Source of the DNA: Thermoanaerobaculia bacterium
GTDB taxonomy: Bacteria > Acidobacteriota > Thermoanaerobaculia > Gp7-AA8
Direction: 5' to 3'
Assembly (NCBI GenBank): GCA_035273585.1
Contig: DATEOX010000532.1
Span: forward strand, 1 to 56,319
DNA length: 56,319 bases
Shown: piece after piece, positions 1-56,319 of the stretch
How the letters are laid out: every line of letters begins with the position of its first letter
Position numbering within the stretch: the stretch's first letter is position 1
Notes under the pieces: model-generated
What the model was told of the DNA's origin: nothing
Database searches by the model: none
Seen by the model: the letters and a program-made list of their open reading frames with translations, nothing else
Translations under genes and position numbers: made by a program

Positions 1-140
1 GCCGGTGTGATGCCGGCGCGGCCCCCGCCACTGTAACAGGAGACGACTCGCGTTATGGCGCATCGTGCGCCCCCCACTGCCTCGAGCGGGAAGGGAACGC
101 GGGAAGGATGACCCGGAAGCCAGGAGACCGACCGATCGAA
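1..140 (+). promoter_or_regulatory. Cobalamin (B12) riboswitch, 5' part cut by window edge
   Basis: GCGGCCCCCGCCACTGTAA core (18-36) and B12-box-like AGCCAGGAGACCGACC (118-133) upstream of a BtuB-sized TonB receptor. SD GGAGGGA at 161-167 precedes the ATG at 175. Confidence 0.7.
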
Positions 141-174
141 GCCAACTCACTGCACGCTTCGGAGGGAAGCCGTC

Positions 175-1998
175 ATGAAATCCATCGTCCTCGCTATATC
201 TCTTCTGTTCACTGTTTCGATCTGCGCTCAAGTCAACGACGAGATCGTCGTCACGGCCTCGGCCCTTCCTGAAAAAGTCGAGTCGACGCCGGCCGCGGTC
301 ACCGTCATCACCAAGCAAGACATCGAGGAGCGCGCCGCGCGCGACCTCGGCGAGGTGTTGCGCGAGGTGCCGGGCATCACCGTCGCCCGCAGCGGCTCGG
401 CGGGCAAACAAACGTCGCTTTTTACCCGTGGCGCGGCATCTGTGCAGACGCTCGTGCTCTGGAACGGCGTGAAGATCAACAACCCGTATTTCGCCGGCTA
501 CGACTGGGGGCGTTTCTCGACCGCCGGCGTAGAGCGGGTGGAGGTCGTGCGCGGACCGTTCTCCGCGCTGTACGGCTCGGAGGCGACCGCGGGCGTGATC
601 AACGTCCTGACCACGCCCACCGCGAGCGGCTTGCGCGCCGAGGTGCAGGGCGGAGGGCATGGGCTGCGCAACGCGCTCGTGAACGGGACGTGGGTCGGCG
701 CGGGCGCACAGCTCGGCGGCACGTACGAGCACCGCGAGGACGACGGCTTCGCCGCGAACGACGACTTCCGCGAGAACACCGCGACGGCCACCGCGCGCTG
801 GTCCGCCACGAAGACGCTGATCCTCGGCGTCGACGCGCGCCACTCCACCTTCGACCTCGGCATCCCGTTCAACAACGACGCGACCGGCACGCTGATCGTG
901 CCGAGCCCCGACCGCCGCCAGGACGGCCACGAGACCGTCGTCGCGCTTCCCGTCGCGCTGACGTTGGGCCGCTTCGCGAACGAGCTGACGATCTCCGATG
1001 CGCGCCGCAAGGAGCACTTCGTCGATCCGCAGGATCCGTTCGGCCTCACCGAGACCGACACGGATTCGAAGACGCGTCACGCCCGCCTGGCGACGCATTT
1101 CGCATCGCCGGTCGGTACGCTCATCGCGGGGGCGGAGTGGGAGCGGGCCACGGTGGATGACGTGTCGAACTTCGGCCCGAACTTCACCGATCAGACGCGC
1201 ACCGCCCGCTCGCTCTTCGTCTCCGACCGCTGGTCGCGCGCCACCGGTGCCGCGTCGCGCCTCGAGGTGAGCGCCGGCGTCCGCTACGACCGCTACAACG
1301 CCTTCGGCTCGCAGACCTCCCCCCGCCTCGCCGCGGGCTGGATCTTCGGCCGCAAAAAGCTCCGCGCCGCCTATGGCCACGGCTTCCGCGCCCCCTCCCT
1401 CGGCGAGCTGTACTACCCGTTCTTCGGCAATCCCGACCTCACCGCCGAGCGCAGCCGGAGCTACGAGCTGGGGTGGGACGCGATGGTCGGCAGCGACGGC
1501 CTCTTCTCCGTCACCTACTTCAACGGCCGCTACAAGCAGCTCATCACCTTCGACCCGCTCACGTTCATCTCCCAGAACATCGGCCGGGTGAAGACGGACG
1601 GCCTCGAGCTCGGCCTGGAGACGCCGCTCCGGCATAACCTCTACACGACCGCCAGCTACACGTATCTCCATCGCGCCGACAACGAAGCCACCGGCGAGCG
1701 CCTCACACGCCGCCCGAAGCACAGCGGCTCGCTTGCGCTCGGCTATCGCGCCGGCGCCATCGACGGCAACGTGGTCGTGATCCGCAGCGGCGAGCGCGCC
1801 GACACGCTGCCCGTCGCGCCGTTCGCGCGGGCCATCAACGCCGGCTATACGACGGTGGACGCGACGCTGCAGTACCGCATGGACAAGCTCGCGCCGTTCG
1901 TGAAGATCGAGAACCTGACAGACGAGCAGTACGAGGAGGTGCTGGGGTTCGCCTCGCCGGGGCGGCGGGCGATCCTCGGATTGCGCGTCGGGCTCTAA
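175..1998 (+). CDS. btuB: TonB-dependent outer-membrane receptor, BtuB-like (vitamin B12 transporter)
   Basis: Signal peptide, TonB-box/plug motifs (DEIVVTAS, GPFSALYGSEATAGVINVLT), C-terminal beta-barrel ending in an aromatic-rich strand, 607 aa, preceded by a B12 riboswitch. Confidence 0.85.
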   Translation: MKSIVLAISLLFTVSICAQVNDEIVVTASALPEKVESTPAAVTVITKQDIEERAARDLGEVLREVPGITVARSGSAGKQTSLFTRGAASVQTLVLWNGVKINNPYFAGYDWGRFSTAGVERVEVVRGPFSALYGSEATAGVINVLTTPTASGLRAEVQGGGHGLRNALVNGTWVGAGAQLGGTYEHREDDGFAANDDFRENTATATARWSATKTLILGVDARHSTFDLGIPFNNDATGTLIVPSPDRRQDGHETVVALPVALTLGRFANELTISDARRKEHFVDPQDPFGLTETDTDSKTRHARLATHFASPVGTLIAGAEWERATVDDVSNFGPNFTDQTRTARSLFVSDRWSRATGAASRLEVSAGVRYDRYNAFGSQTSPRLAAGWIFGRKKLRAAYGHGFRAPSLGELYYPFFGNPDLTAERSRSYELGWDAMVGSDGLFSVTYFNGRYKQLITFDPLTFISQNIGRVKTDGLELGLETPLRHNLYTTASYTYLHRADNEATGERLTRRPKHSGSLALGYRAGAIDGNVVVIRSGERADTLPVAPFARAINAGYTTVDATLQYRMDKLAPFVKIENLTDEQYEEVLGFASPGRRAILGLRVGL

Positions 1999-2984
1999 CG
2001 CTTCTCCGGCACGAACGTGGCGTGATGCAGATAGTTGTTCGTCAGCGTCGTGACCATCGCCGTGAACGACACGATGTACTGCAGCTCGTCGCCGCCGACG
2101 CGCAGGTCGAGCTCCTCGACGCGGCGGAGCAGGTGATCGACCAGTGACCGGACGACGCCCGGCTGGACGCCGGTCCAGTACGAAGCCTCATCGATGAAGT
2201 GCAGGCGGTGCCGCCGGAGGAGCGGCGCCGCCGGCGGGCCGTCGTCATCGAAGAGCTGGCGCAGGTCGCCGTCGAACCACGTCGGCGGGATCTCCACGCG
2301 CGGCTCGCGACGGCGGTCGTAGTAGTCGCCGACCGTGTACGTCATCTCCTCGACGGGCATGTCGCGCCGCGACGGCTTCACCTTTGGCGCCTCGCCGCCG
2401 AGCGCGCGCAGCACGTGGTCGACGTACTCGAGCTTGCGCAGCGCGCCGGTGCCGGCGTAGCGCGTGCGCCAGTCGCTGCGCGGCGTGAGCCAGACGGCGA
2501 ACGTCTCGGCGAAGTCCTCGTCGGGATGCTTCTGCGCGTACCAGCCGGCGATGTGCCGCACGTAATCGCGCGAGAACGGGTTCGGCTGGTAGTTCTCGAT
2601 GTACGGCCGCGAGTAGGGGCCGAACACGCGGTGCCACTCCTCCGTCTCGTACAGCACGTACGCGTAATTGAAGGCGTGGCCGGCCTCGTGGCGGAGGTAC
2701 ATCATCGACTCCTCCGCGGTCTCCAGGTTCTCGGCGATCTCCCGCTCGATCTGCGCCAGCTTGGAGCTGGCCAGGTAGAACGGCACGCCGATCACCGGCA
2801 CCCCTTCCGGGCAGCCCCACTCATCGGTCAGGTAGATGGGGGGCTTGAATTGCAGGCCGGCCTCGTCCAGCTCGCCGTAGAGCTGCTGGATCATCGGTTC
2901 CAGCTCGCTGCCCTCGATGCGCAGGCCGAGGTCGCTGATGCGCTTGTGCAGCAGCAGCTCGCGCTCCTCGTGCCATCCGCTCAT
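1995..2984 (-). CDS. Putative zinc metallopeptidase (HExxH)
   Basis: HEAGHAF motif. 4-nt overlap with the upstream ATP-grasp gene (2981-2984) suggests translational coupling. Confidence 0.65.
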   Translation of the reverse strand: MSGWHEERELLLHKRISDLGLRIEGSELEPMIQQLYGELDEAGLQFKPPIYLTDEWGCPEGVPVIGVPFYLASSKLAQIEREIAENLETAEESMMYLRHEAGHAFNYAYVLYETEEWHRVFGPYSRPYIENYQPNPFSRDYVRHIAGWYAQKHPDEDFAETFAVWLTPRSDWRTRYAGTGALRKLEYVDHVLRALGGEAPKVKPSRRDMPVEEMTYTVGDYYDRRREPRVEIPPTWFDGDLRQLFDDDGPPAAPLLRRHRLHFIDEASYWTGVQPGVVRSLVDHLLRRVEELDLRVGGDELQYIVSFTAMVTTLTNNYLHHATFVPEKR

Positions 2985-4024
2985 GTCTTCGTGCCTCGCA
3001 TGCTGCGGGCCATGGCCAGCTCCACGATGCGCTCGATGAGGTCGCCGTACGTCAGCTCCGGCTTGCGCCGCCGCGAGGCCATGGCGAATTCCGCGCGGTG
3101 GTCGAGCCAGGGGTTCGGATTGACCTCGATGACGAACGGCGTGCCGTCAGGCGCGAGGCGCATGTCGATGCGCGCGTAGTCGCGGATGAGCATCGCACTC
3201 CCGGCCGCGATCGCCGTTTCCTGGATGCGCCTCAGCAGCTCCGCGTCGCCCATCACATCCTCGGGCACGAACTGCTTCGCCTCCTTGAAGTCGTTTTCCC
3301 ACTTCGCCTCGGTGCCGGCGATGCGCGGCAGGTCGGCGGGCAGCTTGGAGAGGTCCCACTCGATGGGCGGCAGTGCCTCCAGCGGGTTGCCCAGCAGACC
3401 AACGTAGATCTCCCGCCCCTCGATGTACTGCTCGACGAGCGCCGGCGTGTGGAACTCGGAGTGGATGGCGAAGACGCGCTCCATCAGCTCGTCGATGCTG
3501 TTCACGATGGAGCGCGCGTTGATGCCGATGGAGGCGTCGGTGGCGATCGGCTTCACGATCAGCGGGAAGGTGTTGAGCGTCGACTTCGCCTCCACCCTTC
3601 CCGGCCCGATGATGGCGAACTCCGGCGAGCTGACGCGGTGGAAGTCGAACAGTTTCTTCGATAGCGACTTGTCGCCCGCCAGGGTGAGCGCCAGCGACGC
3701 CGAGCCGGTGAACCGCTTGTCCAGCAGTTCCAGCACGGCCGCGATCCGCCGCTCCTCGCCGCCGTCGCCGCCGAGGGACTCGCAGACGTTGAAGATGAGA
3801 TCGGAGTTGTCATCCTCGATGAGCCGCACCAGTTTCTTGATCGGCGACTGCGCGGCGAGCAGCTTCACCTCGTAGCCGCGCTTGGTCAGGACGTCGCCGA
3901 CCTGCGTCGAAACGAGCGCCGGGAACTTCTCCTTCTTCGCCAGCGCCTCCTCGCGCACGCGGTCTTCCTCCGCGTCGTACAGGACGGTGATGGTGGGCTT
4001 CTTGTCGGGTTTCGCGTTCGCCAC
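2981..4024 (-). CDS. D-alanine--D-alanine ligase family ATP-grasp enzyme
   Basis: Ddl-like layout: FPLIVKP...SIGI, VEQYIEGREIYVG, RIDMRL...FVIEVNPNP. Confidence 0.8.
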   Translation of the reverse strand: MANAKPDKKPTITVLYDAEEDRVREEALAKKEKFPALVSTQVGDVLTKRGYEVKLLAAQSPIKKLVRLIEDDNSDLIFNVCESLGGDGGEERRIAAVLELLDKRFTGSASLALTLAGDKSLSKKLFDFHRVSSPEFAIIGPGRVEAKSTLNTFPLIVKPIATDASIGINARSIVNSIDELMERVFAIHSEFHTPALVEQYIEGREIYVGLLGNPLEALPPIEWDLSKLPADLPRIAGTEAKWENDFKEAKQFVPEDVMGDAELLRRIQETAIAAGSAMLIRDYARIDMRLAPDGTPFVIEVNPNPWLDHRAEFAMASRRRKPELTYGDLIERIVELAMARSMRGTKT

Positions 4025-4055
4025 GCACCGGGGTGGTGAAAAGAGGATGCCAGCT

Positions 4056-5357
4056 TCAGCCGTGCAGCGCCGCAGCCGGCTGCAGATCCCTCACCGTTTG
4101 CAGCGCGAGCGCAGCCTGCCGGTCGCGCTTCTCGATCTTTTTCGCGCGCCCGATCTTGTCCTCGATCAGCCCCCACGTCACGTTCGACGGCTGGTAGCGG
4201 TCGGGCGATGACTCGGCCACGTGGCGGCCGAGAGCGCCCAGCGCCGTGTGGTACGGCAGCGGCGCGGGATCGTCGATGTAGCGCGCCACGAGGAGGCCGA
4301 CCGCGGCCGACTCGACGTAGCCTTCCACGCCGGTGATCTGGCCGGCGAAGAAGACGCACTCGTCGCGCTTGGCGCGGAAGGTCGGCATCAGGTGCCGCGG
4401 GCCGTTGATGAACGTGTTGCGGTGCATGGAGCCGAAGCGGGCGAAGGTCGCGTTCTCCAGGCCGGGGATCATCCGGATGACCCGCTGCTGGGCGCCGACC
4501 TTCATCTTCGTCTGGAAGCCGACGAGGTTGAAGTATTCGTCGGAGAGGTCTTCCTTGCGCAACTGCACCACGGCGTGCGGACGCTCGCCGGTCACCGGAT
4601 GCTCCAGGCCGACCGGCTTCATGGGGCCGAAGCGGAGCGTGTCGATGCCGCGGCTGGCAATCTCTTCGACCGGCAGGCAGCCTTCGAAGTGCACCGCCTC
4701 CTCGAAGTCGTGCAGCGGGTAGAGCTCGGCGGCGAGCAGCGCGGCGACGAACGCCTCGTACTCGCTCTGCGTCATCGCCGCGTTGAGGTAGTCGGTGCCG
4801 CTCCCCTTGCCGTAGCGCGACTTCCAGTAGAGCTTCGACATGTCCAGCGAGTCGGCGGCCACGATCGGCGCGATGGCGTCGTAGAAATACAAACCGTCGC
4901 GCCCGAGGAAGTCGTTGATCGCATCGAAGAGCGGCTGCGAGGTGAGCGGGCCGGTGGCCACCACGAGGTAGTCGTATCCGTCGCGGTCGAGTGACGTCAC
5001 CTCTTCGCGATGCAGGGTGATGTTGGCCTCATGGGCGATGGCGGACGTCACCGCGGCCGCGAAGCGCTCCCGATCGACGGCGAACGCATCGCCGGCCGGC
5101 ACGCGCGCGGCCTCGCCGCAGCGGATGACCATCGAGCCGAGGAGGGCCATCTCCTGCTTGAGCAGGCCGACGGCATTGGCGGTCGCGGACGACCGGAACG
5201 AGTTCGAGCAGACCAGCTCCGCCAGGTCGGAGGACTGATGGGCGGGCGTGGTCTTCACCGGCCGCATCTCGAAGAGGTCGACCACGTGCCCCGCGCGCGC
5301 GAGCTGGAACGCGCATTCCGAGCCGGCCAGGCCGGCGCCGATCACCTTGACGCGCAT
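4056..5357 (-). CDS. trmFO: Methylenetetrahydrofolate--tRNA-(uracil-5-)-methyltransferase TrmFO
   Basis: N-terminal FAD fold VIGAGLAGSECA, LVCSNSFR motif, full-length 433 aa typical of TrmFO. Confidence 0.9.
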   Translation of the reverse strand: MRVKVIGAGLAGSECAFQLARAGHVVDLFEMRPVKTTPAHQSSDLAELVCSNSFRSSATANAVGLLKQEMALLGSMVIRCGEAARVPAGDAFAVDRERFAAAVTSAIAHEANITLHREEVTSLDRDGYDYLVVATGPLTSQPLFDAINDFLGRDGLYFYDAIAPIVAADSLDMSKLYWKSRYGKGSGTDYLNAAMTQSEYEAFVAALLAAELYPLHDFEEAVHFEGCLPVEEIASRGIDTLRFGPMKPVGLEHPVTGERPHAVVQLRKEDLSDEYFNLVGFQTKMKVGAQQRVIRMIPGLENATFARFGSMHRNTFINGPRHLMPTFRAKRDECVFFAGQITGVEGYVESAAVGLLVARYIDDPAPLPYHTALGALGRHVAESSPDRYQPSNVTWGLIEDKIGRAKKIEKRDRQAALALQTVRDLQPAAALHG

Positions 5358-5657
5358 TTAGTTCGACGGCTCGTCGATGGCGTATTGCGGCAGCCCTTCC
5401 ATCCGGATCTCGCCGAACTTCTGCTCGAAGAGGGCGATGTTCTGCGCCAGCGCCTGCACGAGCTGCTTGGCGTGCAGCGGCGTGGTGATCACCCGGCTGA
5501 AGATCTTCACGTCCGTCTTGCCCGGCATCACCCGCCCCAGATCGATGATGAACTCGCTGGGCGAGTGGATGATGTTGGCGAAGTTGACGTACTCCCCCTG
5601 CGCGACGGCGTCATCGAGAAGGATGCGGATGGTCTGCTGCGGCTGCTGCTCGTCCAT
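5358..5657 (-). CDS. DUF3467-like small protein
   Basis: YVNFANIIHSPSEFIIDLG core. Start moved to the internal MDEQQ to avoid overlapping the divergent gene. Confidence 0.55.
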   Translation of the reverse strand: MDEQQPQQTIRILLDDAVAQGEYVNFANIIHSPSEFIIDLGRVMPGKTDVKIFSRVITTPLHAKQLVQALAQNIALFEQKFGEIRMEGLPQYAIDEPSN

Positions 5658-5713
5658 GGCGCCCCATACAGGCTGCGGCGCACGCGTATTCCATGGCGTG
5701 TCATCATGCGCCG

Positions 5714-6697
5714 ATGGCACGGCGCTGCGCTTTTACGCTGCTTCTCATCCTCGCGCTTCCGCTCTCCGCCGCGACGACGCCGCGCAACTGGGACCAGTGC
5801 CCCGCCGTCTTCGCCTCCCAGACGAACGAGGCCGTCTACGCCCTCGGCGACACGCACGGCGACTACGACCGCCTCGTGAGACTGCTCGTCGCCGGCAAGC
5901 TCCTCGCCGCGCCGCCCGCCTCGCCCGCACAGACGACATGGAGCGGCGGCCGCGCGACGCTCGTCGTCACCGGCGACATGATCGACAAGTGGGACCACTC
6001 GCTCGACGTGATCGCCCTGATGCGGGCGCTCATCGCCTCCGCCGCAGCGCAGGGTGGCCGCGTCGCGATCTCGGCCGGCAACCACGAGGCGGAGTTCCTG
6101 GCCGATCCGACCGGCACGAAGACGGCGGAGTTCCAGAAAGAGCTGACGGCGGCGGGCATCAGCCCACGAGACGTGGCCGATGGCAAAGACAGCGCCGGCA
6201 TCGGACAGTTCCTCCTCTGCCTCCCGTTCGCCTCACGCGTGAACGGCTGGTTCTTCGCCCACGCCGGCAGCACGAAAGGCCGGACGTTCCTCCAGCTCAT
6301 CGCCGACCTCCAGTCCGGCGTCGACAAGGACGGCTACCGCGCGAAGGTCCTCCTCGGCGACCAAGGCCTCCTCGAGGCGCGCATGAAGCCGCCCTGGTGG
6401 CAAAAGGAAGGCGACAAGCCGATCGACAGCGTCGCCCGCCTCCTCGGTTACGCCGACGCCCTCGGCGTGCAGCACATCGTCTTCGGCCACCAGCCCGGCA
6501 CCTACGAGTTCAACGACGGCTCGCAGCGCAAGAAGGGAACGATGTTCGCGAACTTCAACGGCCTTGTCTTCCTCATCGACATGGGCATGAGCCGCGGCGT
6601 CGACTACAGCAAGGGCGCGCTGCTGCGCATCGAGAGCGGGACCGCGACGGCGCTGTTCCCGGACGGGACGCAGAAGCAGTTGTGGCCCGGGATCTGA
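5714..6697 (+). CDS. Secreted calcineurin-like metallophosphoesterase
   Basis: Signal peptide MARRCAFTLLLILALPLSA. Motifs GDTHGDYDRL, GDMIDKWDHS, GNHE. Confidence 0.8.
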   Translation: MARRCAFTLLLILALPLSAATTPRNWDQCPAVFASQTNEAVYALGDTHGDYDRLVRLLVAGKLLAAPPASPAQTTWSGGRATLVVTGDMIDKWDHSLDVIALMRALIASAAAQGGRVAISAGNHEAEFLADPTGTKTAEFQKELTAAGISPRDVADGKDSAGIGQFLLCLPFASRVNGWFFAHAGSTKGRTFLQLIADLQSGVDKDGYRAKVLLGDQGLLEARMKPPWWQKEGDKPIDSVARLLGYADALGVQHIVFGHQPGTYEFNDGSQRKKGTMFANFNGLVFLIDMGMSRGVDYSKGALLRIESGTATALFPDGTQKQLWPGI

Positions 6698-6721
6698 GCA
6701 GGGGGTGGGGAGGAGGGCGAT

Positions 6722-6901
6722 TTGGTCGGGCAGGGGGGATTTGAACCCCCGACCACCTGAACCCGATGAAGCCCCATGTCGAGATATCATGGGACCTCCT
6801 TTGTCCAAGCGCTTACTATACCAGCATTTACGATAGCGCGTATCTCAAGACGTCTCGGGATACAGGGCGAAAAAAAGGTCACAAGTCGCGTACTAGGCGC
6901 G
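6722..6901 (-). repeat. 180-bp direct repeat copy 1 with tRNA-3'-half-like end (T-arm + acceptor 3' strand + ACCA)
   Basis: Minus-strand sense ends ...GGTCGGGGGTTCAAATCCCCCCTGCCCGACCA (T-arm at 6734-6750). 86/88 identical to 15005-15092, then conserved blocks out to 6901. Confidence 0.8.
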
Positions 6902-7074
6902 GGTTTTTTCATAAACGAAAAATGACCTGATCATCGACCGAGCCGAGCATCGAGACAGATGAGGACTGTTTGGCGTCGTCGGCGGGGAGCGTGAGTCTCT
7001 CCGTCCTGCATGGGTAATTTCACGACGCCTACCGTGGGGACGTCGTCGCCGTGGGCGTACGACGTCGCGCTCTG

Positions 7075-7719
7075 CTACACCCGCAAGATGACCGCATCGA
7101 TAGCTGTCGCGTTCAAGATGATGGCGAACACGATCACGAGGACATTCGTGATGACGACGGCGGCTGCCACACCGATCACAATCGAGCGAATCGTCGTTGA
7201 TGCAGTCGCCCGTTGCGCGGCGGAGCCGATGAACGCGGCCGCGACAGCGACGAACACGGCTCCTAGGGCGCCCAGCAGCACGTCATCGCGGGCAGATAGA
7301 AAAACCCGTGCGCGGGCTACGACGCCATGCGCTCTCCGGAGGGAGAAGTGACGCACGATGCAGCAGCAGCGGCGGCAGCGCCACCGTCGACAGAGAAGGC
7401 CGTAAGTGGTGGCGGCTGGCACGTCGTTCTCCATTCGGCGAAAGGGCGCGAGGTGGAAGAAACGGTGGCCGAACATCAAAGTACGCGGTGAGAAGCGTTG
7501 TGAAGCGGACAATCCTGATGCTGTCGCTCGCGTCGGCGCCGCTAACAGTGCAATGCCAACGACGAAGGTAATCAGCGACAGCATCGCGACGAGAACGAGA
7601 TCGAACTGCCGCTTCACGTCGCGGAGGGTGCTTCGAGTTTGACGAATCTCGCCGTGCCGTCCTGAGCAAAGAGGAGGACGTCGTCCGCTCGCGCTTCCGC
7701 GGCGGTGAGCGTGGTCCAT
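7075..7719 (-). CDS. Hypothetical membrane protein
   Basis: High GC3 in this frame and predicted TM helices (LVLVAMLSLITFVVGIALLAA; IVIGVAAAVVITNVLVIVFAIIL). Start uncertain. Confidence 0.35.
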   Translation of the reverse strand: MDHAHRRGSASGRRPPLCSGRHGEIRQTRSTLRDVKRQFDLVLVAMLSLITFVVGIALLAAPTRATASGLSASQRFSPRTLMFGHRFFHLAPFRRMENDVPAATTYGLLCRRWRCRRCCCIVRHFSLRRAHGVVARARVFLSARDDVLLGALGAVFVAVAAAFIGSAAQRATASTTIRSIVIGVAAAVVITNVLVIVFAIILNATAIDAVILRV

Positions 7720-8140
7720 CGATAAGACTCGTAGGTCGCGCGCGCACGATCATGGTCTCCTTCGCCACCGGTTCGGAGACTCCCGCGCGGTGCGCGGGCC
7801 ATCGACGATAATCGCAATCACTCCCCCAAAACGGCTGTGCTCTCGCCGTTCTGAACGATGTACATCCCTCCGCACACGAGCTCGTTCGTGCGCACGAGGT
7901 AGGCGGAAAAACGACGCATCCGAGACAGACAGCCCCACGATCCCGGCGAAGAACTTCCAGCTCAGTGGATCGGCGAGCTTCCGCCGCACCGACGCGCAGC
8001 TCGCCGAAGCGGTGCAGGCGCTGATGGCGAAGCTTCCGGCGGAGCGAGGCGACGTGCGATGCTTTGAGGCCCGCGCAAGGCCGGCGATTTCCAATGCCTC
8101 CGGCGCGGCGGTCAGCAGCGCTTGTTGCGAGCGAGAGGCC

Positions 8141-8159
8141 GATAACTGGAAATTATCAG
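8141..8159 (+). promoter_or_regulatory. 19-bp palindromic motif GATAACTGGAAATTATCAG, 8 nt upstream of the ATP-grasp ATG
   Basis: Identical 19/19 to the reverse complement of 11580-11598. GATAA-N7-TTATC inverted repeat. Confidence 0.7.
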
Positions 8160-8167
8160 GGCCACCT

Positions 8168-9151
8168 ATGCAGCGAATACCCGCCATCGTGTTGCTCGCC
8201 GACCGTGTATCGAACCACTCCGCGGCGTCGCTCAGCAGCGCGGATCTCGAGTTCGCGGATGATGAATACTTCGGCGACCTGCTCTCCGGCCTGCAGCAGA
8301 TTGCGCCGTCCGTGACGCATCACGACGATATCGTCGGCTTCATCGATCGGATCGAGCAGCACCGCGATCACCTGGTCATATCGACGTGGTCGGGCGAACG
8401 TTCCAGAAATCGGCGCGCCCTCGTTCCCTCCGTCTGCGAGGCGTATGGCGTGGCTTACGTCGGTGCCGACGCGTATACAAGCGCGGTGTGTCAGGACAAA
8501 CATCTGTCGAAGCGGCTCTGTGCCGATTTCGGGCTCGCCACCCCGGCAGGCGTCCTCATTCGCGGCGACGCCGATATGGACTTGCTCGACGCGATCCGTT
8601 ACCCGGCTGTTGTGAAGCCGAACCATCAGGGGGGATCGATCGGGATCGGCGCCGACTGCCTCGTGGCTTCGACCGGCGCGGCGGCGGGTACCGTGCGCCG
8701 ATTGCTCACGGCGTTCGGCCCTCCCGTGATCGTGGAGGAGTTCATTCGAGGCCGGGAGGTGTCGGTCGTATTCGCCGGTAGCCGTAAAGGTGTCGCCGTG
8801 GCGGAGGCGGTCGAGATCACGCTGAGCGGTTCGGGGCCGGCGCTCGCCGACACGATCTGGAGTTTCGAGATGAAGAAACAGTACTCGCGAAGCGCTGCGT
8901 ATGCGTCAGCCGCCCACCTCATCGACGCCGTCGACATGGAGCGCTGTACGCGTCTCTTTCACGCCTTGCAGAAATGCGAGTATCTCCGCATCGACGGCCG
9001 CGTTCGCGACAGCGGCTTCACGATCATCGAGCTCAGCCCTGACGCCTACCTCGGCAGCGACGGTGCAGTCGCCGCTGCATTTCAGCAGCGCGGTGCCGGA
9101 TACGCCGAAATGCTCATCACACTGGTTCGGTGCGCGTATGAAAATCGCTGA
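8168..9151 (+). CDS. Ddl-like ATP-grasp ligase
   Basis: YPAVVKPNHQGGSIGI, VIVEEFIRGREVSVV, RIDGRV...IIELSPDA. Start set at MQRIPAIV because the shared upstream motif lies inside the longer ORF. Confidence 0.75.
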   Translation: MQRIPAIVLLADRVSNHSAASLSSADLEFADDEYFGDLLSGLQQIAPSVTHHDDIVGFIDRIEQHRDHLVISTWSGERSRNRRALVPSVCEAYGVAYVGADAYTSAVCQDKHLSKRLCADFGLATPAGVLIRGDADMDLLDAIRYPAVVKPNHQGGSIGIGADCLVASTGAAAGTVRRLLTAFGPPVIVEEFIRGREVSVVFAGSRKGVAVAEAVEITLSGSGPALADTIWSFEMKKQYSRSAAYASAAHLIDAVDMERCTRLFHALQKCEYLRIDGRVRDSGFTIIELSPDAYLGSDGAVAAAFQQRGAGYAEMLITLVRCAYENR

Positions 9152-11573
9152 TCGGGAAGTGCCAGTAGGACAGAAGAACCAGGTCGAAGGGAAAAGCCGC
9201 GACGAATTCAGCATCCGGATCCAGCACTGGCTCACCGTAAAGGCGGTGATTCCACAACGACGGCATGTCGTTCGAGCAGCCGCGCGCCTTCTCCAGATAA
9301 CGTTGGTGTGCCGCGGCGTTGCCGGTTCGCTCGTAGTGTGACGCGATATTGAAATACGTGATGCAATGCAGAACCTCGTCGGGCTGCGTCGGCAGGAACG
9401 TCACGAGCTCACCGGCAACGGCTTCTGCGTAGCCAAGGTCATTGCCGATACTCTTCGCTGCGAGAAGGTTGTTCAGCACGGCAATCCGATCGAATGAAGA
9501 CGTCGCCGTCTCCAGAGCCCGCACGAATAATTCCGACGCGGAGTCGCTCGGATTACCCGTGTAGAGTCGGATGATGCCGCGGTTGTTGAGCGTGATGTGG
9601 CGCTCGAGAGAGCGGCCGACCAGCGCTGCTTCCGCTGCTTCGAGCTCCCGCAGTGCCTCGTCGAGCCGCCCGAGGCGGGTGAGCTGCATGGAAATACTGA
9701 TTCGCGAATGCGCGGCGTCTTCGGGCAGGCCGAGCTGATCGAATAGGTCGATGCTCCTGCGTAGATACGGCAGCGTCGCGGCAAAACCGTAGAATATCTG
9801 CGTATTGCGAAGAACGTATCCATACTCGCGGAGGCCTATGTAGCGACGGTCTTGAAGAAGCGCCTCGAATAGTTTCACCGCTTCGTCGAAGCGATTGAGC
9901 GAGCGGAGGCTGAGGACCAGGATCAGCTTCATCGTCAGCTCATGAGCGGCATCATCATCCGGCGTCGCGAGGGCGTCGCGGACGAATGCGACGGCGTCGG
10001 CGTGAGCGTCGGTCCGGTCGAGCAGCGCGGCCCGGTACGCACTCCAGCGCGGACCGCGTGCACGGATCGTATCCAGTAGTGCGAATGCGCGCTCATAAAG
10101 ACCGAAGGCGTAATAGATGTCGAGCAGCGCGAAGGCGACCGTGTCGATCACCCGTGCTGAAGCGCTTCCCAGCCGCGTGAGCGTATCCCTCAACGTCTCC
10201 AGGACGCGCAGCGCCTGCCGTGGATAAAGCTGCTCGAGCGCGAAGCGGCGGATTTCCGGAATCAGCCCGAGCGTGCTCGCAGGATCGGTGTGCAACATGA
10301 ATTCGAAGAAGCGGGAGAGGACTTCGCTCCGGCTGAGGACCGAATAGTTCCGCTCCCTGTGCAGATGCCGATAAAACTCCTCCCATGCCGCATATGCCAG
10401 GAGCCGGAATCGGAGGTATGTCTCCGACGTCATGACGATCGGCGAGATCGAGTCGTGTGCAACGACGAGTCGCCCGTCGCGGTCTTCGCGGATGAACTCC
10501 TCGGCGGCCAGTTGGGTCGTCGCCGTATCGAAGCTGACGAACAGGCGCTGCGTGACGTCGGCGGTCGCGTACAAACCCGACAGGAGCTCCGGCGAAACGG
10601 CTCCTCCATGCGTCACGATGCACGCGAGCGTGAACTGCGCGGGCTCGCGCAGCGTCAGCAGCCGATGCGCGGTCGCATTCCATTCCGGCTGCGAAACAGC
10701 CGAGCGGCGACCGAAGACCGGGTCGACATCTACGACGACGTCGAAGTCCTTCAGTTGACGCAGATTTCCGTGATGGGAGATGTATACCTTCTCGACCACT
10801 GCCTCGACGTCTTCGTGCTGCAACAGCGTCAATGCGTCTTTGACTGGCAACATCCGTAACTCACGCTGACTGACGCGCGCGACGTGACTCTGCAGCGCGC
10901 GGATGAGCTCGTGCTCGCGCCGTCCGCGGGTGTCATTGGTCGTGAACTCGAGAATGACGAAATGGCCGTTGTCGTGCGCCAGGATCTTCAGAAGCAGGTC
11001 GAGAGAGGTCTGGTCGATGACCTGTGCATTTTCGATACAGATGCACAAGCTGACGCCGTTCATGACCCATCTGACGTAATCGCCGAGCATCAGCGTGATC
11101 TCGGACGTCGTGGCACCCCAGATCGAGTTCGGGTCGAATTGGCCGCGGTTCGCCAGGCGGTCGCCGATGACCTTGATCGGCTTGACGAACGTCGCGTTCA
11201 GCCAGCCGAGAACGCCTTCGCCGAAGGTCGCCAACAGCATGTCGTGATAGCGCGAGCGCATGTCGGGTGTCGGTACATCGCGCAGATATGTCCCGAGGGG
11301 TACGAGGGGTTGACAGGTGGCGGCCGCACCGTCGATCGCCCGCGCCAGTGCGTGCAGGAACGCGCCCTCCGGATGCTGCGCGGACGGCATGTCGACGCGC
11401 ACGTGGGCTTTTTCCGGCTTCTCGCGCTGTAGCTTCGCCGTGAACGACGATTTTCCGATGCCGCTGATAGCCGAGAGGACAACTACGCGGTTTTCCGGAT
11501 CGTCGACGGCCAATGCGGCTTTGAACTCTGCCAATTCAGGTAAACGATTGACGAAACCGTCCGCTGTGATCAT
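9117..11573 (-). CDS. STAND-type P-loop NTPase with C-terminal TPR-like helical repeats
   Basis: FVNRLPELAEF...VVVLSAISGIGKSSF (Walker A), LCICIENAQVID (Walker B). C-terminal half has repeated helical hairpins (YYAFGLYERAFALLD, RFDEAVKLFEALL, GRLDEALRELEAAE, YFNIASHYERTGN). No N-terminal effector domain. Confidence 0.75.
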   Translation of the reverse strand: MITADGFVNRLPELAEFKAALAVDDPENRVVVLSAISGIGKSSFTAKLQREKPEKAHVRVDMPSAQHPEGAFLHALARAIDGAAATCQPLVPLGTYLRDVPTPDMRSRYHDMLLATFGEGVLGWLNATFVKPIKVIGDRLANRGQFDPNSIWGATTSEITLMLGDYVRWVMNGVSLCICIENAQVIDQTSLDLLLKILAHDNGHFVILEFTTNDTRGRREHELIRALQSHVARVSQRELRMLPVKDALTLLQHEDVEAVVEKVYISHHGNLRQLKDFDVVVDVDPVFGRRSAVSQPEWNATAHRLLTLREPAQFTLACIVTHGGAVSPELLSGLYATADVTQRLFVSFDTATTQLAAEEFIREDRDGRLVVAHDSISPIVMTSETYLRFRLLAYAAWEEFYRHLHRERNYSVLSRSEVLSRFFEFMLHTDPASTLGLIPEIRRFALEQLYPRQALRVLETLRDTLTRLGSASARVIDTVAFALLDIYYAFGLYERAFALLDTIRARGPRWSAYRAALLDRTDAHADAVAFVRDALATPDDDAAHELTMKLILVLSLRSLNRFDEAVKLFEALLQDRRYIGLREYGYVLRNTQIFYGFAATLPYLRRSIDLFDQLGLPEDAAHSRISISMQLTRLGRLDEALRELEAAEAALVGRSLERHITLNNRGIIRLYTGNPSDSASELFVRALETATSSFDRIAVLNNLLAAKSIGNDLGYAEAVAGELVTFLPTQPDEVLHCITYFNIASHYERTGNAAAHQRYLEKARGCSNDMPSLWNHRLYGEPVLDPDAEFVAAFPFDLVLLSYWHFPISDFHTRTEPV

Positions 11574-11579
11574 GAAATT

Positions 11580-11598
11580 CTGATAATTTCCAGTTATC
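11580..11598 (-). promoter_or_regulatory. Second copy of the 19-bp motif, 6 nt upstream of the STAND NTPase ATG
   Basis: Reverse complement reads GATAACTGGAAATTATCAG. An additional GATAAC lies 26 nt further upstream (+ strand GTTATC at 11618-11623). Confidence 0.7.
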
Positions 11599-11647
11599 GC
11601 CGTATCCGGCCGGCGATGTTATCTCACGAACGATGCCGAGGCCGGAA

Positions 11648-12259
11648 TTACTTACCTGCTGATGGTCGGTCCAGCCAACACCATTCCCCATTGGTTACAG
11701 GATTCCGGTCCCACTGAAGACGTGACTGCGGCGCGTCTGCGAAGACGCGGATCGCGACGATCGGGTTGCCTGTGAGATCGCGTGAAGAGAGGTGCTTGTT
11801 TACAGAGGAGTCCCAGATATCGATCGTCCCGTCGGGACGGAAGAGTGCTGTTGCTTCGTGATAGATGTGGTGTCCTCGAATCCAGTGAGGCGTGCAGCCG
11901 GCCGAGCTCCAGAGCGCGTGCCACATGTCCACGGTCTGCTGCGGATAGCGGAAGATGAGTTGAACCGTGCTCGCCGATTCGCCGCGTACGCGGTAGAGAT
12001 CCGTCGTCACAGCGGAGAAAGCGCCGCAATCGAGCGTGACCGAATCGGGCAAATCGCACCACGCCATCGGCCACCGCCGCGGTCCCCATTCGTACCGCTC
12101 GCGCAGCCAGAGCGGCGGGGTGACGTGGCCCACGTCCGACCTCGAGAGCGACTGGTCCATGCCCCGCATCCACTCACGCGCTACCAGACAGCACGAGCCG
12201 TGGATGATTGGAACACTCGACTCCGGCCAGGCACCGGCGAGCTCGCGTACGTCAGTCAC
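11648..12259 (-). CDS. Hypothetical protein, possible papain/transglutaminase-like fold (Cys...His...Asp order)
   Basis: GTG start overlaps the stop of the upstream gene (GTGACTGA). LDCGAFS, then GHHIYHE about 55 aa later, then IDIWDSS. The fold call is inference only. Confidence 0.45.
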   Translation of the reverse strand: MTDVRELAGAWPESSVPIIHGSCCLVAREWMRGMDQSLSRSDVGHVTPPLWLRERYEWGPRRWPMAWCDLPDSVTLDCGAFSAVTTDLYRVRGESASTVQLIFRYPQQTVDMWHALWSSAGCTPHWIRGHHIYHEATALFRPDGTIDIWDSSVNKHLSSRDLTGNPIVAIRVFADAPQSRLQWDRNPVTNGEWCWLDRPSAGK

Positions 12260-14477
12260 GGACGGTCCCTCCAGCGAACGGCCAGGCCATGCTGACGTCG
12301 TATGCACCGGAGTCGAAGAACAGCAGCCGGTCGCCCGATCGAGGAGCGATCTTGAAGCCGAGGCGTGTCGCCAGAACGTCCGATTCCATACAGATGCTCC
12401 CCAATACGCGATCCGTGCCGGCGCCGAGCCACTGCGGCGCGCCATCTTTCGGAAGGTGAAGAATGCGATGCGGTTGACTCAGCGCCATCGGCAAGTCGGC
12501 GATCGACGCGTCGATGACGACATCAGCGCCATCGGCAGCCCTCCGGCACTCGAGAATGCTCGCGACCGTGGCACCCGCCCGTTCCGACACCGCTTTACCC
12601 GGCTCGAGCAGCACGCGCGTGACGGACGGGAGTTGTGCTCGCACGGCTCCGTTAAGAACATCGAGACGCGGGAGGAACAGGTCATTGAAATCGTCACTGT
12701 GCCAGCCGCCGCCGACGTCGAGTACGGCGGGCGGGCGACCGACGAGGTCCGCGATGCGGCGGGCCCACTGCAGCACGTCCATGAGCAGCGTCCACCACGC
12801 GTCGGGTCCGACGACGTCACTGGCCACGTGAAAATGAACCGCCCAGCGGCTGTGCTGTTCGAGCTCGGCGACGAGATCGCGCACCGCCGCGTGCTCGGCG
12901 AGCGGGATTCCGAAACGCGAAACGACGCGCGGCGGCCGCAGGCGCACGCCGAGCAGTTGAGCCCCGTTGCATCGATCGCGAAGCGTCGCGAGCGCGTCCA
13001 CTGAATCGGCGAACACGATTCCGGCCGCAGACGTGTCGTCGGTGCTGCTGCGCGGCCCGTTGAAAACGATCGAGTCGCGCGCAAACCCGGCGCGCGATGC
13101 CCAGGCCGCCTCCGCCGACGAAATTACCTCCGCCCACCACCCGCGGCGGAGCGCGATCGCGCCGAGCTCCGGGTCGGGATTCGTTTTGACGCTCAACGCC
13201 GGAGTGAAAAACGGCTCCTCGAACCGCGCCGTCGCCGCCGTCACCTCGGCCACGGCGGATTCGTGCACCTCGCCCAGCCGAATACGCGCCGGGGTGCGCG
13301 CCGTCCGAAGCGCCTCGGCCGCCGCGGCGGACCAACCGAGGGGCAACGGCATCGGAGTGCGACTGGCGCCGCGGAGAGGCAGCGCACCGCGCTCCGTGAG
13401 CTTCGCGCGGAGTTTCGGCTGCTGCGACGGGTGCTTCCCCACGGCGAGCATTGCCGCCCCTTTCGGAATCGCCGGCACATGGTGTGACGCGCGCGTGGGG
13501 AGCTCAACGACGACACGGACGAACTGCTCGCTTTGCGCCGCCGGATCCGCATACGGCAGGCCCGTCGCCTCGGCGATGAGACGCGCCGGCAGATTGAACC
13601 CGCAGAGCGCCGCGCCGAAGATATAGGCCGGAAATCGCGGATTCAGATCGATCAAAAACTTCGATCCATCCGGTGCGTAGATGAACTCCACCTCGCCGCC
13701 GCCTGTCCAGCAGGTTCTCTCGACGAAAAGGCGTACCTTCGCCGTCGCCTCGTCACTCAGCGGGCCGACCGACGCCGCCCAGGTTTTCCCGCGCGTCGTC
13801 ACCATTCGCTTTTCCACTCGTACCGCGCCGAGGAGCTCTCCGCGCCAGGCAGCGAACGCGTACGACTCTTCGTCCCCCTCCACCTCGCGTTGCACGAAGA
13901 CGTGCTCGGCGCCCCAGATCGACGTCATGTCTCGCAGGGTCGCGCGCAGCGCTGCAAAACCGCTCACCCGTACCGCGTCGTGGAACGTCCCTTTGACCCA
14001 CACCCGCCATCCAGCGCGGCGCGCGAACCGATAGAGCTCCCAATCGTCCGCGTTGCCAGGCAGTGAGGGTGGAAGCTGCATTCCGAGCGGGATCGCGCCT
14101 TCGATATCGGGTTTCCGGACATGGCTCAGCGCTTTGGAGCTCGGGAATAACAGGCCCTCTTCGTACGGAAGAGCGCCGCGCAGCCACGCGAGCTCGACGT
14201 CGAGTCCGCTGAGCCACATCGTCGGGCAATCAGACGCCTGCAGATCGCGACGAATCTGCGAGGCATACACGGCTAGATCGATCTGCGGCCAGGGAGGTTG
14301 AACGCGGACCTCGTCGAAATCGGGCCAATGAAGACCGCTGCTGCGCGGGCCATAGTCGATGCCGATGATTTCCGCGTCCGGAAAAGCCGCCCTGACGCAC
14401 CTCGCTAGGCCGATACCGGGAGACGGATCAGGATCGCTGTGTAACCCGGAGATCAATACGCGAATACTCGCCACCAT
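12252..14477 (-). CDS. Fusion protein: N-terminal ATP-grasp + C-terminal fold-type-III PLP decarboxylase (Orn/DAP/Arg decarboxylase family)
   Basis: ATG at 14477 with GGGGAGG SD. ATP-grasp motifs VWVKG, VFVQREVEG, EVEFIY...LIDLNPRF. Decarboxylase motifs ALSVKTNP, HFHVASD, LDVGGGW, EPGKAV, GSICMESD, DSGAYDVSM. Confidence 0.8.
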   Translation of the reverse strand: MVASIRVLISGLHSDPDPSPGIGLARCVRAAFPDAEIIGIDYGPRSSGLHWPDFDEVRVQPPWPQIDLAVYASQIRRDLQASDCPTMWLSGLDVELAWLRGALPYEEGLLFPSSKALSHVRKPDIEGAIPLGMQLPPSLPGNADDWELYRFARRAGWRVWVKGTFHDAVRVSGFAALRATLRDMTSIWGAEHVFVQREVEGDEESYAFAAWRGELLGAVRVEKRMVTTRGKTWAASVGPLSDEATAKVRLFVERTCWTGGGEVEFIYAPDGSKFLIDLNPRFPAYIFGAALCGFNLPARLIAEATGLPYADPAAQSEQFVRVVVELPTRASHHVPAIPKGAAMLAVGKHPSQQPKLRAKLTERGALPLRGASRTPMPLPLGWSAAAAEALRTARTPARIRLGEVHESAVAEVTAATARFEEPFFTPALSVKTNPDPELGAIALRRGWWAEVISSAEAAWASRAGFARDSIVFNGPRSSTDDTSAAGIVFADSVDALATLRDRCNGAQLLGVRLRPPRVVSRFGIPLAEHAAVRDLVAELEQHSRWAVHFHVASDVVGPDAWWTLLMDVLQWARRIADLVGRPPAVLDVGGGWHSDDFNDLFLPRLDVLNGAVRAQLPSVTRVLLEPGKAVSERAGATVASILECRRAADGADVVIDASIADLPMALSQPHRILHLPKDGAPQWLGAGTDRVLGSICMESDVLATRLGFKIAPRSGDRLLFFDSGAYDVSMAWPFAGGTVRD

Positions 14478-15004
14478 TCGCCTCCCCTCGAAGGAGTGAC
14501 CGGGCGGCAGCTTTCCACACCCGCCTATACCTTCGTGCTCAGGCCACCGTCGCGCTGCTGAACCTCCACTCACCATATTTTCGCTCGGGCGCGTCCTCGT
14601 AGCGGCCGCATACCCACGTGCGACCTCGACGCGCTCGCCCATGACCCACCACCCTCCCGGTGCGGAGAAGGAGAAGGTAAAGAGCCGCGTTGCGGTGCCA
14701 GGCTCCTGCGAGTACGACCACATCCCATTCGTGCACGAAGCAATGGGGCGGCACGTACAAAGAAGAGACCGCCGAAGCGGCGAAAGACGAATCGCCCTTA
14801 CCCCGAACTGCGCGCCTGATTTCCTTCTCCGTCCTCAACGGCGAGGCTCCCGAGGATCTCGTCGACCACGGCCGCTGCTGACTTCGGCGCGGAAAGGTCA
14901 CTAGAGGTGCGGCTCCAAGCGCACATCGACGCTCGCAGTTACTTTTGCGACTGCCGTGCGATTTGGTGGGTTCGCCTAAGTTGTTGGGGGAATTAGGGGT
15001 TAGA

Positions 15005-15184
15005 TTGGTCGGGCAGGGGGGATTTGAACCCCCGACCACCTGAACCCCATGAAGCCCCATGTCGAGATGTCATGGGACCTCCTTTGTCCAAGTCCTATTG
15101 TATCAGCATTTACGAGTGGCGATCATTTCGGGACATCTCGGGATACAGGGCGGAAAACGTGTCACTAGGCGCGTACTAGGCGCG
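15005..15184 (-). repeat. 180-bp direct repeat copy 2 with tRNA-3'-half-like end
   Basis: See copy 1. Lies about 530 bp upstream of, and in the same orientation as, the 14477->9117 gene string. Confidence 0.8.
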
Positions 15185-15191
15185 ACATTTC

Positions 15192-15225
15192 GAGAAAGAA
15201 AACGGCCCGGTCGATCGACCGGGCC
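15192..15225 (-). terminator. Rho-independent terminator of the 16599->15251 operon
   Basis: Perfect palindrome CGGCCCGGTCGA/TCGACCGGGCCG (15202-15225) followed on the minus strand by TTTTCTTTC. Confidence 0.65.
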
Positions 15226-15250
15226 GGGCAAAGTGAAGCGAGTGAGATGG

Positions 15251-15931
15251 TCAGCGGCGACGACGGCGGACATGCACAGGATGGGTGCGTGTCCATCCGG
15301 CCGAGAAGCGCGAGCGCGCGCGGCGCGCGCGGGCTTCCCGGCTGTCCTCGCGCTTCGGCAGCACGAAGTTCGCGAAGTAGACCCGCTCCATGAACGTGCG
15401 CGTGTCGAAGGCCAGCGCCCATGAACTGCCAATGAGCCCCGGCAACTGCCTGCCGTGGTCATTGAGCCAGCTATCCGAAACGCCGAGCATCGCGCGGACG
15501 ATCGGGCGGGTCAGCCGCCATCCAGTCGGGCGAGCACTGCACCCGCAGCGTCCACTCGCGCAGGCGTCGAGTTCCCACGGCGCGACTTCCTTCTTCCGAC
15601 CGATGTCGTGAACAATGTCGCGCCCGGTAAACGGATAAGGCATGAACGGCAGCACCAAGCCGCCCGGTTCCTTGTAGGGCAGGCAGCACTCCAACACGAT
15701 TGCGTTGCCGAAATCGATCAGCGCGCCGCCGCGCGGACCAACGGGGAAGGTGGTGGTGTAGAGCGTCTGCATCTTCGCCTCATCGAAGTAACGATGAACG
15801 CCGGGCAGACCTCCGGCGTTCATCACCAAATGATCTACTTCGTGCATCTCGGCGAACTGCTTGCGGAGTGAGCGCTCGCAGTTCGTGCAGGCGAAGACGC
15901 CGCCGCAGACAGTGCAGGCAGGAGCGGCCAT
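15251..15931 (-). CDS. Hypothetical protein (Cys-rich N-terminus CTVCGG...CTNC)
   Basis: ORF with start moved to MAAPACTV. Last gene of a three-gene minus-strand string. Confidence 0.45.
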   Translation of the reverse strand: MAAPACTVCGGVFACTNCERSLRKQFAEMHEVDHLVMNAGGLPGVHRYFDEAKMQTLYTTTFPVGPRGGALIDFGNAIVLECCLPYKEPGGLVLPFMPYPFTGRDIVHDIGRKKEVAPWELDACASGRCGCSARPTGWRLTRPIVRAMLGVSDSWLNDHGRQLPGLIGSSWALAFDTRTFMERVYFANFVLPKREDSREARARRARSRFSAGWTRTHPVHVRRRRR

Positions 15932-15939
15932 CTTCTGCT

Positions 15940-16266
15940 TCACGGCGTCACCTTCCCGCGCGTCGTCATCGTCAACGTCACGAGCTTGTCCCTGTAGCGG
16001 CAGATCAGCTCTTCTGCCCACGGAGAAAGACGGATCGAGAACACATCATCGCCCGGAGCATCGATGAAGCCGATGCAGCGCTCGACTTCGGCGGCGACCA
16101 CGTGGATGTCCGCGGCCGGCACACCCTCATCGAGCAGCCGCGCTGTCACCTCCTGCGTGGTGATTGCGAGCGTCCCGCGCTCCATCTGAATGCGCGGGCG
16201 ACGGTGCTTGCGCCGCCGACGAGCGGCACAAGCGGAAGAGTGGCGGCGAAGGATGGCCGCCGACAT
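15940..16266 (-). CDS. Hypothetical protein
   Basis: ATG abuts the stop of the upstream gene (TAGATG). The internal start MERGTL is also possible. Confidence 0.4.
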   Translation of the reverse strand: MSAAILRRHSSACAARRRRKHRRPRIQMERGTLAITTQEVTARLLDEGVPAADIHVVAAEVERCIGFIDAPGDDVFSIRLSPWAEELICRYRDKLVTLTMTTRGKVTP

Positions 16267-16599
16267 CTAGACCACCTCCGACGCAGCGATGGTGCCGTGC
16301 GAGAGCGGGTAGCAACGGATCACGCCGAGGAACGCGGCGAGCGCCCCGTCCTCGTCGCAGCCGTACTGCACCTGCCGCACGAGCCGCATGGCGATGCGGT
16401 GCAGATCCGACTCGGCCACGCCCATTGCGCGCAGTCGCGGGAAGGCGACCGCATCGCGAATGCCGTTGCCAGCGCGCAGAAGCGCGTCTTCACGAGCGTT
16501 GAGGTCAGCGAGATACTTTTCGCGTGCCGAGGTGAACGGCTCCGGCACCGTAATTTCAGTGTTCTTCGCCATAGGAGTTTCGATGTTGTAGGTAGTCAT
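16267..16599 (-). CDS. Hypothetical protein
   Basis: 110-aa ORF, first gene of the string. Confidence 0.45.
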   Translation of the reverse strand: MTTYNIETPMAKNTEITVPEPFTSAREKYLADLNAREDALLRAGNGIRDAVAFPRLRAMGVAESDLHRIAMRLVRQVQYGCDEDGALAAFLGVIRCYPLSHGTIAASEVV

Positions 16600-16809
16600 G
16601 CCGACTCCCTCCTAACCTCAGGCAGCCATGCCGAATGCGCCTGCCTTTGAGGTCATGACTCTCTCCGGCTCGACGCCCCGACTCGATCAGCCTGAGGCCC
16701 GTTGCACTTCGTTTACAATTGCTGCCGTCCAAACAACCCAGATCGAAAAGCGCGCTATCAACCACGACCTATATAGGGCGTCGCGGCGCGTCTCGGTAGA
16801 GGCAAGCGA

Positions 16810-18723
16810 TTGAGTGATAAGGACTTATCGACGAATGCTGCGAAGAGTGCGAACCCTGCACTTCCTGCACAGGAAAAGGGCGCGCAACCGCCGATAACGA
16901 ACGAGTTTCTGAGTCGGCTGGTCGGCATGGCGGTGGGGGCAACCTTGCACAATTTCCGGCTCGACCGCCGCCGCCGCTTCAGCGGTCGCGCGTTTCGCCT
17001 CGCACGCGCTTTCTTCCGGGCCGCAGCGCAGCAGACGGACAATGGCGTGTCGCCGGAGGTAAGCGTTTCCGCTGCTCAGTTCCGCAGAATCGCGGAGCAG
17101 AAGTTTGGGCCGACGAAGGAAGGGACGATCTCGGCCGACGTGAGCCTGTTGAATGAACTCGCGGACACCGAGGCAGCTAAGGGCGGATTTCTCTCGCCAC
17201 TGCTCGCGACCGAAAAGGGGAAGTTTCGCGTCCGCCTACTCCTCTTAGCAGAGCATCGCGATCACATCTTCGCGTACGAGGTCATAGATGCGAACGACAC
17301 CCTCATCGTCCGCCATGATGATGAGCTGCGTGTATCGGTCGGCAGCCAGGTCGAGGACGCCCTTTTCAACGAGATCAAACGCAACCCGGTTCTGCTCCAC
17401 CGCGTGGCGGCATACCTCGCGAAAGGCGCGGCGGCAGCCCTCGTCCTCGTGCTGATCTACGCGGTCTTACCGAACCGCGCGCAGGCTGCCATTCGGGACT
17501 TTGCCCGCTACATCGTGTCGCCGATAAAGCGTCTCCTCACCGGCCAAGGCACTCCCGCGGGCTCGAAGGTCGATGTGTCGGCAGTGCCAGATGTCCCGCC
17601 CGCGCATATCATCGAGGAGCGGCCACGCCTGCGGCTTACACCTGCAATGTATTGGGGGATCAACGGCTCCGTATCGGCAGCGGCCATTTGTGACGGTCGG
17701 AACCCGCTCGTGCTCGTCTATCTCCAAGCTCCCGACACTGTTCCACCACCGTTCGTTGTCGTCCGGAACGGCATGGTCCTGCGCAACAACATCACAGATA
17801 AGGGGAGGGTGGAGTTCCGTGACACCACCGTATTACCTGGCCGGGCATACACCTACACGTTGGGAAAGCGTGATGCGACAACAGGTGATGTGGTGATAGG
17901 CCGGATCGTCGGTTCGACAACGCCGCGCTGCCCGACACCCCCTCCATCGAGCGACCGCCCGCCGGCACTCGTTCTGTCAGTTGACCATTCGAGTGGAACC
18001 GCGCCACTGAAAGCGACGTTCAAAGTTTCTGTCTCTGATGATGAAGCACAGCTACGCCCGTTCATCTTCGATTTCGGAGATACAACGTACACGGTTGCAT
18101 CGAAGAGTCGGAGAGTTACGCACGAGTACCGTTACGGCGGTACATATACCCCCAAAGTCAGCCTGACGGATCGCGCTCAAAATATCGCCGAAGCCTCGAC
18201 GAGCATTACGGTTGAAGGGCCACCTCCGCCCCCACCGCTCACGAAGAATGCGCAGAACCCGTGGGAGTATTGGCACGCGGGGTATTTCGCGAAGGCGTCG
18301 CCCGTGGTCGGCCCTGTGGACGAGCCCTTTACGATCGAGATATTTCCAGACTACATCGTGACCTACGACCCGTATGTTCCTGTGATCTCGTATCAGTGGA
18401 CTTTCGCCGATTGCACAGAAGGGGAAGCGCCTTTCCAAGGCCCGAACGCGCAAGTGAACAAGGACTGCTTCTGGGGACCGTACAAGGAGCCCAAGATCAC
18501 GAGACGATTTGATAAGCCGGGCTCCTACGCGGTGAACGTGTTTGTCACATATGCCAATGGCGACACGGCCTACTACGGGCTCGGTATGGTGACGGCGTTG
18601 TCTACGGAAAAGTGGTACGCGACGCATCCGGTAGACGACCAAAGGCGATTGCACCTTGAGCAGATGCGCGAAGCGGCGAGGTATTACCCGTCTCGCGTGC
18701 CCGACTTGACAACACCTCCATAG
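16810..18723 (+). CDS. Membrane-anchored protein with PKD-like domain
   Basis: TM helix AAAALVLVLIYAVL. PKD-like segment SGTAPLKATFKVS...FDFGDTT...HEYRYGGTYTPKVSLTD. TTG start uncertain. Confidence 0.55.
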   Translation: MSDKDLSTNAAKSANPALPAQEKGAQPPITNEFLSRLVGMAVGATLHNFRLDRRRRFSGRAFRLARAFFRAAAQQTDNGVSPEVSVSAAQFRRIAEQKFGPTKEGTISADVSLLNELADTEAAKGGFLSPLLATEKGKFRVRLLLLAEHRDHIFAYEVIDANDTLIVRHDDELRVSVGSQVEDALFNEIKRNPVLLHRVAAYLAKGAAAALVLVLIYAVLPNRAQAAIRDFARYIVSPIKRLLTGQGTPAGSKVDVSAVPDVPPAHIIEERPRLRLTPAMYWGINGSVSAAAICDGRNPLVLVYLQAPDTVPPPFVVVRNGMVLRNNITDKGRVEFRDTTVLPGRAYTYTLGKRDATTGDVVIGRIVGSTTPRCPTPPPSSDRPPALVLSVDHSSGTAPLKATFKVSVSDDEAQLRPFIFDFGDTTYTVASKSRRVTHEYRYGGTYTPKVSLTDRAQNIAEASTSITVEGPPPPPPLTKNAQNPWEYWHAGYFAKASPVVGPVDEPFTIEIFPDYIVTYDPYVPVISYQWTFADCTEGEAPFQGPNAQVNKDCFWGPYKEPKITRRFDKPGSYAVNVFVTYANGDTAYYGLGMVTALSTEKWYATHPVDDQRRLHLEQMREAARYYPSRVPDLTTPP

Positions 18724-18761
18724 CAGCGTATCGACATACTGATTCTTACCGCGACTATGCT

Positions 18762-19250
18762 GTGTCACTCCGCGAGACTGGCTCGGACGATCCTGCCGAA
18801 GCATACCCGCACGCACGATTCCTAAATGACGACTTCGAGGACGAGCGCGCTAAGCGCAGCCGCTTCATTTCAGAGCGGTTTGTATTACGTCGAATTAGAA
18901 AGAACTGGAGCGAACGTAACGACGCCGCTCCGCCTACCGATGCTGAGCTAGAAGACATGCAGACGATGACGCTTGAGCGCATCGTTGACCGCGCGCTCGC
19001 GAAGTCAATATGGGTCCGCGCGGCCATTACGAACATGCACGAGATGCGTGATGCTTACCGGAATCCGAGCGATGCCGACATCCCCGATGAGAGGGCGGCG
19101 CGCCGCTATCAGCGGAAGATCGACTACTGGACCGTCGAGCGGGAGGCAGTGGATCACGCACTCAGTGCTGTGATTGAAATGCGCCAGCAGGTCCTCGCCG
19201 CCGTAAAACCGCGCCATCATCGCTTCAAGCTAAGAGTGCAGACGCGCTAA
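18762..19250 (+). CDS. Hypothetical protein
   Basis: 162-aa ORF, GTG start uncertain. Confidence 0.35.
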   Translation: MSLRETGSDDPAEAYPHARFLNDDFEDERAKRSRFISERFVLRRIRKNWSERNDAAPPTDAELEDMQTMTLERIVDRALAKSIWVRAAITNMHEMRDAYRNPSDADIPDERAARRYQRKIDYWTVEREAVDHALSAVIEMRQQVLAAVKPRHHRFKLRVQTR

Positions 19251-19258
19251 GGCGTCGC

Positions 19259-19585
19259 TCAGGCTCGGCGGCGGCGCTTCGGCGGGCGCTGTGCGTGCTG
19301 CCACGGCCGCGCGCGAAGGCGCATCGTGCGGGCGATGAGGCGTGCGATTTCGTTGGCTTCGCGCTGCGTGAGGCGAACCTCGCGACCAGCGACCCATGCG
19401 TGCGCGGTTGCGTAATCCTCGATGATGTATCGATGATCCGGGGACAGCGAAATCCAGACGCCTCCATTCGGGTCATCATCACCCGGTACTGACACCCGGT
19501 AGCGCGTAACGGTGTAGATGGCTTGCACCGCGGCAGGACCGCGACCGATACGTTCGATGAGCGCAGCTTTCGTGATGATGCTCAT
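19259..19585 (-). CDS. Hypothetical small protein downstream of integrase (basic C-terminal tail)
   Basis: 108 aa, ends PPKRRRRA. Same strand as, and 51 nt after, recombinase 1. Confidence 0.4.
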   Translation of the reverse strand: MSIITKAALIERIGRGPAAVQAIYTVTRYRVSVPGDDDPNGGVWISLSPDHRYIIEDYATAHAWVAGREVRLTQREANEIARLIARTMRLRARPWQHAQRPPKRRRRA

Positions 19586-19636
19586 GGGGGTGGGGGGTAG
19601 CAGGAGGAGGCGAATTGACGCTTATGAGGATATTCA

Positions 19637-20323
19637 TTAATTGAAGTCTCCCGTTCGCGCAAGTCGTCGTGTCCGGAGAAGCAGTTTGTATTTCTCGGCT
19701 ACCCGCGCTGGCATATCGTGGAAGTAGATTTTGGTCGAATCGATGTCCTTGTGTCCGAGCCACCACTGCACATCCGCCAAGTCCCATCCGGCGCGCGCGA
19801 GGTGCGTCCCGCAGGTGTGGCGAAGGGCGTGTGGGTGCCGCAGGTCTGCGGGTATCCCTGCGGCGCGTGCGTAAAGCTGGAAAAGGTGGCTGATCGTTCC
19901 TTCCGTGAGCGGTCTAGCGCTCCTACGGCGGCCACGGAAGAGGTACGCGCAGGGGTCAGCAGGTCGCACATCCATGTAGGCGCGGAAGAGCCGCTTACTG
20001 CGCCCGTGGAGCGGATGCCAGTTTGCATCGCCGCCCTTGAGCCGCCAAATCCAGATCTCATCTCCGCGTACGTCCGTGACCTCCATGAGTGCCGCTTCGC
20101 CGCGTCGCAGGCCATGCCGATACATGAGATCGAACAGGAGCAGGTCGCGCACGTTTCCCTTTGGGATTTGCGCGAAGAATGCTTCCACCTGTTCGCGGGT
20201 AAGGAACTTGACCGGGTGCTGCGCGGGAGGCCGCCCTCCCCGCGACTGGTGCTCTCGCCGTAGGTGACGGGCGTTCCGGGGCTTGTGCTGCGCACGAAAG
20301 CCGATATTGGCACTTTTCCTCAT
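19637..20323 (-). CDS. Short tyrosine recombinase/integrase (copy 1)
   Basis: GLRRGEA (Arg), HALRHT (His-x-x-Arg), WLGHKD, STKIYFH (Tyr). Start at MRKSANIG. Paralogous to 29424-30074. Confidence 0.85.
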   Translation of the reverse strand: MRKSANIGFRAQHKPRNARHLRREHQSRGGRPPAQHPVKFLTREQVEAFFAQIPKGNVRDLLLFDLMYRHGLRRGEAALMEVTDVRGDEIWIWRLKGGDANWHPLHGRSKRLFRAYMDVRPADPCAYLFRGRRRSARPLTEGTISHLFQLYARAAGIPADLRHPHALRHTCGTHLARAGWDLADVQWWLGHKDIDSTKIYFHDMPARVAEKYKLLLRTRRLARTGDFN

Positions 20324-20393
20324 TTTCGATAATTCAGATGATGGGGAACGGCGCACTCTGCGCGTGTGCCGTGAGATCGTCCAGCGCCTCGGC

Positions 20394-22292
20394 GTGTCGC
20401 TCATCGCGCTATTCATTCTGGGGATCGCAGTTCCGGTCTCGGCCGCGACGATCGTTACCTTCATCACGACAGGGAGCGGCGACACGATCAGCGTGACGAA
20501 CCCGCAGCTCGCGGCTGTCACCGGACGAATCCGGCTGATTCCTGACGCCGGTCCTGCGTCCGTACCCGCGCTCCCGTTTTCGCTCGCAAATCTCGAAACG
20601 AGATCGTTCCCGAACGTCCTCGCGAACTTCGGGGCGCCGAGTGCACCTGCGATCCTCGCCGTCGAGACTTCGGATGTCGTCAAAGTATCGAGCGCGTCGC
20701 TGCGTGTCGGCTTCCCGGACCGTCACCTGACGCTGCCAGTGCGATTCAATCCGGGGACCCCAGCTATCGGTTCCCTGACGCTGGGCATCCTGAACGGGCT
20801 GGTTCGCGTGAACATCTACGAGCATCAGGGAAGCGTCACGCCACTCGTCAGCCGCACGCTTGCAAGTTCTGGCGAAGAGGTCACGCGCCTTCGCTACGCC
20901 GATTTGCTGCCGGCGTCGATGATGATTAGTGACGGATACGCTGAGTTGATCCCGCCGAGCGGACAGGTCGTGGGGACTGCTGTGAATCCACCAACACGAC
21001 GACGTGCGGTCGCACCTCCATCGACACCGCCTCCGACGCTCTCGATCGCCGGATCGCCCGCGTGTGAATTCGCAACAGGCATCCGCGCGAGCGTGACGGC
21101 CGTTTCGGGCTCGACCTACCGGTGGTCGCTTATGAATGCAACAGCACAGGGATCTGTCGCGGGGAACACGCTTGATCTGGTTCTCGGCAGCCGGGGGTAC
21201 GCCTCGGTCGTACTCGAGCGCACGCTCGGTGGCTCGCTCTCGACCGTCGAGGCAGTCATCGCAATCGCTGGAAAACCCGGCTACGAAGGAAGCACTGCGT
21301 CGTCCGTCACCCTTGGAGAAGACGCCACGATCACGTGGACGCTCAGCGGGGCCGCACCTACGAGTCAAACGCTCTCGGGCACGGACTTCGGGGCCGTCAC
21401 TCTCGATCCTGCTGCGACGAGCTATGCCTATCGGCCGACGACAACGGGCTCGAAGACGTACACCCTCACCGCCGACAACGACTGCGGCAGCGGCAGTGCG
21501 CGCGGCGATTACACCGTGTCGGATGCATGCACAACTCCCCGCATTGATTCGTTCACCAACAGTGGGGCGGTGTGCGCAGGCAACGCCGTGCAACTTATGT
21601 GGGCGACATCAGGATCGGGCAGCGTCACGATTAACAACGGTGTCGGGGCCGTGCCAGCGAACGGTTCGATCTCCGTTTCCCCACCGTCAACAACACCCTA
21701 CATGCTGACGAAGACCGCAGCCTGTGGAACTGCCAACGCGACGACGGTGGCAACGGTGACAACGCCGAGCGCGTCGAGCTTTACGATTGACTTCAACCCG
21801 ATTGCGTTCGGCTGTGGCGTACCCGTCCACTTCACCATCGCCGACACCGCGACATGGACCGTTGCCAGCGCAGGTCACAATAGTCTCACCCCAAATTCCG
21901 GAACGGGCAGCGGAAGCTTTACGGCAATCTACGGGACAGATAACAGTGATGATAGTACGGACGTACTAACCTTGTCCCTGACCGACGCGTGCGGCAACAC
22001 GGCAACCCGCACGCTGAACGTCGCGGTGTCGACTCCATCGATCACGAGCTTTGCGACACCGGCATCTGTCGCGAGTGGGGCGAGTGGCACGATTACGTTC
22101 ACCTATTCAACGGCCACGCACTACACACTCACTTCCAGCTTGGGAAACAGTATCGTTCCGGCGACAGGCAACAGCACAAGCGGTGGGTCCGCCACGTATA
22201 CTCGCGACAAGGCCTCGGGTCCGGACACACTCACGCTGCACATCGCATTTGAGGGCTGCGATACCGCCACACAAACCCGCGTGATTAACTGA
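20394..22292 (+). CDS. Secreted Thr/Ser-rich repeat protein (Ig-like/beta-sandwich repeats likely)
   Basis: GTG start gives signal peptide VSLIALFILGIAVPVSAAT. Repetitive T/S/G-rich beta-strand-like segments. Confidence 0.55.
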   Translation: MSLIALFILGIAVPVSAATIVTFITTGSGDTISVTNPQLAAVTGRIRLIPDAGPASVPALPFSLANLETRSFPNVLANFGAPSAPAILAVETSDVVKVSSASLRVGFPDRHLTLPVRFNPGTPAIGSLTLGILNGLVRVNIYEHQGSVTPLVSRTLASSGEEVTRLRYADLLPASMMISDGYAELIPPSGQVVGTAVNPPTRRRAVAPPSTPPPTLSIAGSPACEFATGIRASVTAVSGSTYRWSLMNATAQGSVAGNTLDLVLGSRGYASVVLERTLGGSLSTVEAVIAIAGKPGYEGSTASSVTLGEDATITWTLSGAAPTSQTLSGTDFGAVTLDPAATSYAYRPTTTGSKTYTLTADNDCGSGSARGDYTVSDACTTPRIDSFTNSGAVCAGNAVQLMWATSGSGSVTINNGVGAVPANGSISVSPPSTTPYMLTKTAACGTANATTVATVTTPSASSFTIDFNPIAFGCGVPVHFTIADTATWTVASAGHNSLTPNSGTGSGSFTAIYGTDNSDDSTDVLTLSLTDACGNTATRTLNVAVSTPSITSFATPASVASGASGTITFTYSTATHYTLTSSLGNSIVPATGNSTSGGSATYTRDKASGPDTLTLHIAFEGCDTATQTRVIN

Positions 22293-22342
22293 GAACGCGC
22301 CTAACGATCGGTGGCCTAATCAACCGGCCACATACCTGCGGT

Positions 22343-23335
22343 TCATTGCGTCTCTAAGAGCGATCGCAAGTGCGCAAGTTGGACCTCGCCGATTGAGGGA
22401 CGATGATCGGCCCCGACGATTGGCTCGACCTCAGCCACCGGCATGAATAGTGCCTTGTCCGCATCCCACCGATAAAGGATCGTGACCTGTTGCGGCGCCT
22501 GGAACGCGCATCCATACATCGGATCGTTCTTAAGAGACACGAAAGCGCACACACCTGACTCGACACAGTTTTCGACGACTGCCTGCGACAATGCATTAAA
22601 TGGCGGCTTCAGCTTCGCAGGCGGCTCAGGTGCCGCGCTGTGTTCCAGCAGATCTTGGAGATAGGCCTTCGCAGCGACGCTGACGGAGACTCTGCGATCT
22701 GGACCGATGATCGGATCGACATCCGCGATCGGGAGGTACAGCGCTTGCGTCGCATCCCAGCGGTACAGAATAGTCGTGCCTTCAGGCGTTTGGAACACCA
22801 TCCCGAACATGGAATCCCCTCGAAACGGGACGAATGCGCCGGAGCCTGACGCCACGGATTCCTCCGCCCACCGCTGGTTCAACGCAGAATGACCGGGTGT
22901 TGCCTTCTGTGGCTCATCTCCCAACTTGTGCGCGAAGTCGGCGCGTTGCTCTCTCGTGAGGTGTACGAACCCGTCTGCACCGATGATGTCGGGGATCTTG
23001 GCGATGGGGCTGAAGAGATACGTGCTGCTGTCGTACTGATACAAGAACGCTGCGCCGGGTTTGATCTGATACACGAGTCCATCCGGTCCGTGCCGAAGCG
23101 GAACGAATGCCCCGAGCCTTTGATGCACGAACGTGTTTGCTGCGACGCTCTTGATGGCGCTCCGTTCCTGGTCCGTTGACCCGCTCGTGACCGACGGTGG
23201 GTTCGTCCAATCCGTGGTTTCAGCCGAGGACGTTTGCTGAATCTGATCCAGCCTTTTCTCCATTCGCGCGAGACGTTCGTTCGATTCGTTCCGGCACGCG
23301 ACGATCAGGAGGCAAAGCACGAGGGCGTTGCGCAT
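22343..23335 (-). CDS. Lipoprotein with three internal ~95-aa repeats
   Basis: Lipobox LLIVAC. Three repeats: GAFVPLRHG...LYQYDSS...IIGADG, GAFVPFRGD...LYRWDAT...IIGPDR, CAFVSLKND...LYRWDAD...IVGADH. Confidence 0.6.
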   Translation of the reverse strand: MRNALVLCLLIVACRNESNERLARMEKRLDQIQQTSSAETTDWTNPPSVTSGSTDQERSAIKSVAANTFVHQRLGAFVPLRHGPDGLVYQIKPGAAFLYQYDSSTYLFSPIAKIPDIIGADGFVHLTREQRADFAHKLGDEPQKATPGHSALNQRWAEESVASGSGAFVPFRGDSMFGMVFQTPEGTTILYRWDATQALYLPIADVDPIIGPDRRVSVSVAAKAYLQDLLEHSAAPEPPAKLKPPFNALSQAVVENCVESGVCAFVSLKNDPMYGCAFQAPQQVTILYRWDADKALFMPVAEVEPIVGADHRPSIGEVQLAHLRSLLETQ

Positions 23336-23496
23336 CGAATCATCCTAGCGCAAGGGTCGGCGTATCAGACCCGCACGCCAGAGATGCGGACCGTGACCTC
23401 GTGATGTCGAGCTGCCGATGCCGCTTGGCGCTCGTTCGTTGGCGGACGCCCCGCCAGTCGACGCGCTATCATGATTGCCTTGAGCGTCAAGTTATT

Positions 23497-24273
23497 ATGA
23501 CGAGAGAGCGGCGAACCGCAGGAGAGAATCACCCGATCACCGCCGAGGACGTGCGATCTGACATAGACGTACTTCTTTGGTCGATGAAACTAAGCTCCGT
23601 CCGACGCTTTTTTCACCAACGTTTCTGGGAGGACGAAACCGCCGACGCGGAGTATGCCTCGCGCATAGAGGCATTCCCACGCCTGGAGAGCGTTGCTGAA
23701 CACTCTTGGCACGTAGCCGACGCCGTGCTTCTTCTCGGTCCTCATTTCTCCGAGGTAGATATCGGACGATGTCTGGCCCTTGCTATTCTTCACGACAAGC
23801 TTGAAATCATCACTGGAGATAGGAATCCGATCGGCCGGGATGGAACTGGTGCTGCGACGCACGCCTTTGACGAAGGTGCTCGTCTCCGAAAAGAAGCTCT
23901 AGAGTCTGATGCGCTCGAAGTCTACTTGGGGAAGCTTCGCCACTCCGCTCGTCACATACACGCCGAGGCCTTCGGTGAACTTGGTAATCGCAACAACGTA
24001 AATGCTCGATTTGTACGAGCAGTTGACAAGCTACAGGCCCTAGCCTTCGTTATCCTTAAGAAGAAAGGGAATCTCGAGGATCGCCATCTGGACTTTACTC
24101 TTCGCTATTCCGAGCGTTCAGTCGAATTATTTCCTAATCTACAAAGTCACTATCAGGAGCTTCGCTGCCGCCTGGTAAGACAGGTCTCGGAGCGACGCGG
24201 CTGTACCCCAGAAGAGGTAGTTGCTGGGCTATCTAGCAATCAGCTAGTGCTACCTCTCGGAGAAGACGAATGA
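23497..24273 (+). CDS. HD-domain phosphohydrolase, YfbR-like 5'-deoxynucleotidase family
   Basis: ESVAEHSWHVA, ILHDKLEIITGD, AVDKLQAL match the YfbR-type HD pattern. ATG at 23497. Confidence 0.75.
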   Translation: MTRERRTAGENHPITAEDVRSDIDVLLWSMKLSSVRRFFHQRFWEDETADAEYASRIEAFPRLESVAEHSWHVADAVLLLGPHFSEVDIGRCLALAILHDKLEIITGDRNPIGRDGTGAATHAFDEGARLRKEALESDALEVYLGKLRHSARHIHAEAFGELGNRNNVNARFVRAVDKLQALAFVILKKKGNLEDRHLDFTLRYSERSVELFPNLQSHYQELRCRLVRQVSERRGCTPEEVVAGLSSNQLVLPLGEDE

Positions 24274-24333
24274 CATGCCACGTCTTCATAACAAACACCG
24301 CGCACTGCCTCTCAGGAAGAATCTCACCGTAAA

Positions 24334-26190
24334 GTGCGAGAAATACGCAACATTCTTCTCGACTTCATGGATCGCGAAAACCGCCAGGCGTACGGCTTTT
24401 TTCGAGATATTGACGACGTGCGGCACGTCGACCTTCTCGTCCATGCGCTCAATGTCGCCGTATTTCTATGCCATGAATACTGTGTAATCACGCCGGGACC
24501 CGTTACCGATTGCGGCTTAGCACGGCTCGCCCTTGAACGGCGCGACGCCTTCATTCGGCACGGGCTCATTCGGTTGCCACTTAGGGAGGCATCAGTTAGT
24601 GAGTTTATTGAAAAACGACTTCGCCAATACAGCCCTCAACGCGCGCTGTTCCCGGACTTGTATTCCGAGGACGCGCGCACATTCTTAGCTAAATATCCTG
24701 AGCTGGTTCATCCAAGACGTACCGCGGCAGGGATGTTTATTGCCGAGCGCTGGATACATCGTAAGGTTGATGACCCGTCGTGGGCGAAGGTTACCGCCAA
24801 ACTCACCAAAAGGCAGGCAGGAACGCTAACGCGGATACCGCTAACGCTTGTGGAGAAGGGAGTGGCTGCAAACTGGCCCGCCGTGGCCGCCAGTCTTAGA
24901 AAACAGATCGGGATCGCAGACCCTCGATCGTTACGCAGCCTACTGCAAGCCGATCATTTCACGGCGTATACAACCGAATTCTCCTTGGCCCGGCTGTCTA
25001 GATTGCCTCTCGTCAGGGACTTGCAGTCACTGCGTCCCTCGGATCTTTGCTACGACTACGAAGCGATCCGTGAGGCTCTTACCGTGGTAGGCCTCTGGCC
25101 TTTCGTCGAGGCGATGAGCGCCGAGGCAGTCGTTGCGCTTCGAAGCCGCAACGGTTTCTTCTCCTTTCGTCAGGCCTATCACAAATTGGCGCAGTCAACC
25201 CGCGTGCCGCGAGAGGTTGGACAGGCTGTAGCCGAGGCAGCGAACGCAGCGCGGCGCGCATTCCGTGACACGCCGGAGATCGATCTTCTTCCGAGGTTCA
25301 CATCACCGCCGGAGCGCGGCTGGGAGTGCACCACCGCGACGCTGGACGCGATTGAGTACCGCTTCGAGGAAGTGGCAAAGCATATTCACCCATATGATGA
25401 TCCGCTGAAACGTCCGTCTCGCCGGGCGAGGAGGAGCAACGTGACCATCGCAGTGTTTGTTGCCCTTGAAGAAGAAAGAGAGTTTTTGGTGCAGCGATGG
25501 CACCTTACACAGAAGTATGGCGATGTCGCTTGGACACAGCATGTCGGCCGGGTGGATGTAGCCGTGTACGGGCCCGACGAATCTGGTAGGGTCGCAGCAG
25601 CCGTGGCTACTCTTGAACTTTTGCGGTCGATAACTCCCGCGCTCTTCGTGGTGACAGGCCTGGCGGGTGGGTTCAAAATATCCGGAGTCGACCTCGGCGA
25701 TGTGATCGTGGCTGATACGGTGGCTGACCTCGCGACTCGCAAAATTCGCAACGACGCCGAATCTGTTCGCGCAGAGTTTCGACCGCGAACCTTCAGGACC
25801 GATTTGAGGCTGCGTGATTTCTTCAAGAGTGGATCCTTCCAAGCCAGTGAGTGGGAGGGAAGAATTCTCGCCGACGCCGCGTGGCCAAAAGGGAGGCGCC
25901 CCGCACTTCGATACGGCACGATCGCCTCTCTCGACGAAGTTGTGAGCAGTGACGCCTGGCAGCAGCGCCTTATCGCGGCGTGGCCCGAATTGCTAGGTGT
26001 AGAAATGGAGGCCGGAGGCGTTTGCAGAGCCCTTGCGCGCACTCGGATACCCGTGGCGGTGGTTCGCGGAGTGTCCGACCTAGCGGATCCCATGAAAGCG
26101 GATGATCGATGGAGACGAATTGCCATTCACACGGTCGCGTCGCTCCTGGAAACGTCGTTCGAATCATCCGAATGGACCCAAAGCCTGTGA
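24334..26190 (+). CDS. Unknown ~365-aa N-terminal helical domain fused to MTAN/PNP_UDP-type nucleosidase domain
   Basis: C-terminal third carries IAVFVALEEEREFL, VVTGLAGG, GVEMEAGGV and VRGVSDLAD (MTA/SAH-nucleosidase signature order). I recognise no motif in the N-terminal part. Confidence 0.8.
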   Translation: MREIRNILLDFMDRENRQAYGFFRDIDDVRHVDLLVHALNVAVFLCHEYCVITPGPVTDCGLARLALERRDAFIRHGLIRLPLREASVSEFIEKRLRQYSPQRALFPDLYSEDARTFLAKYPELVHPRRTAAGMFIAERWIHRKVDDPSWAKVTAKLTKRQAGTLTRIPLTLVEKGVAANWPAVAASLRKQIGIADPRSLRSLLQADHFTAYTTEFSLARLSRLPLVRDLQSLRPSDLCYDYEAIREALTVVGLWPFVEAMSAEAVVALRSRNGFFSFRQAYHKLAQSTRVPREVGQAVAEAANAARRAFRDTPEIDLLPRFTSPPERGWECTTATLDAIEYRFEEVAKHIHPYDDPLKRPSRRARRSNVTIAVFVALEEEREFLVQRWHLTQKYGDVAWTQHVGRVDVAVYGPDESGRVAAAVATLELLRSITPALFVVTGLAGGFKISGVDLGDVIVADTVADLATRKIRNDAESVRAEFRPRTFRTDLRLRDFFKSGSFQASEWEGRILADAAWPKGRRPALRYGTIASLDEVVSSDAWQQRLIAAWPELLGVEMEAGGVCRALARTRIPVAVVRGVSDLADPMKADDRWRRIAIHTVASLLETSFESSEWTQSL

Positions 26191-26213
26191 TTTCGGAAGC
26201 GTAATTGGACGAC

Positions 26214-27341
26214 ATGACATTTCAGGCGATCTATCGCACCGAGGCTGGACGGGGATGTACGTTTCACAGCCTTGTCGGTGCATCGGGAGAGCCCGAGGCC
26301 TACTGTTGTATTCTCGATGGCAGCTCGCAGCGGCTGCCACAAAACGTGCTTGCAAGCACACGGCTCATTCAGATCTCCCTCAGCCCGAGGCAGCTTCGAA
26401 CGCAGCTGCGGCGGCAGGCGAAGAACCTGGAACAGAAGCTTCAGCTCATAGATGCTCTGGATCTGTGCCGGGTACCGATAACGAAAGAGTTTCGCACGGC
26501 TAGGGCATTCGTCTTGGCACCCGAGTCCGCGCGAAGCTCTCACGCATGGACGCTGGCAGCCGATCTATGGAAGCATGTGACGCAGTCAGAAAACGTCAGA
26601 GTAGTAACCCAGCCCGACTATGATCAAATGGAATTCGCTCATCACTGGGTCGGGCTACTAGACTGCCCGTCGTTTCATACGAAGCACGTGCCTTCGGCCG
26701 TCGCTACTGTCGACACCTATACGAGCGTACTCGGAACTCTGCTGCCGGCGCGTGATGCACCGACGATATCCGTCATCGGTGTCGGAGAACTTGGCGGGCG
26801 TATTTGCGACGCCTTTCTTAACGCTGGGAACCCTGTCATCGCCTTTGACATAGACCCTCGCAGGTGCGAGCCATTTGCGAATAGAAAAGGGTTCTCGGCG
26901 GCGCCGAGTGTTCGCGACGCGCTAACGTCTGGAGCCGCTGCAACCGTTTTCTGCGCCCGCGCGAACAGCCTTTCCGTGAGTGTGGCAAGAATACTCGCTC
27001 GGACAGGGGGAACTCTCTGTGTGGGTGGACCTGAGGCCGGCCTTGACAGGAACGCCCAGGCCCTGCGTGTTTTGCGTGACGGGCGCATACATTTCATACC
27101 AAGTGTGCTGTGCGGGTCACTTGGCTTGGCCGCGAACCTCGAAGAAGTCTTGGGCGTTCATGTGGATCTTGAGCGTGCTCGCCTTCGACTCGCAGACCAT
27201 GTTGCGGCGGTCATTCGCGAGATGCATTTGAGGAACGAGTTGTTTGATGAGTCGTGGGTGAGCTACACCCAGTCCATCATGGGTGCTGCACATCTTGAAT
27301 TTCAAGAGCACGGAAGTAGCCGAGCTGATGATTTGGAGTGA
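26214..27341 (+). CDS. Protein with Glu/Leu/Phe/Val-dehydrogenase-like NAD(P)-binding Rossmann domain and unknown N-terminal domain
   Basis: ISVIGVGELGGRICDAFLNAGNPVIAFDID, then FCARANS and VGGPEAGL...GRIHFIPSVLCGSLG, mirroring the C-terminal domain of ELFV dehydrogenases. Confidence 0.55.
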   Translation: MTFQAIYRTEAGRGCTFHSLVGASGEPEAYCCILDGSSQRLPQNVLASTRLIQISLSPRQLRTQLRRQAKNLEQKLQLIDALDLCRVPITKEFRTARAFVLAPESARSSHAWTLAADLWKHVTQSENVRVVTQPDYDQMEFAHHWVGLLDCPSFHTKHVPSAVATVDTYTSVLGTLLPARDAPTISVIGVGELGGRICDAFLNAGNPVIAFDIDPRRCEPFANRKGFSAAPSVRDALTSGAAATVFCARANSLSVSVARILARTGGTLCVGGPEAGLDRNAQALRVLRDGRIHFIPSVLCGSLGLAANLEEVLGVHVDLERARLRLADHVAAVIREMHLRNELFDESWVSYTQSIMGAAHLEFQEHGSSRADDLE

Positions 27342-27886
27342 CTGCGATGGATGGATGGCGTGACGCTGGCCGAGCTCGTTCCCGATTCACATGCGCGATT
27401 CTAGAGGTGGTATCGGTGGAGAGGACGCGCATACCGTCGGGCGAAACGGGAGAGTTCGTCATTTTGAGGGCGAAACCTTGGGTTAACGTGGTCGCTGTGA
27501 CAAGCGCCGGCAACCTCGTATTAGTTCGACACTTTAGGCATGGAATATCGGACTATTCGCTTGAGCTGCCGGCTGGAATCATCGAGAACGACGAGACCGT
27601 AAGCGCCGCTGCCGTTAGAGAGTTGCTAGAAGAAACTGGATATGAGGGGACCGACGGTCGACTGTTGGGTGAGCTGTACCCGAACCCCGGGCTACAGGAT
27701 AACGCCTGTTTTTCGTGGCTTGTAAGGAACGCCGCTTCCGTCAGAGTGGCGCAGCCTGATCCACTGGAGGATGTGGAAGTCGTGGAGATGCCATTCACCG
27801 CAGTTCGGACGGCCGTGATGCGAGGCGAGATCAGGAACGCGTTGACTGTAGCAGCACTGTACTTGGCACTTGATGATCTGCGATGA
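27338..27886 (+). CDS. Nudix hydrolase, ADP-ribose pyrophosphatase-like
   Basis: Nudix box AGIIENDETVSAAAVRELLEETGY. GTG start overlaps the previous stop (GTGA). Confidence 0.85.
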   Translation: MTAMDGWRDAGRARSRFTCAILEVVSVERTRIPSGETGEFVILRAKPWVNVVAVTSAGNLVLVRHFRHGISDYSLELPAGIIENDETVSAAAVRELLEETGYEGTDGRLLGELYPNPGLQDNACFSWLVRNAASVRVAQPDPLEDVEVVEMPFTAVRTAVMRGEIRNALTVAALYLALDDLR

Positions 27887-27942
27887 GAGGCCACGTCGCA
27901 CGCTGTGACGCGGGCACTGACCTCTAGGAAAAGAAGCGATAC

Positions 27943-28464
27943 TCAGCCTGCAGCCAGCGATACCATCCAATCATCAATGGACGCCGTAAGCTCAGCATTA
28001 TCTGCAAACATGTTAACAACAACTTTGTCGAAGGGTTGCCCCTCCAACTCCGTCTCGCCCGCGTGCGAATCGTCAACGCCTAGCACAAACTCTTGTCCAC
28101 GCGCGAGAAGTCGCTGCGAGCGAAGCCCGAGCGGCGCCTCAACTTTCAACAATAGATATTCCTTGCCCCGAAAGAATTCCCAGTCGGGCAGAAAGCGCAT
28201 GCTATCAAAAACGATCGGGACATCTTCCTTCGCTTGGCGCAGGCATGCGTTTATCCAGACGAAGTGATCTATGCTCCTAAGCGCATCGTTCACTTTGTTC
28301 AATGTTGTCTTACCTTCTGTTCCGAAGGCTAGTCGCGTGATTTGCCGGCATATGTCGCCAGGGCTCAGGCGCTGATACCCATATCTCTCCACGAAATGGC
28401 GTGCAATGACGGACTTGCCGCTACCAGACGCCCCGTACAGAGCGATATTGGGTAATGTGTGCAT
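27943..28464 (-). CDS. P-loop nucleotide/nucleoside kinase-like protein
   Basis: Walker A at residue ~10 (LYGASGSGKSVIA), small 173-aa kinase-sized protein. Convergent with the Nudix gene. Confidence 0.65.
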   Translation of the reverse strand: MHTLPNIALYGASGSGKSVIARHFVERYGYQRLSPGDICRQITRLAFGTEGKTTLNKVNDALRSIDHFVWINACLRQAKEDVPIVFDSMRFLPDWEFFRGKEYLLLKVEAPLGLRSQRLLARGQEFVLGVDDSHAGETELEGQPFDKVVVNMFADNAELTASIDDWMVSLAAG

Positions 28465-28518
28465 ACTCTAGTAACCGAAGAGCTGCCCCTGTGCGACCCC
28501 TGTAATGAGGAGATTAAA

Positions 28519-29211
28519 TCAAGGAGTGGTATCGAACACGCGAGAGCTCAGTTGTGCTTCTGGACTGGCAATAATTCGACGACGTTTGAATACGCGGCGA
28601 ATGCCGCGGCTACCCTTATCATTCGGCTGCTGGAATTCCGTCGTACTCCAATCCAGATAGCGTTTGTATAACAGTGGGATGTGGACATAAATCGAACGAG
28701 CGTCAGCCTTACCAATGCCCGATGAACCAGCGTAATAGTTCTGATACCAGTCAACGGCAGCTTTGACGCCTGGCCAGCCGGATTTCAGTCCCGGCCCGAT
28801 TAACGCGAACACGAGGTCATCATCTATCAAGCGTTTGTGGACGAGTATACCGACTTGATTGTAGAAACGGAGGAGTCGCCGCATTTGTCGGTCAAGATGT
28901 TCCTCCTTTGTTCGTTCGTTCATCTCTCTTTGCGCGTAGTGCTGACCGTACTCTTCGCCGGTCGACGGTACAGGGTCCACGCGGGAGATTAGCTCAGCGG
29001 CACCGCGAGCGTTCTGAATGGCCGGATCGATGTAGGCGCCGTAGATCTGCCAAGCAATGTCGGCGGCGCGCGCAGCATGAGCATCACGAGCCGCAGCGCG
29101 GATTTGCAGGATGGCAATACAGACACCGATTATAGCGACAAGAACAGTCCCGATTGATGAGAGCGCGTTGAAATCGACTGTCTGCATGGGCCTTCCTTGG
29201 GCTCTATCCAC
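28519..29211 (-). CDS. Hypothetical N-terminally membrane-anchored protein
   Basis: TM helix IGTVLVAIIGVCIAILQI followed by a soluble helical domain. Start may be the internal MQTVDF. Confidence 0.45.
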   Translation of the reverse strand: MDRAQGRPMQTVDFNALSSIGTVLVAIIGVCIAILQIRAAARDAHAARAADIAWQIYGAYIDPAIQNARGAAELISRVDPVPSTGEEYGQHYAQREMNERTKEEHLDRQMRRLLRFYNQVGILVHKRLIDDDLVFALIGPGLKSGWPGVKAAVDWYQNYYAGSSGIGKADARSIYVHIPLLYKRYLDWSTTEFQQPNDKGSRGIRRVFKRRRIIASPEAQLSSRVFDTTP

Positions 29212-29423
29212 ACCAGGTACACCGCGTGTCTAGATTTGGTTAGCATACTCTCTTCCTGAGGTGTCCGTCGGGACACGCGGCGCGCCTGAGGGCGAGCCAG
29301 CGTTGAGGGTCCGCCACGCATGGCGTGGTAATCGCGTCAACGAAGGATGGCAGGCAGCTTCGCGTTCTTGGCAAACGGGATTCTGGGTTGACGTTTTTGC
29401 GAATAAGCGTGCGTTCGTGGCGC

Positions 29424-30074
29424 TTAGCCGCCGTCCGTTCGCGCGATCTCTCGTGAGCGAAGTGCGGAGCGGTACTTGGCTTCGCGCCGCTTGTTCGTGA
29501 TGCGGAAGTAGACCAGCGTCGACGAGATGTCGCGATGGCCGAGCCAATCCTGCACGTCCGCGATGTCCCAATTCGCGTTGGCGAGATGGACGCCGATGGA
29601 GTGCCGAAGCACGTGCACGTGGCTGCGGTCAGCAGGAAGGTCGGCCGCGAGCGCGTAGCCGTGGAAGAGCCGATTGACCTCACCACCTGAAAGCGGCCCG
29701 TCACCGCGACGGCGGCTGCGAATGAGGTACGCCGAGTCCGTCGGCCGCTCCTTGAGATAGCGCACAAGCAGTTCCTTGCTGCGCGGATGCAGCGGGTACG
29801 CTCCCGAAAGGCCATGCTTCCGCCGTGCAATCCAGATCTTGCCGTCCCGCAGATCTTCCGGCCTGAGCAAGCCAGCTTCGCTGCGCCGTAGGCCGTGCCG
29901 GTAGATGAGATCGAAGAGGAGGAGGTCACGGGTACTTCGCTCTGGTATGCAGCGAAAGAAGCGCTCCACCTCTCCCCGCGTGAGGTACTTGATCGCTTCT
30001 TGATCTCGGTACTGGGTGTGCGCCATTCCGCGCTGACTCTCCGCACGGCCGGCGACACTAACGCTTTTTCGCAT
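29424..30074 (-). CDS. Short tyrosine recombinase/integrase (copy 2)
   Basis: GLRRSEA, HVLRHS, WLGHRD, STLVYFR. Also begins MRKS. Collinear similarity to copy 1 throughout. Confidence 0.85.
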   Translation of the reverse strand: MRKSVSVAGRAESQRGMAHTQYRDQEAIKYLTRGEVERFFRCIPERSTRDLLLFDLIYRHGLRRSEAGLLRPEDLRDGKIWIARRKHGLSGAYPLHPRSKELLVRYLKERPTDSAYLIRSRRRGDGPLSGGEVNRLFHGYALAADLPADRSHVHVLRHSIGVHLANANWDIADVQDWLGHRDISSTLVYFRITNKRREAKYRSALRSREIARTDGG

Positions 30075-30298
30075 AAGCGTTCGATGGGTAGAAAGAACGA
30101 AGAGGAATGCGCTTCTAAGCCTGCGGCCAGTTTGTCTTTCTGTAAACGTGGCCGCGTTGCAGGTTCCCGCTCACTCATTCATGAGGAGGTAGGCCCATGC
30201 CACCCGAACGACGTGATTCTGCTTCCCTTGCTAAGACACTCAAGCGAGTCTGTAACAAGCCGGTTGCAGCGAAAGGTGTTGATCTGAAAACGAAACGA

Positions 30299-30745
30299 AT
30301 GCGCATCCGTGAGCTGTTTCTGCGGCGCGCTGAGTCATACAGCGTGAGGGAGGCCGCAAGCATCGTGGGGATCTCGGCCCGCGCGCTGCGGCGCGAAGCT
30401 GAAGACGATCAACGCGAGGCATACGTCGTGGACGGTGCGTGGCAGTTCACCTGGCGACAAGTGGCGTTCATCGCAATGCGGCGATGGACTCTCGTCGAGA
30501 TCCATGCGGCCCTAGGGAAAGACGCAGAGACTATCCTGCCGCCGCTCTTGGCGCTGGAAAGGCTCACGGTTCGCCTTCCAGCCTTTCTCGTCCGCGCGAT
30601 GAAGACGGCCGCCTCGCAAGATGCGCTGCCGATTGACGATTGGCTGCGACTTGAACTCATCGACTACGCGGGAACGGTCGCTGATGACATGGAGGCGATT
30701 CATCCCGGCTTTCGGCAGGCATATCTCTTTCCTGGGCGAGAATGA
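30299..30745 (+). CDS. Helix-turn-helix (MerR/excisionase-like) DNA-binding protein
   Basis: YSVREAASIVGISARALRR. Divergent from recombinase 2. Confidence 0.5.
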   Translation: MRIRELFLRRAESYSVREAASIVGISARALRREAEDDQREAYVVDGAWQFTWRQVAFIAMRRWTLVEIHAALGKDAETILPPLLALERLTVRLPAFLVRAMKTAASQDALPIDDWLRLELIDYAGTVADDMEAIHPGFRQAYLFPGRE

Positions 30746-30791
30746 ACCGGCCGGGCTTCACGTCTCGAACCAGCCTGACGTGCGTAGTAGG

Positions 30792-33700
30792 ATGGTGCCT
30801 TCCAAGCGGAAGGCTATCCACGTGAACGATGTCTCGGATGCGAGATTTGAAGCAAAGTACGCCGTCTGGAAGGAGCGATTACTCGATCTCACGGCGAGTA
30901 ATCGGTTGCTCAACTTCCGCGAAACGAAAGTCTCGACCGTCCAAATAACGTTCCCTGATCCGCTCGCGCTTTTCGATGCGATCGTCCTTCGCGAAAGGTC
31001 GCTCAAGTTTCCGCTATACCGCGGACGGACTGTTCTCGACGAAGCTGAAGACGAGATCCCGGCAACCGAGTACCGAGTGACGCCCGGAGACTTGGAAGCG
31101 AAGAAGTCCCCACCCGATCTCGAACGGAGTCTCTACCGCCTCACGTCGCTCGCACGCACGTACCGAGAAGAGCGAGGTATCAACACACTGTACGTCGCGA
31201 TCGGGATGCTCGTCTGGCGGCCGGCGGATGGCGCTTCGCCGCAGAAAGCTCCTCTCGTCCTCGTGCCCGTCCAGCTCGCGCGGCAGGATCGGTTACATCC
31301 ATATGTCCTCCAACCGTTCGATGAAGATCCCGAGGTCAACCCGACCTTGGCGTACATGCTTCGACGCGACTTTGAGTACGCATTGCCTGCCTTGCCGGAA
31401 GAGATCACGCCCGAGAGTTTGGCGACTCTCTTCGAGAGCGTGTCGAAGGCGGTGAAGCGCCGCGGTTGGGCAGTGGAGACGAGCGCATGGCTTGGACAAT
31501 TTCAGTTTCGCAAGCTCGCGATGTATCGCGATCTCGAAGAGCATGCCGCGATTGCCTCGACGAATGAGCGGCTGACGGCGGTAGCAATCGGCCGAGAGTA
31601 CGACGGGACTCTCGAAGGGCCGAGCGAGGATGGTCTCGACGATATTTCCCCGGCAGAAGTCTTCACGGCACTCGATGCCGATGCCTCACAAACGCAGGTG
31701 ATCGTGCGCGCGCGCGGAGGAGAAGACCTGCTCGTGCAGGGTCCACCTGGAACCGGCAAGAGTCAGACGATCGCCAACCTCATCGCGCAATTCCTGCTCG
31801 ATGGGAAGAAGGTGCTGTTTGTCAGCGAGAAGATGGCCGCACTCAATGTGGTTCACGAGCGACTTCGAGAGTGTGGCCTCGGCACGTTCTGTCTTGAACT
31901 CCATAGCGACAAGGCCAACAAGCGCGACACCCTCGTTCGCATCGGCCGAGCAGCCGCGTGCGATCCGGTAGAGTATCCGGTCGCGGAGCGTCAGTTTCAG
32001 GAACTGCTGCATCTTCGGAAAGAACTGAACGCCTACGTCCGTGCGCTGCACCAACCGGCACTCGGGCTCCGTACGGCCTATGACATTCACGGCGCGCTCG
32101 CGGCACTCGATGCCGTGCCCGATGTTGTTACCGACTTAGATTTCGATCCCGCGACGCTCAATGAACAGCAAGAGGCGGAGCTGCTTGAGCATGTTGCTGG
32201 TATCAGCAGGTTTGCCGATATTTTCGACGCACCGACTCCTCACCTCTTCGCCGGATTGCGCGCGGATCGTTGGTCGGCGCAACTTCAGGCAGAGGTTGCG
32301 ATCGCAATGCGCAACCTCAGCACCTCGGCGGCAGCGCTTCGTAACACTGGTGCCGACGCTGCCGCGATGCTCGATCTTGCGCAACCGCAAACATTCGAGG
32401 CAGCACACCATCTTCAAGCTACCCTCGACCTCGTCGCATCGTCGCCATCCCCGCCCCGACATTGGCTCGACGGGGTAGACCTCGACGAGCTGCATGAACA
32501 TGCGAGCACGCTCGCGCGTGACGCAGAGAACCACCGCCGAATCATCGAGCAACTTCGCGACATGTTCGATGAGTCGTTCTTACGGCTTGATGCGAACGCT
32601 TTGCTTGCCGATCTGTCGCCTGATCTCGGCGTGCCTTCGACGCATGAACCAACCGAGGTTCGGTGTGCGAATTGCGGGCAGCTTAATCGCATTCCGCGTC
32701 TGAAGCCGGGCCAGCGTGCGACCTGCGGTAGCTGTAAAGAACCGCTTACCGTTCACCACGGCGACCGTGATGAGTTGCTAAACGTGTTCGAGCAGCGCGC
32801 CTCCGCAATCGCGACGGTACTGCGTGGTCTCGACGAAACGATTGCGCAAGTCCTCTCGGTGGGTGCACGACTCGCGATGAGCCTTGGTGAGCCTACGCCA
32901 AGCGATTTCGAGGCTGCGCGCGAACTTGTGCTTCTTGCATCTTCAATTGCGCGCGTGGGGCAGGCACAGCCCACTTGGTTTGATCGGGCGAGTCTTGTCG
33001 AATTGCGCGCCGAGGTGACGGAATGTGAGCGCCAGCACCAGCGCGCCACTCTGCTGCGACAACACATTGAGCGAGAGTTCACGGATCGCATTCAGACGCT
33101 CCCAATCGCGGAGTACCACAACGCGCTTACGACAACATTTCGGGGACGGTTCCGTTGGCTGCGTCCAGCCTACTGGCGACTCTTGCGCGACCTCCGCTCG
33201 ACGCTCCGCACCGACCGTGCGCTTTCGTACACGGACGCGACGGGGTTTGTGCAGAAGGTCTCAAAGCTGCTCTCGATCGAGCAATGGTTCGCGGATCGCC
33301 GAACGCAGCACGTGAACACCTTAGGAGCCTTGTATGCCGGTGAGGGCACCGACTGGAAAGGCCTCGATGCGCGCCTGACCGCCATGCAAGGTCTACACGA
33401 TCGATTCGTTGATGCGCTTCAGCGGCCGATCATTCGTGGGCACCTCGTATCGGGAGACATGACGATTTCCTCGACGGCCACGGAACTCCAAGCGCTCTGC
33501 GAGGCGTGTGCATCGCGGCTAGACGACAGCGACGTGCGCCGGTTCCTGCCGACGATTGATGCGCAGTCGTTTGCGCATGTTCGCGATAGTTGCCGCACGA
33601 CGCTTCTGCCGTTGGAACGATTCATCTCCGCCGCGGCGATCGTGCGGGGAAAGATGCGTGTCCCGGCAACGACCCCCCTGACCAATGCTGTCGAAGCACT

Positions 33701-36455
33701 CGCTGATCTTGTTGTCGCGCACGAGATCGAACAACGCGTGCGGATGAGTGAGGAGCATTCTCGGGCGCTGTTGGCGCACCTGTACGCGGGACTCGACACC
33801 TCATTCAGCGCGATTGATACTGCGCTCGCGTGGGCAGCAAGATTCCGCAAACACTGCGGCACCAATCGTTCTCTGGCCGACGCTGCATGCGACGCGAGCT
33901 CCATCGACCGAGCGGCGGTCGCGGCTCGATCCCATCAGGAGCGCCTTCGCGATTTCGAGGCGGCGATCGGGCGGCTGCGTGAGTTCTTTCCAGAGGAAGT
34001 CTGCACCAGTCTCCAGCAGCAGCCATTAAGCACGGTCGAGGAATGGGCGCGCGTCCGTGCCGATCGCGTTGGCGATCTCGGGGACTGGCTGCACTACTCC
34101 GAGATCGTTGCAGAGTGCGCAGAAAGCGGCCTTCAGCGCTTCCTTGACTCGGCGCGAGCGGCACGTATCTCCGCGGACAATCTCGAGCACGTCCTCCTCA
34201 AGGTTCTTCGCGTCCGTCAGCTCGACGCAATTTACCGAGGGCTTCCGCCGCTTCGCCGGTTCAACGTCGCGGATCACGAGAATCTCATCACGCGCTTCCG
34301 CAAGCTCGACACCGCGCTCATGTCAATTCATCGACGCCGCGTTCAAGCGGCAGTCTCCTCCCGCCGTCCCGACCTCAATCGCGCGGGAGCAGGGCAGAGT
34401 CGATTCTTGCGGCGCGAAATCGCGAAACAACGTCGGCATGCGCCGCTCCGTCGTCTCTTCCAAGAGGCCGGTCGAATCATCCTGGACCTCACGCCGTGCC
34501 TGCTCATGAGTCCTCTCTCTGTGGCGACGTACCTTGCCAAGGATGCGGTGGACTTTGATGTCGCGATCTTCGATGAAGCATCGCAAATGCCGATTGAGGA
34601 TGCGGTCGGCACCATCTTCCGGTCACGTCAGCTCATCGTCGCGGGTGACGCGAAACAGATGCCGCCGTCGCGATTCTTTGAACGGAGCGTCGACGACGGC
34701 GGCGAGGAGGACATCGCAGAGCAGCCGTTAGAAAGTATCTTGGAAGACTGTGAAGCAGCGGGCATGGAGTCACGTCCGCTTCGCTGGCACTACCGCAGTC
34801 GGCATGAAAGTCTGATTGCGTTCAGCAATGCCGAGTTCTACGACAACCGACTCATTACGTTTCCCTCACCCAGCGTCGCGCCCCCACGTGGCCTCGGTGT
34901 CCGATTTGAATATGTCGCTGACGGTGTGTATGACCGCGGCGCATCGCGTACAAACAGGACTGAAGCCCGCCGCGTGGCGCACGTTGTCCAGTTGCATCTT
35001 GAACAGTTCCCCAACCAGTCACTCGGCGTGATTGCGCTCAGCACAGCGCAAGCACAGGCGATCGACGAGGAGATCCAGAATCTCCTCAACAGCCGGCCGG
35101 ATCTGGATGCGAAGCTCCGCACGAGCGAGGGAGACCCGTTCTTCGTCAAGTCGCTTGAGAATGTCCAAGGCGACGAACGCGACGCAATGGTCATCTCCAT
35201 CGGGTACGCGAAAGATGCCAGCGGGAAGCTCGCTCTCCAGTTTGGTCCGGTCAGCACGGATGGAGGCGAGCGACGCCTGAACGTTGCGTTCACGAGAGCG
35301 CGCTGCCAAATGATCGTTGTGTCGTCGATTCGCGGTGGAGAGATCAACGTCGCCGCGGTTCAGAAGCGTGGCCCCAAGGTGCTGCGTCGGTATCTCGAAT
35401 ACGCCGAGGACGGCGTTCTTCCCGATGAGATGACTTCGGCGCTTGCGGAACCCGAATCACCCTTTGAGGAAAGTGTGCGATCCGTCCTGCGCGACGCAGG
35501 CTACGACGTCGATTGTCAGGTCGGTGTGTCGCGCTACCGGATTGATCTCGCTGTGCGACATCCGAGTGAGCCGGGACACTATCTCGTGGGTATCGAATGC
35601 GACGGAGCTGCATATCACTCGTCGCGCGTCGCACGAGATCGGGATCGGCTACGCCAAACCGTTTTGGAACAGCGTCGATGGAAGATCTATCGCATCTGGT
35701 CAACGGACTGGATTCGGAACCGCCGCTCTACCGTCGAGCGCCTTCTGCGTCATCTACAGGAACTGCGCGAGCGCGGTGAGGTCGGCGGACTCGCTGATGC
35801 TCTCCCTGAGCCGGTTGCTCCCGACGAGCCGTCGATTGTGAGTGAGTTCGATGTGCCGGCCGCACCTACGATAACACCGCTCGTTCATCAAGAGCACCCA
35901 CCATACAGTGACGCGATTAGTGTTTACGTCGAGGCGACGCTCCCAAAACGACATCGCGACGCGCTTTATAACGGCGGTGCAGCGGCACTTCGCGATCTGA
36001 TCGTTGCAGTTGTTGCACAGGAAGCGCCCGTCCATGAAGACATTGTCGTTGTCCGCATCGCGCGTGCTCACGGTCTTCAGCGTGCTGGTCACATCGTCGA
36101 GAAGACGATCCTCCGTGCCGTCGCTGCCGCCGTGCGAGCCGGTGCCATCGCACGGCGTGAGAGCTTCTTGTGGCCGACAAACGTTCGGGCGGTAACACCA
36201 CGACGACCCGCGCCTGGCCAGCCCCTCCGTGCAATCGAGCATGTTGCCCCCGAGGAAATCGCGGAGGCGGCGATACTTGTCATTCGCTCTTCGCGCGGCA
36301 TTAACGATGCGGATCTCAAGCGGGAGACGGCGCGCGTGTTTGGGTACCAGCGGACAGGGGAGAAGATCGAGCAGACGGTCGCGCAAGTAATCAATGGACT
36401 CGTGGCGGAGGGCCGTATCGTGATCCGCGGCGGATTCCTCGTTGTCACGAGTTGA
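30792..36455 (+). CDS. Giant DUF4011 / Upf1-DNA2-like SF1 helicase / Vsr(DUF559)-like endonuclease / DUF3320 protein
   Basis: LLDLTASNRLLNFRETK (DUF4011-type N-terminus). Helicase motifs LVQGPPGTGKSQT, IFDEASQM, VAGDAKQMPP, VQGDERD, LNVAFTRAR. Nuclease-like YRIDLAV...GIECDGAAYHSS...IYRIWSTDW. CxxC-N17-CxxC zinc ribbon at about 32660-32750. Confidence 0.9.
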   Translation: MVPSKRKAIHVNDVSDARFEAKYAVWKERLLDLTASNRLLNFRETKVSTVQITFPDPLALFDAIVLRERSLKFPLYRGRTVLDEAEDEIPATEYRVTPGDLEAKKSPPDLERSLYRLTSLARTYREERGINTLYVAIGMLVWRPADGASPQKAPLVLVPVQLARQDRLHPYVLQPFDEDPEVNPTLAYMLRRDFEYALPALPEEITPESLATLFESVSKAVKRRGWAVETSAWLGQFQFRKLAMYRDLEEHAAIASTNERLTAVAIGREYDGTLEGPSEDGLDDISPAEVFTALDADASQTQVIVRARGGEDLLVQGPPGTGKSQTIANLIAQFLLDGKKVLFVSEKMAALNVVHERLRECGLGTFCLELHSDKANKRDTLVRIGRAAACDPVEYPVAERQFQELLHLRKELNAYVRALHQPALGLRTAYDIHGALAALDAVPDVVTDLDFDPATLNEQQEAELLEHVAGISRFADIFDAPTPHLFAGLRADRWSAQLQAEVAIAMRNLSTSAAALRNTGADAAAMLDLAQPQTFEAAHHLQATLDLVASSPSPPRHWLDGVDLDELHEHASTLARDAENHRRIIEQLRDMFDESFLRLDANALLADLSPDLGVPSTHEPTEVRCANCGQLNRIPRLKPGQRATCGSCKEPLTVHHGDRDELLNVFEQRASAIATVLRGLDETIAQVLSVGARLAMSLGEPTPSDFEAARELVLLASSIARVGQAQPTWFDRASLVELRAEVTECERQHQRATLLRQHIEREFTDRIQTLPIAEYHNALTTTFRGRFRWLRPAYWRLLRDLRSTLRTDRALSYTDATGFVQKVSKLLSIEQWFADRRTQHVNTLGALYAGEGTDWKGLDARLTAMQGLHDRFVDALQRPIIRGHLVSGDMTISSTATELQALCEACASRLDDSDVRRFLPTIDAQSFAHVRDSCRTTLLPLERFISAAAIVRGKMRVPATTPLTNAVEALADLVVAHEIEQRVRMSEEHSRALLAHLYAGLDTSFSAIDTALAWAARFRKHCGTNRSLADAACDASSIDRAAVAARSHQERLRDFEAAIGRLREFFPEEVCTSLQQQPLSTVEEWARVRADRVGDLGDWLHYSEIVAECAESGLQRFLDSARAARISADNLEHVLLKVLRVRQLDAIYRGLPPLRRFNVADHENLITRFRKLDTALMSIHRRRVQAAVSSRRPDLNRAGAGQSRFLRREIAKQRRHAPLRRLFQEAGRIILDLTPCLLMSPLSVATYLAKDAVDFDVAIFDEASQMPIEDAVGTIFRSRQLIVAGDAKQMPPSRFFERSVDDGGEEDIAEQPLESILEDCEAAGMESRPLRWHYRSRHESLIAFSNAEFYDNRLITFPSPSVAPPRGLGVRFEYVADGVYDRGASRTNRTEARRVAHVVQLHLEQFPNQSLGVIALSTAQAQAIDEEIQNLLNSRPDLDAKLRTSEGDPFFVKSLENVQGDERDAMVISIGYAKDASGKLALQFGPVSTDGGERRLNVAFTRARCQMIVVSSIRGGEINVAAVQKRGPKVLRRYLEYAEDGVLPDEMTSALAEPESPFEESVRSVLRDAGYDVDCQVGVSRYRIDLAVRHPSEPGHYLVGIECDGAAYHSSRVARDRDRLRQTVLEQRRWKIYRIWSTDWIRNRRSTVERLLRHLQELRERGEVGGLADALPEPVAPDEPSIVSEFDVPAAPTITPLVHQEHPPYSDAISVYVEATLPKRHRDALYNGGAAALRDLIVAVVAQEAPVHEDIVVVRIARAHGLQRAGHIVEKTILRAVAAAVRAGAIARRESFLWPTNVRAVTPRRPAPGQPLRAIEHVAPEEIAEAAILVIRSSRGINDADLKRETARVFGYQRTGEKIEQTVAQVINGLVAEGRIVIRGGFLVVTS

Positions 36456-36585
36456 CGACTCGGAAGCAACCCGCGCACTTACGCTCGCGCGCAGTGACCG
36501 CGAACGCGATGATTAGCGCGAGGAACGCCACGCAAAGAAGAAGACGGTAGGCGCGTCAGCCGACCGCCCTTCTCTCTTTCGATCA

Positions 36586-37302
36586 TCACCCGAAAATAGC
36601 AAGCGCACGATCAATCTCGCGCTGAACCTCGGGATCAGTGCACGCGCTGTCCCATCCGCGGTCATAATACATAACGCTCTCCGTCGTCTTTCCACGCATC
36701 ACAGAGACGCCGATTTTAGAAATGCGATCATTACCTGTGATGCCATAGTCACTGGGGAAGGCAAAATGCTTCATCGAGAAGCTCACGCCATTTCGCTGCG
36801 CCTCGAACCAGCCTTCTCCCTTGCTCGGCTTCTCGTATCCCATTTCGACCGCAAGCTCGGCGCGCGCGGTTGCGTAAGCCTTCATTTCCTTATCAGACAA
36901 GTCCTCGGGCTCATTGGAGCGCATCTGCTCGCCGGCGGCGCGCAAATCGTCCTGGCCGATCTTCCCTGCATTGAAAAGCCGGATTAGCTCTGCGGCGTCA
37001 ACCTCTTTCCTCTCCTCCTTGGTGACGGTGCGAACGCGCGGGAAGGCATCTTCGATTGTTTTTAGATTCTCAATCGTCCTAATGAGTTCAACGCGCTGCC
37101 TCATGTAATTCGTCATGCTGTCTTCGAGCTGTTCCCGCTCCTCGCCGAGTTCTTCGGCTTCGTCTTCTTTGCCATCGTCATACAGTTTGCCGACGCGAGC
37201 GTTTAGTGACTCATACTCCTTCTGCACGGCAATCCCTTGCTTTAGGAGTTTCTCGTACTGTGCTTGTGGAGTCTCTGCTCCATCGCGCGGTTTCTCGCGC
37301 AT
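36586..37302 (-). CDS. Hypothetical protein (acidic coiled-coil N-terminus, globular C-terminus)
   Basis: 238-aa ORF in lower-GC context. Confidence 0.45.
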   Translation of the reverse strand: MREKPRDGAETPQAQYEKLLKQGIAVQKEYESLNARVGKLYDDGKEDEAEELGEEREQLEDSMTNYMRQRVELIRTIENLKTIEDAFPRVRTVTKEERKEVDAAELIRLFNAGKIGQDDLRAAGEQMRSNEPEDLSDKEMKAYATARAELAVEMGYEKPSKGEGWFEAQRNGVSFSMKHFAFPSDYGITGNDRISKIGVSVMRGKTTESVMYYDRGWDSACTDPEVQREIDRALAIFG

Positions 37303-37442
37303 GGTGGTGGGGGGTTAAATGAGTGTATGTGTGACTAGGAGGGAGTGGCGGCGGGGCGAAGCGATATCAATTCACAATACACCTACATGAGTGTTTGCAC
37401 AATGGTACGCGCGCTGTAGTGCAGCGCAGCGTGCGCCGCGCG

Positions 37443-38033
37443 TCACCGTGCAATAAATGCGTCGACAACGCGCACAGAGCGCAGCGGCATTTCCCACATG
37501 ACCGCCTGTATCCACTTCTGGGCGCGTGGAAATGCCACGTCATGCGCGGCGAAGTCGAGATCGAAAATGCGATTCCAGCTCGCGCGGATTTCCTCTGCGC
37601 TGTACACGTGCTGATCGATCGCGCTGAATTCGTCCGGTAGCTCAATCACTTCAATCGTGGATGGGATGTACGTGTTCTGGCCGAAGACGAAATGCCAGAG
37701 GTCGAAATCAGACAGCAGTACATGGTCGCCGGGCATCTCAAACTCAATGCAGATGCCCGGTGTACCGGGTGGGAGATGACCTGGCTCCGTGAGATCAGGT
37801 TTCGGTGCATGGCTGTTTCCGCATTGCGCCCACGCCCACAAGGGATACAAGACGCCGGGCGGCGGCTCCCCTACGCGCCGCCGCATCTCTGTGATTATCC
37901 ATTCGTACGCAGGCCGGAAGATCGACGCGGTATCGCGGTCGGTGGCTTGTGAATGTTCCTCGGAGGCGCGAAGGACACCTGCGCGCTGCGCAACCTTCCA
38001 TGCCTCGAAGTGCTGAATTGTCCAGAGGATCAT
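37443..38033 (-). CDS. DUF3841-like protein
   Basis: Starts MILWTIQHFEAWKVAQRAGVL, which resembles the DUF3841 N-terminus (from memory, unverified). Confidence 0.5.
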   Translation of the reverse strand: MILWTIQHFEAWKVAQRAGVLRASEEHSQATDRDTASIFRPAYEWIITEMRRRVGEPPPGVLYPLWAWAQCGNSHAPKPDLTEPGHLPPGTPGICIEFEMPGDHVLLSDFDLWHFVFGQNTYIPSTIEVIELPDEFSAIDQHVYSAEEIRASWNRIFDLDFAAHDVAFPRAQKWIQAVMWEMPLRSVRVVDAFIAR

Positions 38034-38531
38034 CGCGCGTCGAGAACGGGACGGCAGCGGCGCAGAAATCCCGTCGTGGGAAATCCCCACGAACGGGCGC
38101 ACCGCTCACGAGAGCGATGGCAGTGGTGAATCCCCACTTGACGATGTTTGAAGATCGTCGCAATGCCCTCGTCCGCGGTTGAATGAGGCTGTTCTCGCAC
38201 CCGAGCGACCCTTCACATCTCGGTCTCCTCTCGGAGAGCGCACACGGCGCTCTCGCGCGGCCGACCACGATCCCCTTGAGATAGGCACCCTCCCGATCCG
38301 GGCAGCAACCACGTCACCCCCTTTGATGACGACCGCTGACGCCGGATCGCACGTGCGGACCTCTCCCGGACCTCCGTGTGCCGGTCGCGCGAGGGCGCTC
38401 CAAGCGCACCTGAAAAACGAGAGGAGGAGAACAGTTGCGATCCCGACCAACACGCCGCCATTACCGCCGCCTGCCCCGCTGTCAGCTCACCCGCCACCGC
38501 ACTCGACGCGTGCCGCGAAAGGACGCCCGCC

Positions 38532-38765
38532 ATGCGCCAGCTCGCACGTGACCCGTTCGCACGCACCACGCTCAGGCGCGTAGTCGTGCGCCCGCTCGCA
38601 TCTGGGCAGACCTGCTCGTGGTGCGGCAACGTGCGGGTGTCGCGTCGATCCCACACGTCGTTCCTGTACCGCTACGGCACCGAGCCGGACGCGATACGCC
38701 CCCGGATGCAGTGGCACGACGGAGCGTTCTGCTCGAAATCCTGCCACGACGCCTACCACCACTAA
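38532..38765 (+). CDS. Small Cys/His-rich (zinc-binding?) protein
   Basis: 77 aa with CSWCG...CSKSCHDAYHH, just upstream of parB-like gene. Confidence 0.4.
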   Translation: MRQLARDPFARTTLRRVVVRPLASGQTCSWCGNVRVSRRSHTSFLYRYGTEPDAIRPRMQWHDGAFCSKSCHDAYHH

Positions 38766-38800
38766 CCAACCCACAACCGACAACCGAAAAGGAGATAGTC

Positions 38801-40447
38801 ATGGCCCAACCCGAGGCCGCACGCTGTCAGTCCGTCTCGCTCGCGCAGCTTCGCGAGTCACCCTTCAACCCGCGCAAACACTACGACGAAGGAGGCTTGA
38901 CCGAGCTTGCGGCGAGCATCGCCGACCGCGGCATCTTGCAGCCGCTCCTCGTCCGCCGCATCGAGGACGAGAAGACGCCCTACGAGATCGTTGCCGGGCA
39001 TCGCCGCTCGCGCGCCGCGAAGATGGCAAAGCTCACCACCGTCCCCGTCATCGTTCACGCGTTCACCGATCGCGAAGTCCGGCAAGTGCAGCTCATCGAG
39101 AACGCGCAGCGCGTCGATCTCTCTCCGCTTGAGGAGGCGGATGCGTACGCCGCGCTCCGCGAGCTGGGGCTCTCGACCCGCGACATCGCCGACCAGGTGA
39201 AGAAGAAGCCCTCGCACGTCGCAGCGCGCCTGACTCTTACCTCTCTGCCTGAGAAGGTGAAGAAGGAGCTGGCGGCCGGCGTCATCACAGCGGAGCACGC
39301 GGAGCTGATCGGCCTCATCCCGAACGCCGAGCTGCAAGAGCAGGCGCTCAAACGCATCATCGTGGAGCACCCGCTCGAACCGCACTACTCGTCCAAGGTC
39401 GCGAAAGGGGCCGTCCCGATCGCGAAGGCGCGCCGAATCGTGGAGACGGAGTTTATGACCGTCCTCGAGAACGCGCCCTTCGACACGGCAGACCCAACGC
39501 TCTCGCCCCTCGGCGCGTGCGCCAAGTGCCCGTTCCGCTCCGGCAACGATCGCGACCTGTTCGGCAATGTGCAGGGCAAGAACGTCTGCACGAACCTCGC
39601 GGATTACCGCCTCAAGATCGAGAATCACCTCAAGCGGCTCCGTGAGCAGGGAGCAACCGTCCTGCTCACCCCGCGCGAGGTGAAAGAGGTCTTTCCGTTC
39701 GGCAACCCGCAGGTCGCGGACGGCTACGTGGACTTGGAGGCGAAGTGCGCCGACGATCCGAAGAGCCGCACCTACGACCAGCTCCTCGCCGCGGAGCCGA
39801 AGCGCTCGACGGTGCATGCGTTCGTGAACGGCCGTCTACGCCGCGTCTTCCCGAAGGCGCAGCTTTCGGCCGCGCTCGACGCCTCGGGCCACGAGTTCCT
39901 GCGGCGGAAAGCAGAGCGCCCGGCGAGTAATGACGCCGAGCGTGAAGCACGTCAGCAGCAGAAGCTCGACCGCGCCGTGCGGCAGGCAACCCTCGCGGCG
40001 TTCGCGGCGGCCATCCCGAAGGCGAAGCTCGGCCTCTCGGAGTGGATCGACCTCCTCGCGTCCATCGTCATCGAGGAGAAAGGCTGGCAGCTCGAAGACG
40101 TGCTCCCGCGGCACGGCTTCAGCGGCAAGCGCGACGCCCTCAAAGGCAAGTGCGAGGAGACGGGCAAGAAGCTCGTCGCGAAAATGAACGACGCGCAGAA
40201 GCGGGCGTTTGTCATCGACGCGCTGATGCACACCTGGGCCGGTCCCAATGCCGACGCCGGCAAGCGTGCAGTCTTCGCCAAGGTGATCGCGCAACTCGGT
40301 ATCGACGCCAAGGCGATCGAGAGGAAGGTGCGCGCCGGCATCGCGGCCAAAGCTGCGGGCAAACCCAAAGCGAAGGAAGCGACGGCTGCACACTCGGTGC
40401 GGAAAGTCGTGCGCCCCGCGGCGAAAGTCGTGCGGGCGCGGGCGTAG
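38801..40447 (+). CDS. ParB/Spo0J-like nuclease-fold partition protein with long C-terminal extension
   Basis: SD GGAGA then ATG. FNPRKHYDE, GILQPLLVR, IVAGHRRSRAA, IENAQRVDLSPLEEA. About 350 extra C-terminal residues including a CAKCPF cysteine pair. Confidence 0.85.
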   Translation: MAQPEAARCQSVSLAQLRESPFNPRKHYDEGGLTELAASIADRGILQPLLVRRIEDEKTPYEIVAGHRRSRAAKMAKLTTVPVIVHAFTDREVRQVQLIENAQRVDLSPLEEADAYAALRELGLSTRDIADQVKKKPSHVAARLTLTSLPEKVKKELAAGVITAEHAELIGLIPNAELQEQALKRIIVEHPLEPHYSSKVAKGAVPIAKARRIVETEFMTVLENAPFDTADPTLSPLGACAKCPFRSGNDRDLFGNVQGKNVCTNLADYRLKIENHLKRLREQGATVLLTPREVKEVFPFGNPQVADGYVDLEAKCADDPKSRTYDQLLAAEPKRSTVHAFVNGRLRRVFPKAQLSAALDASGHEFLRRKAERPASNDAEREARQQQKLDRAVRQATLAAFAAAIPKAKLGLSEWIDLLASIVIEEKGWQLEDVLPRHGFSGKRDALKGKCEETGKKLVAKMNDAQKRAFVIDALMHTWAGPNADAGKRAVFAKVIAQLGIDAKAIERKVRAGIAAKAAGKPKAKEATAAHSVRKVVRPAAKVVRARA

Positions 40448-40463
40448 CCGGAGGGCTGATGCG

Positions 40464-40682
40464 ATGGCACGGTTCTACGGCGAAGTCGAAGGTACGCGCG
40501 GTCGCGCGTCGCGCCTCGGCGCTTCGGGCATGCGATCCCACACCCGCGGCTGGAACGTGGGGGTAGAGGTCGTCTGCACGATTCGCGACGGCGCAGACGT
40601 GATCGAGGTCTACGAGACCGGCGGGAGCCACGCGCCCAGAGCGAAGCGGCTGCTCGCGACGGTCTCGGATCGCAAGGAGTAG
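40464..40682 (+). CDS. Hypothetical small protein
   Basis: 72-aa ORF immediately followed by a strong terminator. Confidence 0.4.
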   Translation: MARFYGEVEGTRGRASRLGASGMRSHTRGWNVGVEVVCTIRDGADVIEVYETGGSHAPRAKRLLATVSDRKE

Positions 40683-40690
40683 TTTCGATT

Positions 40691-40725
40691 AGGGGCGGCC
40701 GGTTTCGGCCGCCCCTCTTGTTTGC
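40691..40725 (+). terminator. Rho-independent terminator
   Basis: AGGGGCGGCCG-GTTT-CGGCCGCCCCT followed by CTTGTTTG. Confidence 0.7.
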
Positions 40726-40791
40726 TGCCAAACGGTGTCCCGGTAGGGAAATGTACGACTTACGCCTCTCCTTCCATGAAGGAAGGCGAAA

Positions 40792-41376
40792 ATGCAGAGA
40801 TCAACTAGCGATGTCGATACCACGAGACAGGTGGGCGGTCGCGGGAGAGACATAACCGTTCACAAGGCATCGGCCCTCATCCTGCTGGGCCTGCTCCTGT
40901 TGATTAGCGCGGCTTGCCGATCGCGCCACACCACAGAGATGGACCACCTCGACGCCGTCACTGCGCAAGCATTCTGTAGTCGCCCGACAGGGGCGACAGC
41001 CGCAACGCTGAAGGATAACGTCGCCGCGTTCCAAGCTGCGCTCAACACTGCACGACCGACGCTTGCGCCGAGCCGACAGGAAGCTTTCGACAGGATTGCG
41101 ACTGAGTTCAACGATGAGCTCACGGTTCTCGCACAGGGCCAGCGGCGCGAGTATCAGAACATTGAGTTATGGCTCTATCCGGCGACGGCTGAAGTTACAC
41201 GCATCTTTGCAAAGTACAACGTTACGCCTCACGATGACGCGTTCGGTGGGCGTAGTTTCGATGACAATTCGCTTGGGTTTATCTGGATTCGTATGGCGAC
41301 GACGGAACTGCCAGCCGCGATCCAGAATGCCGACGCGCGCCATCGAGTTGCGTCATGCTTTCAAGGAGGCCACTGA
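40792..41376 (+). CDS. Putative lipoprotein
   Basis: LLLLISAAC lipobox-like signal. True start may be internal. Confidence 0.45.
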   Translation: MQRSTSDVDTTRQVGGRGRDITVHKASALILLGLLLLISAACRSRHTTEMDHLDAVTAQAFCSRPTGATAATLKDNVAAFQAALNTARPTLAPSRQEAFDRIATEFNDELTVLAQGQRREYQNIELWLYPATAEVTRIFAKYNVTPHDDAFGGRSFDDNSLGFIWIRMATTELPAAIQNADARHRVASCFQGGH

Positions 41377-42258
41377 ATGGTCAGTCTTCCCAAGCGAGCG
41401 ATGATAATTGCGGTTCTGGCTCTCGCGGCAATAAGCGGATGTAAGGCCAAGCGCCAGGAACCAGCAATCATCAAGGACACTCAGGGCGGCAACGCTCCGT
41501 TCATCAGTGGAGTTGGTTTTTCCGATGATGGCTCTTGTTGGGGAGTCGCACGAAAGTCTCTGCTCGTCATGGACACCGGGAAACCGTGTTCAAGCTTGCA
41601 TAGCACAAACCTCCCGTCCTCGACGGGACAGGTGCGAGTCGCGTCTGGGCTCGGCGCGATTGCGTACACAACGGACGACTTCAAGACGGTTGTCTCGCTC
41701 GATACGAAAAATGGTAAAGAGCTATGGCGATCGTCGGTTGATGGCATCGGCGTGAATGGCTTAGCTGTCAGTCAGAAGTACATTGCCTATGCCGTTGGTG
41801 ACGGCGACCTCTTCAGAGATACGATCCGTATTGTCGAGCGAGCGACCGGGCGACTTGTTCTATTGCGCGTCTACCCGCTCGCGCAGTTTCACGTAGCAAT
41901 GGGGTTTGCCGAGACCGATGGGCACACGTGTATAGCAATTGCGCTCGCGAAGGACGTCGAGGTGATTTGCGGGCTGGGAGAAAGGATACAGTCAGCTCGG
42001 CGTTTTAAAGCAACCGAGTCTCTCTTTCCACTCGATAGTATCGCGCTAGGGCGCGACCAGCTAGCCTTCGGATCTCATCATTTCGGCGTTCGTCTAGTCT
42101 GCCCGCGCAACGGTGGCTCGTGTGTGCGCCTTCCAAAGAATGGAGCCATGCATCAGTCGGCGGATATGGCGCTGAGTCCTGATGGTATGTACTTGGCGGA
42201 CGTCACCGAAGGCTCGGGATACGCGGCTCTTTATCGGCTTGCCGCTCAAACGCCGTGA
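41377..42258 (+). CDS. Putative lipoprotein, beta-propeller-like
   Basis: LAAISGC lipobox. Repeated beta-strand-rich segments. Confidence 0.5.
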   Translation: MVSLPKRAMIIAVLALAAISGCKAKRQEPAIIKDTQGGNAPFISGVGFSDDGSCWGVARKSLLVMDTGKPCSSLHSTNLPSSTGQVRVASGLGAIAYTTDDFKTVVSLDTKNGKELWRSSVDGIGVNGLAVSQKYIAYAVGDGDLFRDTIRIVERATGRLVLLRVYPLAQFHVAMGFAETDGHTCIAIALAKDVEVICGLGERIQSARRFKATESLFPLDSIALGRDQLAFGSHHFGVRLVCPRNGGSCVRLPKNGAMHQSADMALSPDGMYLADVTEGSGYAALYRLAAQTP

Positions 42259-42321
42259 TATGCGCACGCGACCAGGAGAATAGGGCGGCGCGCGAAGGCA
42301 GTAATCAAGCGTGACCTATCC

Positions 42322-43935
42322 TCAGGCGGCCGCACCGTCGGCCGCACCGTATCCTCCCATCGTCTGATCGGTACTAGGTGTTCCGAAGAAACAGGGAGTT
42401 GACGTTTCCAGAAAGTAGGTCATAACATCTTTCACTACCTGACCCCATATGGGAAAGGCCGACCGATCCATCAGGATCGCTGTCGGCTTTTCCGCTTGCA
42501 CTCGCACATTCTTATCTTCCGCGACGAGTTCTAACCCCAAGCCCCGGACGATACCCTTCTTTCCTTCGTTCGGCGCGCTTTGAAAATCGGAAACATCTTG
42601 TGGAAGCGCATAGAAGAAGGTGCGAGCGAGTTCTATCCTCTGCTGTAGGTCCTCGCTGAAAACGCCGAGTTTCATCTGCGCTGCGGCAAGCTGCTCATTC
42701 AATTCCGCACGCTTGTAGTTGTAGTCGTCCTGTGAGATCGCCCCTTCGAGTAGGAGGTCGAGCAGGCGCTTGTTCTGTCGCTCAAAGGCCGCGATCTCAG
42801 CGATAAGTCGATCCTTTTCCTCGCCGGCGGTCGCAAGCCGCGCGGCCGCAAGCTCGCCGACGATGCGGAGGCAATTCTCCTTGTCTTCCGGCGTGAGGAT
42901 GATGTGCATGAGCGCGTCTTCGATCGCGGTGGTGAAGACTTGCTCCACGATCTGCGGTTCAGTGCAGCGCCTCTTCGACCGATTAGAGCAGATGTAATAG
43001 GTGTAGCGACGACCGCTCGGTTTCGTCTTCGTGTATGCGGTGAGGCGTCGGCCGCACGCGCCGCAGCGAATGAGCCCTGCATACGCAAATATTTTCTTCT
43101 GCGGACGTTCCGCCATCACGCGCCGCCCAGCGAGAACGTCCTGCACGCGATCGAAGACCGCCTTGGTGATGAGCGGCGCATGGGTCCCCGGAATCAACTG
43201 TCCTTTTATCCGCATCATCCCGACGTAGAACGGATTGCGAAGGATGCGCTGGATTGTGTTGAGCGGGATTCCGCGGCGGCGCGAGTTCGCGCGTCGGCGT
43301 CGAATGAAATTCAGCCGCCACTCCTCCTCTGCGAGTTGCGCAAGCCGCAGCAGCGAGTAGTTCCCCGTGGCTGCTAACTCGAAGAGCTGACGCACGTAGG
43401 GGGCTGTGCGCCCGTCCACGACGATCGTTCCATGATTCCGTTCATCGCGTCGGTTCAAATAGCCGAGCGGCGCGATGCCGGTCCACTCACCACGTCGCCA
43501 CTTTTCCTCCATGCCGCGCTGCGTGTTCTTCGAGAGGTCTTTCGAGAACTTCGCGGAGAGTCCGAGTTCAAGATGCAGGATGAACTCTTCGTCTGCTTGC
43601 CCTGAGTATGTTCGATCCGATGTGATGATGCGCGCGAGCTTCTTGGATTCCAGCGCATAGAGGATCGAACCGCCGTCGAGCGCGTTGCGCGCGAGACGGT
43701 CAGCCTTCCAACAAATCACCGTGTCGATCTCCCCCTTCTGAATGCGGGCGAGGAGTTTGTTGAACTCGGGACGGCCCGGTGTTTTCGCCGACCTCCGCTC
43801 CTCGAAGATGAGCGGGTCTACGATTCCGTTTCGACCGCAGATTTCTCGCGCCCAATAGAGCTGTGCGGGGAGGCTTTGAACCTGCTTGTCCTCAGCGTCT
43901 GTTGATCGGCGCGCGTAGATGGCGGCTCGGGGCAT
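42322..43935 (-). CDS. Large serine recombinase
   Basis: AAIYARRSTD...QSLPAQ catalytic N-terminus, recombinase domain, CGACGRRL...YYICS zinc ribbon, coiled-coil C-terminus. Confidence 0.9.
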   Translation of the reverse strand: MPRAAIYARRSTDAEDKQVQSLPAQLYWAREICGRNGIVDPLIFEERRSAKTPGRPEFNKLLARIQKGEIDTVICWKADRLARNALDGGSILYALESKKLARIITSDRTYSGQADEEFILHLELGLSAKFSKDLSKNTQRGMEEKWRRGEWTGIAPLGYLNRRDERNHGTIVVDGRTAPYVRQLFELAATGNYSLLRLAQLAEEEWRLNFIRRRRANSRRRGIPLNTIQRILRNPFYVGMMRIKGQLIPGTHAPLITKAVFDRVQDVLAGRRVMAERPQKKIFAYAGLIRCGACGRRLTAYTKTKPSGRRYTYYICSNRSKRRCTEPQIVEQVFTTAIEDALMHIILTPEDKENCLRIVGELAAARLATAGEEKDRLIAEIAAFERQNKRLLDLLLEGAISQDDYNYKRAELNEQLAAAQMKLGVFSEDLQQRIELARTFFYALPQDVSDFQSAPNEGKKGIVRGLGLELVAEDKNVRVQAEKPTAILMDRSAFPIWGQVVKDVMTYFLETSTPCFFGTPSTDQTMGGYGAADGAAA

Positions 43936-44377
43936 GATGGGGATGTAGGAGGGATGTCGCGGAGCGCGGCCTCGACGCGCCGTAGTAGCTCCTCCGCAAC
44001 GGTATACAGATACAGCCGATAGGCGGCAAGTTGATCGGGCGTCGGCGTGTGCCCGAGTCGTCGTGTGACCGTCTCCGCTAAGTCATGCTCCAACTCCGGC
44101 GAGAACGCGGGCACCTCGGCCGGTTTGATTATGTGTCCCGCGGGTCGTTGAGCGTCATCCATGCCTCCACGATAGCGAGCGAGTAGCACTCCGCGAACGC
44201 CAAGGAAGGCGGTAGTGGGGATTCCGCACTCGACGTGGAGAGGTTCGCGGCTTGTGGGCGCGATTCTGTCTCATTCAGGTGTGCTGATTCAGCACATTCG
44301 ATCCAACCGGTCTCCTGAACGCGGAACGGCCCGCCTAGGCTTTGCAATGCAACCGCCTCTGCTCATCACCGCGTCCT

Positions 44378-45643
44378 ATGGATCGCCAAACACCACCCTC
44401 ACCCTCGCCAAACGACCGGCCCGAGACCTCGGCTCCGCGGCTCGCGCCCGAACCGTCGCCGCTCTCCGCCGAGATCGCGCCGGACATGAATAGTCAGGGC
44501 GCGAACCCCCTGCGAAGTGATGGAGGAAAGCCACTTTTCGACCTGCGGAACACGTATCGCCGGGAGAACACCCCGCAGAACACCCCCGACGTGGGTACGG
44601 AACAACCCCCACCTCCTGCGGAACACCCCTCCCTCGGCGGGCCGGAAGTCTCGCGCGACCGACAGGCGGTACTCCACCTCGTGCGCATGCGCATCCTGTC
44701 CTTCGACCAGCTCGCACGGCTGACGTACTTCTCCGCAAACAAGACCGTCGCGCGCCGGCGACTGCGGCGGCTGCGCGATCAGGGATGGATTGAGGTGTGG
44801 GAGCGGCCGGTCGCGGGAGGAGGCGCACCTCGCTACGCCCACCCGACACGGCGAGCCCTCCTGTGGGGTGACGCCGTGACGACGGCGGCAACGGAGGGAA
44901 CCATCCTCGGGCCGCTTGTTCAGCTCATGACGCCCCCCACGCCGCGCCAGCCGTGGAAGCTAGAGGACGGGGTACTCCCGCTGTTCCTTGCACACACCGA
45001 GGAGGCGAACGATGTACTGATTGCCTGGCTGCGTCGCTCTGGTGAGCGCGTCCTGTGGCTGTCGAGCTGGGATTGTCCGTTCCCCGAGCACATCGAGTGG
45101 CGGCCGATGCCGCAGCCGGACTACGTGCTCGTTCTCGAGCGCGGTGGCGCGCCGCAGCTCATCTTCGGGGAGCACGACCGCGGCACCGAAGGCGGCGAGG
45201 TAGTCGCGCGGAAGTTCCGGACGTACCGGACGTGGATGGAGACACCCGAGATCGCGCAACGCATCTTCGGCTTCGCAGCCTTCCATGTGTTCGTGACGGT
45301 GAGCGGCGAGCGCGCGGCGCGGCGTATCGGCCAGCTCGCGCAACTCGCCCGCAAAGAGGGCGTCGAGCGCTTCACGCACTTCATGCTCGCCGCGCCCGAT
45401 GCCGTGCCGCTTCTGCCGCCGCTAACTCCTCCGACGATGGACTTCACCCACTGCCGTCTCTGCCAGACCCGCGTGCCGCTGAGCGCCGAGGTTTGCCCGT
45501 CCTGCGGCGCGCCGACGCACCAGCTCGCGCGCGACGAACTGACTGCGGAACTCTCCTCTCCCCCGATCGAGTACGCCGCGGAATTCGATGCTCCCGAGAT
45601 CGAAGAACCCCCCTCCGAACCACCCCAACATCCGTCTCCCTAA
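44378..45643 (+). CDS. Replication-relaxation family protein with disordered N-terminus and C-terminal zinc ribbon
   Basis: LVRMRILSFDQLARL...RRRLRRLRDQGWI wHTH core. CRLCQ...CPSCG. Start uncertain (TTG 44342 or ATG 44378). Confidence 0.6.
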   Translation: MDRQTPPSPSPNDRPETSAPRLAPEPSPLSAEIAPDMNSQGANPLRSDGGKPLFDLRNTYRRENTPQNTPDVGTEQPPPPAEHPSLGGPEVSRDRQAVLHLVRMRILSFDQLARLTYFSANKTVARRRLRRLRDQGWIEVWERPVAGGGAPRYAHPTRRALLWGDAVTTAATEGTILGPLVQLMTPPTPRQPWKLEDGVLPLFLAHTEEANDVLIAWLRRSGERVLWLSSWDCPFPEHIEWRPMPQPDYVLVLERGGAPQLIFGEHDRGTEGGEVVARKFRTYRTWMETPEIAQRIFGFAAFHVFVTVSGERAARRIGQLAQLARKEGVERFTHFMLAAPDAVPLLPPLTPPTMDFTHCRLCQTRVPLSAEVCPSCGAPTHQLARDELTAELSSPPIEYAAEFDAPEIEEPPSEPPQHPSP

Positions 45644-46044
45644 AGCGGTCGGCGGATGCCCGGCCGGGCGGCTCAAAACCGCCGCCCGGCGTCTCCACCA
45701 ACATTGACCATCACGCCGACCCTCAACCAAACGAACGACGACCGATTCCTCAGAAAGAAATCGAGAAAACCTTTCCCTAATACCCCCTCTCCGATGCGGA
45801 GTATCCGACCGGAAATCAACGCTTTACGCCGACCAAACCGTGGAGTCGAGTCTACGGTGCGACTTCACGGCCGAAAGAGAGGGGTTGTTGTAAATGATTA
45901 CGACAGGAACACGCATCATCAGCCCTGTCCAGTGCTCCGTCAGTGGCTTGCAAAACGAAAGAAGTATGCCGTCACAATGTATGTAGCAGGTCGCTCCATC
46001 GCCCCCCTTGATGCACCTTCCTCACCCCGCTCTAACCCTCCACG

Positions 46045-46767
46045 ATGAACGCCTCCTTGCTAGTGCGGGAAGTGGAGCGTATCGCCCGCGAGCGGGGGTG
46101 GTCCCGCCGCCGATTAGCCCGCGAACTCGGCATTGATGCGACAACGCTCTCCCACGTCCGTTCCGGGCGAGATCCGATCTCACAGCCGCTCCTCGTACAG
46201 ATCGGCATGGCGTTCGGCGGGAGTCCCGTTGTCCAGAGCCTCATCCTCCATTACCTCCTCATCGAAGCGCCGCCGCGCCTCGCGAAGCGGCGGAAGGGGG
46301 CGACGACATCGGCCTTCGCCGCGATCCCGTACAAGGTTCGCTGGCGCATTCGTCGCTGGCTCGCGCACCTCGACGGCACGGGCAAGCCGCAACGCGGCCT
46401 CTTCCTCACCGGCACGGATGCGGCGCTCTTGAGCGCGGCCGCGCGCTTCACCGTGCATGAAGCCGAGCAGCAAGGCCGCACGCACATCCTGATTGCTGCG
46501 AGCGACCGCCTCACGACGACGCATGCGAAGGCCGCGCTCGACACCGGCCTGCTGGTTCTTGAACGGGTCGAGTTCGCGGCGGAGAGCGTGACGCGGCTCA
46601 TTCACGCGCGGACGGATGCGCTGCGCCCGCTTGTCGCGACGAGCTGCGGCGACCGCGAGCAGCTTCCCGACCCGCACCTCGTTCGCGTCTTCCGCGCCTG
46701 GACGGAGACCATCACCGTCTCCGCGCCGCGCACTCCTACCACCCGCCGCCATGCCCAACGATCCTGA
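46045..46767 (+). CDS. XRE-type HTH protein with C-terminal uncharacterised domain
   Basis: WSRRRLARELGIDATTLSHVRSG. Confidence 0.55.
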   Translation: MNASLLVREVERIARERGWSRRRLARELGIDATTLSHVRSGRDPISQPLLVQIGMAFGGSPVVQSLILHYLLIEAPPRLAKRRKGATTSAFAAIPYKVRWRIRRWLAHLDGTGKPQRGLFLTGTDAALLSAAARFTVHEAEQQGRTHILIAASDRLTTTHAKAALDTGLLVLERVEFAAESVTRLIHARTDALRPLVATSCGDREQLPDPHLVRVFRAWTETITVSAPRTPTTRRHAQRS

Positions 46768-47476
46768 CGCAACACGCATCTACTTCCTCGCGCCGCGGAG
46801 CGCCGCCGCCGAAGGCATCGTCACGGTGCCGGTGGACTTCGCGCATCTTTTCTCGCTCATCCCGCGTGTTGGCAGGAACGCCACGATGCTCTACGTGACG
46901 CTCCGCGCGCTCCGCCAGACGGCGGGCATGGGCTCGTTCAAGGTGGACGATCTCGTATGGCTGCTGCGCGCGCGGCCGTGGCGGATTTGGTGGTGGATGC
47001 ACAAGCTCTCGAAAGAGCGCCTGCTCGTCTACCGCCTCGCCAACGGCTACTTCACGGACGTACTGGTCTTCCAAGTCGCCGCCCGGCCGACGATGGGCCG
47101 CGAGTACGACGTTCCGGCACACTGGTTTGAGCACGTGCTCCCGCTGCACTCGCGCACGCGCTTCCTCGTTTACCTCTATGTCCGCAGCCACGAATGGGGC
47201 GGCGACATCGCGAGCGTGAGCGAGGAGCGCATGATCCGCGACCTGCGCCTGCCAGCACTCCGCCTCCGCTGGCACATATGGCGGCTCCACCGCGCGGGCC
47301 TCGTCGTCCGTGCGCGTGGCGAGCATGTCGTCCGTGATCCCGAGCCCGCGTCCATCGTCGAGCACGGCGAGGTGCGGCTGCGCGAGCTGAATATCCTCGG
47401 CTGGCCGATGTTTCGCCTCGGCCTCGCCGTGCTGATCGCGGTGGCGTGCCTCCTCATCCTCTACCTCCTCCATTGA
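46751..47476 (+). CDS. Hypothetical protein with C-terminal TM helix
   Basis: Start at MPNDPDA (17-nt overlap with the upstream gene). Ends LGLAVLIAVACLLILYLLH. Confidence 0.45.
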   Translation: MPNDPDATRIYFLAPRSAAAEGIVTVPVDFAHLFSLIPRVGRNATMLYVTLRALRQTAGMGSFKVDDLVWLLRARPWRIWWWMHKLSKERLLVYRLANGYFTDVLVFQVAARPTMGREYDVPAHWFEHVLPLHSRTRFLVYLYVRSHEWGGDIASVSEERMIRDLRLPALRLRWHIWRLHRAGLVVRARGEHVVRDPEPASIVEHGEVRLRELNILGWPMFRLGLAVLIAVACLLILYLLH

Positions 47477-47477
47477 T

Positions 47478-48929
47478 ATGCCACGCACCATTCGCTTTCG
47501 CTTCGACACCGACGCCACCCGCCGCATGCAGGAGGTCCAGCAGTTCTACCTCGATAACGACGGCTTCTACGGCGAGCATCAGAAGCGGGCGGGTCACGGC
47601 TTCCCGATCGGCACCTACCAGCTCCCGACGCACGGGAAGCTCGACGCGCAGCTTCTCGCCTCCGACCTCGACCGGCATGCGCTGGTGCTCGGGTCCACCG
47701 GCACCGGAAAGTCCTCGCTCCTCGAACAGCTCGCGCGGATGTGCTTCGCGACGGGGCGCGGGTGCGCGCTCATCGACCCGCACGGCGATCTCTTCCAGCG
47801 CGTAACCGCCTGGGCGCTGCACGCCGAGATTCCCGACCTCACCATTCTCGACTTCACACGGCCTGAGCTCCTGCCGGGCTGGAACCCCTTGAAGCCGCTG
47901 CCCGGTGTCGATCCCGGCCGCCAAGTCGATCTCCTTATCGGCATCTTCAAGCGGCTCTATGGCGACGAGGAGGCGCGGAGCTGGAACTTCGGTGTGAAGG
48001 TGGAGGAGATATTGCGGTTCAGTTTTCGGGCGTGCATCGAGAGCGAGGTGCCGGCAACCATCGACACGCTGCGATCCTTTCTCCTCATCCCCGCGCTTCG
48101 CAGTCGGCTCCTCGCGACAGCATCCGCGGATGTGCGTTTCTACTTCCATGAGCGGTTCAAGAACCGCGAGGAGAACTTCGTCCCCGCCGTCCTAAACAAA
48201 CTTGAGCCGTTCCTCGGCTCGATGGCCGTGCAGCGCTTCCTCGGCCAGCCGACGAACACCGTGGACCCGCTCGCGATCATGGATCGTGGCGGCACCCTCC
48301 TCGTGAACCTCGCGAAAGGCTACCTCGGCCCGACCGCCGACATTCTCGGCCGTCTCCTCATGAACGCGCTCGAACTCGGCGCGCTCCGGCGTGAAGGTAT
48401 CCCGCCCGAGCAGCGCACGCCGTACACCCTTCTCGTGGATGAAGCGCACACCTTCGCCGGATCAGACGGCGCGCTCGACGTGCTCCTGACCGCGGCGCGC
48501 AAGTACCGGCTCTCGCTCGTGCTCGCGGCGCAGGCGCTTGCGCTGTTCCCGACGCGCTTCCAGACCATCGCCCTCGGGAATGCCGGCCATCAGTTCCTCT
48601 TCCGGCTCCCGCAGAAGGAAGCGCAGCACCTTGCGCACGATCTCTTCGAGCCGCAGGGGAACGTCTTGCGCCCCCGGCTTCACGCCCACGACAAGATCGA
48701 GTACCTGACGCCTTCCGAGGAGATCGCGGCGCGCACGAAGGAGCTGGCGAACCTGCCCATCGGCGCGTGCTACTGGCTCGACCGTGGGAAGCCGTACAAG
48801 GCGCGGCGCATCCAAGTCCGACCACCGGACGAACTACCCTTTCCCCTTCGCGACCTTAATGATGGCATCGCGCGACGGATGGAACGCCAGCGCCGATCTG
48901 GTATGCGACAAGACGATAGTCGCAAATAA
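47478..48929 (+). CDS. Type IV coupling protein-like / HerA-TraD-like P-loop ATPase (no TM segment)
   Basis: HALVLGSTGTGKSS (Walker A), TLLVDEAH (Walker B), LVLAAQAL. Confidence 0.7.
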   Translation: MPRTIRFRFDTDATRRMQEVQQFYLDNDGFYGEHQKRAGHGFPIGTYQLPTHGKLDAQLLASDLDRHALVLGSTGTGKSSLLEQLARMCFATGRGCALIDPHGDLFQRVTAWALHAEIPDLTILDFTRPELLPGWNPLKPLPGVDPGRQVDLLIGIFKRLYGDEEARSWNFGVKVEEILRFSFRACIESEVPATIDTLRSFLLIPALRSRLLATASADVRFYFHERFKNREENFVPAVLNKLEPFLGSMAVQRFLGQPTNTVDPLAIMDRGGTLLVNLAKGYLGPTADILGRLLMNALELGALRREGIPPEQRTPYTLLVDEAHTFAGSDGALDVLLTAARKYRLSLVLAAQALALFPTRFQTIALGNAGHQFLFRLPQKEAQHLAHDLFEPQGNVLRPRLHAHDKIEYLTPSEEIAARTKELANLPIGACYWLDRGKPYKARRIQVRPPDELPFPLRDLNDGIARRMERQRRSGMRQDDSRK

Positions 48930-49047
48930 ACAGGCTCTCCGAAAAACGAAGGATCCCCCCGAGCGTATAGTGGTTGGCTGGCGCGATCCGCGCCTGGCGA
49001 ATCGTCCCAAACGACAACCATCTGCCCCTTCTTCACCCGGAGACAAA

Positions 49048-49803
49048 ATGAAAACCGTACTCGCAATGTTTCTAACTCTCGCTATGGCGGTGACAGCAAG
49101 CGCTCACGCAGAGGAACCCAAGAGTGACGCCGAGGTCGCGCTTCAAAAGATGATGGCCGAATTGCGACAAGTTCCGAGTGACATGAAGCTCATCGATGAA
49201 TCGAATGCGAACCTGGCGATCTCCAACCTGGACCTAGCCAAAACTACGAAGACGATCGATAAAGAAGCACGTGCGATGAAGGACGAGGAGGTTCCTGCGC
49301 TCATCAAGAGGGCACAGGAATTTGACGACAACATTCAGGTTGGTCTGGACCGCGGCTGTGGAGCGAAGCAAACGACGGACCCGGAGCTAGCGAAATACTG
49401 CAATACGGCGAATGACGAGGCAGCGATTGAAAAGAAGAAGCTTGAGGAAGCCCAAGCCGATCTGCTGCATCGGATGCAGATGATCCCGAAGAGGCGTAAG
49501 GACGTTGAAGTGACAACGCTCGCAAACTTTGAGGCAAAGGGAAAGAACGATCGAGCGCGAGACGCTCTCCGATCGAGGCAGCAGGAATTGTATTCGCAGA
49601 TCATCACTCGCTCGATGAGCCTGATTACGAGTAAGGCCGCCGCAACCAAGGCATGTGTTTCCCTCCCCCCTGAAGAGGCGACCTGCTGTTTGCGCGTCGT
49701 TTCGGACGGAGAAAACCCGGCACTGTGTGGAGTAGAGCGGCTCTTCAAACTCTTTGAGAATGCCGGGGTGTTTTCGACTTCGGAGGTCAGGCTCGTAAAG
49801 TGA
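49048..49803 (+). CDS. Secreted coiled-coil protein
   Basis: SD GGAGA, signal peptide MKTVLAMFLTLAMAVTASAHA. Confidence 0.5.
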   Translation: MKTVLAMFLTLAMAVTASAHAEEPKSDAEVALQKMMAELRQVPSDMKLIDESNANLAISNLDLAKTTKTIDKEARAMKDEEVPALIKRAQEFDDNIQVGLDRGCGAKQTTDPELAKYCNTANDEAAIEKKKLEEAQADLLHRMQMIPKRRKDVEVTTLANFEAKGKNDRARDALRSRQQELYSQIITRSMSLITSKAAATKACVSLPPEEATCCLRVVSDGENPALCGVERLFKLFENAGVFSTSEVRLVK

Positions 49804-49934
49804 GTGAGCCGTCCCCAGGGCTCACGAGACGCAGCCGCACCTGCGACCTGACGATTTGCCGCTAGGCAGGGCCGCGCGAGCGAACGGGATCACGCGGCGC
49901 ACGCAAACACGTCAAATACGGTGCCGAACGCAGC

Positions 49935-49972
49935 GAACCGTCAACTCGGCCGTTGAGTCGAGTTGACGGTTC
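49935..49972. promoter_or_regulatory. Palindrome A: GAACCGTCAACTCG-N10-CGAGTTGACGGTTC
   Basis: 14-bp perfect arms overlapping the 3' end of the XRE gene. Near-identical to palindrome B. Confidence 0.75.
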
Positions 49973-50141
49973 CTCCGGATTCCTCAAGTTGAATGAGCGT
50001 GCCGACGATGGCGGCCGTAATCGGCGTGTCGCCGCTTTCCATCGCCGCGATGATCGAGAGTTCGGAGTGCGCCAGCCGCGCGAAGTCTTCAAGCGAGAGA
50101 TCGAGCGCGAGGCGGCGGGCACGCAGCTCCTTCGGCAACAT
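49941..50141 (-). CDS. XRE-family HTH regulator
   Basis: LRARRLALDLSLEDFARLAHSELSIIAAMESG. Confidence 0.7.
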   Translation of the reverse strand: MLPKELRARRLALDLSLEDFARLAHSELSIIAAMESGDTPITAAIVGTLIQLEESGGTVNSTQRPS

Positions 50142-50198
50142 TGATAGAAGACCCTCGGACGTTGGACGAGAGCGATTCTACGCGCTTCCGCGACGGCC

Positions 50199-50237
50199 CA
50201 ACCGTCAACTCGGGGCGTGAAGTCGAGTTGACGGTTG
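50199..50237. promoter_or_regulatory. Palindrome B: CAACCGTCAACTCG-N11-CGAGTTGACGGTTG
   Basis: Lies 58 nt upstream of the XRE start and is followed by GAGTTCACGGTTCAGGG. A related half-site TTGACGGTTCAC..GTTCAGGG occurs at 51442-51465. Confidence 0.75.
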
Positions 50238-50389
50238 GAGTTCACGGTTCAGGGCGAATAAGAGCGCGACGAGCGTTTCGACCGCAAGCGAACGCTCTCC
50301 GCCTAGCACCGCGATACGCCTTCTTGCTGCATGGAGGTAGGGAAAGGCGCTGACGTGGCACTCCTTATTTTGAAGGAGGGAATCGTCCT

Positions 50390-50647
50390 ATGGGACGTAA
50401 AGGCTCAAGCAGTCCATCGATCAAGACAAAGGGTGGCTACCAGCGGACTTCGGATCAAAACCGCTCTGCTGGTCGGAGAACAGGTCAGGACCCACCGAAG
50501 CAGCAGGTAAGCCGCGAGCGCAACATCGGGGCGAGCGGTCAAGAACACTCGAAGCTCGCCAAGGGGCAACAACGACAAGGCGGGCCGTCCGGCAGCAACC
50601 GCGGATCGGGTAGCAATCGTGGTAGTGGCCGAGGGCCGGGTCGGTGA
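50390..50647 (+). CDS. Small basic Gly/Arg/Ser-rich protein
   Basis: Strong SD GAAGGAGGG 10 nt upstream. Low-complexity 85 aa. Confidence 0.4.
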   Translation: MGRKGSSSPSIKTKGGYQRTSDQNRSAGRRTGQDPPKQQVSRERNIGASGQEHSKLAKGQQRQGGPSGSNRGSGSNRGSGRGPGR

Positions 50648-50698
50648 GCTGAATCTCTCACATTGACGTGCCCTAATTCTCGGCCGTAGCGTGGATGC

Positions 50699-51412
50699 AT
50701 GCGAGCAGGCAGGAATCCAGTACGGCGCAACCGCAGGATCGGTACACCGCTCAGCGGGCGCGGGCGGAGCAATGTCTTTCGCCCGCCCCTGCGAAGGAAG
50801 TCTGTTGTCCGCGCGACCGAACGACGCCTCATCGACGGTCATGAGATCGTGTTCATCACCGAGGAGACGCTACCCGGCTTCATGCACGCCTGTACCGTCG
50901 ATGAGGTCATCCGCGTTCTTTCGGCACTCCCGTCTTCGGACTGGTCTGGTATTCACGCGATCGCTTTCCGGCAATTGACACGAAAGGAACGAATGCTGTC
51001 ACCGCGCTGGGGGCATATCGAGTTCGCCCCAACACAGGACGGCGTGGCGCACGCGGCGACCATCTACCTCATCGCCCCTCAACCTTCCGAATCCTTGGTG
51101 TGGCCCGCGTCGCTCGTGCCTGCGGACGTCGCGGAACTTGCTCAGCTACGACGGGACGGACACGACGTGACGATGACGGATCGAGGATGGAAAGTCACCT
51201 CCACGATAGAGGCCGTTCAGCGTACGCAGCTTTGTCGGACAATTCCGCACGAGATCGGCCACTGGGTTCACTACCGCATGAGTGTTCTGCGAGGCGAAGA
51301 CCACGAGGCAAAGACAACGGCCGCGAAGGAGGGATTCGCCGAACAGTACGCGGCGAAGGTGCATAGTCGCGTCGCTGCCGCATTTGATGATACGAACAGC
51401 GCGGCGGCATAA
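50699..51412 (+). CDS. HExxH metallopeptidase-like protein (possible ImmA/IrrE-type anti-repressor)
   Basis: HEIGH at 51248-51262. Divergent from the XRE gene. Start uncertain. Confidence 0.45.
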   Translation: MRAGRNPVRRNRRIGTPLSGRGRSNVFRPPLRRKSVVRATERRLIDGHEIVFITEETLPGFMHACTVDEVIRVLSALPSSDWSGIHAIAFRQLTRKERMLSPRWGHIEFAPTQDGVAHAATIYLIAPQPSESLVWPASLVPADVAELAQLRRDGHDVTMTDRGWKVTSTIEAVQRTQLCRTIPHEIGHWVHYRMSVLRGEDHEAKTTAAKEGFAEQYAAKVHSRVAAAFDDTNSAAA

Positions 51413-51456
51413 CCTTGCTCGGCGTCTCCGGTGAGCTGGCCTTGACGGTTCACTGT

Positions 51457-52167
51457 TCAGGGCATGTCGTCCGAGAACACACCGAGCGTTTCGACGGCCA
51501 GCGGGAAGTCGCCGATCGCGGGGGCAAGCGCCTCTCGCAGCGAGTCGCGGCGGCGCGCTGTGGCGGTGAGGAGGAGGATCGCCGCGGGCGCGCCCGTCGT
51601 CCAGCCGGCGAGGAACCCGATGAGTTCTAGCGTCTTCGGCACGAGAACGGTCTTCACCGGCTCGCCACCCAAGTCCACCTCAATCGCGAGCGCTGACCCA
51701 CCGTCGCCATCCGGCTTCCACAAGCAGAGTAAATCCGGCCAGACGGTGAGCTTCCCGGCGAAGAGGCGCTGCACGGCCCACGCGGGTAAAAGCTCGTCCG
51801 GCGCGGGCGTGCGCTGTCGCATCGCGAGCGCCGCGTTCACGATTTCGACGGTGTGCTCAAAATCCTTCGCTGGTACCGCGCCGCTCGCCGGGAAGAGGTC
51901 AGACGTAGCCGCATGGCCGCCGTCCACGAGGAAGTCGCGGCCCTTCTTCGTAAGCCAGCAAACCTGAATGCCATTGCCTTGCAGCCGCTCGACGCCGAGG
52001 TAGCCGCGCTCCGTCGAGCGGTCGAAGAAGCGCGTCACCATCGTCTCTGAGACCTCGGCGAAGAGCCACGCCTTGAGTTGCTGGCGCGTGAGCATGCGGA
52101 AGCGGCCGACGAGCAGGTACGCCTCGATGTCGCGCGGGAGGATGCGATGTTTCTTGATCGTCGCCAT
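51457..52167 (-). CDS. Replication-relaxation family protein
   Basis: LLVGRFRMLTRQQLKAWLF...RFFDRSTERGYL wHTH core, similar layout to 44378-45643. Confidence 0.65.
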   Translation of the reverse strand: MATIKKHRILPRDIEAYLLVGRFRMLTRQQLKAWLFAEVSETMVTRFFDRSTERGYLGVERLQGNGIQVCWLTKKGRDFLVDGGHAATSDLFPASGAVPAKDFEHTVEIVNAALAMRQRTPAPDELLPAWAVQRLFAGKLTVWPDLLCLWKPDGDGGSALAIEVDLGGEPVKTVLVPKTLELIGFLAGWTTGAPAAILLLTATARRRDSLREALAPAIGDFPLAVETLGVFSDDMP

Positions 52168-52169
52168 CG

Positions 52170-52463
52170 TCAGAGCGCCTTGATCGTTACGCTGCAGTAG
52201 TCGCAGTCAAAGCTGCGCGACTGCTCGCCGCAGGCCGTGCAGCGGAGGCGGTTGCCGTACTCCGTCGTCCGGCACTTCGGGCAGGTCGCAAGGAGGTCCA
52301 AGGCGTTCATCTCGCCGCAATGCGGGCAGTCGATATACCCCTTGCGCATGAGCGCTGCGCCCTGCGAGAACTTCATGGCTTTGCGGATGAACACGACGAG
52401 GTACACGGGACTTGCGAGGATGTAGAGCAAGGCAAGACCGATCCATCGAAGTGTCGTATTCAT
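52170..52463 (-). CDS. Membrane-anchored double zinc-ribbon protein
   Basis: ATGA overlap with the upstream ATPase. TM helix then CPHCG...CPKC...CTACG...CDYC. Confidence 0.55.
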   Translation of the reverse strand: MNTTLRWIGLALLYILASPVYLVVFIRKAMKFSQGAALMRKGYIDCPHCGEMNALDLLATCPKCRTTEYGNRLRCTACGEQSRSFDCDYCSVTIKAL

Positions 52464-54076
52464 GGCCCGCCCCGATTGGGGTCCGATTTGCCCCGCGCGC
52501 GGTTGAGGAACGAGAAGAGGTCTGAAATCCCACGTGTCGCCGCGCCGCCGCTCTGCGGCGCTTGTACGGCCCCAGGCGCGGCCGAGGAACCGCCGCCGTA
52601 GCTCGCAAAGAGATCCGCTTCCCACGCAGCAATCCGCGCCTCCGCGTCCTGCACGCGCACCATCGAGCGGCGCGCGATCTCCCGCTCAAAGGTTTCGGTC
52701 AGAAGGTCGCGTGGATAGCGCTTCGTGGGGTCGTCGAGGTCGTGGGTGCGGAAGCGCACGGCAGGGAGTCCCTTCTTCACGAGGACGGCCTGCTGCGTCG
52801 GCAGCTTCGCCATCTCACGCGCAAACGCCTGCCGTTGCTCGGATTCGCTCTTGCCCGGCGTGCGGGTCACGTGGTCGAAGAGCCAGCCCGCCTCCTCTTG
52901 GCCGCACTCGAATGCGAGCAGCCACTTCGAGTTCAGCCGAAGCGCCGTACAGGTCTCCCGCGGGATCGCGTTCGCCGGGTCTTGCGCGACGCAGACGATG
53001 GAGAGTCCTTTCCAGCGCAGCGTGCGTGACCCTTCCAGCAGAAAGTCGGCGACCACGCGCTGTTTCGCGATGACGCCCACCTCCTCGACCAAGACCATCT
53101 CCGGCGTGATCTCCGTGCGCACATTCGCGTCGTTCAGCACGTCGATCATGCGGTTGATCGCCATTGCCTTCGCGAGCGCGGGAGATCGCTGCGGTGTCGG
53201 GCCGAAGTTGCCGAGGAAATCCGTTGCCCGGTCATCGGGCGGGGCAAGCGAGTGCACCATTGCAGGCGAGAGCCCGAAGCTGATGCGCGCCGGCGTGCTT
53301 GAGAGCAGGATGTCGAACTGCCGCACGATGGCCGTCCGCGTCTGCGTCGGCAGCGTTGTCTCGATATGCTCGATGGAGTCGCGCAGCCGCGCGTCCGCGA
53401 TTTTCGGCAGGATGAGCCGCATGCGAAATTCGGCATCGAGGAAGAACGCGCGGACGAACTTGACCGTGATGCCGCACTGCATGTTGATGGCTGCGGCGTA
53501 CAGCAGAAACACGCCGTACTCCATGATGTCCGAGTAGTCATGCCCGCTCATGTGCCGCGTCGCCTCCGCACGAAGACCGGCGAGAAGCGCGGGTGCCATG
53601 CCCTTCGGGACCGCGAAGAGGTTGAAGGGCGTGATGGCGTCGGCGGTCACGTCGAAGACGCGGAAGCGCGCGGCGAATGCGTCGCGCTCAGGATCGGGAA
53701 GATCGAGGTACTGCGCCGCGACGTGAAGAGACTTGAGCAAATACGTCTCGCCCTTCGGGTCGATGATCTGCAAGCGGCGGGTGCCGCCCGCAGACCAGCC
53801 GTTCGTGATGATGACGAGCCCGTAGCTCTTGCCAGCTCCCGAGGAGCCCCATACCATGCCGTGCCGACCGACTTCGCGCGCGGCGATCCGTACTTCTTCG
53901 CCGCTCGCGATCGTGCCGAGGAGAAAGCTGTCGTTCCCATCGAGCGCGCCGAGTGTCGCCAGCGCATCCTCGTCTCCCGCACCACACATCTCGGCCGCCA
54001 TCGCCGCCGTGTTCCTCCGAGCGCGCGCGTACGATTCTTTGCGACTGCCGAAGAACCAATCCGAGCTGGCGGCCAT
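52460..54076 (-). CDS. Coupling-protein/VirB4-like P-loop ATPase
   Basis: MVWGSSGAGKSYG (Walker A). Start at MAASSD overlaps the upstream stop (TGATG). Confidence 0.7.
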   Translation of the reverse strand: MAASSDWFFGSRKESYARARRNTAAMAAEMCGAGDEDALATLGALDGNDSFLLGTIASGEEVRIAAREVGRHGMVWGSSGAGKSYGLVIITNGWSAGGTRRLQIIDPKGETYLLKSLHVAAQYLDLPDPERDAFAARFRVFDVTADAITPFNLFAVPKGMAPALLAGLRAEATRHMSGHDYSDIMEYGVFLLYAAAINMQCGITVKFVRAFFLDAEFRMRLILPKIADARLRDSIEHIETTLPTQTRTAIVRQFDILLSSTPARISFGLSPAMVHSLAPPDDRATDFLGNFGPTPQRSPALAKAMAINRMIDVLNDANVRTEITPEMVLVEEVGVIAKQRVVADFLLEGSRTLRWKGLSIVCVAQDPANAIPRETCTALRLNSKWLLAFECGQEEAGWLFDHVTRTPGKSESEQRQAFAREMAKLPTQQAVLVKKGLPAVRFRTHDLDDPTKRYPRDLLTETFEREIARRSMVRVQDAEARIAAWEADLFASYGGGSSAAPGAVQAPQSGGAATRGISDLFSFLNRARGKSDPNRGGP

Positions 54077-54504
54077 CAGTCGTCGTCCTCGTCGTCGTAG
54101 TACGGGAGCGGCCCGTGTGACCGCGTTGCCTTCGGATTCATCGTGAAGGGCCGTTTGCCGCCGCCGCGGTTGAAGAACGCATCCCACGGGTCGCGCGGCT
54201 TCGACTTCGCACGGAAGCGGCTGCGCAGCTTCAAGACGCCGTAGGCGAGGAGCACAGCGATGATGACGGCGGCGATGCAGCCGAGTGTCGTTAGGAAATC
54301 GTCGGCCGGTGCCGGTGCCGCTGATGTTGATGTTGTCGCTGCCCGGAAGAGACCGTGGAGAAGCGACGGCAGGAGGGCGAGTACGAAGCACACGGCCGCC
54401 CAGCGCCGCAGCGTCGCGCCGGTGGTGGTCTTGGAGAGCGGCAGGCTGAGGACGAAGAGGCCGCAGGCCGCCGCGATGAGAAGGCGGATGATGTCACCGA
54501 TCAA
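54076..54504 (-). CDS. Membrane protein with acidic C-terminal tail
   Basis: Three TM helices. Ends YYDDEDDD. Confidence 0.5.
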   Translation of the reverse strand: MIGDIIRLLIAAACGLFVLSLPLSKTTTGATLRRWAAVCFVLALLPSLLHGLFRAATTSTSAAPAPADDFLTTLGCIAAVIIAVLLAYGVLKLRSRFRAKSKPRDPWDAFFNRGGGKRPFTMNPKATRSHGPLPYYDDEDDD

Positions 54505-54577
54505 TGGATGTCTCCTATCAGACGAAACGAGCGGGCCGCATGGCCCGCCCGTTCGTTCTCGCGCGTGGACGGCCCGC

Positions 54578-55051
54578 CTACGCGGAGTGGTCGGGGCCGT
54601 CGTCGGTGGACTTCCTGCGCTGGTTGAGATACGGGAAGTGCCGGTAGAGCAGTTCCGCGACGTCGTTATCGAACGGCCCTGCTTCGATGTACGCGTAGGT
54701 CTGGTTGTGCTTCTTCCAGTGGTGGACGTACGGGATGAAGATGGCTTCGAGCTTCTTCAGCCGTTTGCGCACGAGGGCGCAATTCGCCGCCAGTTCCTGC
54801 GAGAGCCGCGTGTGCTTCGTCGTGAAGTAGTAGTACGTCTTGCTCGCGTGGGCCAGCTTGCCGCCGAAGAGGATGAGGCAGTGCGCCGCGAAGCTGATGA
54901 TCGCGAGGATCACGAGCATCAAGAGCGGCACGGAGTCCTCCGCGACGACCTGCACGGACATCGCCGTAACGACCGCGGTGAGGGGCATCACGAGCGCCAT
55001 GACGATGCCGAGGGCAACCCAGCCGAAGTAGGTACCGCCCTTACCACCCAT
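54578..55051 (-). CDS. Membrane protein
   Basis: Two N-terminal TM helices then a soluble tail. Confidence 0.5.
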   Translation of the reverse strand: MGGKGGTYFGWVALGIVMALVMPLTAVVTAMSVQVVAEDSVPLLMLVILAIISFAAHCLILFGGKLAHASKTYYYFTTKHTRLSQELAANCALVRKRLKKLEAIFIPYVHHWKKHNQTYAYIEAGPFDNDVAELLYRHFPYLNQRRKSTDDGPDHSA

Positions 55052-55511
55052 AGCTCGGCACCTCCTCGTTCTGCTTCTGCATCTCGTGCGCTTCGCGCGC
55101 CTCGATCATCTTCACGGAGCACAGCACCTCGACGCCGAGGAAGAAGAGCGGCACCCCGTACTTCGCCAGCAGCACGATGATCCAGTTGCCGCTGATGAGG
55201 CTCGCCACGTACTCCGCCGTCGCGCCGAACAGCAGGACATCGAGGCAGTAGACGCAGACGAGCCCGAAGAGGAACACGATGTACTTCATGACGAGGCTGC
55301 TGTGGACCTTGAGGAGATCGGCGTTCTTCTCTTCATAGTCCTTGACGACAGCCGTCGCGCTGACCACCTTGCCCTCAGCATCGAGCACGTCGTGGCCTTT
55401 GGCGTTGATCGCCTTCGCGCCTTTGATGAGCGCCTGACGGCTGCGCTCCTCGTGCGCGGGCGACCCTTTGGACGTGGCGTTAAGCGTGGTTGGATTAGCG
55501 GACACGCGCAC
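55041..55511 (-). CDS. Membrane protein
   Basis: Soluble N-terminus then TM helices. 11-nt overlap with the next gene. Confidence 0.5.
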   Translation of the reverse strand: MRVSANPTTLNATSKGSPAHEERSRQALIKGAKAINAKGHDVLDAEGKVVSATAVVKDYEEKNADLLKVHSSLVMKYIVFLFGLVCVYCLDVLLFGATAEYVASLISGNWIIVLLAKYGVPLFFLGVEVLCSVKMIEAREAHEMQKQNEEVPSYGW

Positions 55512-56277
55512 CTCCGTCCTCGGCGAAGTAGCGGACCGCGGCGGCCGTGGACTCGAAGCGGAGCGGCGTCGGGGTGAGCTTCGCGAGCGCGCCCATCAAC
55601 CCGACGCCGTTGACGATCGCGACGCGCGCGTTGGAGCGCATCGTCGGCGTCGTTTTCGCGGTCGCATTGTGCAGGCCATCGGTGATGAGGATGATCGCGG
55701 TCGTCGCGTTCGTGAACTCCGAAGGCTCGGCGAGCATGAGGTCTCCGCGCTCGACGGCGGCAGTGAGGTCGGTTGCGGGGGCGTCGCCGGGGACTTCGAG
55801 GAACGGCGTGATGGCGACGATGAAGGCGTTGATGCGCGCGTTCGCCTCGGCCTCCCACGCGCGGCGCTTCGCCTCGTACTTCTTCCGCTCCGCGTCCTCG
55901 CGCTTGCGGTTGTTCGCATTGACGAAGAGGTTGCCGCCGTTCGCGGGGCGCGGTGCGGGCGTCGGGGCGTCGGGTGGGGTCGGGATGTAGCAGCGGACGA
56001 GCGGGTGGTCAGAATCTTCGCGGATGAGGCCAAAGCCGATCTCGCCGCCCGACATGCGCAGACGATCGAAGATCGGCGCGAAGTCATCGAGCGACGCGGC
56101 GATCCTCGCCTCCTCGCGCGACGCGGTCACGTCGAAGAGCACTGCGCCGCGGAACGGGGCAACCGCGATTACCGGCACAGCGGCCGGCTTCGGGGTCGGC
56201 CGCGTCGTCGGCGTCGGCGGGGCGTTGAGCGCCACCGCCGCGATGATGAGCGCGGCACCAAGGGACATGAGTTTCAT
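55495..56277 (-). CDS. Secreted von Willebrand factor A-like protein
   Basis: Signal peptide. MIDAS-like DVTAS and IILITDGLHN. Pro/Thr-rich linker inserted mid-domain. Confidence 0.6.
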   Translation of the reverse strand: MKLMSLGAALIIAAVALNAPPTPTTRPTPKPAAVPVIAVAPFRGAVLFDVTASREEARIAASLDDFAPIFDRLRMSGGEIGFGLIREDSDHPLVRCYIPTPPDAPTPAPRPANGGNLFVNANNRKREDAERKKYEAKRRAWEAEANARINAFIVAITPFLEVPGDAPATDLTAAVERGDLMLAEPSEFTNATTAIILITDGLHNATAKTTPTMRSNARVAIVNGVGLMGALAKLTPTPLRFESTAAAVRYFAEDGGARVR

Positions 56278-56319
56278 GAGACTCCTGTACTTCCTTCGCG
56301 CCGCCGACCGGTCTCGGTG

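Follow-up and report, generated by a model that had tools for sequence, protein, structure and literature searches.

A candidate invertible cassette pairing a Ddl-like ligase gene with a STAND NTPase gene beside a ligase-decarboxylase operon in a Thermoanaerobaculia bacterium

Introduction

In a 56,319-nucleotide stretch of DNA from a Thermoanaerobaculia bacterium (hereafter the window), a gene for a Ddl-like ATP-grasp ligase converges on a three-gene string encoding a STAND NTPase, a 203-aa Cys-His-Asp protein and a fusion of an ATP-grasp ligase to a PLP decarboxylase (Table 1). Do these genes serve one pathway, or does something else hold them together? A sequence-only reading had placed all four in a single pathway under a STAND-type switch. 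We propose that the cluster probably consists of two modules: an enzyme pair, and an invertible cassette that chooses whether the Ddl-like or the STAND gene is expressed from outside.

Results

Table 1. Positions in the window of the genes, candidate recombination sites and repeats.
Feature	Position	Strand	Remarks
Direct repeat (~230 nt), left copy	6722-6940		minus-strand end: tRNA/tmRNA-like T-arm, acceptor strand, CCA
Candidate left recombination site (inverted-repeat arm)	8140-8159		perfect core CGATAACTGGAAATTATCAG; extends to 8133 at 89%
Candidate invertible cassette, 3420 bp, two tail-to-tail genes	8160-11579		junction seen in L007; architecture kept in >30 loci
Ddl-like ATP-grasp ligase, 327 aa	8168-9151	+	Dala_Dala_lig_C E=1.2e-11
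STAND NTPase with TPR array, 818 aa	9117-11573	-	weak AAA_16 and TPR matches; Walker A SGIGKS
Candidate right recombination site	11580-11599		reverse complement of the same 20-mer; extends to 11606
Transglutaminase/papain-like protein, 203 aa	11648-12259	-	Cys-His-Asp residues
ATP-grasp::Orn/DAP-type PLP decarboxylase fusion, 741 aa	12252-14477	-	catalytic motifs kept in both halves
Direct repeat, right copy	15005-15225		strong terminator-like hairpin 15226-15203, minus strand

An independent gene caller run on the source contig returned proteins of 741, 203, 818 and 327 aa, the same four genes that the sequence-only reading had described, and the domains assigned there were right. The fusion matched the domain Orn_Arg_deC_N (E=1.4e-10) and had BtrK among its PDB sequence matches; its match to ATPgrasp_Ter was weak, and that of its homologues stronger. 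The 203-aa protein belongs to a rare family (19 homologues found) with invariant Cys78 (LDCGA), His134 (YHE) and Asp150 (WD), and CtaG was among its weak fold matches. Its GTG start overlaps the stop codon of the fusion gene by 8 nt, which bears out the overlap noted earlier. The fusion and 203-aa genes occurred together in all ten related loci examined (L001-L010), and neither the Ddl-like nor the STAND gene was present in the nine loci other than the close relative L007. The two genes form a self-contained, translationally coupled enzyme pair, separate from the Ddl/STAND module.

The butirosin and closthioamide systems join a ligase of the ATP-grasp type with a PLP decarboxylase of the Orn/DAP fold, which acts on the amino acid once it is ligated, and with a Cys-His-Asp transacylase of the papain clan (PMC7183216). 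The enzyme pair has the same three kinds of enzyme as BtrJ/BtrK/BtrH and CtaD/CtaF/CtaG, and the butirosin-type chemistry suggested by the sequence-only reading is a sensible analogue; in the pair, an amino acid would be ligated and then decarboxylated, and the product transferred or trimmed. The butirosin and closthioamide systems are thiotemplated and require a carrier protein (BtrI, CtaE/CtaH), whereas neither the window nor the ten related loci had a carrier-protein gene. The pair also differs in that its ligase and decarboxylase are fused, and in that the 203-aa protein had no Pfam match, the BtrH and C39 models included.

The AlphaFold model of the STAND protein had a pLDDT of 87 and 6mfv, a solved STAND-TPR protein, as its top PDB match (E=2.5e-10 over 790 columns). 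The model predicts NTPase, helical and TPR regions only, with no effector or HTH domain, and the family length is fixed at ~810 aa (full-length alignment for nearly all of 381 cluster representatives), so the earlier remark that this protein carries neither domain stands. In its P-loop STAND core, its TPR sensor array and its sporadic occurrence among phyla, in some cases in a defence or mobile setting, the protein resembles Avs-type STAND/NLR-like defence proteins. It differs from them in having no fused effector, no PADLOC match here and an obligate Ddl-like partner in the candidate cassette. The Ddl-like protein does not qualify as a Ddl equivalog. It scored 57-73 bits against D-Ala-D-Ala ligase models, far under the model cut-offs, and falls in a distinct clade whose ~40 homologues share 37-51% identity with it; among solved structures, D-Ala-D-Ala ligases and VanA come nearest.

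Both of these genes lie between the arms of an inverted repeat, perfect over 20 nt and 89% identical over 27 nt, which stands 8-10 nt upstream of each ATG codon; the left core stops 8 nt short of the Ddl-like ATG, and the right site begins 6 nt upstream of the STAND ATG on the minus strand. This inverted repeat had been overlooked in the sequence-only reading. The window has two copies of a dif-like core, GATAA-N7-TTATC, which was absent from all 100 shuffles. Each site has an outer arm ending in GATAA, a 7-nt spacer and an inner arm beginning with TTAT(C/G), and the two sites are in inverted orientation. Perfect inverted repeats of 17-82 nt were present at every locus, and 23 site pairs gave the arm consensus AATAAAG-GATAACT-N4-ATTATC. 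The arms are conserved, whereas the spacer is identical within each locus and different between loci. Such a spacer pattern would be expected of crossover sites and not of operators; in this the sites behave like recombination sites.

Start codons of cassette genes fall inside the sites or 0-30 nt inward of them, leaving little or no room for an internal promoter or 5' leader. It counts against the two-module reading that a sigma-70 scan of positions 6700-15300 found no promoter. The 3' ends of the two genes overlap by 35 bp (9117-9151); this overlap, seen in the earlier reading, is a conserved property of the pair, with a median of -35 nt over 27 loci. In the window the cassette is oriented with its STAND gene towards the fusion/203-aa operon upstream.

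A close relative shows the opposite arrangement. Over 2950 nt, contig L007 shares 97% identity with the window, and at the repeat core it passes from window positions 14529->11580 to 8140->8253, the latter in the opposite relative orientation, so that the 203-aa gene meets the Ddl-like gene, not the STAND gene, exactly at the core. Beyond the core L007 has just 94 nt of sequence, so the junction may conceivably be a single mis-join, although a repeat of 20 nt falls short of the usual assembly k-mers. A second relative (L011, 97%) carries the same Ddl/STAND pair on a contig that begins exactly at the core.

A further reading of L007 is that the coupling is specific to this lineage. In that orientation fusion, 203-aa and Ddl-like genes follow one another on one strand, separated by just 74-76 nt and lacking any terminator-like site, and could form a three-enzyme operon; the juxtaposition would be functional rather than ancestral, and the window orientation would remove the last enzyme and turn on STAND instead. 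The junction is kept at 97% identity even though L007 differs from the window upstream of the fusion. In addition, a YbaK-like gene stands ahead of the Ddl-like gene in many other loci but not in the window cassette. Against this, the arrangement is known from one lineage only, a biochemical link between the enzymes is absent, and the many unrelated genomic contexts in which the cassette sits make chance insertion downstream of the pair equally possible. We regard lineage-specific coupling as doubtful.

More than 30 loci, spread over many bacterial phyla, have the tail-to-tail Ddl-like/STAND pair. Approached from the Ddl-like side, 11 loci had a convergent full-length STAND homologue (~810 aa); they come from Bacteroidota, Ignavibacteria, Verrucomicrobiales, Bacillota, Alteromonadaceae and Magnetospirillum. 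From the STAND side, all 20 metagenome loci with enough sequence had a convergent Ddl-like gene, and 17 of the 18 having both ends had the inverted site pair. Most of the other loci have an adjacent tyrosine recombinase of the XerC/XerD type (NCBIfam E=1e-66 to 1e-71), which adjoins the cassette in 18. It reads into the STAND gene in six loci and into the Ddl side in nine, and is divergent in three; both orientations of the cassette thus occur across genomes as well as between close relatives. Seven short contigs start and end at the repeats, and L032 matches the L040 cassette at 100% identity and ends at its 29-nt repeat. No XerC/D-like recombinase of the cassette family was found anywhere on the 62.6-kb source contig. 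Either inversion there must be carried out by an enzyme acting in trans, or the cassette may have become static.

Alternatively, the repeats may not be an active switch at all, serving instead as a shared operator or translation-initiation element, or as terminal repeats of a mobile cassette resembling a pdif module. Orientation differences would then be rare historical rearrangements, and a STAND sensor and Ddl-like effector would be co-expressed as a defence system. Consistent with this, the cassette has no adjacent recombinase in the window or in L031, its contexts include a CBASS neighbour, an nSTAND1 gene, a conjugative coupling protein and a CTn-type integrase, one variant cassette contains a TIR gene, and STAND and Ddl-like genes pair strictly 1:1, as a two-component system would. 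However, the spacer pattern, the 6:9 split of recombinases reading directly into the cassette, the differing orientation between 97%-identical relatives and the contigs broken exactly at the repeats all argue for inversion, and start codons within the sites together with overlapping 3' ends fit alternative rather than joint expression. We therefore consider an inactive switch improbable.

Very improbable, and close to refuted by the co-occurrence census, is the proposal of the sequence-only reading that all four genes form one small-peptide, amino-acid-derived metabolite or protein-tagging pathway whose expression or activity the STAND protein switches: all four genes adjoin one another in the window and in a related genome (L007/L011), three of the four encode amide-bond enzymes and the STAND protein lacks its own effector, but neither the fusion nor the 203-aa gene lies beside the Ddl/STAND pair in any of the >30 other loci, nine fusion/203-aa loci lack that pair, and the geometry of the cassette allows either the Ddl-like or the STAND gene, but not both together, behind the operon. 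That reading had itself named co-occurrence of the four families as decisive, and they do not co-occur. The other refuting case it named, a STAND gene that is an unrelated neighbour, holds towards the fusion pair but fails towards the Ddl-like gene, to which STAND is very tightly bound, because the two pairs travel separately across loci.

The whole cluster is bracketed by a direct repeat, as the sequence-only reading had said, with copies 8283 nt apart enclosing an 8.3-kb segment. Over their first 88 nt the copies are 98% identical, and a 37-nt core was seen twice where none was expected. The left copy does not make an intact tRNA; its minus-strand end resembles the T-arm, acceptor strand and CCA of a tRNA or tmRNA.

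Discussion

In the two-module reading, a XerC/D-like tyrosine recombinase would flip the cassette at the two dif-like inverted sites. The gene facing the upstream transcription unit would be expressed, and the other would be read in antisense or remain silent. With STAND downstream of the fusion/203-aa operon, the window would be in the STAND 'ON' state, and in L007 the Ddl-like gene would occupy that position. The switch at the locus would thus be DNA inversion and not, as had been supposed, the NTPase. We infer that inversion is frequent and programmed and that the two genes are probably expressed exclusively of one another; inward-pointing genes, 100-400 nt away in some distal flanks, speak against taking exclusive expression as certain.

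The G segment of phage Mu and the C segment of P1 are invertible, carry two convergent alternative gene sets and are read from a fixed external promoter that drives only the facing set. Their recombinase genes lie just outside the segment and encode the serine invertases Gin and Cin, which use 26-bp gix/cix sites and an enhancer, and the alternatives are homologous tail-fibre variants sharing a constant 5' part. As far as its sequence tells, the cassette is similar in its invertible segment, convergent alternative genes and outside recombinase, but its recombinase is a XerC/D-like tyrosine enzyme, its sites resemble dif, and its alternatives, a ligase and a STAND NTPase, are unrelated to each other.

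The pdif modules depend on XerC/D of the host, have resistance or toxin-antitoxin genes as cargo and are not known to have a recombinase of their own. One account describes these Acinetobacter plasmid (pXerC/D) modules as bounded by inversely oriented Xer-type sites with an ATAA-spacer-TTAT core, and as able to invert or relocate (PMC9947245). The cassette is alike in its bounding sites and their core; it differs in holding two alternative genes that abut the sites at their start codons, usually with a dedicated Xer-like gene reading in. Gene-altering invertons of tyrosine recombinases, such as type I R-M hsdS shufflons with PsrA/CreX, were surveyed by Milman et al. 2023 (PMC9881135). These likewise have a recombinase beside inverted repeats, inversion that changes the expressed coding sequence, and a setting of bet-hedging within phage-related loci. 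In hsdS-type invertons homologous specificity modules are exchanged within one gene, whereas the cassette swaps whole non-homologous open reading frames at their start codons. The survey text does not mention ATP-grasp or D-alanine ligases and has 'TPR protein' in a generic table only, and we found no description of such a Ddl-like/STAND invertible cassette in the literature.

The same recombinase/site family appears to flip other two-faced cassettes: GT2 and methyltransferase genes against a 1048-aa protein, a FabH-like KAS III against a 337-aa protein, and Ddl-like and lysine-aminomutase-like radical SAM genes against TIR and a distant STAND. The Ddl-like/STAND cassette may offer a phase-variable choice between a state with an enzyme that modifies the envelope or a metabolite and a state with an NLR-like sensor, and it may serve phase-variable conflict or cell-envelope biology.

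The four genes form two pairs that travel separately

An ORF map and an independent gene call agree on the four genes of the segment, which stand where the sequence-only reading had put them (see table). The gene call was made on the 62,592-nt source contig (an ENA metagenome assembly), of which the window is positions 6274-62592. The four genes had also been read as one unit, a pathway or protein-tagging system that appeared to be placed under a STAND-type switch.

The gene for the 203-aa protein lies directly behind a homologue of the fusion of ATP-grasp and Orn/DAP-type PLP decarboxylase (745-790 aa) in all readable contigs of L001-L010, the loci collected for this family. The two genes usually overlap by 20 nt (8 nt in L007); in L008 and L009 the contig ends within the fusion gene. 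These contigs come from Alphaproteobacteria, Allosphingosinicella, Pyrinomonadaceae and soil metagenomes, and their remaining neighbours are variable. No Ddl-type ATP-grasp or STAND gene was present near the pair in L001-L010 except in L007, a 97%-identical relative of the window.

The clade of the Ddl-like protein has about 40 homologues at 37-51% identity; four of their loci were read through protein look-ups and 15 through a scan of one genome per species. In eleven of the loci read, the Ddl-like gene is convergent with a full-length homologue of the 818-aa STAND protein (in L014, 31% identity across 812 residues, E=4e-135). The eleven come from Mucilaginibacter, Ignavibacteria, Verrucomicrobiales, Bacteroidales, Bacillota, Alteromonadaceae, Magnetospirillum and Lachnospiraceae. 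A word-index search with the STAND protein returned its self-match alone; a full HMMER scan gave 381 cluster representatives, nearly all of 780-830 aa and aligned from end to end. For a JGI metagenome scan we used the closer STAND set (A5) as seed, the broader alignment (A4) being too diverse, and 25 loci were returned. A convergent Ddl-like gene was found in 20 of the 20 having sequence downstream of the STAND gene, and a fusion or 203-aa gene in none.

Because the census from the 203-aa, Ddl-like and STAND sides shows separate travel, we conclude that the four families are two pairs, fusion with 203-aa protein and Ddl-like with STAND; lack of co-occurrence was the refuting condition set in the sequence-only reading itself. 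We describe the segment as a mosaic: one part is a conserved module of two enzymes (module 1, the fusion and the 203-aa protein), the other a widespread invertible cassette predicted to switch between a Ddl-like ligase and a STAND NTPase. What stood of the earlier interpretation is the domain chemistry and the absence of an effector from the STAND protein; a four-gene pathway under a STAND switch was not upheld, since the pairs travel separately.

Features of the window and of sister cassettes that carry the same site and recombinase family
Sequence	Feature	Position (nt)	Strand	Basis or remark
Window	Cobalamin riboswitch aptamer	1-150		RF00174, 72.8 bits, clipped by window edge
Window	TonB-dependent receptor gene	175-1998
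Window	Peptidase_Mx-like gene	1995-2984	-
Window	Second Ddl-type ATP-grasp gene, 347 aa	2981-4024	-
Window	GIDA/FAD-oxidoreductase-like gene	4056-5357	-
Window	Bracket repeat, left copy	6722-6940		Direct repeat, ~230 nt
Window	Cassette inverted repeat, left	8133-8159		Repeat scan; 20-nt core 8140-8159
Window	Ddl-like ATP-grasp, 327 aa	8168-9151	+	ORF map and independent gene call
Window	STAND P-loop/TPR protein, 818 aa	9117-11573	-	ORF map and independent gene call
Window	Cassette inverted repeat, right	11580-11606		Repeat scan; 20-nt core 11580-11599
Window	203-aa protein	11648-12259	-	ORF map and gene call; GTG start overlaps stop of upstream gene
Window	tRNA-Val(GAC) call, 93 nt	12193-12285	-	ARAGORN; probably false positive
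Window	ATP-grasp::Orn/DAP-type PLP decarboxylase fusion, 741 aa	12252-14477	-	ORF map and gene call
Window	Bracket repeat, right copy	15005-15225		Direct repeat, ~230 nt; 8283 nt from left copy
Window	Strong hairpin with T-run	15226-15203	-	Before right bracket copy
Window	Tyrosine integrase	19637-20683
Window	Second integrase fragment	about 29424-30092
Window	1944-aa ORF	30621-36455
L015	Second segment			Family-2 glycosyltransferase and methyltransferase vs 1048-aa protein
L042	First segment	4792-6885		FabH-like ketosynthase vs 337-aa protein; Ddl/STAND cassette directly after
L029	Two-faced cassette	5630-10910		Distant Ddl-like ligase and lysine-2,3-aminomutase-like radical-SAM vs TIR protein and distant STAND member

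Inverted dif-like sites bound the Ddl-like/STAND cassette

A repeat scan found an inverted repeat around the Ddl-like and STAND genes that is absent from the sequence-only reading. Its core, CGATAACTGGAAATTATCAG, is a perfect 20 nt; the left site ends 8 nt ahead of the Ddl-like ATG, and the right site lies 6 nt upstream of the STAND ATG. The motif GATAA-N7-TTATC occurs exactly twice in the 56-kb window and not once in 100 shuffles. No JGI metagenome contig matched the exact 20-mer core. A perfect inverted repeat of 17-82 nt stands just outside both first genes in every locus with both ends present, and over 23 distinct pairs the consensus is nAATAAAG-GATAAct-nnan-ATTATc. Conservation in these pairs covers both arms, outer and inner; the central bases vary between loci and are the same in the two copies of each locus. 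Conserved arms with locus-specific spacers have the pattern expected of tyrosine recombinase crossover sites, and the ATAA-spacer-TTAT core resembles dif. Every locus other than L033 differs from the window in its spacer. L033, a metagenome locus with sites at 6982 and 10798, has the identical 16-nt core (GATAACTGGAAATTAT), though its STAND protein is only 34% identical to that of the window, and the shared core could be coincidence, constraint or site exchange.

In 18 loci a XerC/XerD-like recombinase of 305-330 aa (E=1e-66 to 1e-71, under the equivalog cut-offs) is encoded directly beside the cassette, and its gene usually stops no more than a few bases from the outer arm. No recombinase of this family is encoded anywhere on the 62.6-kb source contig, and L031 is a second such case. 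The window's own tyrosine integrase was considered as the invertase and rejected: it has only the catalytic motif in common with the cassette-associated Xer-like family, and it lies outside the bracket. Since the source contig has no recombinase of the cassette family, any inversion at this locus must depend on an enzyme encoded elsewhere, which we speculate is possibly a paralogue or the host Xer system.

The cassette exists in both orientations

The recombinase reads into the STAND gene in 6 loci (L015, L026, L030, L036, L039, L040), into the Ddl side in 9 (L014, L016, L020, L022, L024, L033, L043, L045, L047), and is divergent in 3 (L019, L029, L046). The close relative L007 follows window 14529-11580 at 97% identity and then, exactly at the core, continues with window 8140-8253 in the opposite relative orientation. 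The gene behind its 203-aa gene is the Ddl-like gene, whereas in the window it is the STAND gene. L011, also 97% identical, holds the Ddl-like gene and the 3' part of the STAND gene with the same 35-nt overlap, and it starts at the first base of the core. Seven short cassette-only contigs (L017, L032, L035, L037, L041, L049, L050) end at the repeats or no more than about 100 nt away, and L032, which is 100% identical to the L040 cassette from another sample, ends at the 29-nt repeat of L040. Contig breaks at the repeats are the output expected of an assembler when both orientations are present, and we take them as an indirect hint that the two may coexist within one clonal population. Ahead of the fusion gene, the sequence of L007 (293-538) is unlike that of the window and codes for an XRE-family HTH protein of 81 aa. 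The fusion, 203-aa gene and cassette therefore stand in different upstream contexts in the two genomes.

The spacing of the genes bears on how the cassette may be read. Start codons lie within the repeat or at most 30 nt from it, with endings such as ...ATTATG, ...TTATCAATG and ...TTATCATGC that are common to both genes of a locus. Because each start codon is so close to the site that a promoter would have little or no space, the promoter and most, if not all, of the 5' leader probably lie outside the cassette. The tail-to-tail overlap of the Ddl-like and STAND genes has a median of 35 nt over 27 loci, so that a terminator has no space there. What lies upstream of the cassette in the window is the fusion/203-aa operon rather than a recombinase gene. 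The 203-aa stop and the STAND ATG are 74 nt apart with no terminator-like site within, and the flank faced by the Ddl-like gene is without a co-directional gene. Judged by this layout, the STAND gene is in the predicted expressed position in the window as sequenced.

Sister cassettes and genomic contexts

The same recombinase and site family is carried by other two-faced cassettes, namely the second segment of L015, the first segment of L042, and L029 (see table). In L015, from the cultured Mucilaginibacter oryzae DSM 19975 (8663-19339), one Xer-like gene (13263-14210) stands between two invertible segments that differ in spacer; the first opposes YbaK-like and Ddl-like genes to the STAND gene, and an additional lone site precedes an Endonuclease_NS_2 gene. 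Contexts of the cassettes vary: some are beside CBASS, an nSTAND1 gene, a conjugative coupling protein or a CTn-type integrase, and others beside housekeeping genes. A phage origin was dropped because Ddl-like relatives are absent from IMG/VR viral contigs.

Some members of the Ddl-like clade lie outside cassettes. The L018 gene, in an Acidobacteriota MAG, retains one relic site (6291) and is convergent with the gene of a Ser/Thr kinase-TPR protein. The Bittarella massiliensis gene (L021/L023) stands beside glutamate racemase and gyrA genes and has no recombination site; the racemase neighbour hints at D-amino-acid chemistry.

The cassette proteins are a Ddl-like ligase and an effector-less STAND NTPase

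The Ddl-like protein matches Pfam Dala_Dala_lig_C, the C-terminal domain of Ddl-type ATP-grasp enzymes (E=1.2e-11), and has no match to the N-terminal domain Dala_Dala_lig_N. Searched against solved structures, the profile of its clade was closest to D-Ala-D-Ala ligases and VanA (E=1e-20 to 1e-23), with alignment from about residue 85-88. The protein stayed well under all Ddl/Van equivalog thresholds, its best NCBIfam score being 73.5 bits against a cut-off of 243. A protein with a YbaK-like aminoacyl-tRNA-editing domain is encoded ahead of the Ddl-like gene in about 40% of the cassettes with the Ddl-side upstream in view, and there is none ahead of the gene in the window. A second Ddl-type ATP-grasp gene of the window is unrelated, with about 26% identity to the cassette ligase. 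It belongs to a minus-strand run (1995-5357) with the Peptidase_Mx-like gene, the GIDA/FAD-oxidoreductase-like gene and a DUF3467 gene, which looks like another small amide-bond cluster.

The STAND protein has AAA_16 and TPR matches. Its AlphaFold model, built with 51 input sequences (mean pLDDT 87), has a P-loop domain at the N terminus, a helical region and an extended solenoid of TPRs. Among PDB entries the model best matches the STAND-TPR protein 6mfv (E=2.5e-10 over 790 columns); TPR proteins, SAMD9, Apaf-1 and a plant TIR-NLR come next. The Walker A (GxGKS) and IEN..D motifs are invariant. Neither Pfam nor the model gave an effector or DNA-binding output domain, and the family is uniformly 780-830 aa long, which bears out the earlier description of an effector-less STAND NTPase. 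None of the four proteins of the segment had a match among the models for known anti-phage defence systems in PADLOC-DB v2.

Module 1 resembles the enzyme logic of butirosin-type pathways

The fusion protein matches Orn_Arg_deC_N (E=1.4e-10) and a lysA-like model (81 bits), and weakly ATPgrasp_Ter; among solved structures it is closest to arginine, ornithine and DAP decarboxylases and BtrK. In a six-member alignment, the PLP-lysine motif S[VI]KTNPD is retained along with HFH, GGGW, EPG[KR], CME.D and GAYD, as are the ATP-grasp motifs WRVW[LV]KG, EES, GGGE.E and NPRFPA. With these motifs retained in all six family members, both halves look catalytically competent.

The 203-aa family is rare, with 19 clusters among 5.8 billion proteins and no name or Pfam domain in any of them. 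The protein itself has no Pfam match, and a PDB sequence search with the family profile gave one spurious hit only. Three residues are invariant across 20 sequences, Cys78 (LDCGA), His134 (YHE) and Asp150 (WD). In the structural model (pLDDT 87), Cys78 starts a helix (78-91), and His134 and Asp150 are on neighbouring strands (131-140 and 145-150). Foldseek matches were weak (all E>=0.01) and were chiefly vasohibins, arylamine N-acetyltransferases, transglutaminase-like proteases, PeiP, TglA, transglutaminase 2 and CtaG. The residues, their placement in the model and these weak matches make the initial Cys-His-Asp assignment reasonable, and at the level of the predicted fold the protein can reasonably be grouped with transglutaminase/papain-like enzymes.

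Module 1 brings together an ATP-grasp ligase, a PLP decarboxylase and a putative papain-clan Cys-His-Asp enzyme, as in pathways of the butirosin/closthioamide type. It most resembles the logic of butirosin and closthioamide, which combines ATP-grasp, PLP-decarboxylase and papain-like transacylase enzymes (PMC7183216). Those pathways are thiotemplated on a dedicated acyl/peptidyl carrier protein, whereas the called genes of the window and of L001-L010 include no carrier protein (PP-binding) gene. Because module 1 is without a carrier protein, we infer that its substrate is more likely to be free or protein-bound.

The repeat bracket and the neighbouring regions

The bracket described in the sequence-only reading proved real: a repeat scan found direct repeats of ~230 nt on either side of the four genes, with 98% identity across the first 88 nt. 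On the minus strand, both copies end in a tRNA/tmRNA-like T-arm, acceptor strand and CCA (GGTCGGGGGTTCAAATCCCCCCTGCCCGACCA). As intact tRNA, tmRNA or permuted tmRNA the repeats were rejected, since the 3' end alone matches and relaxed ARAGORN calls were inconsistent. There is no integrase among the called genes between them. The repeats may be the att sites of an island that has degraded, or they may be copies of a gene for a small RNA whose end is tRNA-like. The tRNA-Val call spans the fusion/203-aa junction, and we rejected it because it lies inside coding sequence and is without Rfam support. A sigma-70 promoter scan of this high-GC region found nothing.

A region of lower GC (~15.2-44 kb, 0.53-0.62 vs 0.64-0.69 in the flanks) adjoins the four-gene segment. 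It carries the tyrosine integrase, the second integrase fragment, the 1944-aa ORF and genes for a PKD-domain protein and for HD, PNP_UDP_1, NUDIX, P-loop kinase-like, DUF4760, DUF7678 and DUF3841 proteins, and the whole resembles a large island of the defence or mobile type. At the other end of the window, the cobalamin riboswitch lies upstream of the TonB-dependent receptor gene, and three amidohydrolase genes are found on the source contig just outside the window.

A possible choice between a ligase and a STAND protein

Taken together, the loci show a conserved cassette that is bounded by inverted dif-like sites, that usually has a dedicated Xer-like recombinase reading into it, and that exists in both orientations. 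We propose that the Xer-like recombinase flips the cassette. The gene facing the upstream transcription unit would then be transcribed, with the transcript running antisense through the other gene, and the cell would express either the ligase, with or without the YbaK-like protein, or the STAND protein. With moderate to low confidence, we read this as a phase-variable choice between an envelope- or metabolite-modifying state and an intracellular, NLR-like sensing state. The substrates of all the enzyme faces could lie in the cell wall, on the surface or among small molecules.

Among known programmed inversions, some flip promoters and others exchange homologous specificity modules; the Mu G and P1 C segments hold two convergent alternative gene sets that are read from outside. 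In architecture, Mu G and P1 C are the nearest to the cassette; in enzymology, tyrosine-recombinase invertons and the Xer-site-bounded pdif modules are. Unlike all of these, the cassette swaps two complete and unrelated genes at their start codons, and its site family and cargo are distinct. It is apparently undescribed: no description of a Ddl-like/STAND invertible cassette was found in the literature searched, the coverage of which is incomplete, or, on targeted reading, in a systematic survey of gene-altering inversions (PMC9881135).

A broader reading, which we regard as tentative and rather doubtful, is that Xer-like two-faced cassettes across phyla make single cells choose by inversion between an enzyme set that modifies small molecules or the envelope and an effector-less NLR-like STAND/TPR (or TIR) protein. 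The enzyme set would be the Ddl-like ligase with or without the YbaK-like deacylase and, in sister cassettes, a glycosyltransferase and methyltransferase, a ketosynthase, or a ligase and aminomutase. In function, the two unrelated products would oppose or complement each other, for instance as the producer and the sensor of a peptide-like ligand or as the modifier and the reader of a cell component, and mutual exclusion would be what the design is for. If true, bacterial immunity or kin interaction would have a regulatory logic of a new kind.

For annotation, the locus is a warning that tight island clusters can be mosaics, in which apparent operon partners shift with the orientation of the DNA. 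Conservation of the cassette reaches from Acidobacteriota to Bacillota. Its dif-like site is recognisable, a dedicated Xer-like recombinase usually goes with it, and, if inversion is confirmed, inverted AATAAAG-GATAACT-N4-ATTATC pairs would be a simple signature for finding further cassettes. Confirmation would also add the NLR-like STAND and Ddl-like ligase families to the list of phase-variable functions, and would give both orphan families a testable context.

Follow-up and report, generated by a model that had tools for sequence, protein, structure and literature searches.

A candidate mobile conflict-module family combining a predicted nucleotidase, an NMP-kinase-fold protein and a new helical domain with exchangeable effectors

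In a DNA stretch of 56,319 nucleotides from a Thermoanaerobaculia bacterium (the window), we describe a gene cassette that represents, with a probability of roughly 60%, an undescribed family of mobile conflict modules with an anti-phage or anti-MGE role. A kinase and a phosphatase would set the level of a ligand, a helical domain (N-dom) would sense it, and the effector attached to this domain would then be released. That the cassette belongs to a conflict system is well supported. A candidate undescribed nucleotide-targeting conflict system on mobile DNA had been proposed in a first-pass annotation of the window, and effector swaps, the flanks of related loci and matches to defence PNP models speak in its favor. 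The nucleotide-centred interpretation is retained, but not the four-gene unit or the counter-defence role considered with it. If the reading is true, the cassette would be one of a new family of modules for abortive infection or defence with an exchangeable effector on the N-dom. The relevant features of the window are:

19637-20683, minus strand: left-hand tyrosine recombinase, paralogue of the copy at 29424-30074
23497-24273, plus strand: HD gene, YfbR-like HD phosphohydrolase, core gene 1
24334-26190, plus strand: gene of the 618-aa protein (N-dom plus PNP), core gene 2
24334..25401, plus strand: N-dom, N-terminal part of the 618-aa protein, helical, ~350 aa
25444..26190, plus strand: PNP/MTAN-fold nucleosidase domain, C-terminal part of the 618-aa protein
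26205 (or ATG 26214)-27341, plus strand: Rossmann protein gene, 375-378 aa, accessory
27338-27886, plus strand: Nudix gene, ADP-ribose/ADP-sugar pyrophosphatase-like, accessory
27943-28464, minus strand: P-loop kinase gene, NMP-kinase fold, core gene 3
28519..29211, minus strand: DUF4760 protein gene (DUF4760 4.2e-6), N-terminal hydrophobic helix
29424-30074, minus strand: short tyrosine recombinase (Phage_integrase 9e-27), context, outside the system
30621..36455, plus strand: Hhe / PDC-S37-type helicase-nuclease, 1944 aa, a neighbouring, separate known defence gene

Every gene called in the first-pass annotation was recovered in place and with its assigned domain, and the tight packing it described is real: 60 nt separate the HD stop from the start of the 618-aa protein, 14-23 nt (depending on the start chosen) precede the Rossmann gene, and the Rossmann/Nudix junction is a GTGA start/stop overlap. 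The kinase gene converges on this operon, 56 nt beyond the Nudix stop. A GTG at 24334 is the supported start: over its first 11 residues (MREIRNILLDF), the 618-aa protein agrees with the conserved N-terminus of the family NIFLDFLNRDSR.

The defining part of the family is the N-dom, a new helical domain and predicted sensor or switch. The earlier annotation had said nothing about these 350 N-terminal residues of the 618-aa protein. A Pfam search returned nothing for the N-dom even at E<=1, a sequence search of the PDB gave no match, and PADLOC gave none at E<=0.01. Its AlphaFold2 model has a pLDDT of 90 and a pTM of 0.89, and Foldseek found no relative of it (best E 0.25 in the PDB and 1.3 in BFVD, TM<=0.19). 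Among 42 scanned proteins, the N-dom is joined to a PNP domain in 11, to a CAP12-type TIR or a TIR_2 domain in four each, to EAD1 or EAD7 in two each, and to GT4-conflict, PRTase-CE, Cap4 nuclease or CHAT in one each; an FAD oxidoreductase is also among its fusion partners. A nucleotide-sensing role of the N-dom is inferred from guilt by association and from its constancy beside varying effectors.

In the window the effector would be the PNP domain, and the MTAN/PNP-type C-terminal domain named in the first-pass annotation is borne out by a PNP_UDP_1 match (1.6e-19, residues 371-602) and by defence-type PADLOC PNP models. The best PADLOC match of the 618-aa protein is PDC-M60C (3.6e-22), which is confined to the PNP domain (profile positions 195-399 of 407, residues 406-610), and the CBASS PN effector follows at 1.6e-14. 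Foldseek relates the domain to MTAN at 1e-13 (TMt ~0.75). The EME motif (E557-M558-E559) and the catalytic-type Asp (D582 in SDLADP) are invariant across the family. Its nearest relatives lie within SIR2-PNP and PNP-NACHT-TPR-Nudix proteins. By pairwise BLAST it is equally near to MtnN and to DtcC or Cap17, and the NCBIfam MtnN model matches it at 5.5e-23, far under the cut-off of that model. For defence PNP domains, ATP nucleosidase activity has been reported, and expression of the isolated Cap17 and DtcC domains is toxic (Rousset et al., doi 10.1101/2023.01.24.525353). By its sequence, the PNP domain of the 618-aa protein looks like a nucleosidase effector of the killing type.

The extent of the conserved unit was deduced from about 100 related loci, and the counts given here refer to 65 non-redundant, tblastn-corrected loci. 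As judged from these, the conserved core is a YfbR-like HD nucleotidase, an NMP-kinase-fold kinase and an N-dom-effector protein. HD and kinase genes are both present in 43/65 loci, and a further 14 contain either one of them or an NDT plus dNK pair, so that nucleotide enzymes accompany the N-dom in 57/65. The HD gene directly adjoins the N-dom gene in 47/65. Eight of the 65 loci contain the N-dom without any such adjoining enzyme and four contain the HD gene without the kinase; therefore, the enzyme pair is not strictly required. Dozens of unrelated contigs of several phyla share the HD / kinase / N-dom-PNP arrangement, more than chance would give. In most related loci, which come from Acidobacteriota, Actinomycetota, Gemmatimonadota, Alphaproteobacteria and soil or marine metagenomes, the three genes are immediate neighbours. 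A four-gene operon with a separate kinase, as previously assumed, is thus not what is conserved.

All three core enzymes retain their catalytic motifs. The HD protein, a predicted 5'-(deoxy)nucleotidase, matches the Pfam models HD_3 (1.1e-18) and YfbR-like (5.8e-9), both over their cut-offs. Its motif residues are H69/H72, H99-D100, E103, D108 and D176, and the metal and catalytic motif is conserved at least 80-95% among 59 family members. The kinase matches AAA_18, AAA_33 and ADK and carries a Walker A motif (G11-S18 with K17) and an Arg-rich lid. A profile of its family picks up adenylate kinases, AdkA-like proteins and phosphomevalonate kinase, and the positions conserved in the family are Walker A, D87/R90 and R115/R118/R122. 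PADLOC gave no match at E<=0.01 for either protein. Although the kinase had been regarded as an outsider, it sits on the same strand between the HD and N-dom genes in most loci. Because it recurs with both across related loci, it is a core gene that in the lineage of the window has been inverted and relocated downstream of the operon. In some loci (L004, L010, L014, L015, L088, L090) HD and kinase are fused.

We propose that kinase and HD phosphatase oppose each other on a mononucleotide, with a deoxynucleotide as the most likely substrate, and that this pair would control how much of a phosphorylated nucleotide ligand is present. Upon infection this amount would shift, possibly by phage-specific or modified dNMPs, by a dNMP surge from host-DNA breakdown or by loss of the short-lived phosphatase. 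Binding of the ligand to the N-dom would then release the effector, and the PNP domain may split purine nucleotides at the N-glycosidic bond, with (d)ATP as the target as in Cap17 and DtcC, which would starve the invader and arrest or kill the cell. In the cassette, neither PADLOC nor Pfam detected a CD-NTase, TIR, cyclase or histidine kinase, in line with the initial view that known signal generators are absent.

Direct sensing, by which the N-dom would recognise a phage protein or nucleic acid and trigger demolition of the nucleotide pool by several enzymes without any small-molecule signal, is a possible but unlikely explanation. The HD protein (dNMP to deoxynucleoside), the PNP domain ((d)ATP or nucleoside to base) and the Nudix protein would together strip the (d)NTP pool, while the kinase would supply substrates or regulate. 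This agrees with the nucleotide-acting nature and the intact motifs of every enzyme, with the PNP-NACHT-TPR-Nudix protein that unites PNP and Nudix outputs in one sensor protein, and with the N-dom loci that lack these enzymes, which indicate that the N-dom can do without them. Depletion of dNTPs is an established defence strategy, as exemplified by dGTPase and dCTP deaminase. However, a kinase makes little sense within a depletion output, and the accompanying enzymes vary with the effector. TIR versions of the N-dom have NDT and dNK alongside, an Anabaena plasmid locus has Tmk, and other neighbours are dNK/AAA_28 with a guanylate-kinase-like protein, a MazG-radical SAM protein or a LOG-like protein. 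Since the partner enzymes swap, what stays constant is a nucleotide kinase together with a hydrolase or transferase acting on nucleotides, which suits production and removal of a signal better than demolition of a pool.

The tight operon coupling and the HD-kinase fusions would also be expected of a toxin-antitoxin-like arrangement, in which the N-dom-effector is the toxin, HD and kinase are enzymatic antitoxins that continuously undo or forestall its product or else modify it, and shut-off of host expression by infection unleashes the effector. TA modules often neighbour the loci, and the toxicity of the isolated Cap17 and DtcC domains fits as well. Nevertheless, this arrangement is quite improbable: HD and NMP kinase are unable to rebuild ATP from adenine and ribose-5-triphosphate, and a nucleotide phosphatase/kinase is no antidote to the nuclease, protease and TIR effectors of the N-dom.

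The roles of the remaining operon genes in the proposed signalling mechanism are speculative. Nudix and Rossmann proteins would probably process ribose-phosphate or ADP-ribose-type products or tune the signal, which is its weakest step. Domain and PDB matches agree with the earlier assignment of an NAD(P) Rossmann protein and an ADP-ribose-pyrophosphatase-like Nudix hydrolase. The Rossmann protein matches NAD_binding_2 (1.6e-5), has GxGxLGxRI at about residues 189-197 and a layout akin to amino-acid dehydrogenases. Its family profile weakly matches Phe/Trp dehydrogenases at the corresponding position (E 1.6e-3) and also KtrA/TrkA-N and 6PGDH; PF00208 is present in one homologue, and QPDYDQ, GGPEAGLD and PSxLCG are conserved in the family. 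The Nudix protein matches NUDIX (1.3e-14) with an intact Nudix box (G80...E86...R94 E95..E98 E99.G101); its closest solved structures are ADPR pyrophosphatases (7e-16 to 1e-13), and NCBIfam NudE matches at 2.4e-19, under the cut-off of the model. The Nudix gene invariably lies 3' of the Rossmann gene, and the two accompany the core only in the window, in its 86% relative L001 and in the distant lineage L032/33. Elsewhere, the Rossmann gene lies beside Nudix and 2H phosphoesterase genes (L031) or PfkB, ADK and 5'-nucleotidase genes (L034), and the same 3' position is occupied, by lineage, by a protein of ~180 aa or a convergently oriented HARE-HTH protein. Judging by these loci, Rossmann and Nudix are a rare accessory pair of three lineages and not family-wide. 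The DUF4760 gene accompanies the cassette in L001, its nearest relative, and was not found in any other related locus; its membership in the cassette is uncertain.

The surroundings of the cassette suggest mobility. Two paralogous tyrosine recombinases do lie on either side (49% identity over 224 aa), and the block is A/T-richer, as had been noticed, with a GC content of 0.53-0.60 across 23-29 kb vs 0.66-0.69 in 1-6 kb. The proposed integrase-bounded island is nevertheless unproven as to its boundary: nucleotide similarity to L001 spans 23643 to 29190 and stops short of the right-hand integrase, and the window shows neither repeats nor att sites that link both integrases. Apart from integrases, a serine recombinase, ParB and a STAND-like ATPase, the cassette is neighboured by Hhe (PADLOC PDC-S37 E=0, 1449.6 bits; Hhe 2.4e-184). 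In the related loci, the flanking genes differ at every locus, and the raw neighbour listing contains transposases, resolvases, relaxases and TrwC/T4CP together with the defence systems Gabija, PD-Lambda-1, DRT and PDC-M19A. A Polymorphobacter plasmid copy (p29334-2, 90161-93738) adjoins type I R-M, DUF262, HipA, VapBC and integrases.

These flanks bear on two further explanations. An ordinary, horizontally transferred nucleoside/nucleotide salvage operon without a conflict role could be imagined because all catalytic domains have housekeeping family members (YfbR, MtnN, Adk, NudF) and because one locus (L005) adjoins PfkB, Ham1 and GHMP kinase genes. Syntenic core genes next to purine or methionine salvage loci would be the expected picture, but flanks are never conserved and carry transposases, relaxases and defence genes, the family is very rare and patchy (the patterns applied to 185,579 species genomes gave 25 matches), and the N-dom is joined to TIR, Cap4 nuclease, CHAT, EADs and further conflict-specific domains. 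Although YfbR, Adk-type NMP kinases and NudF have folds and catalytic motifs in common with the cassette proteins, all scores against housekeeping equivalog models are far under cut-off. Salvage is therefore extremely improbable. The counter-defence cassette considered in the first-pass annotation would destroy host immune nucleotide signals or restore pools for a mobile element; HD, Nudix and nucleosidase could in principle degrade cyclic/linear nucleotide or ADPR-derived signals, and the cassette is on mobile DNA. We consider this hardly credible, as searches of 2.9 M IMG/VR viral contigs and of 50,697 phage genomes yielded no relatives, the N-dom is fused to toxic, suicide-type effectors (TIR, Cap4, CHAT), and defence systems, rather than phage genes, lie near the cassette.

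Among known systems, Cap17 of CBASS and DtcC of Detocs likewise have a C-terminal PNP/MTAN-fold domain behind an N-terminal regulatory domain. The 618-aa protein keeps their EME motif and catalytic-type Asp, matches the PADLOC defence PNP models and is predicted to cleave purine nucleotides. Its ATP specificity and its place in the Cap17 ATP-nucleosidase clade are putative. In contrast to SAVED/TPALS or receiver domains, the regulatory domain is the new ~350-aa helical domain, and the partners are a predicted HD nucleotidase and an NMP-kinase-like protein instead of CD-NTase, histidine kinase or DtcB. The likeness to the PADLOC candidate system PDC-M60 is limited to the PNP domain; N-dom, HD and kinase are unmatched at E<=0.01.

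Non-cyclic, base- or phosphate-modified mononucleotides have a precedent as immune signals in Kongming (KomA/B/C), which uses dITP (doi 10.1101/2024.12.20.629578, PMC13454610). Common to both would be a non-cyclic mononucleotide signal that comes from seemingly ordinary enzymes of nucleotide metabolism (nucleotide kinases among them), a sensing machinery that includes a nucleotide-hydrolase-fold protein, and a metabolite-depleting effector. Different from Kongming, the window lacks adenosine deaminase, Ham1-type KomB and SIR2 (Ham1 adjoins the relative L005), and the kinase is host-encoded inside the operon. The resemblance is an analogy from the literature and not homology.

NLR-like/Avs proteins differ in that the N-dom is no STAND/NACHT NTPase, has neither a P-loop nor a known fold, and is accompanied by separate nucleotide-metabolising enzymes. 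Kaur et al. (2020/2021) reportedly described 'conflict systems' with EADs, PRTase-CE and GT4-conflict. The likeness to NLR-like/Avs proteins lies in the interchangeable PNP, TIR, Cap4, CHAT, EAD1/7, PRTase-CE and GT4-conflict domains on a constant module, and in the PNP-NACHT-TPR-Nudix protein among the closest PNP relatives.

The first-pass annotation had proposed, at 23497-28464, a four-gene nucleotide-targeting operon with a convergent kinase as a candidate undescribed conflict system. The genes, their spacing and their domains are as it described them, according to the ORF map and Pfam:

23497-24273, forward strand: HD phosphohydrolase (ORF map; Pfam HD_3/YfbR-like)
24334-26190, forward strand: 618-aa protein, 60 nt after the HD gene (ORF map); Pfam PNP_UDP_1 at residues 371-602
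26205/26214-27341, forward strand: Rossmann protein of 375-378 aa (Pfam NAD_binding_2/TrkA_N motif)
27338-27886, forward strand: Nudix protein of 182 aa, in GTGA start/stop overlap with the Rossmann gene (Pfam NUDIX)
27943-28464, reverse strand: convergent Walker-A kinase of 173 aa (Pfam AAA_18/AAA_33/ADK)
28519-29211, reverse strand: DUF4760 protein (Pfam), the next gene after the kinase
29424-30074, reverse strand: right-hand integrase, a tyrosine recombinase (Pfam Phage_integrase)

As far as the literature was searched, the proposal of an undescribed nucleotide-centred conflict system is partly supported, but its unit is a different one: the HD phosphohydrolase, the kinase and an effector carried by the helical N-terminal domain of about 350 aa of the 618-aa protein (hereafter N-dom).

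The HD and kinase families both retain their catalytic motifs. In the HD family, the H...HD...E...D...D metal-binding and catalytic motif is kept in the alignment, and the protein of the window scores above the Pfam cut-offs for YfbR-like (36.3 bits vs 25.9) and HD_3 (68.2 vs 22.5). By sequence, it is a member of the YfbR-like HD 5'-deoxynucleotidase family (PF12917/PF13023), with the corresponding activity predicted. The kinase family profile matches adenylate kinases and other enzymes of the NMP-kinase fold. The Nudix box GX5EX7REUXEEXGU is intact (G80-G101) and the best PDB matches are solved ADP-ribose pyrophosphatases; by box and closest similarity the protein is thus a predicted ADP-ribose pyrophosphatase-type hydrolase, in line with the earlier assignment, and its NudE equivalog score of 69.6 lies under the NCBIfam cut-off of 169. 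The Rossmann family profile matches KtrA/6PGDH, and the Rossmann region gives a weak, positionally consistent match to PheDH/TrpDH (E 1.6e-3 to 0.035; PF00208 on one homologue), while profile searches returned no match to the ELFV_dehydrog catalytic N-domain. A promoter/terminator scan gave fewer matches than in shuffled sequence and was uninformative.

The C-terminal nucleosidase domain of the 618-aa protein has the PNP fold, an E-M-E motif and a conserved catalytic-type Asp (compare Cap17 D472 and DtcC D353). The motifs VEMEAGG and RGVSDLADP are invariant in the family and align with those of DtcC and MtnN, and Foldseek gives a TMt of ~0.75 to MTAN. Pairwise BLAST of the domain was indecisive on its clade (MtnN 2e-7, which is indicative only; DtcC 2e-4; partial Cap17 4e-4). 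Profile scores were 3.6e-22 and 1.6e-14 for the PADLOC defence PNP models and 5.5e-23 for the MtnN model. The nearest relatives of the domain are a SIR2-PNP protein and a PNP-NACHT-TPR-Nudix protein with an NLR-like layout, which agrees with the PADLOC defence matches and with the published cleavage of ATP/dATP by the defence clade of PNP domains (doi 10.1101/2023.01.24.525353).

N-dom has no Pfam match even at E<=1, and NCBIfam and PADLOC gave no match on the 618-aa protein outside its PNP part. Searching PDB sequences with the N-dom profile yielded noise only. Modelled alone, N-dom is mostly helical (pLDDT 90, pTM 0.89) and has no significant Foldseek match in the PDB (best E 0.25, TM<=0.19) or BFVD; the full-length model retrieved MTAN matches only, which come from the PNP domain. 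LmuA chains were the top PDB matches of N-dom, at a non-significant E of 0.25-0.4 and a TM of 0.12, and were not counted as evidence. Residues conserved in N-dom are R69, E74, K83, Y88, R117, W129 and Y201, numbered on a 607-aa version of the protein (11 higher in the 618-aa form). Among 1.84 billion representatives, searched exhaustively by HMM, many proteins align with profile positions 1-350 only. The partner domains on N-dom are CAP12/Pycsar-type TIR, TIR_2, GT4-conflict, PRTase-CE, EAD1, EAD7, CHAT and an FAD oxidoreductase, and a Cap4 nuclease is also joined to it, placed N-terminally. A constant module on which toxic or effector-recruiting domains are swapped in this way is the classic signature of conflict systems.

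In most loci, enzymes of nucleotide metabolism accompany N-dom. A metagenome scan with the N-dom profile provided 69 further loci, and neighbours were counted in 65 non-redundant loci with enough upstream sequence, by domain mapping followed by tblastn correction. HD and kinase genes together adjoin the N-dom gene in 43 of the 65 loci, HD only in 4 and kinase only in 2. A second operon type, mostly a nucleoside deoxyribosyltransferase (NDT), a deoxynucleoside kinase (dNK) and an N-dom-TIR protein, accounts for 8/65, and in another 8/65 no such enzyme adjoins the N-dom gene. A toxin-antitoxin-like arrangement with an enzymatic antitoxin is an unlikely rival reading. In a further variant, a dNK/AAA_28 kinase and a guanylate-kinase-like protein lie beside N-dom; other neighbours are a LOG-like protein and Ham1/PfkB/GHMP-kinase genes.

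Two loci deserve separate mention. In locus L104, a 615-aa MazG-radical SAM fusion (1172-3019, forward strand) directly precedes and overlaps the N-dom gene (3016-4494), whose product has a non-PNP C-terminus; this fusion is an unusual nucleotide-modifying partner of N-dom. A compact variant occurs in a cultured cyanobacterium, on plasmid pANACY.03 of Anabaena cylindrica PCC 7122 (locus L111, record 76474-79904). Here, behind the gene of the N-dom protein WP_015217775.1 (417 aa, annotated as hypothetical) come those of an annotated dTMP kinase (Tmk) and a 349-aa hypothetical protein, with an integrase and a transposase nearby.

Close relatives of the 618-aa protein itself are few, with seven found by a word-indexed search. 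Among their contigs, the gene arrangement of the window recurs only in L001, the closest relative (86% identical), whose nucleotide similarity to the window covers 23643-29190, from HD through DUF4760, and ends before the right-hand integrase. Another relative (L003) has HD, an AAA_18 kinase and the PNP fusion in a collinear, same-strand series, and in a third (L004) HD is fused to the kinase. When 185,579 species genomes were scanned, 25 loci emerged; they belong to Solirubrobacterales, Longimicrobiaceae, Acidobacteriota, many Alphaproteobacteria and Fibrella. For nearly every locus, tblastn recovered the order HD, kinase, PNP fusion, and clustering of all predicted neighbours found no gene outside the cassette common to several loci. 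The kinase is thus a core gene and not a bystander, collinear with HD and the PNP fusion in most loci. The Rossmann and Nudix genes, initially counted among the operon's members, are lineage-specific accessories, detected by tblastn in L001 only among these 25 loci.

The 3' end of the cassette carries one of three alternative accessories: a protein of about 180 aa (fam4) in 9 loci, a convergent HARE-HTH protein in 13 alphaproteobacterial loci, or the Rossmann and Nudix pair in the window, L001 and the distant lineage L032. In L032, the pair lies behind the core and the Rossmann protein is 32% identical. Elsewhere, the Rossmann protein keeps other company: in L031 a Nudix protein and a 2H phosphoesterase, in L034 PfkB, an ADK-like kinase and a 5'-nucleotidase. 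Because of these neighbours in L031, L034 and L032, it is considered a recurrent nucleotide-linked accessory outside the core. The HARE-HTH protein (about 300 aa; carried by L010-L017, L021, L023, L024 and others, for example at 11839-12759 on the reverse strand of L016) is convergent to the PNP-fusion gene and always abuts it in the alphaproteobacterial copies. It has an N-terminal HARE-HTH domain (1.9e-9) and a C-terminal stretch of 230 aa with no match. HARE-HTH domains have been proposed as readers of modified DNA. A degenerate Nudix box in this protein was considered but is not supported (hhalign probability against a Nudix alignment of 1.5%; noise in the PDB search). For fam4, a YVxGPLD motif and a Pfam DUF4406 hit at E=0.14 had suggested a nucleoside deoxyribosyltransferase/DUF4406-type protein; the NDT type was ruled out by a negative hhalign comparison with the NDT proteins of the TIR-type operons and an empty PDB profile search.

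The surroundings of the cassette are mobile and rich in defence genes. As first described, the two tyrosine recombinases are paralogous (49% identity), and the GC content of the cassette block is lower (53-60% vs 66-69% in the first 6 kb of the window). Behind the right-hand integrase lies a separate, known defence gene:

30197-30745, forward strand: small ORF of 182 aa between the right-hand integrase and Hhe
30621-36455, forward strand: Hhe/PDC-S37 helicase-nuclease of 1944 aa (PADLOC PDC-S37 E=0, 1449.6 bits; Hhe 2.4e-184)

Directly after Hhe follow genes for a DUF7678 protein (36586-37302, reverse strand) and a DUF3841 protein (37443-38102, reverse strand), which could be more island cargo. 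Together with the two tyrosine recombinases, a 609-aa ParB-N/HTH_ParB protein (38618-40447, forward strand) and a large serine recombinase of 537 aa (42322-43935, reverse strand) suggest a composite integrated mobile element spanning approximately 7-44 kb. Between the two integrases no repeats or att sites were found, and only the integrase genes match each other. An 818-aa protein (9117-11573, reverse strand) with an N-terminal AAA_16 ATPase and TPR repeats has a STAND/NLR-like layout, which makes it a possible further defence sensor within this low-GC region. ARAGORN called a tRNA-Val(GAC) at 12193-12285 (reverse strand), overlapping the 3' end of the long ORF 12252-14723, whose 823-aa product contains an Orn/Arg decarboxylase domain; because of its unusual length of 93 nt, the call may be false or an integration-site remnant. 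Between the left integrase and the cassette lie a secreted-looking, Ser/Thr/Ala-rich protein of 669 aa (20283-22292, forward strand) and a 330-aa protein (22343-23335, reverse strand) with a triplicated internal motif and a lipoprotein-like N-terminus, neither with a Pfam, NCBIfam or PADLOC match.

In other genomes, a scan of the flanks of 14 loci covered 93 proteins. Among these are DDE transposases, resolvases, a TrwC relaxase and a T4 coupling protein, as well as strong matches to Gabija (GajA 4.5e-211, GajB 4.3e-183), PD-Lambda-1, DRT4/6, PDC-M19A and mad3. The plasmid copy of the cultured Polymorphobacter strain (p29334-2, 90161-93738), in which the genes are collinear, is bordered by a type I R-M system with DUF262 and, at its other end, by HipA, integrases and VapBC. 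Just upstream of the cassette in L004, an HD-CE protein (1.7e-38) and an 814-821-aa TPR/HEAT-repeat protein (357-3944, forward strand) are probably another conflict system on the same island. For comparison, Rousset et al. (doi 10.1101/2023.01.24.525353) report proximity to known defence systems for ~3% of random genes and for 18% of PNP genes of the Cap17 clade. Ordinary metabolic genes are also among the flanking proteins. Housekeeping salvage is an improbable rival explanation, and counter-defence is another. No N-dom relatives were found in IMG/VR or in 50,697 phage genomes.

We conclude that the cassette is probably a sensor-effector abortive-infection module, in which the effector type is known and the receptor domain and the enzyme pairing are novel. 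The composition, synteny, gene fusions, effector swapping, motif conservation and mobile, defence-rich context are observed. For the mechanism, we propose that in the window the kinase and the HD phosphatase would write and erase a phosphorylated (deoxy)mononucleotide, a role that would fall to dNK plus NDT, to Tmk or to MazG in the sister operons. Binding of the mononucleotide to N-dom would control the fused effector, here a putative nucleosidase of purine nucleotides whose action would exhaust (d)ATP. That the enzymes lean towards deoxynucleotides (YfbR, dNK, Tmk, NDT) suggests abnormal dNMP metabolism of infected cells, possibly modified dNMPs, as the input. With a probability of roughly 0.3, the cassette would be the first example of a broad immune-module class. 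In this class, an operon-encoded nucleotide kinase and an opposing hydrolase or transferase would act as writer and eraser of a simple, non-cyclic (deoxy)mononucleotide, for which phage-specific or modified dNMPs are a possible source, and the structurally novel N-dom would be the receptor that can drive any of about ten effector types. The enzyme pairs counted in this reading are HD with NMP kinase, NDT with dNK, Tmk and MazG. More speculatively, the Nudix and Rossmann proteins may remove ribose-phosphate or ADPR-type products or tune the signal. The combination of PNP and Nudix recurs in the PNP-NACHT-TPR-Nudix fusion. A less likely rival to the writer/eraser reading is direct sensing, where several of the enzymes would act together to demolish the nucleotide pool.

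If confirmed, the cassette would represent a new family of defence systems whose receptor domain is without known structural relatives, and would broaden the role of PNP ATP-nucleosidase effectors. Its ties to deoxynucleotide enzymes (YfbR, dNK, Tmk, NDT) hint at a way in which bacteria could detect the altered dNMP metabolism that is typical of phages with modified DNA. The proposal is testable now, since cultured carriers exist: Polymorphobacter sp. PAMC 29334 (plasmid p29334-2), Aminobacter aganoensis DSM 7051, Puniceibacterium confluentis, Ruegeria sp. SCP10, Fibrella musci WM1 and Anabaena cylindrica PCC 7122 (pANACY.03).

The cassette lacks the defining features of CBASS, Detocs and PDC-M60. 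Different from CBASS with a Cap17 effector, which features a CD-NTase and a SAVED or TPALS/SLOG sensor, no CD-NTase (SMODS) was found by PADLOC and Pfam among the cassette and flanking proteins, and the 618-aa protein has neither SAVED nor TPALS/SLOG. Detocs is characterized by the histidine kinase DtcA, the receiver protein DtcB and a receiver on the PNP protein; here, PADLOC and Pfam gave no HisKA, HATPase or Response_reg match, and the alignment to DtcC spans the PNP domain only. The absence of a CD-NTase and a histidine kinase, noticed at first pass, is thus borne out. Among the PDC-M60 components (M60A, B and C), M60C matches the 618-aa protein in its PNP part only, and PADLOC gave no PDC-M60 match for the HD, kinase, Rossmann or other proteins. 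In the full-text literature available without subscription, we found no description of a system of HD, kinase and PNP or of NDT, dNK and TIR, nor did a term search of a 2026 domain-centric discovery paper find one. Control of a mononucleotide by kinase and phosphatase, as proposed, would be unlike the cyclic-oligonucleotide signalling of CBASS, type III CRISPR and Pycsar, the NAD-derived signalling of Thoeris and the two-component signalling of Detocs; there is a real chance, though less than even, that the signalling chemistry is categorically new. The nearest precedent is Kongming, in which a SIR2 complex is activated by dITP, the product of nucleotide kinases and a deaminase. Its adenosine deaminase KomA, Ham1-like KomB and SIR2 protein KomC have no counterpart in the cassette (Pfam, PADLOC), and Kongming thus represents the closest published logic by analogy, not by homology.
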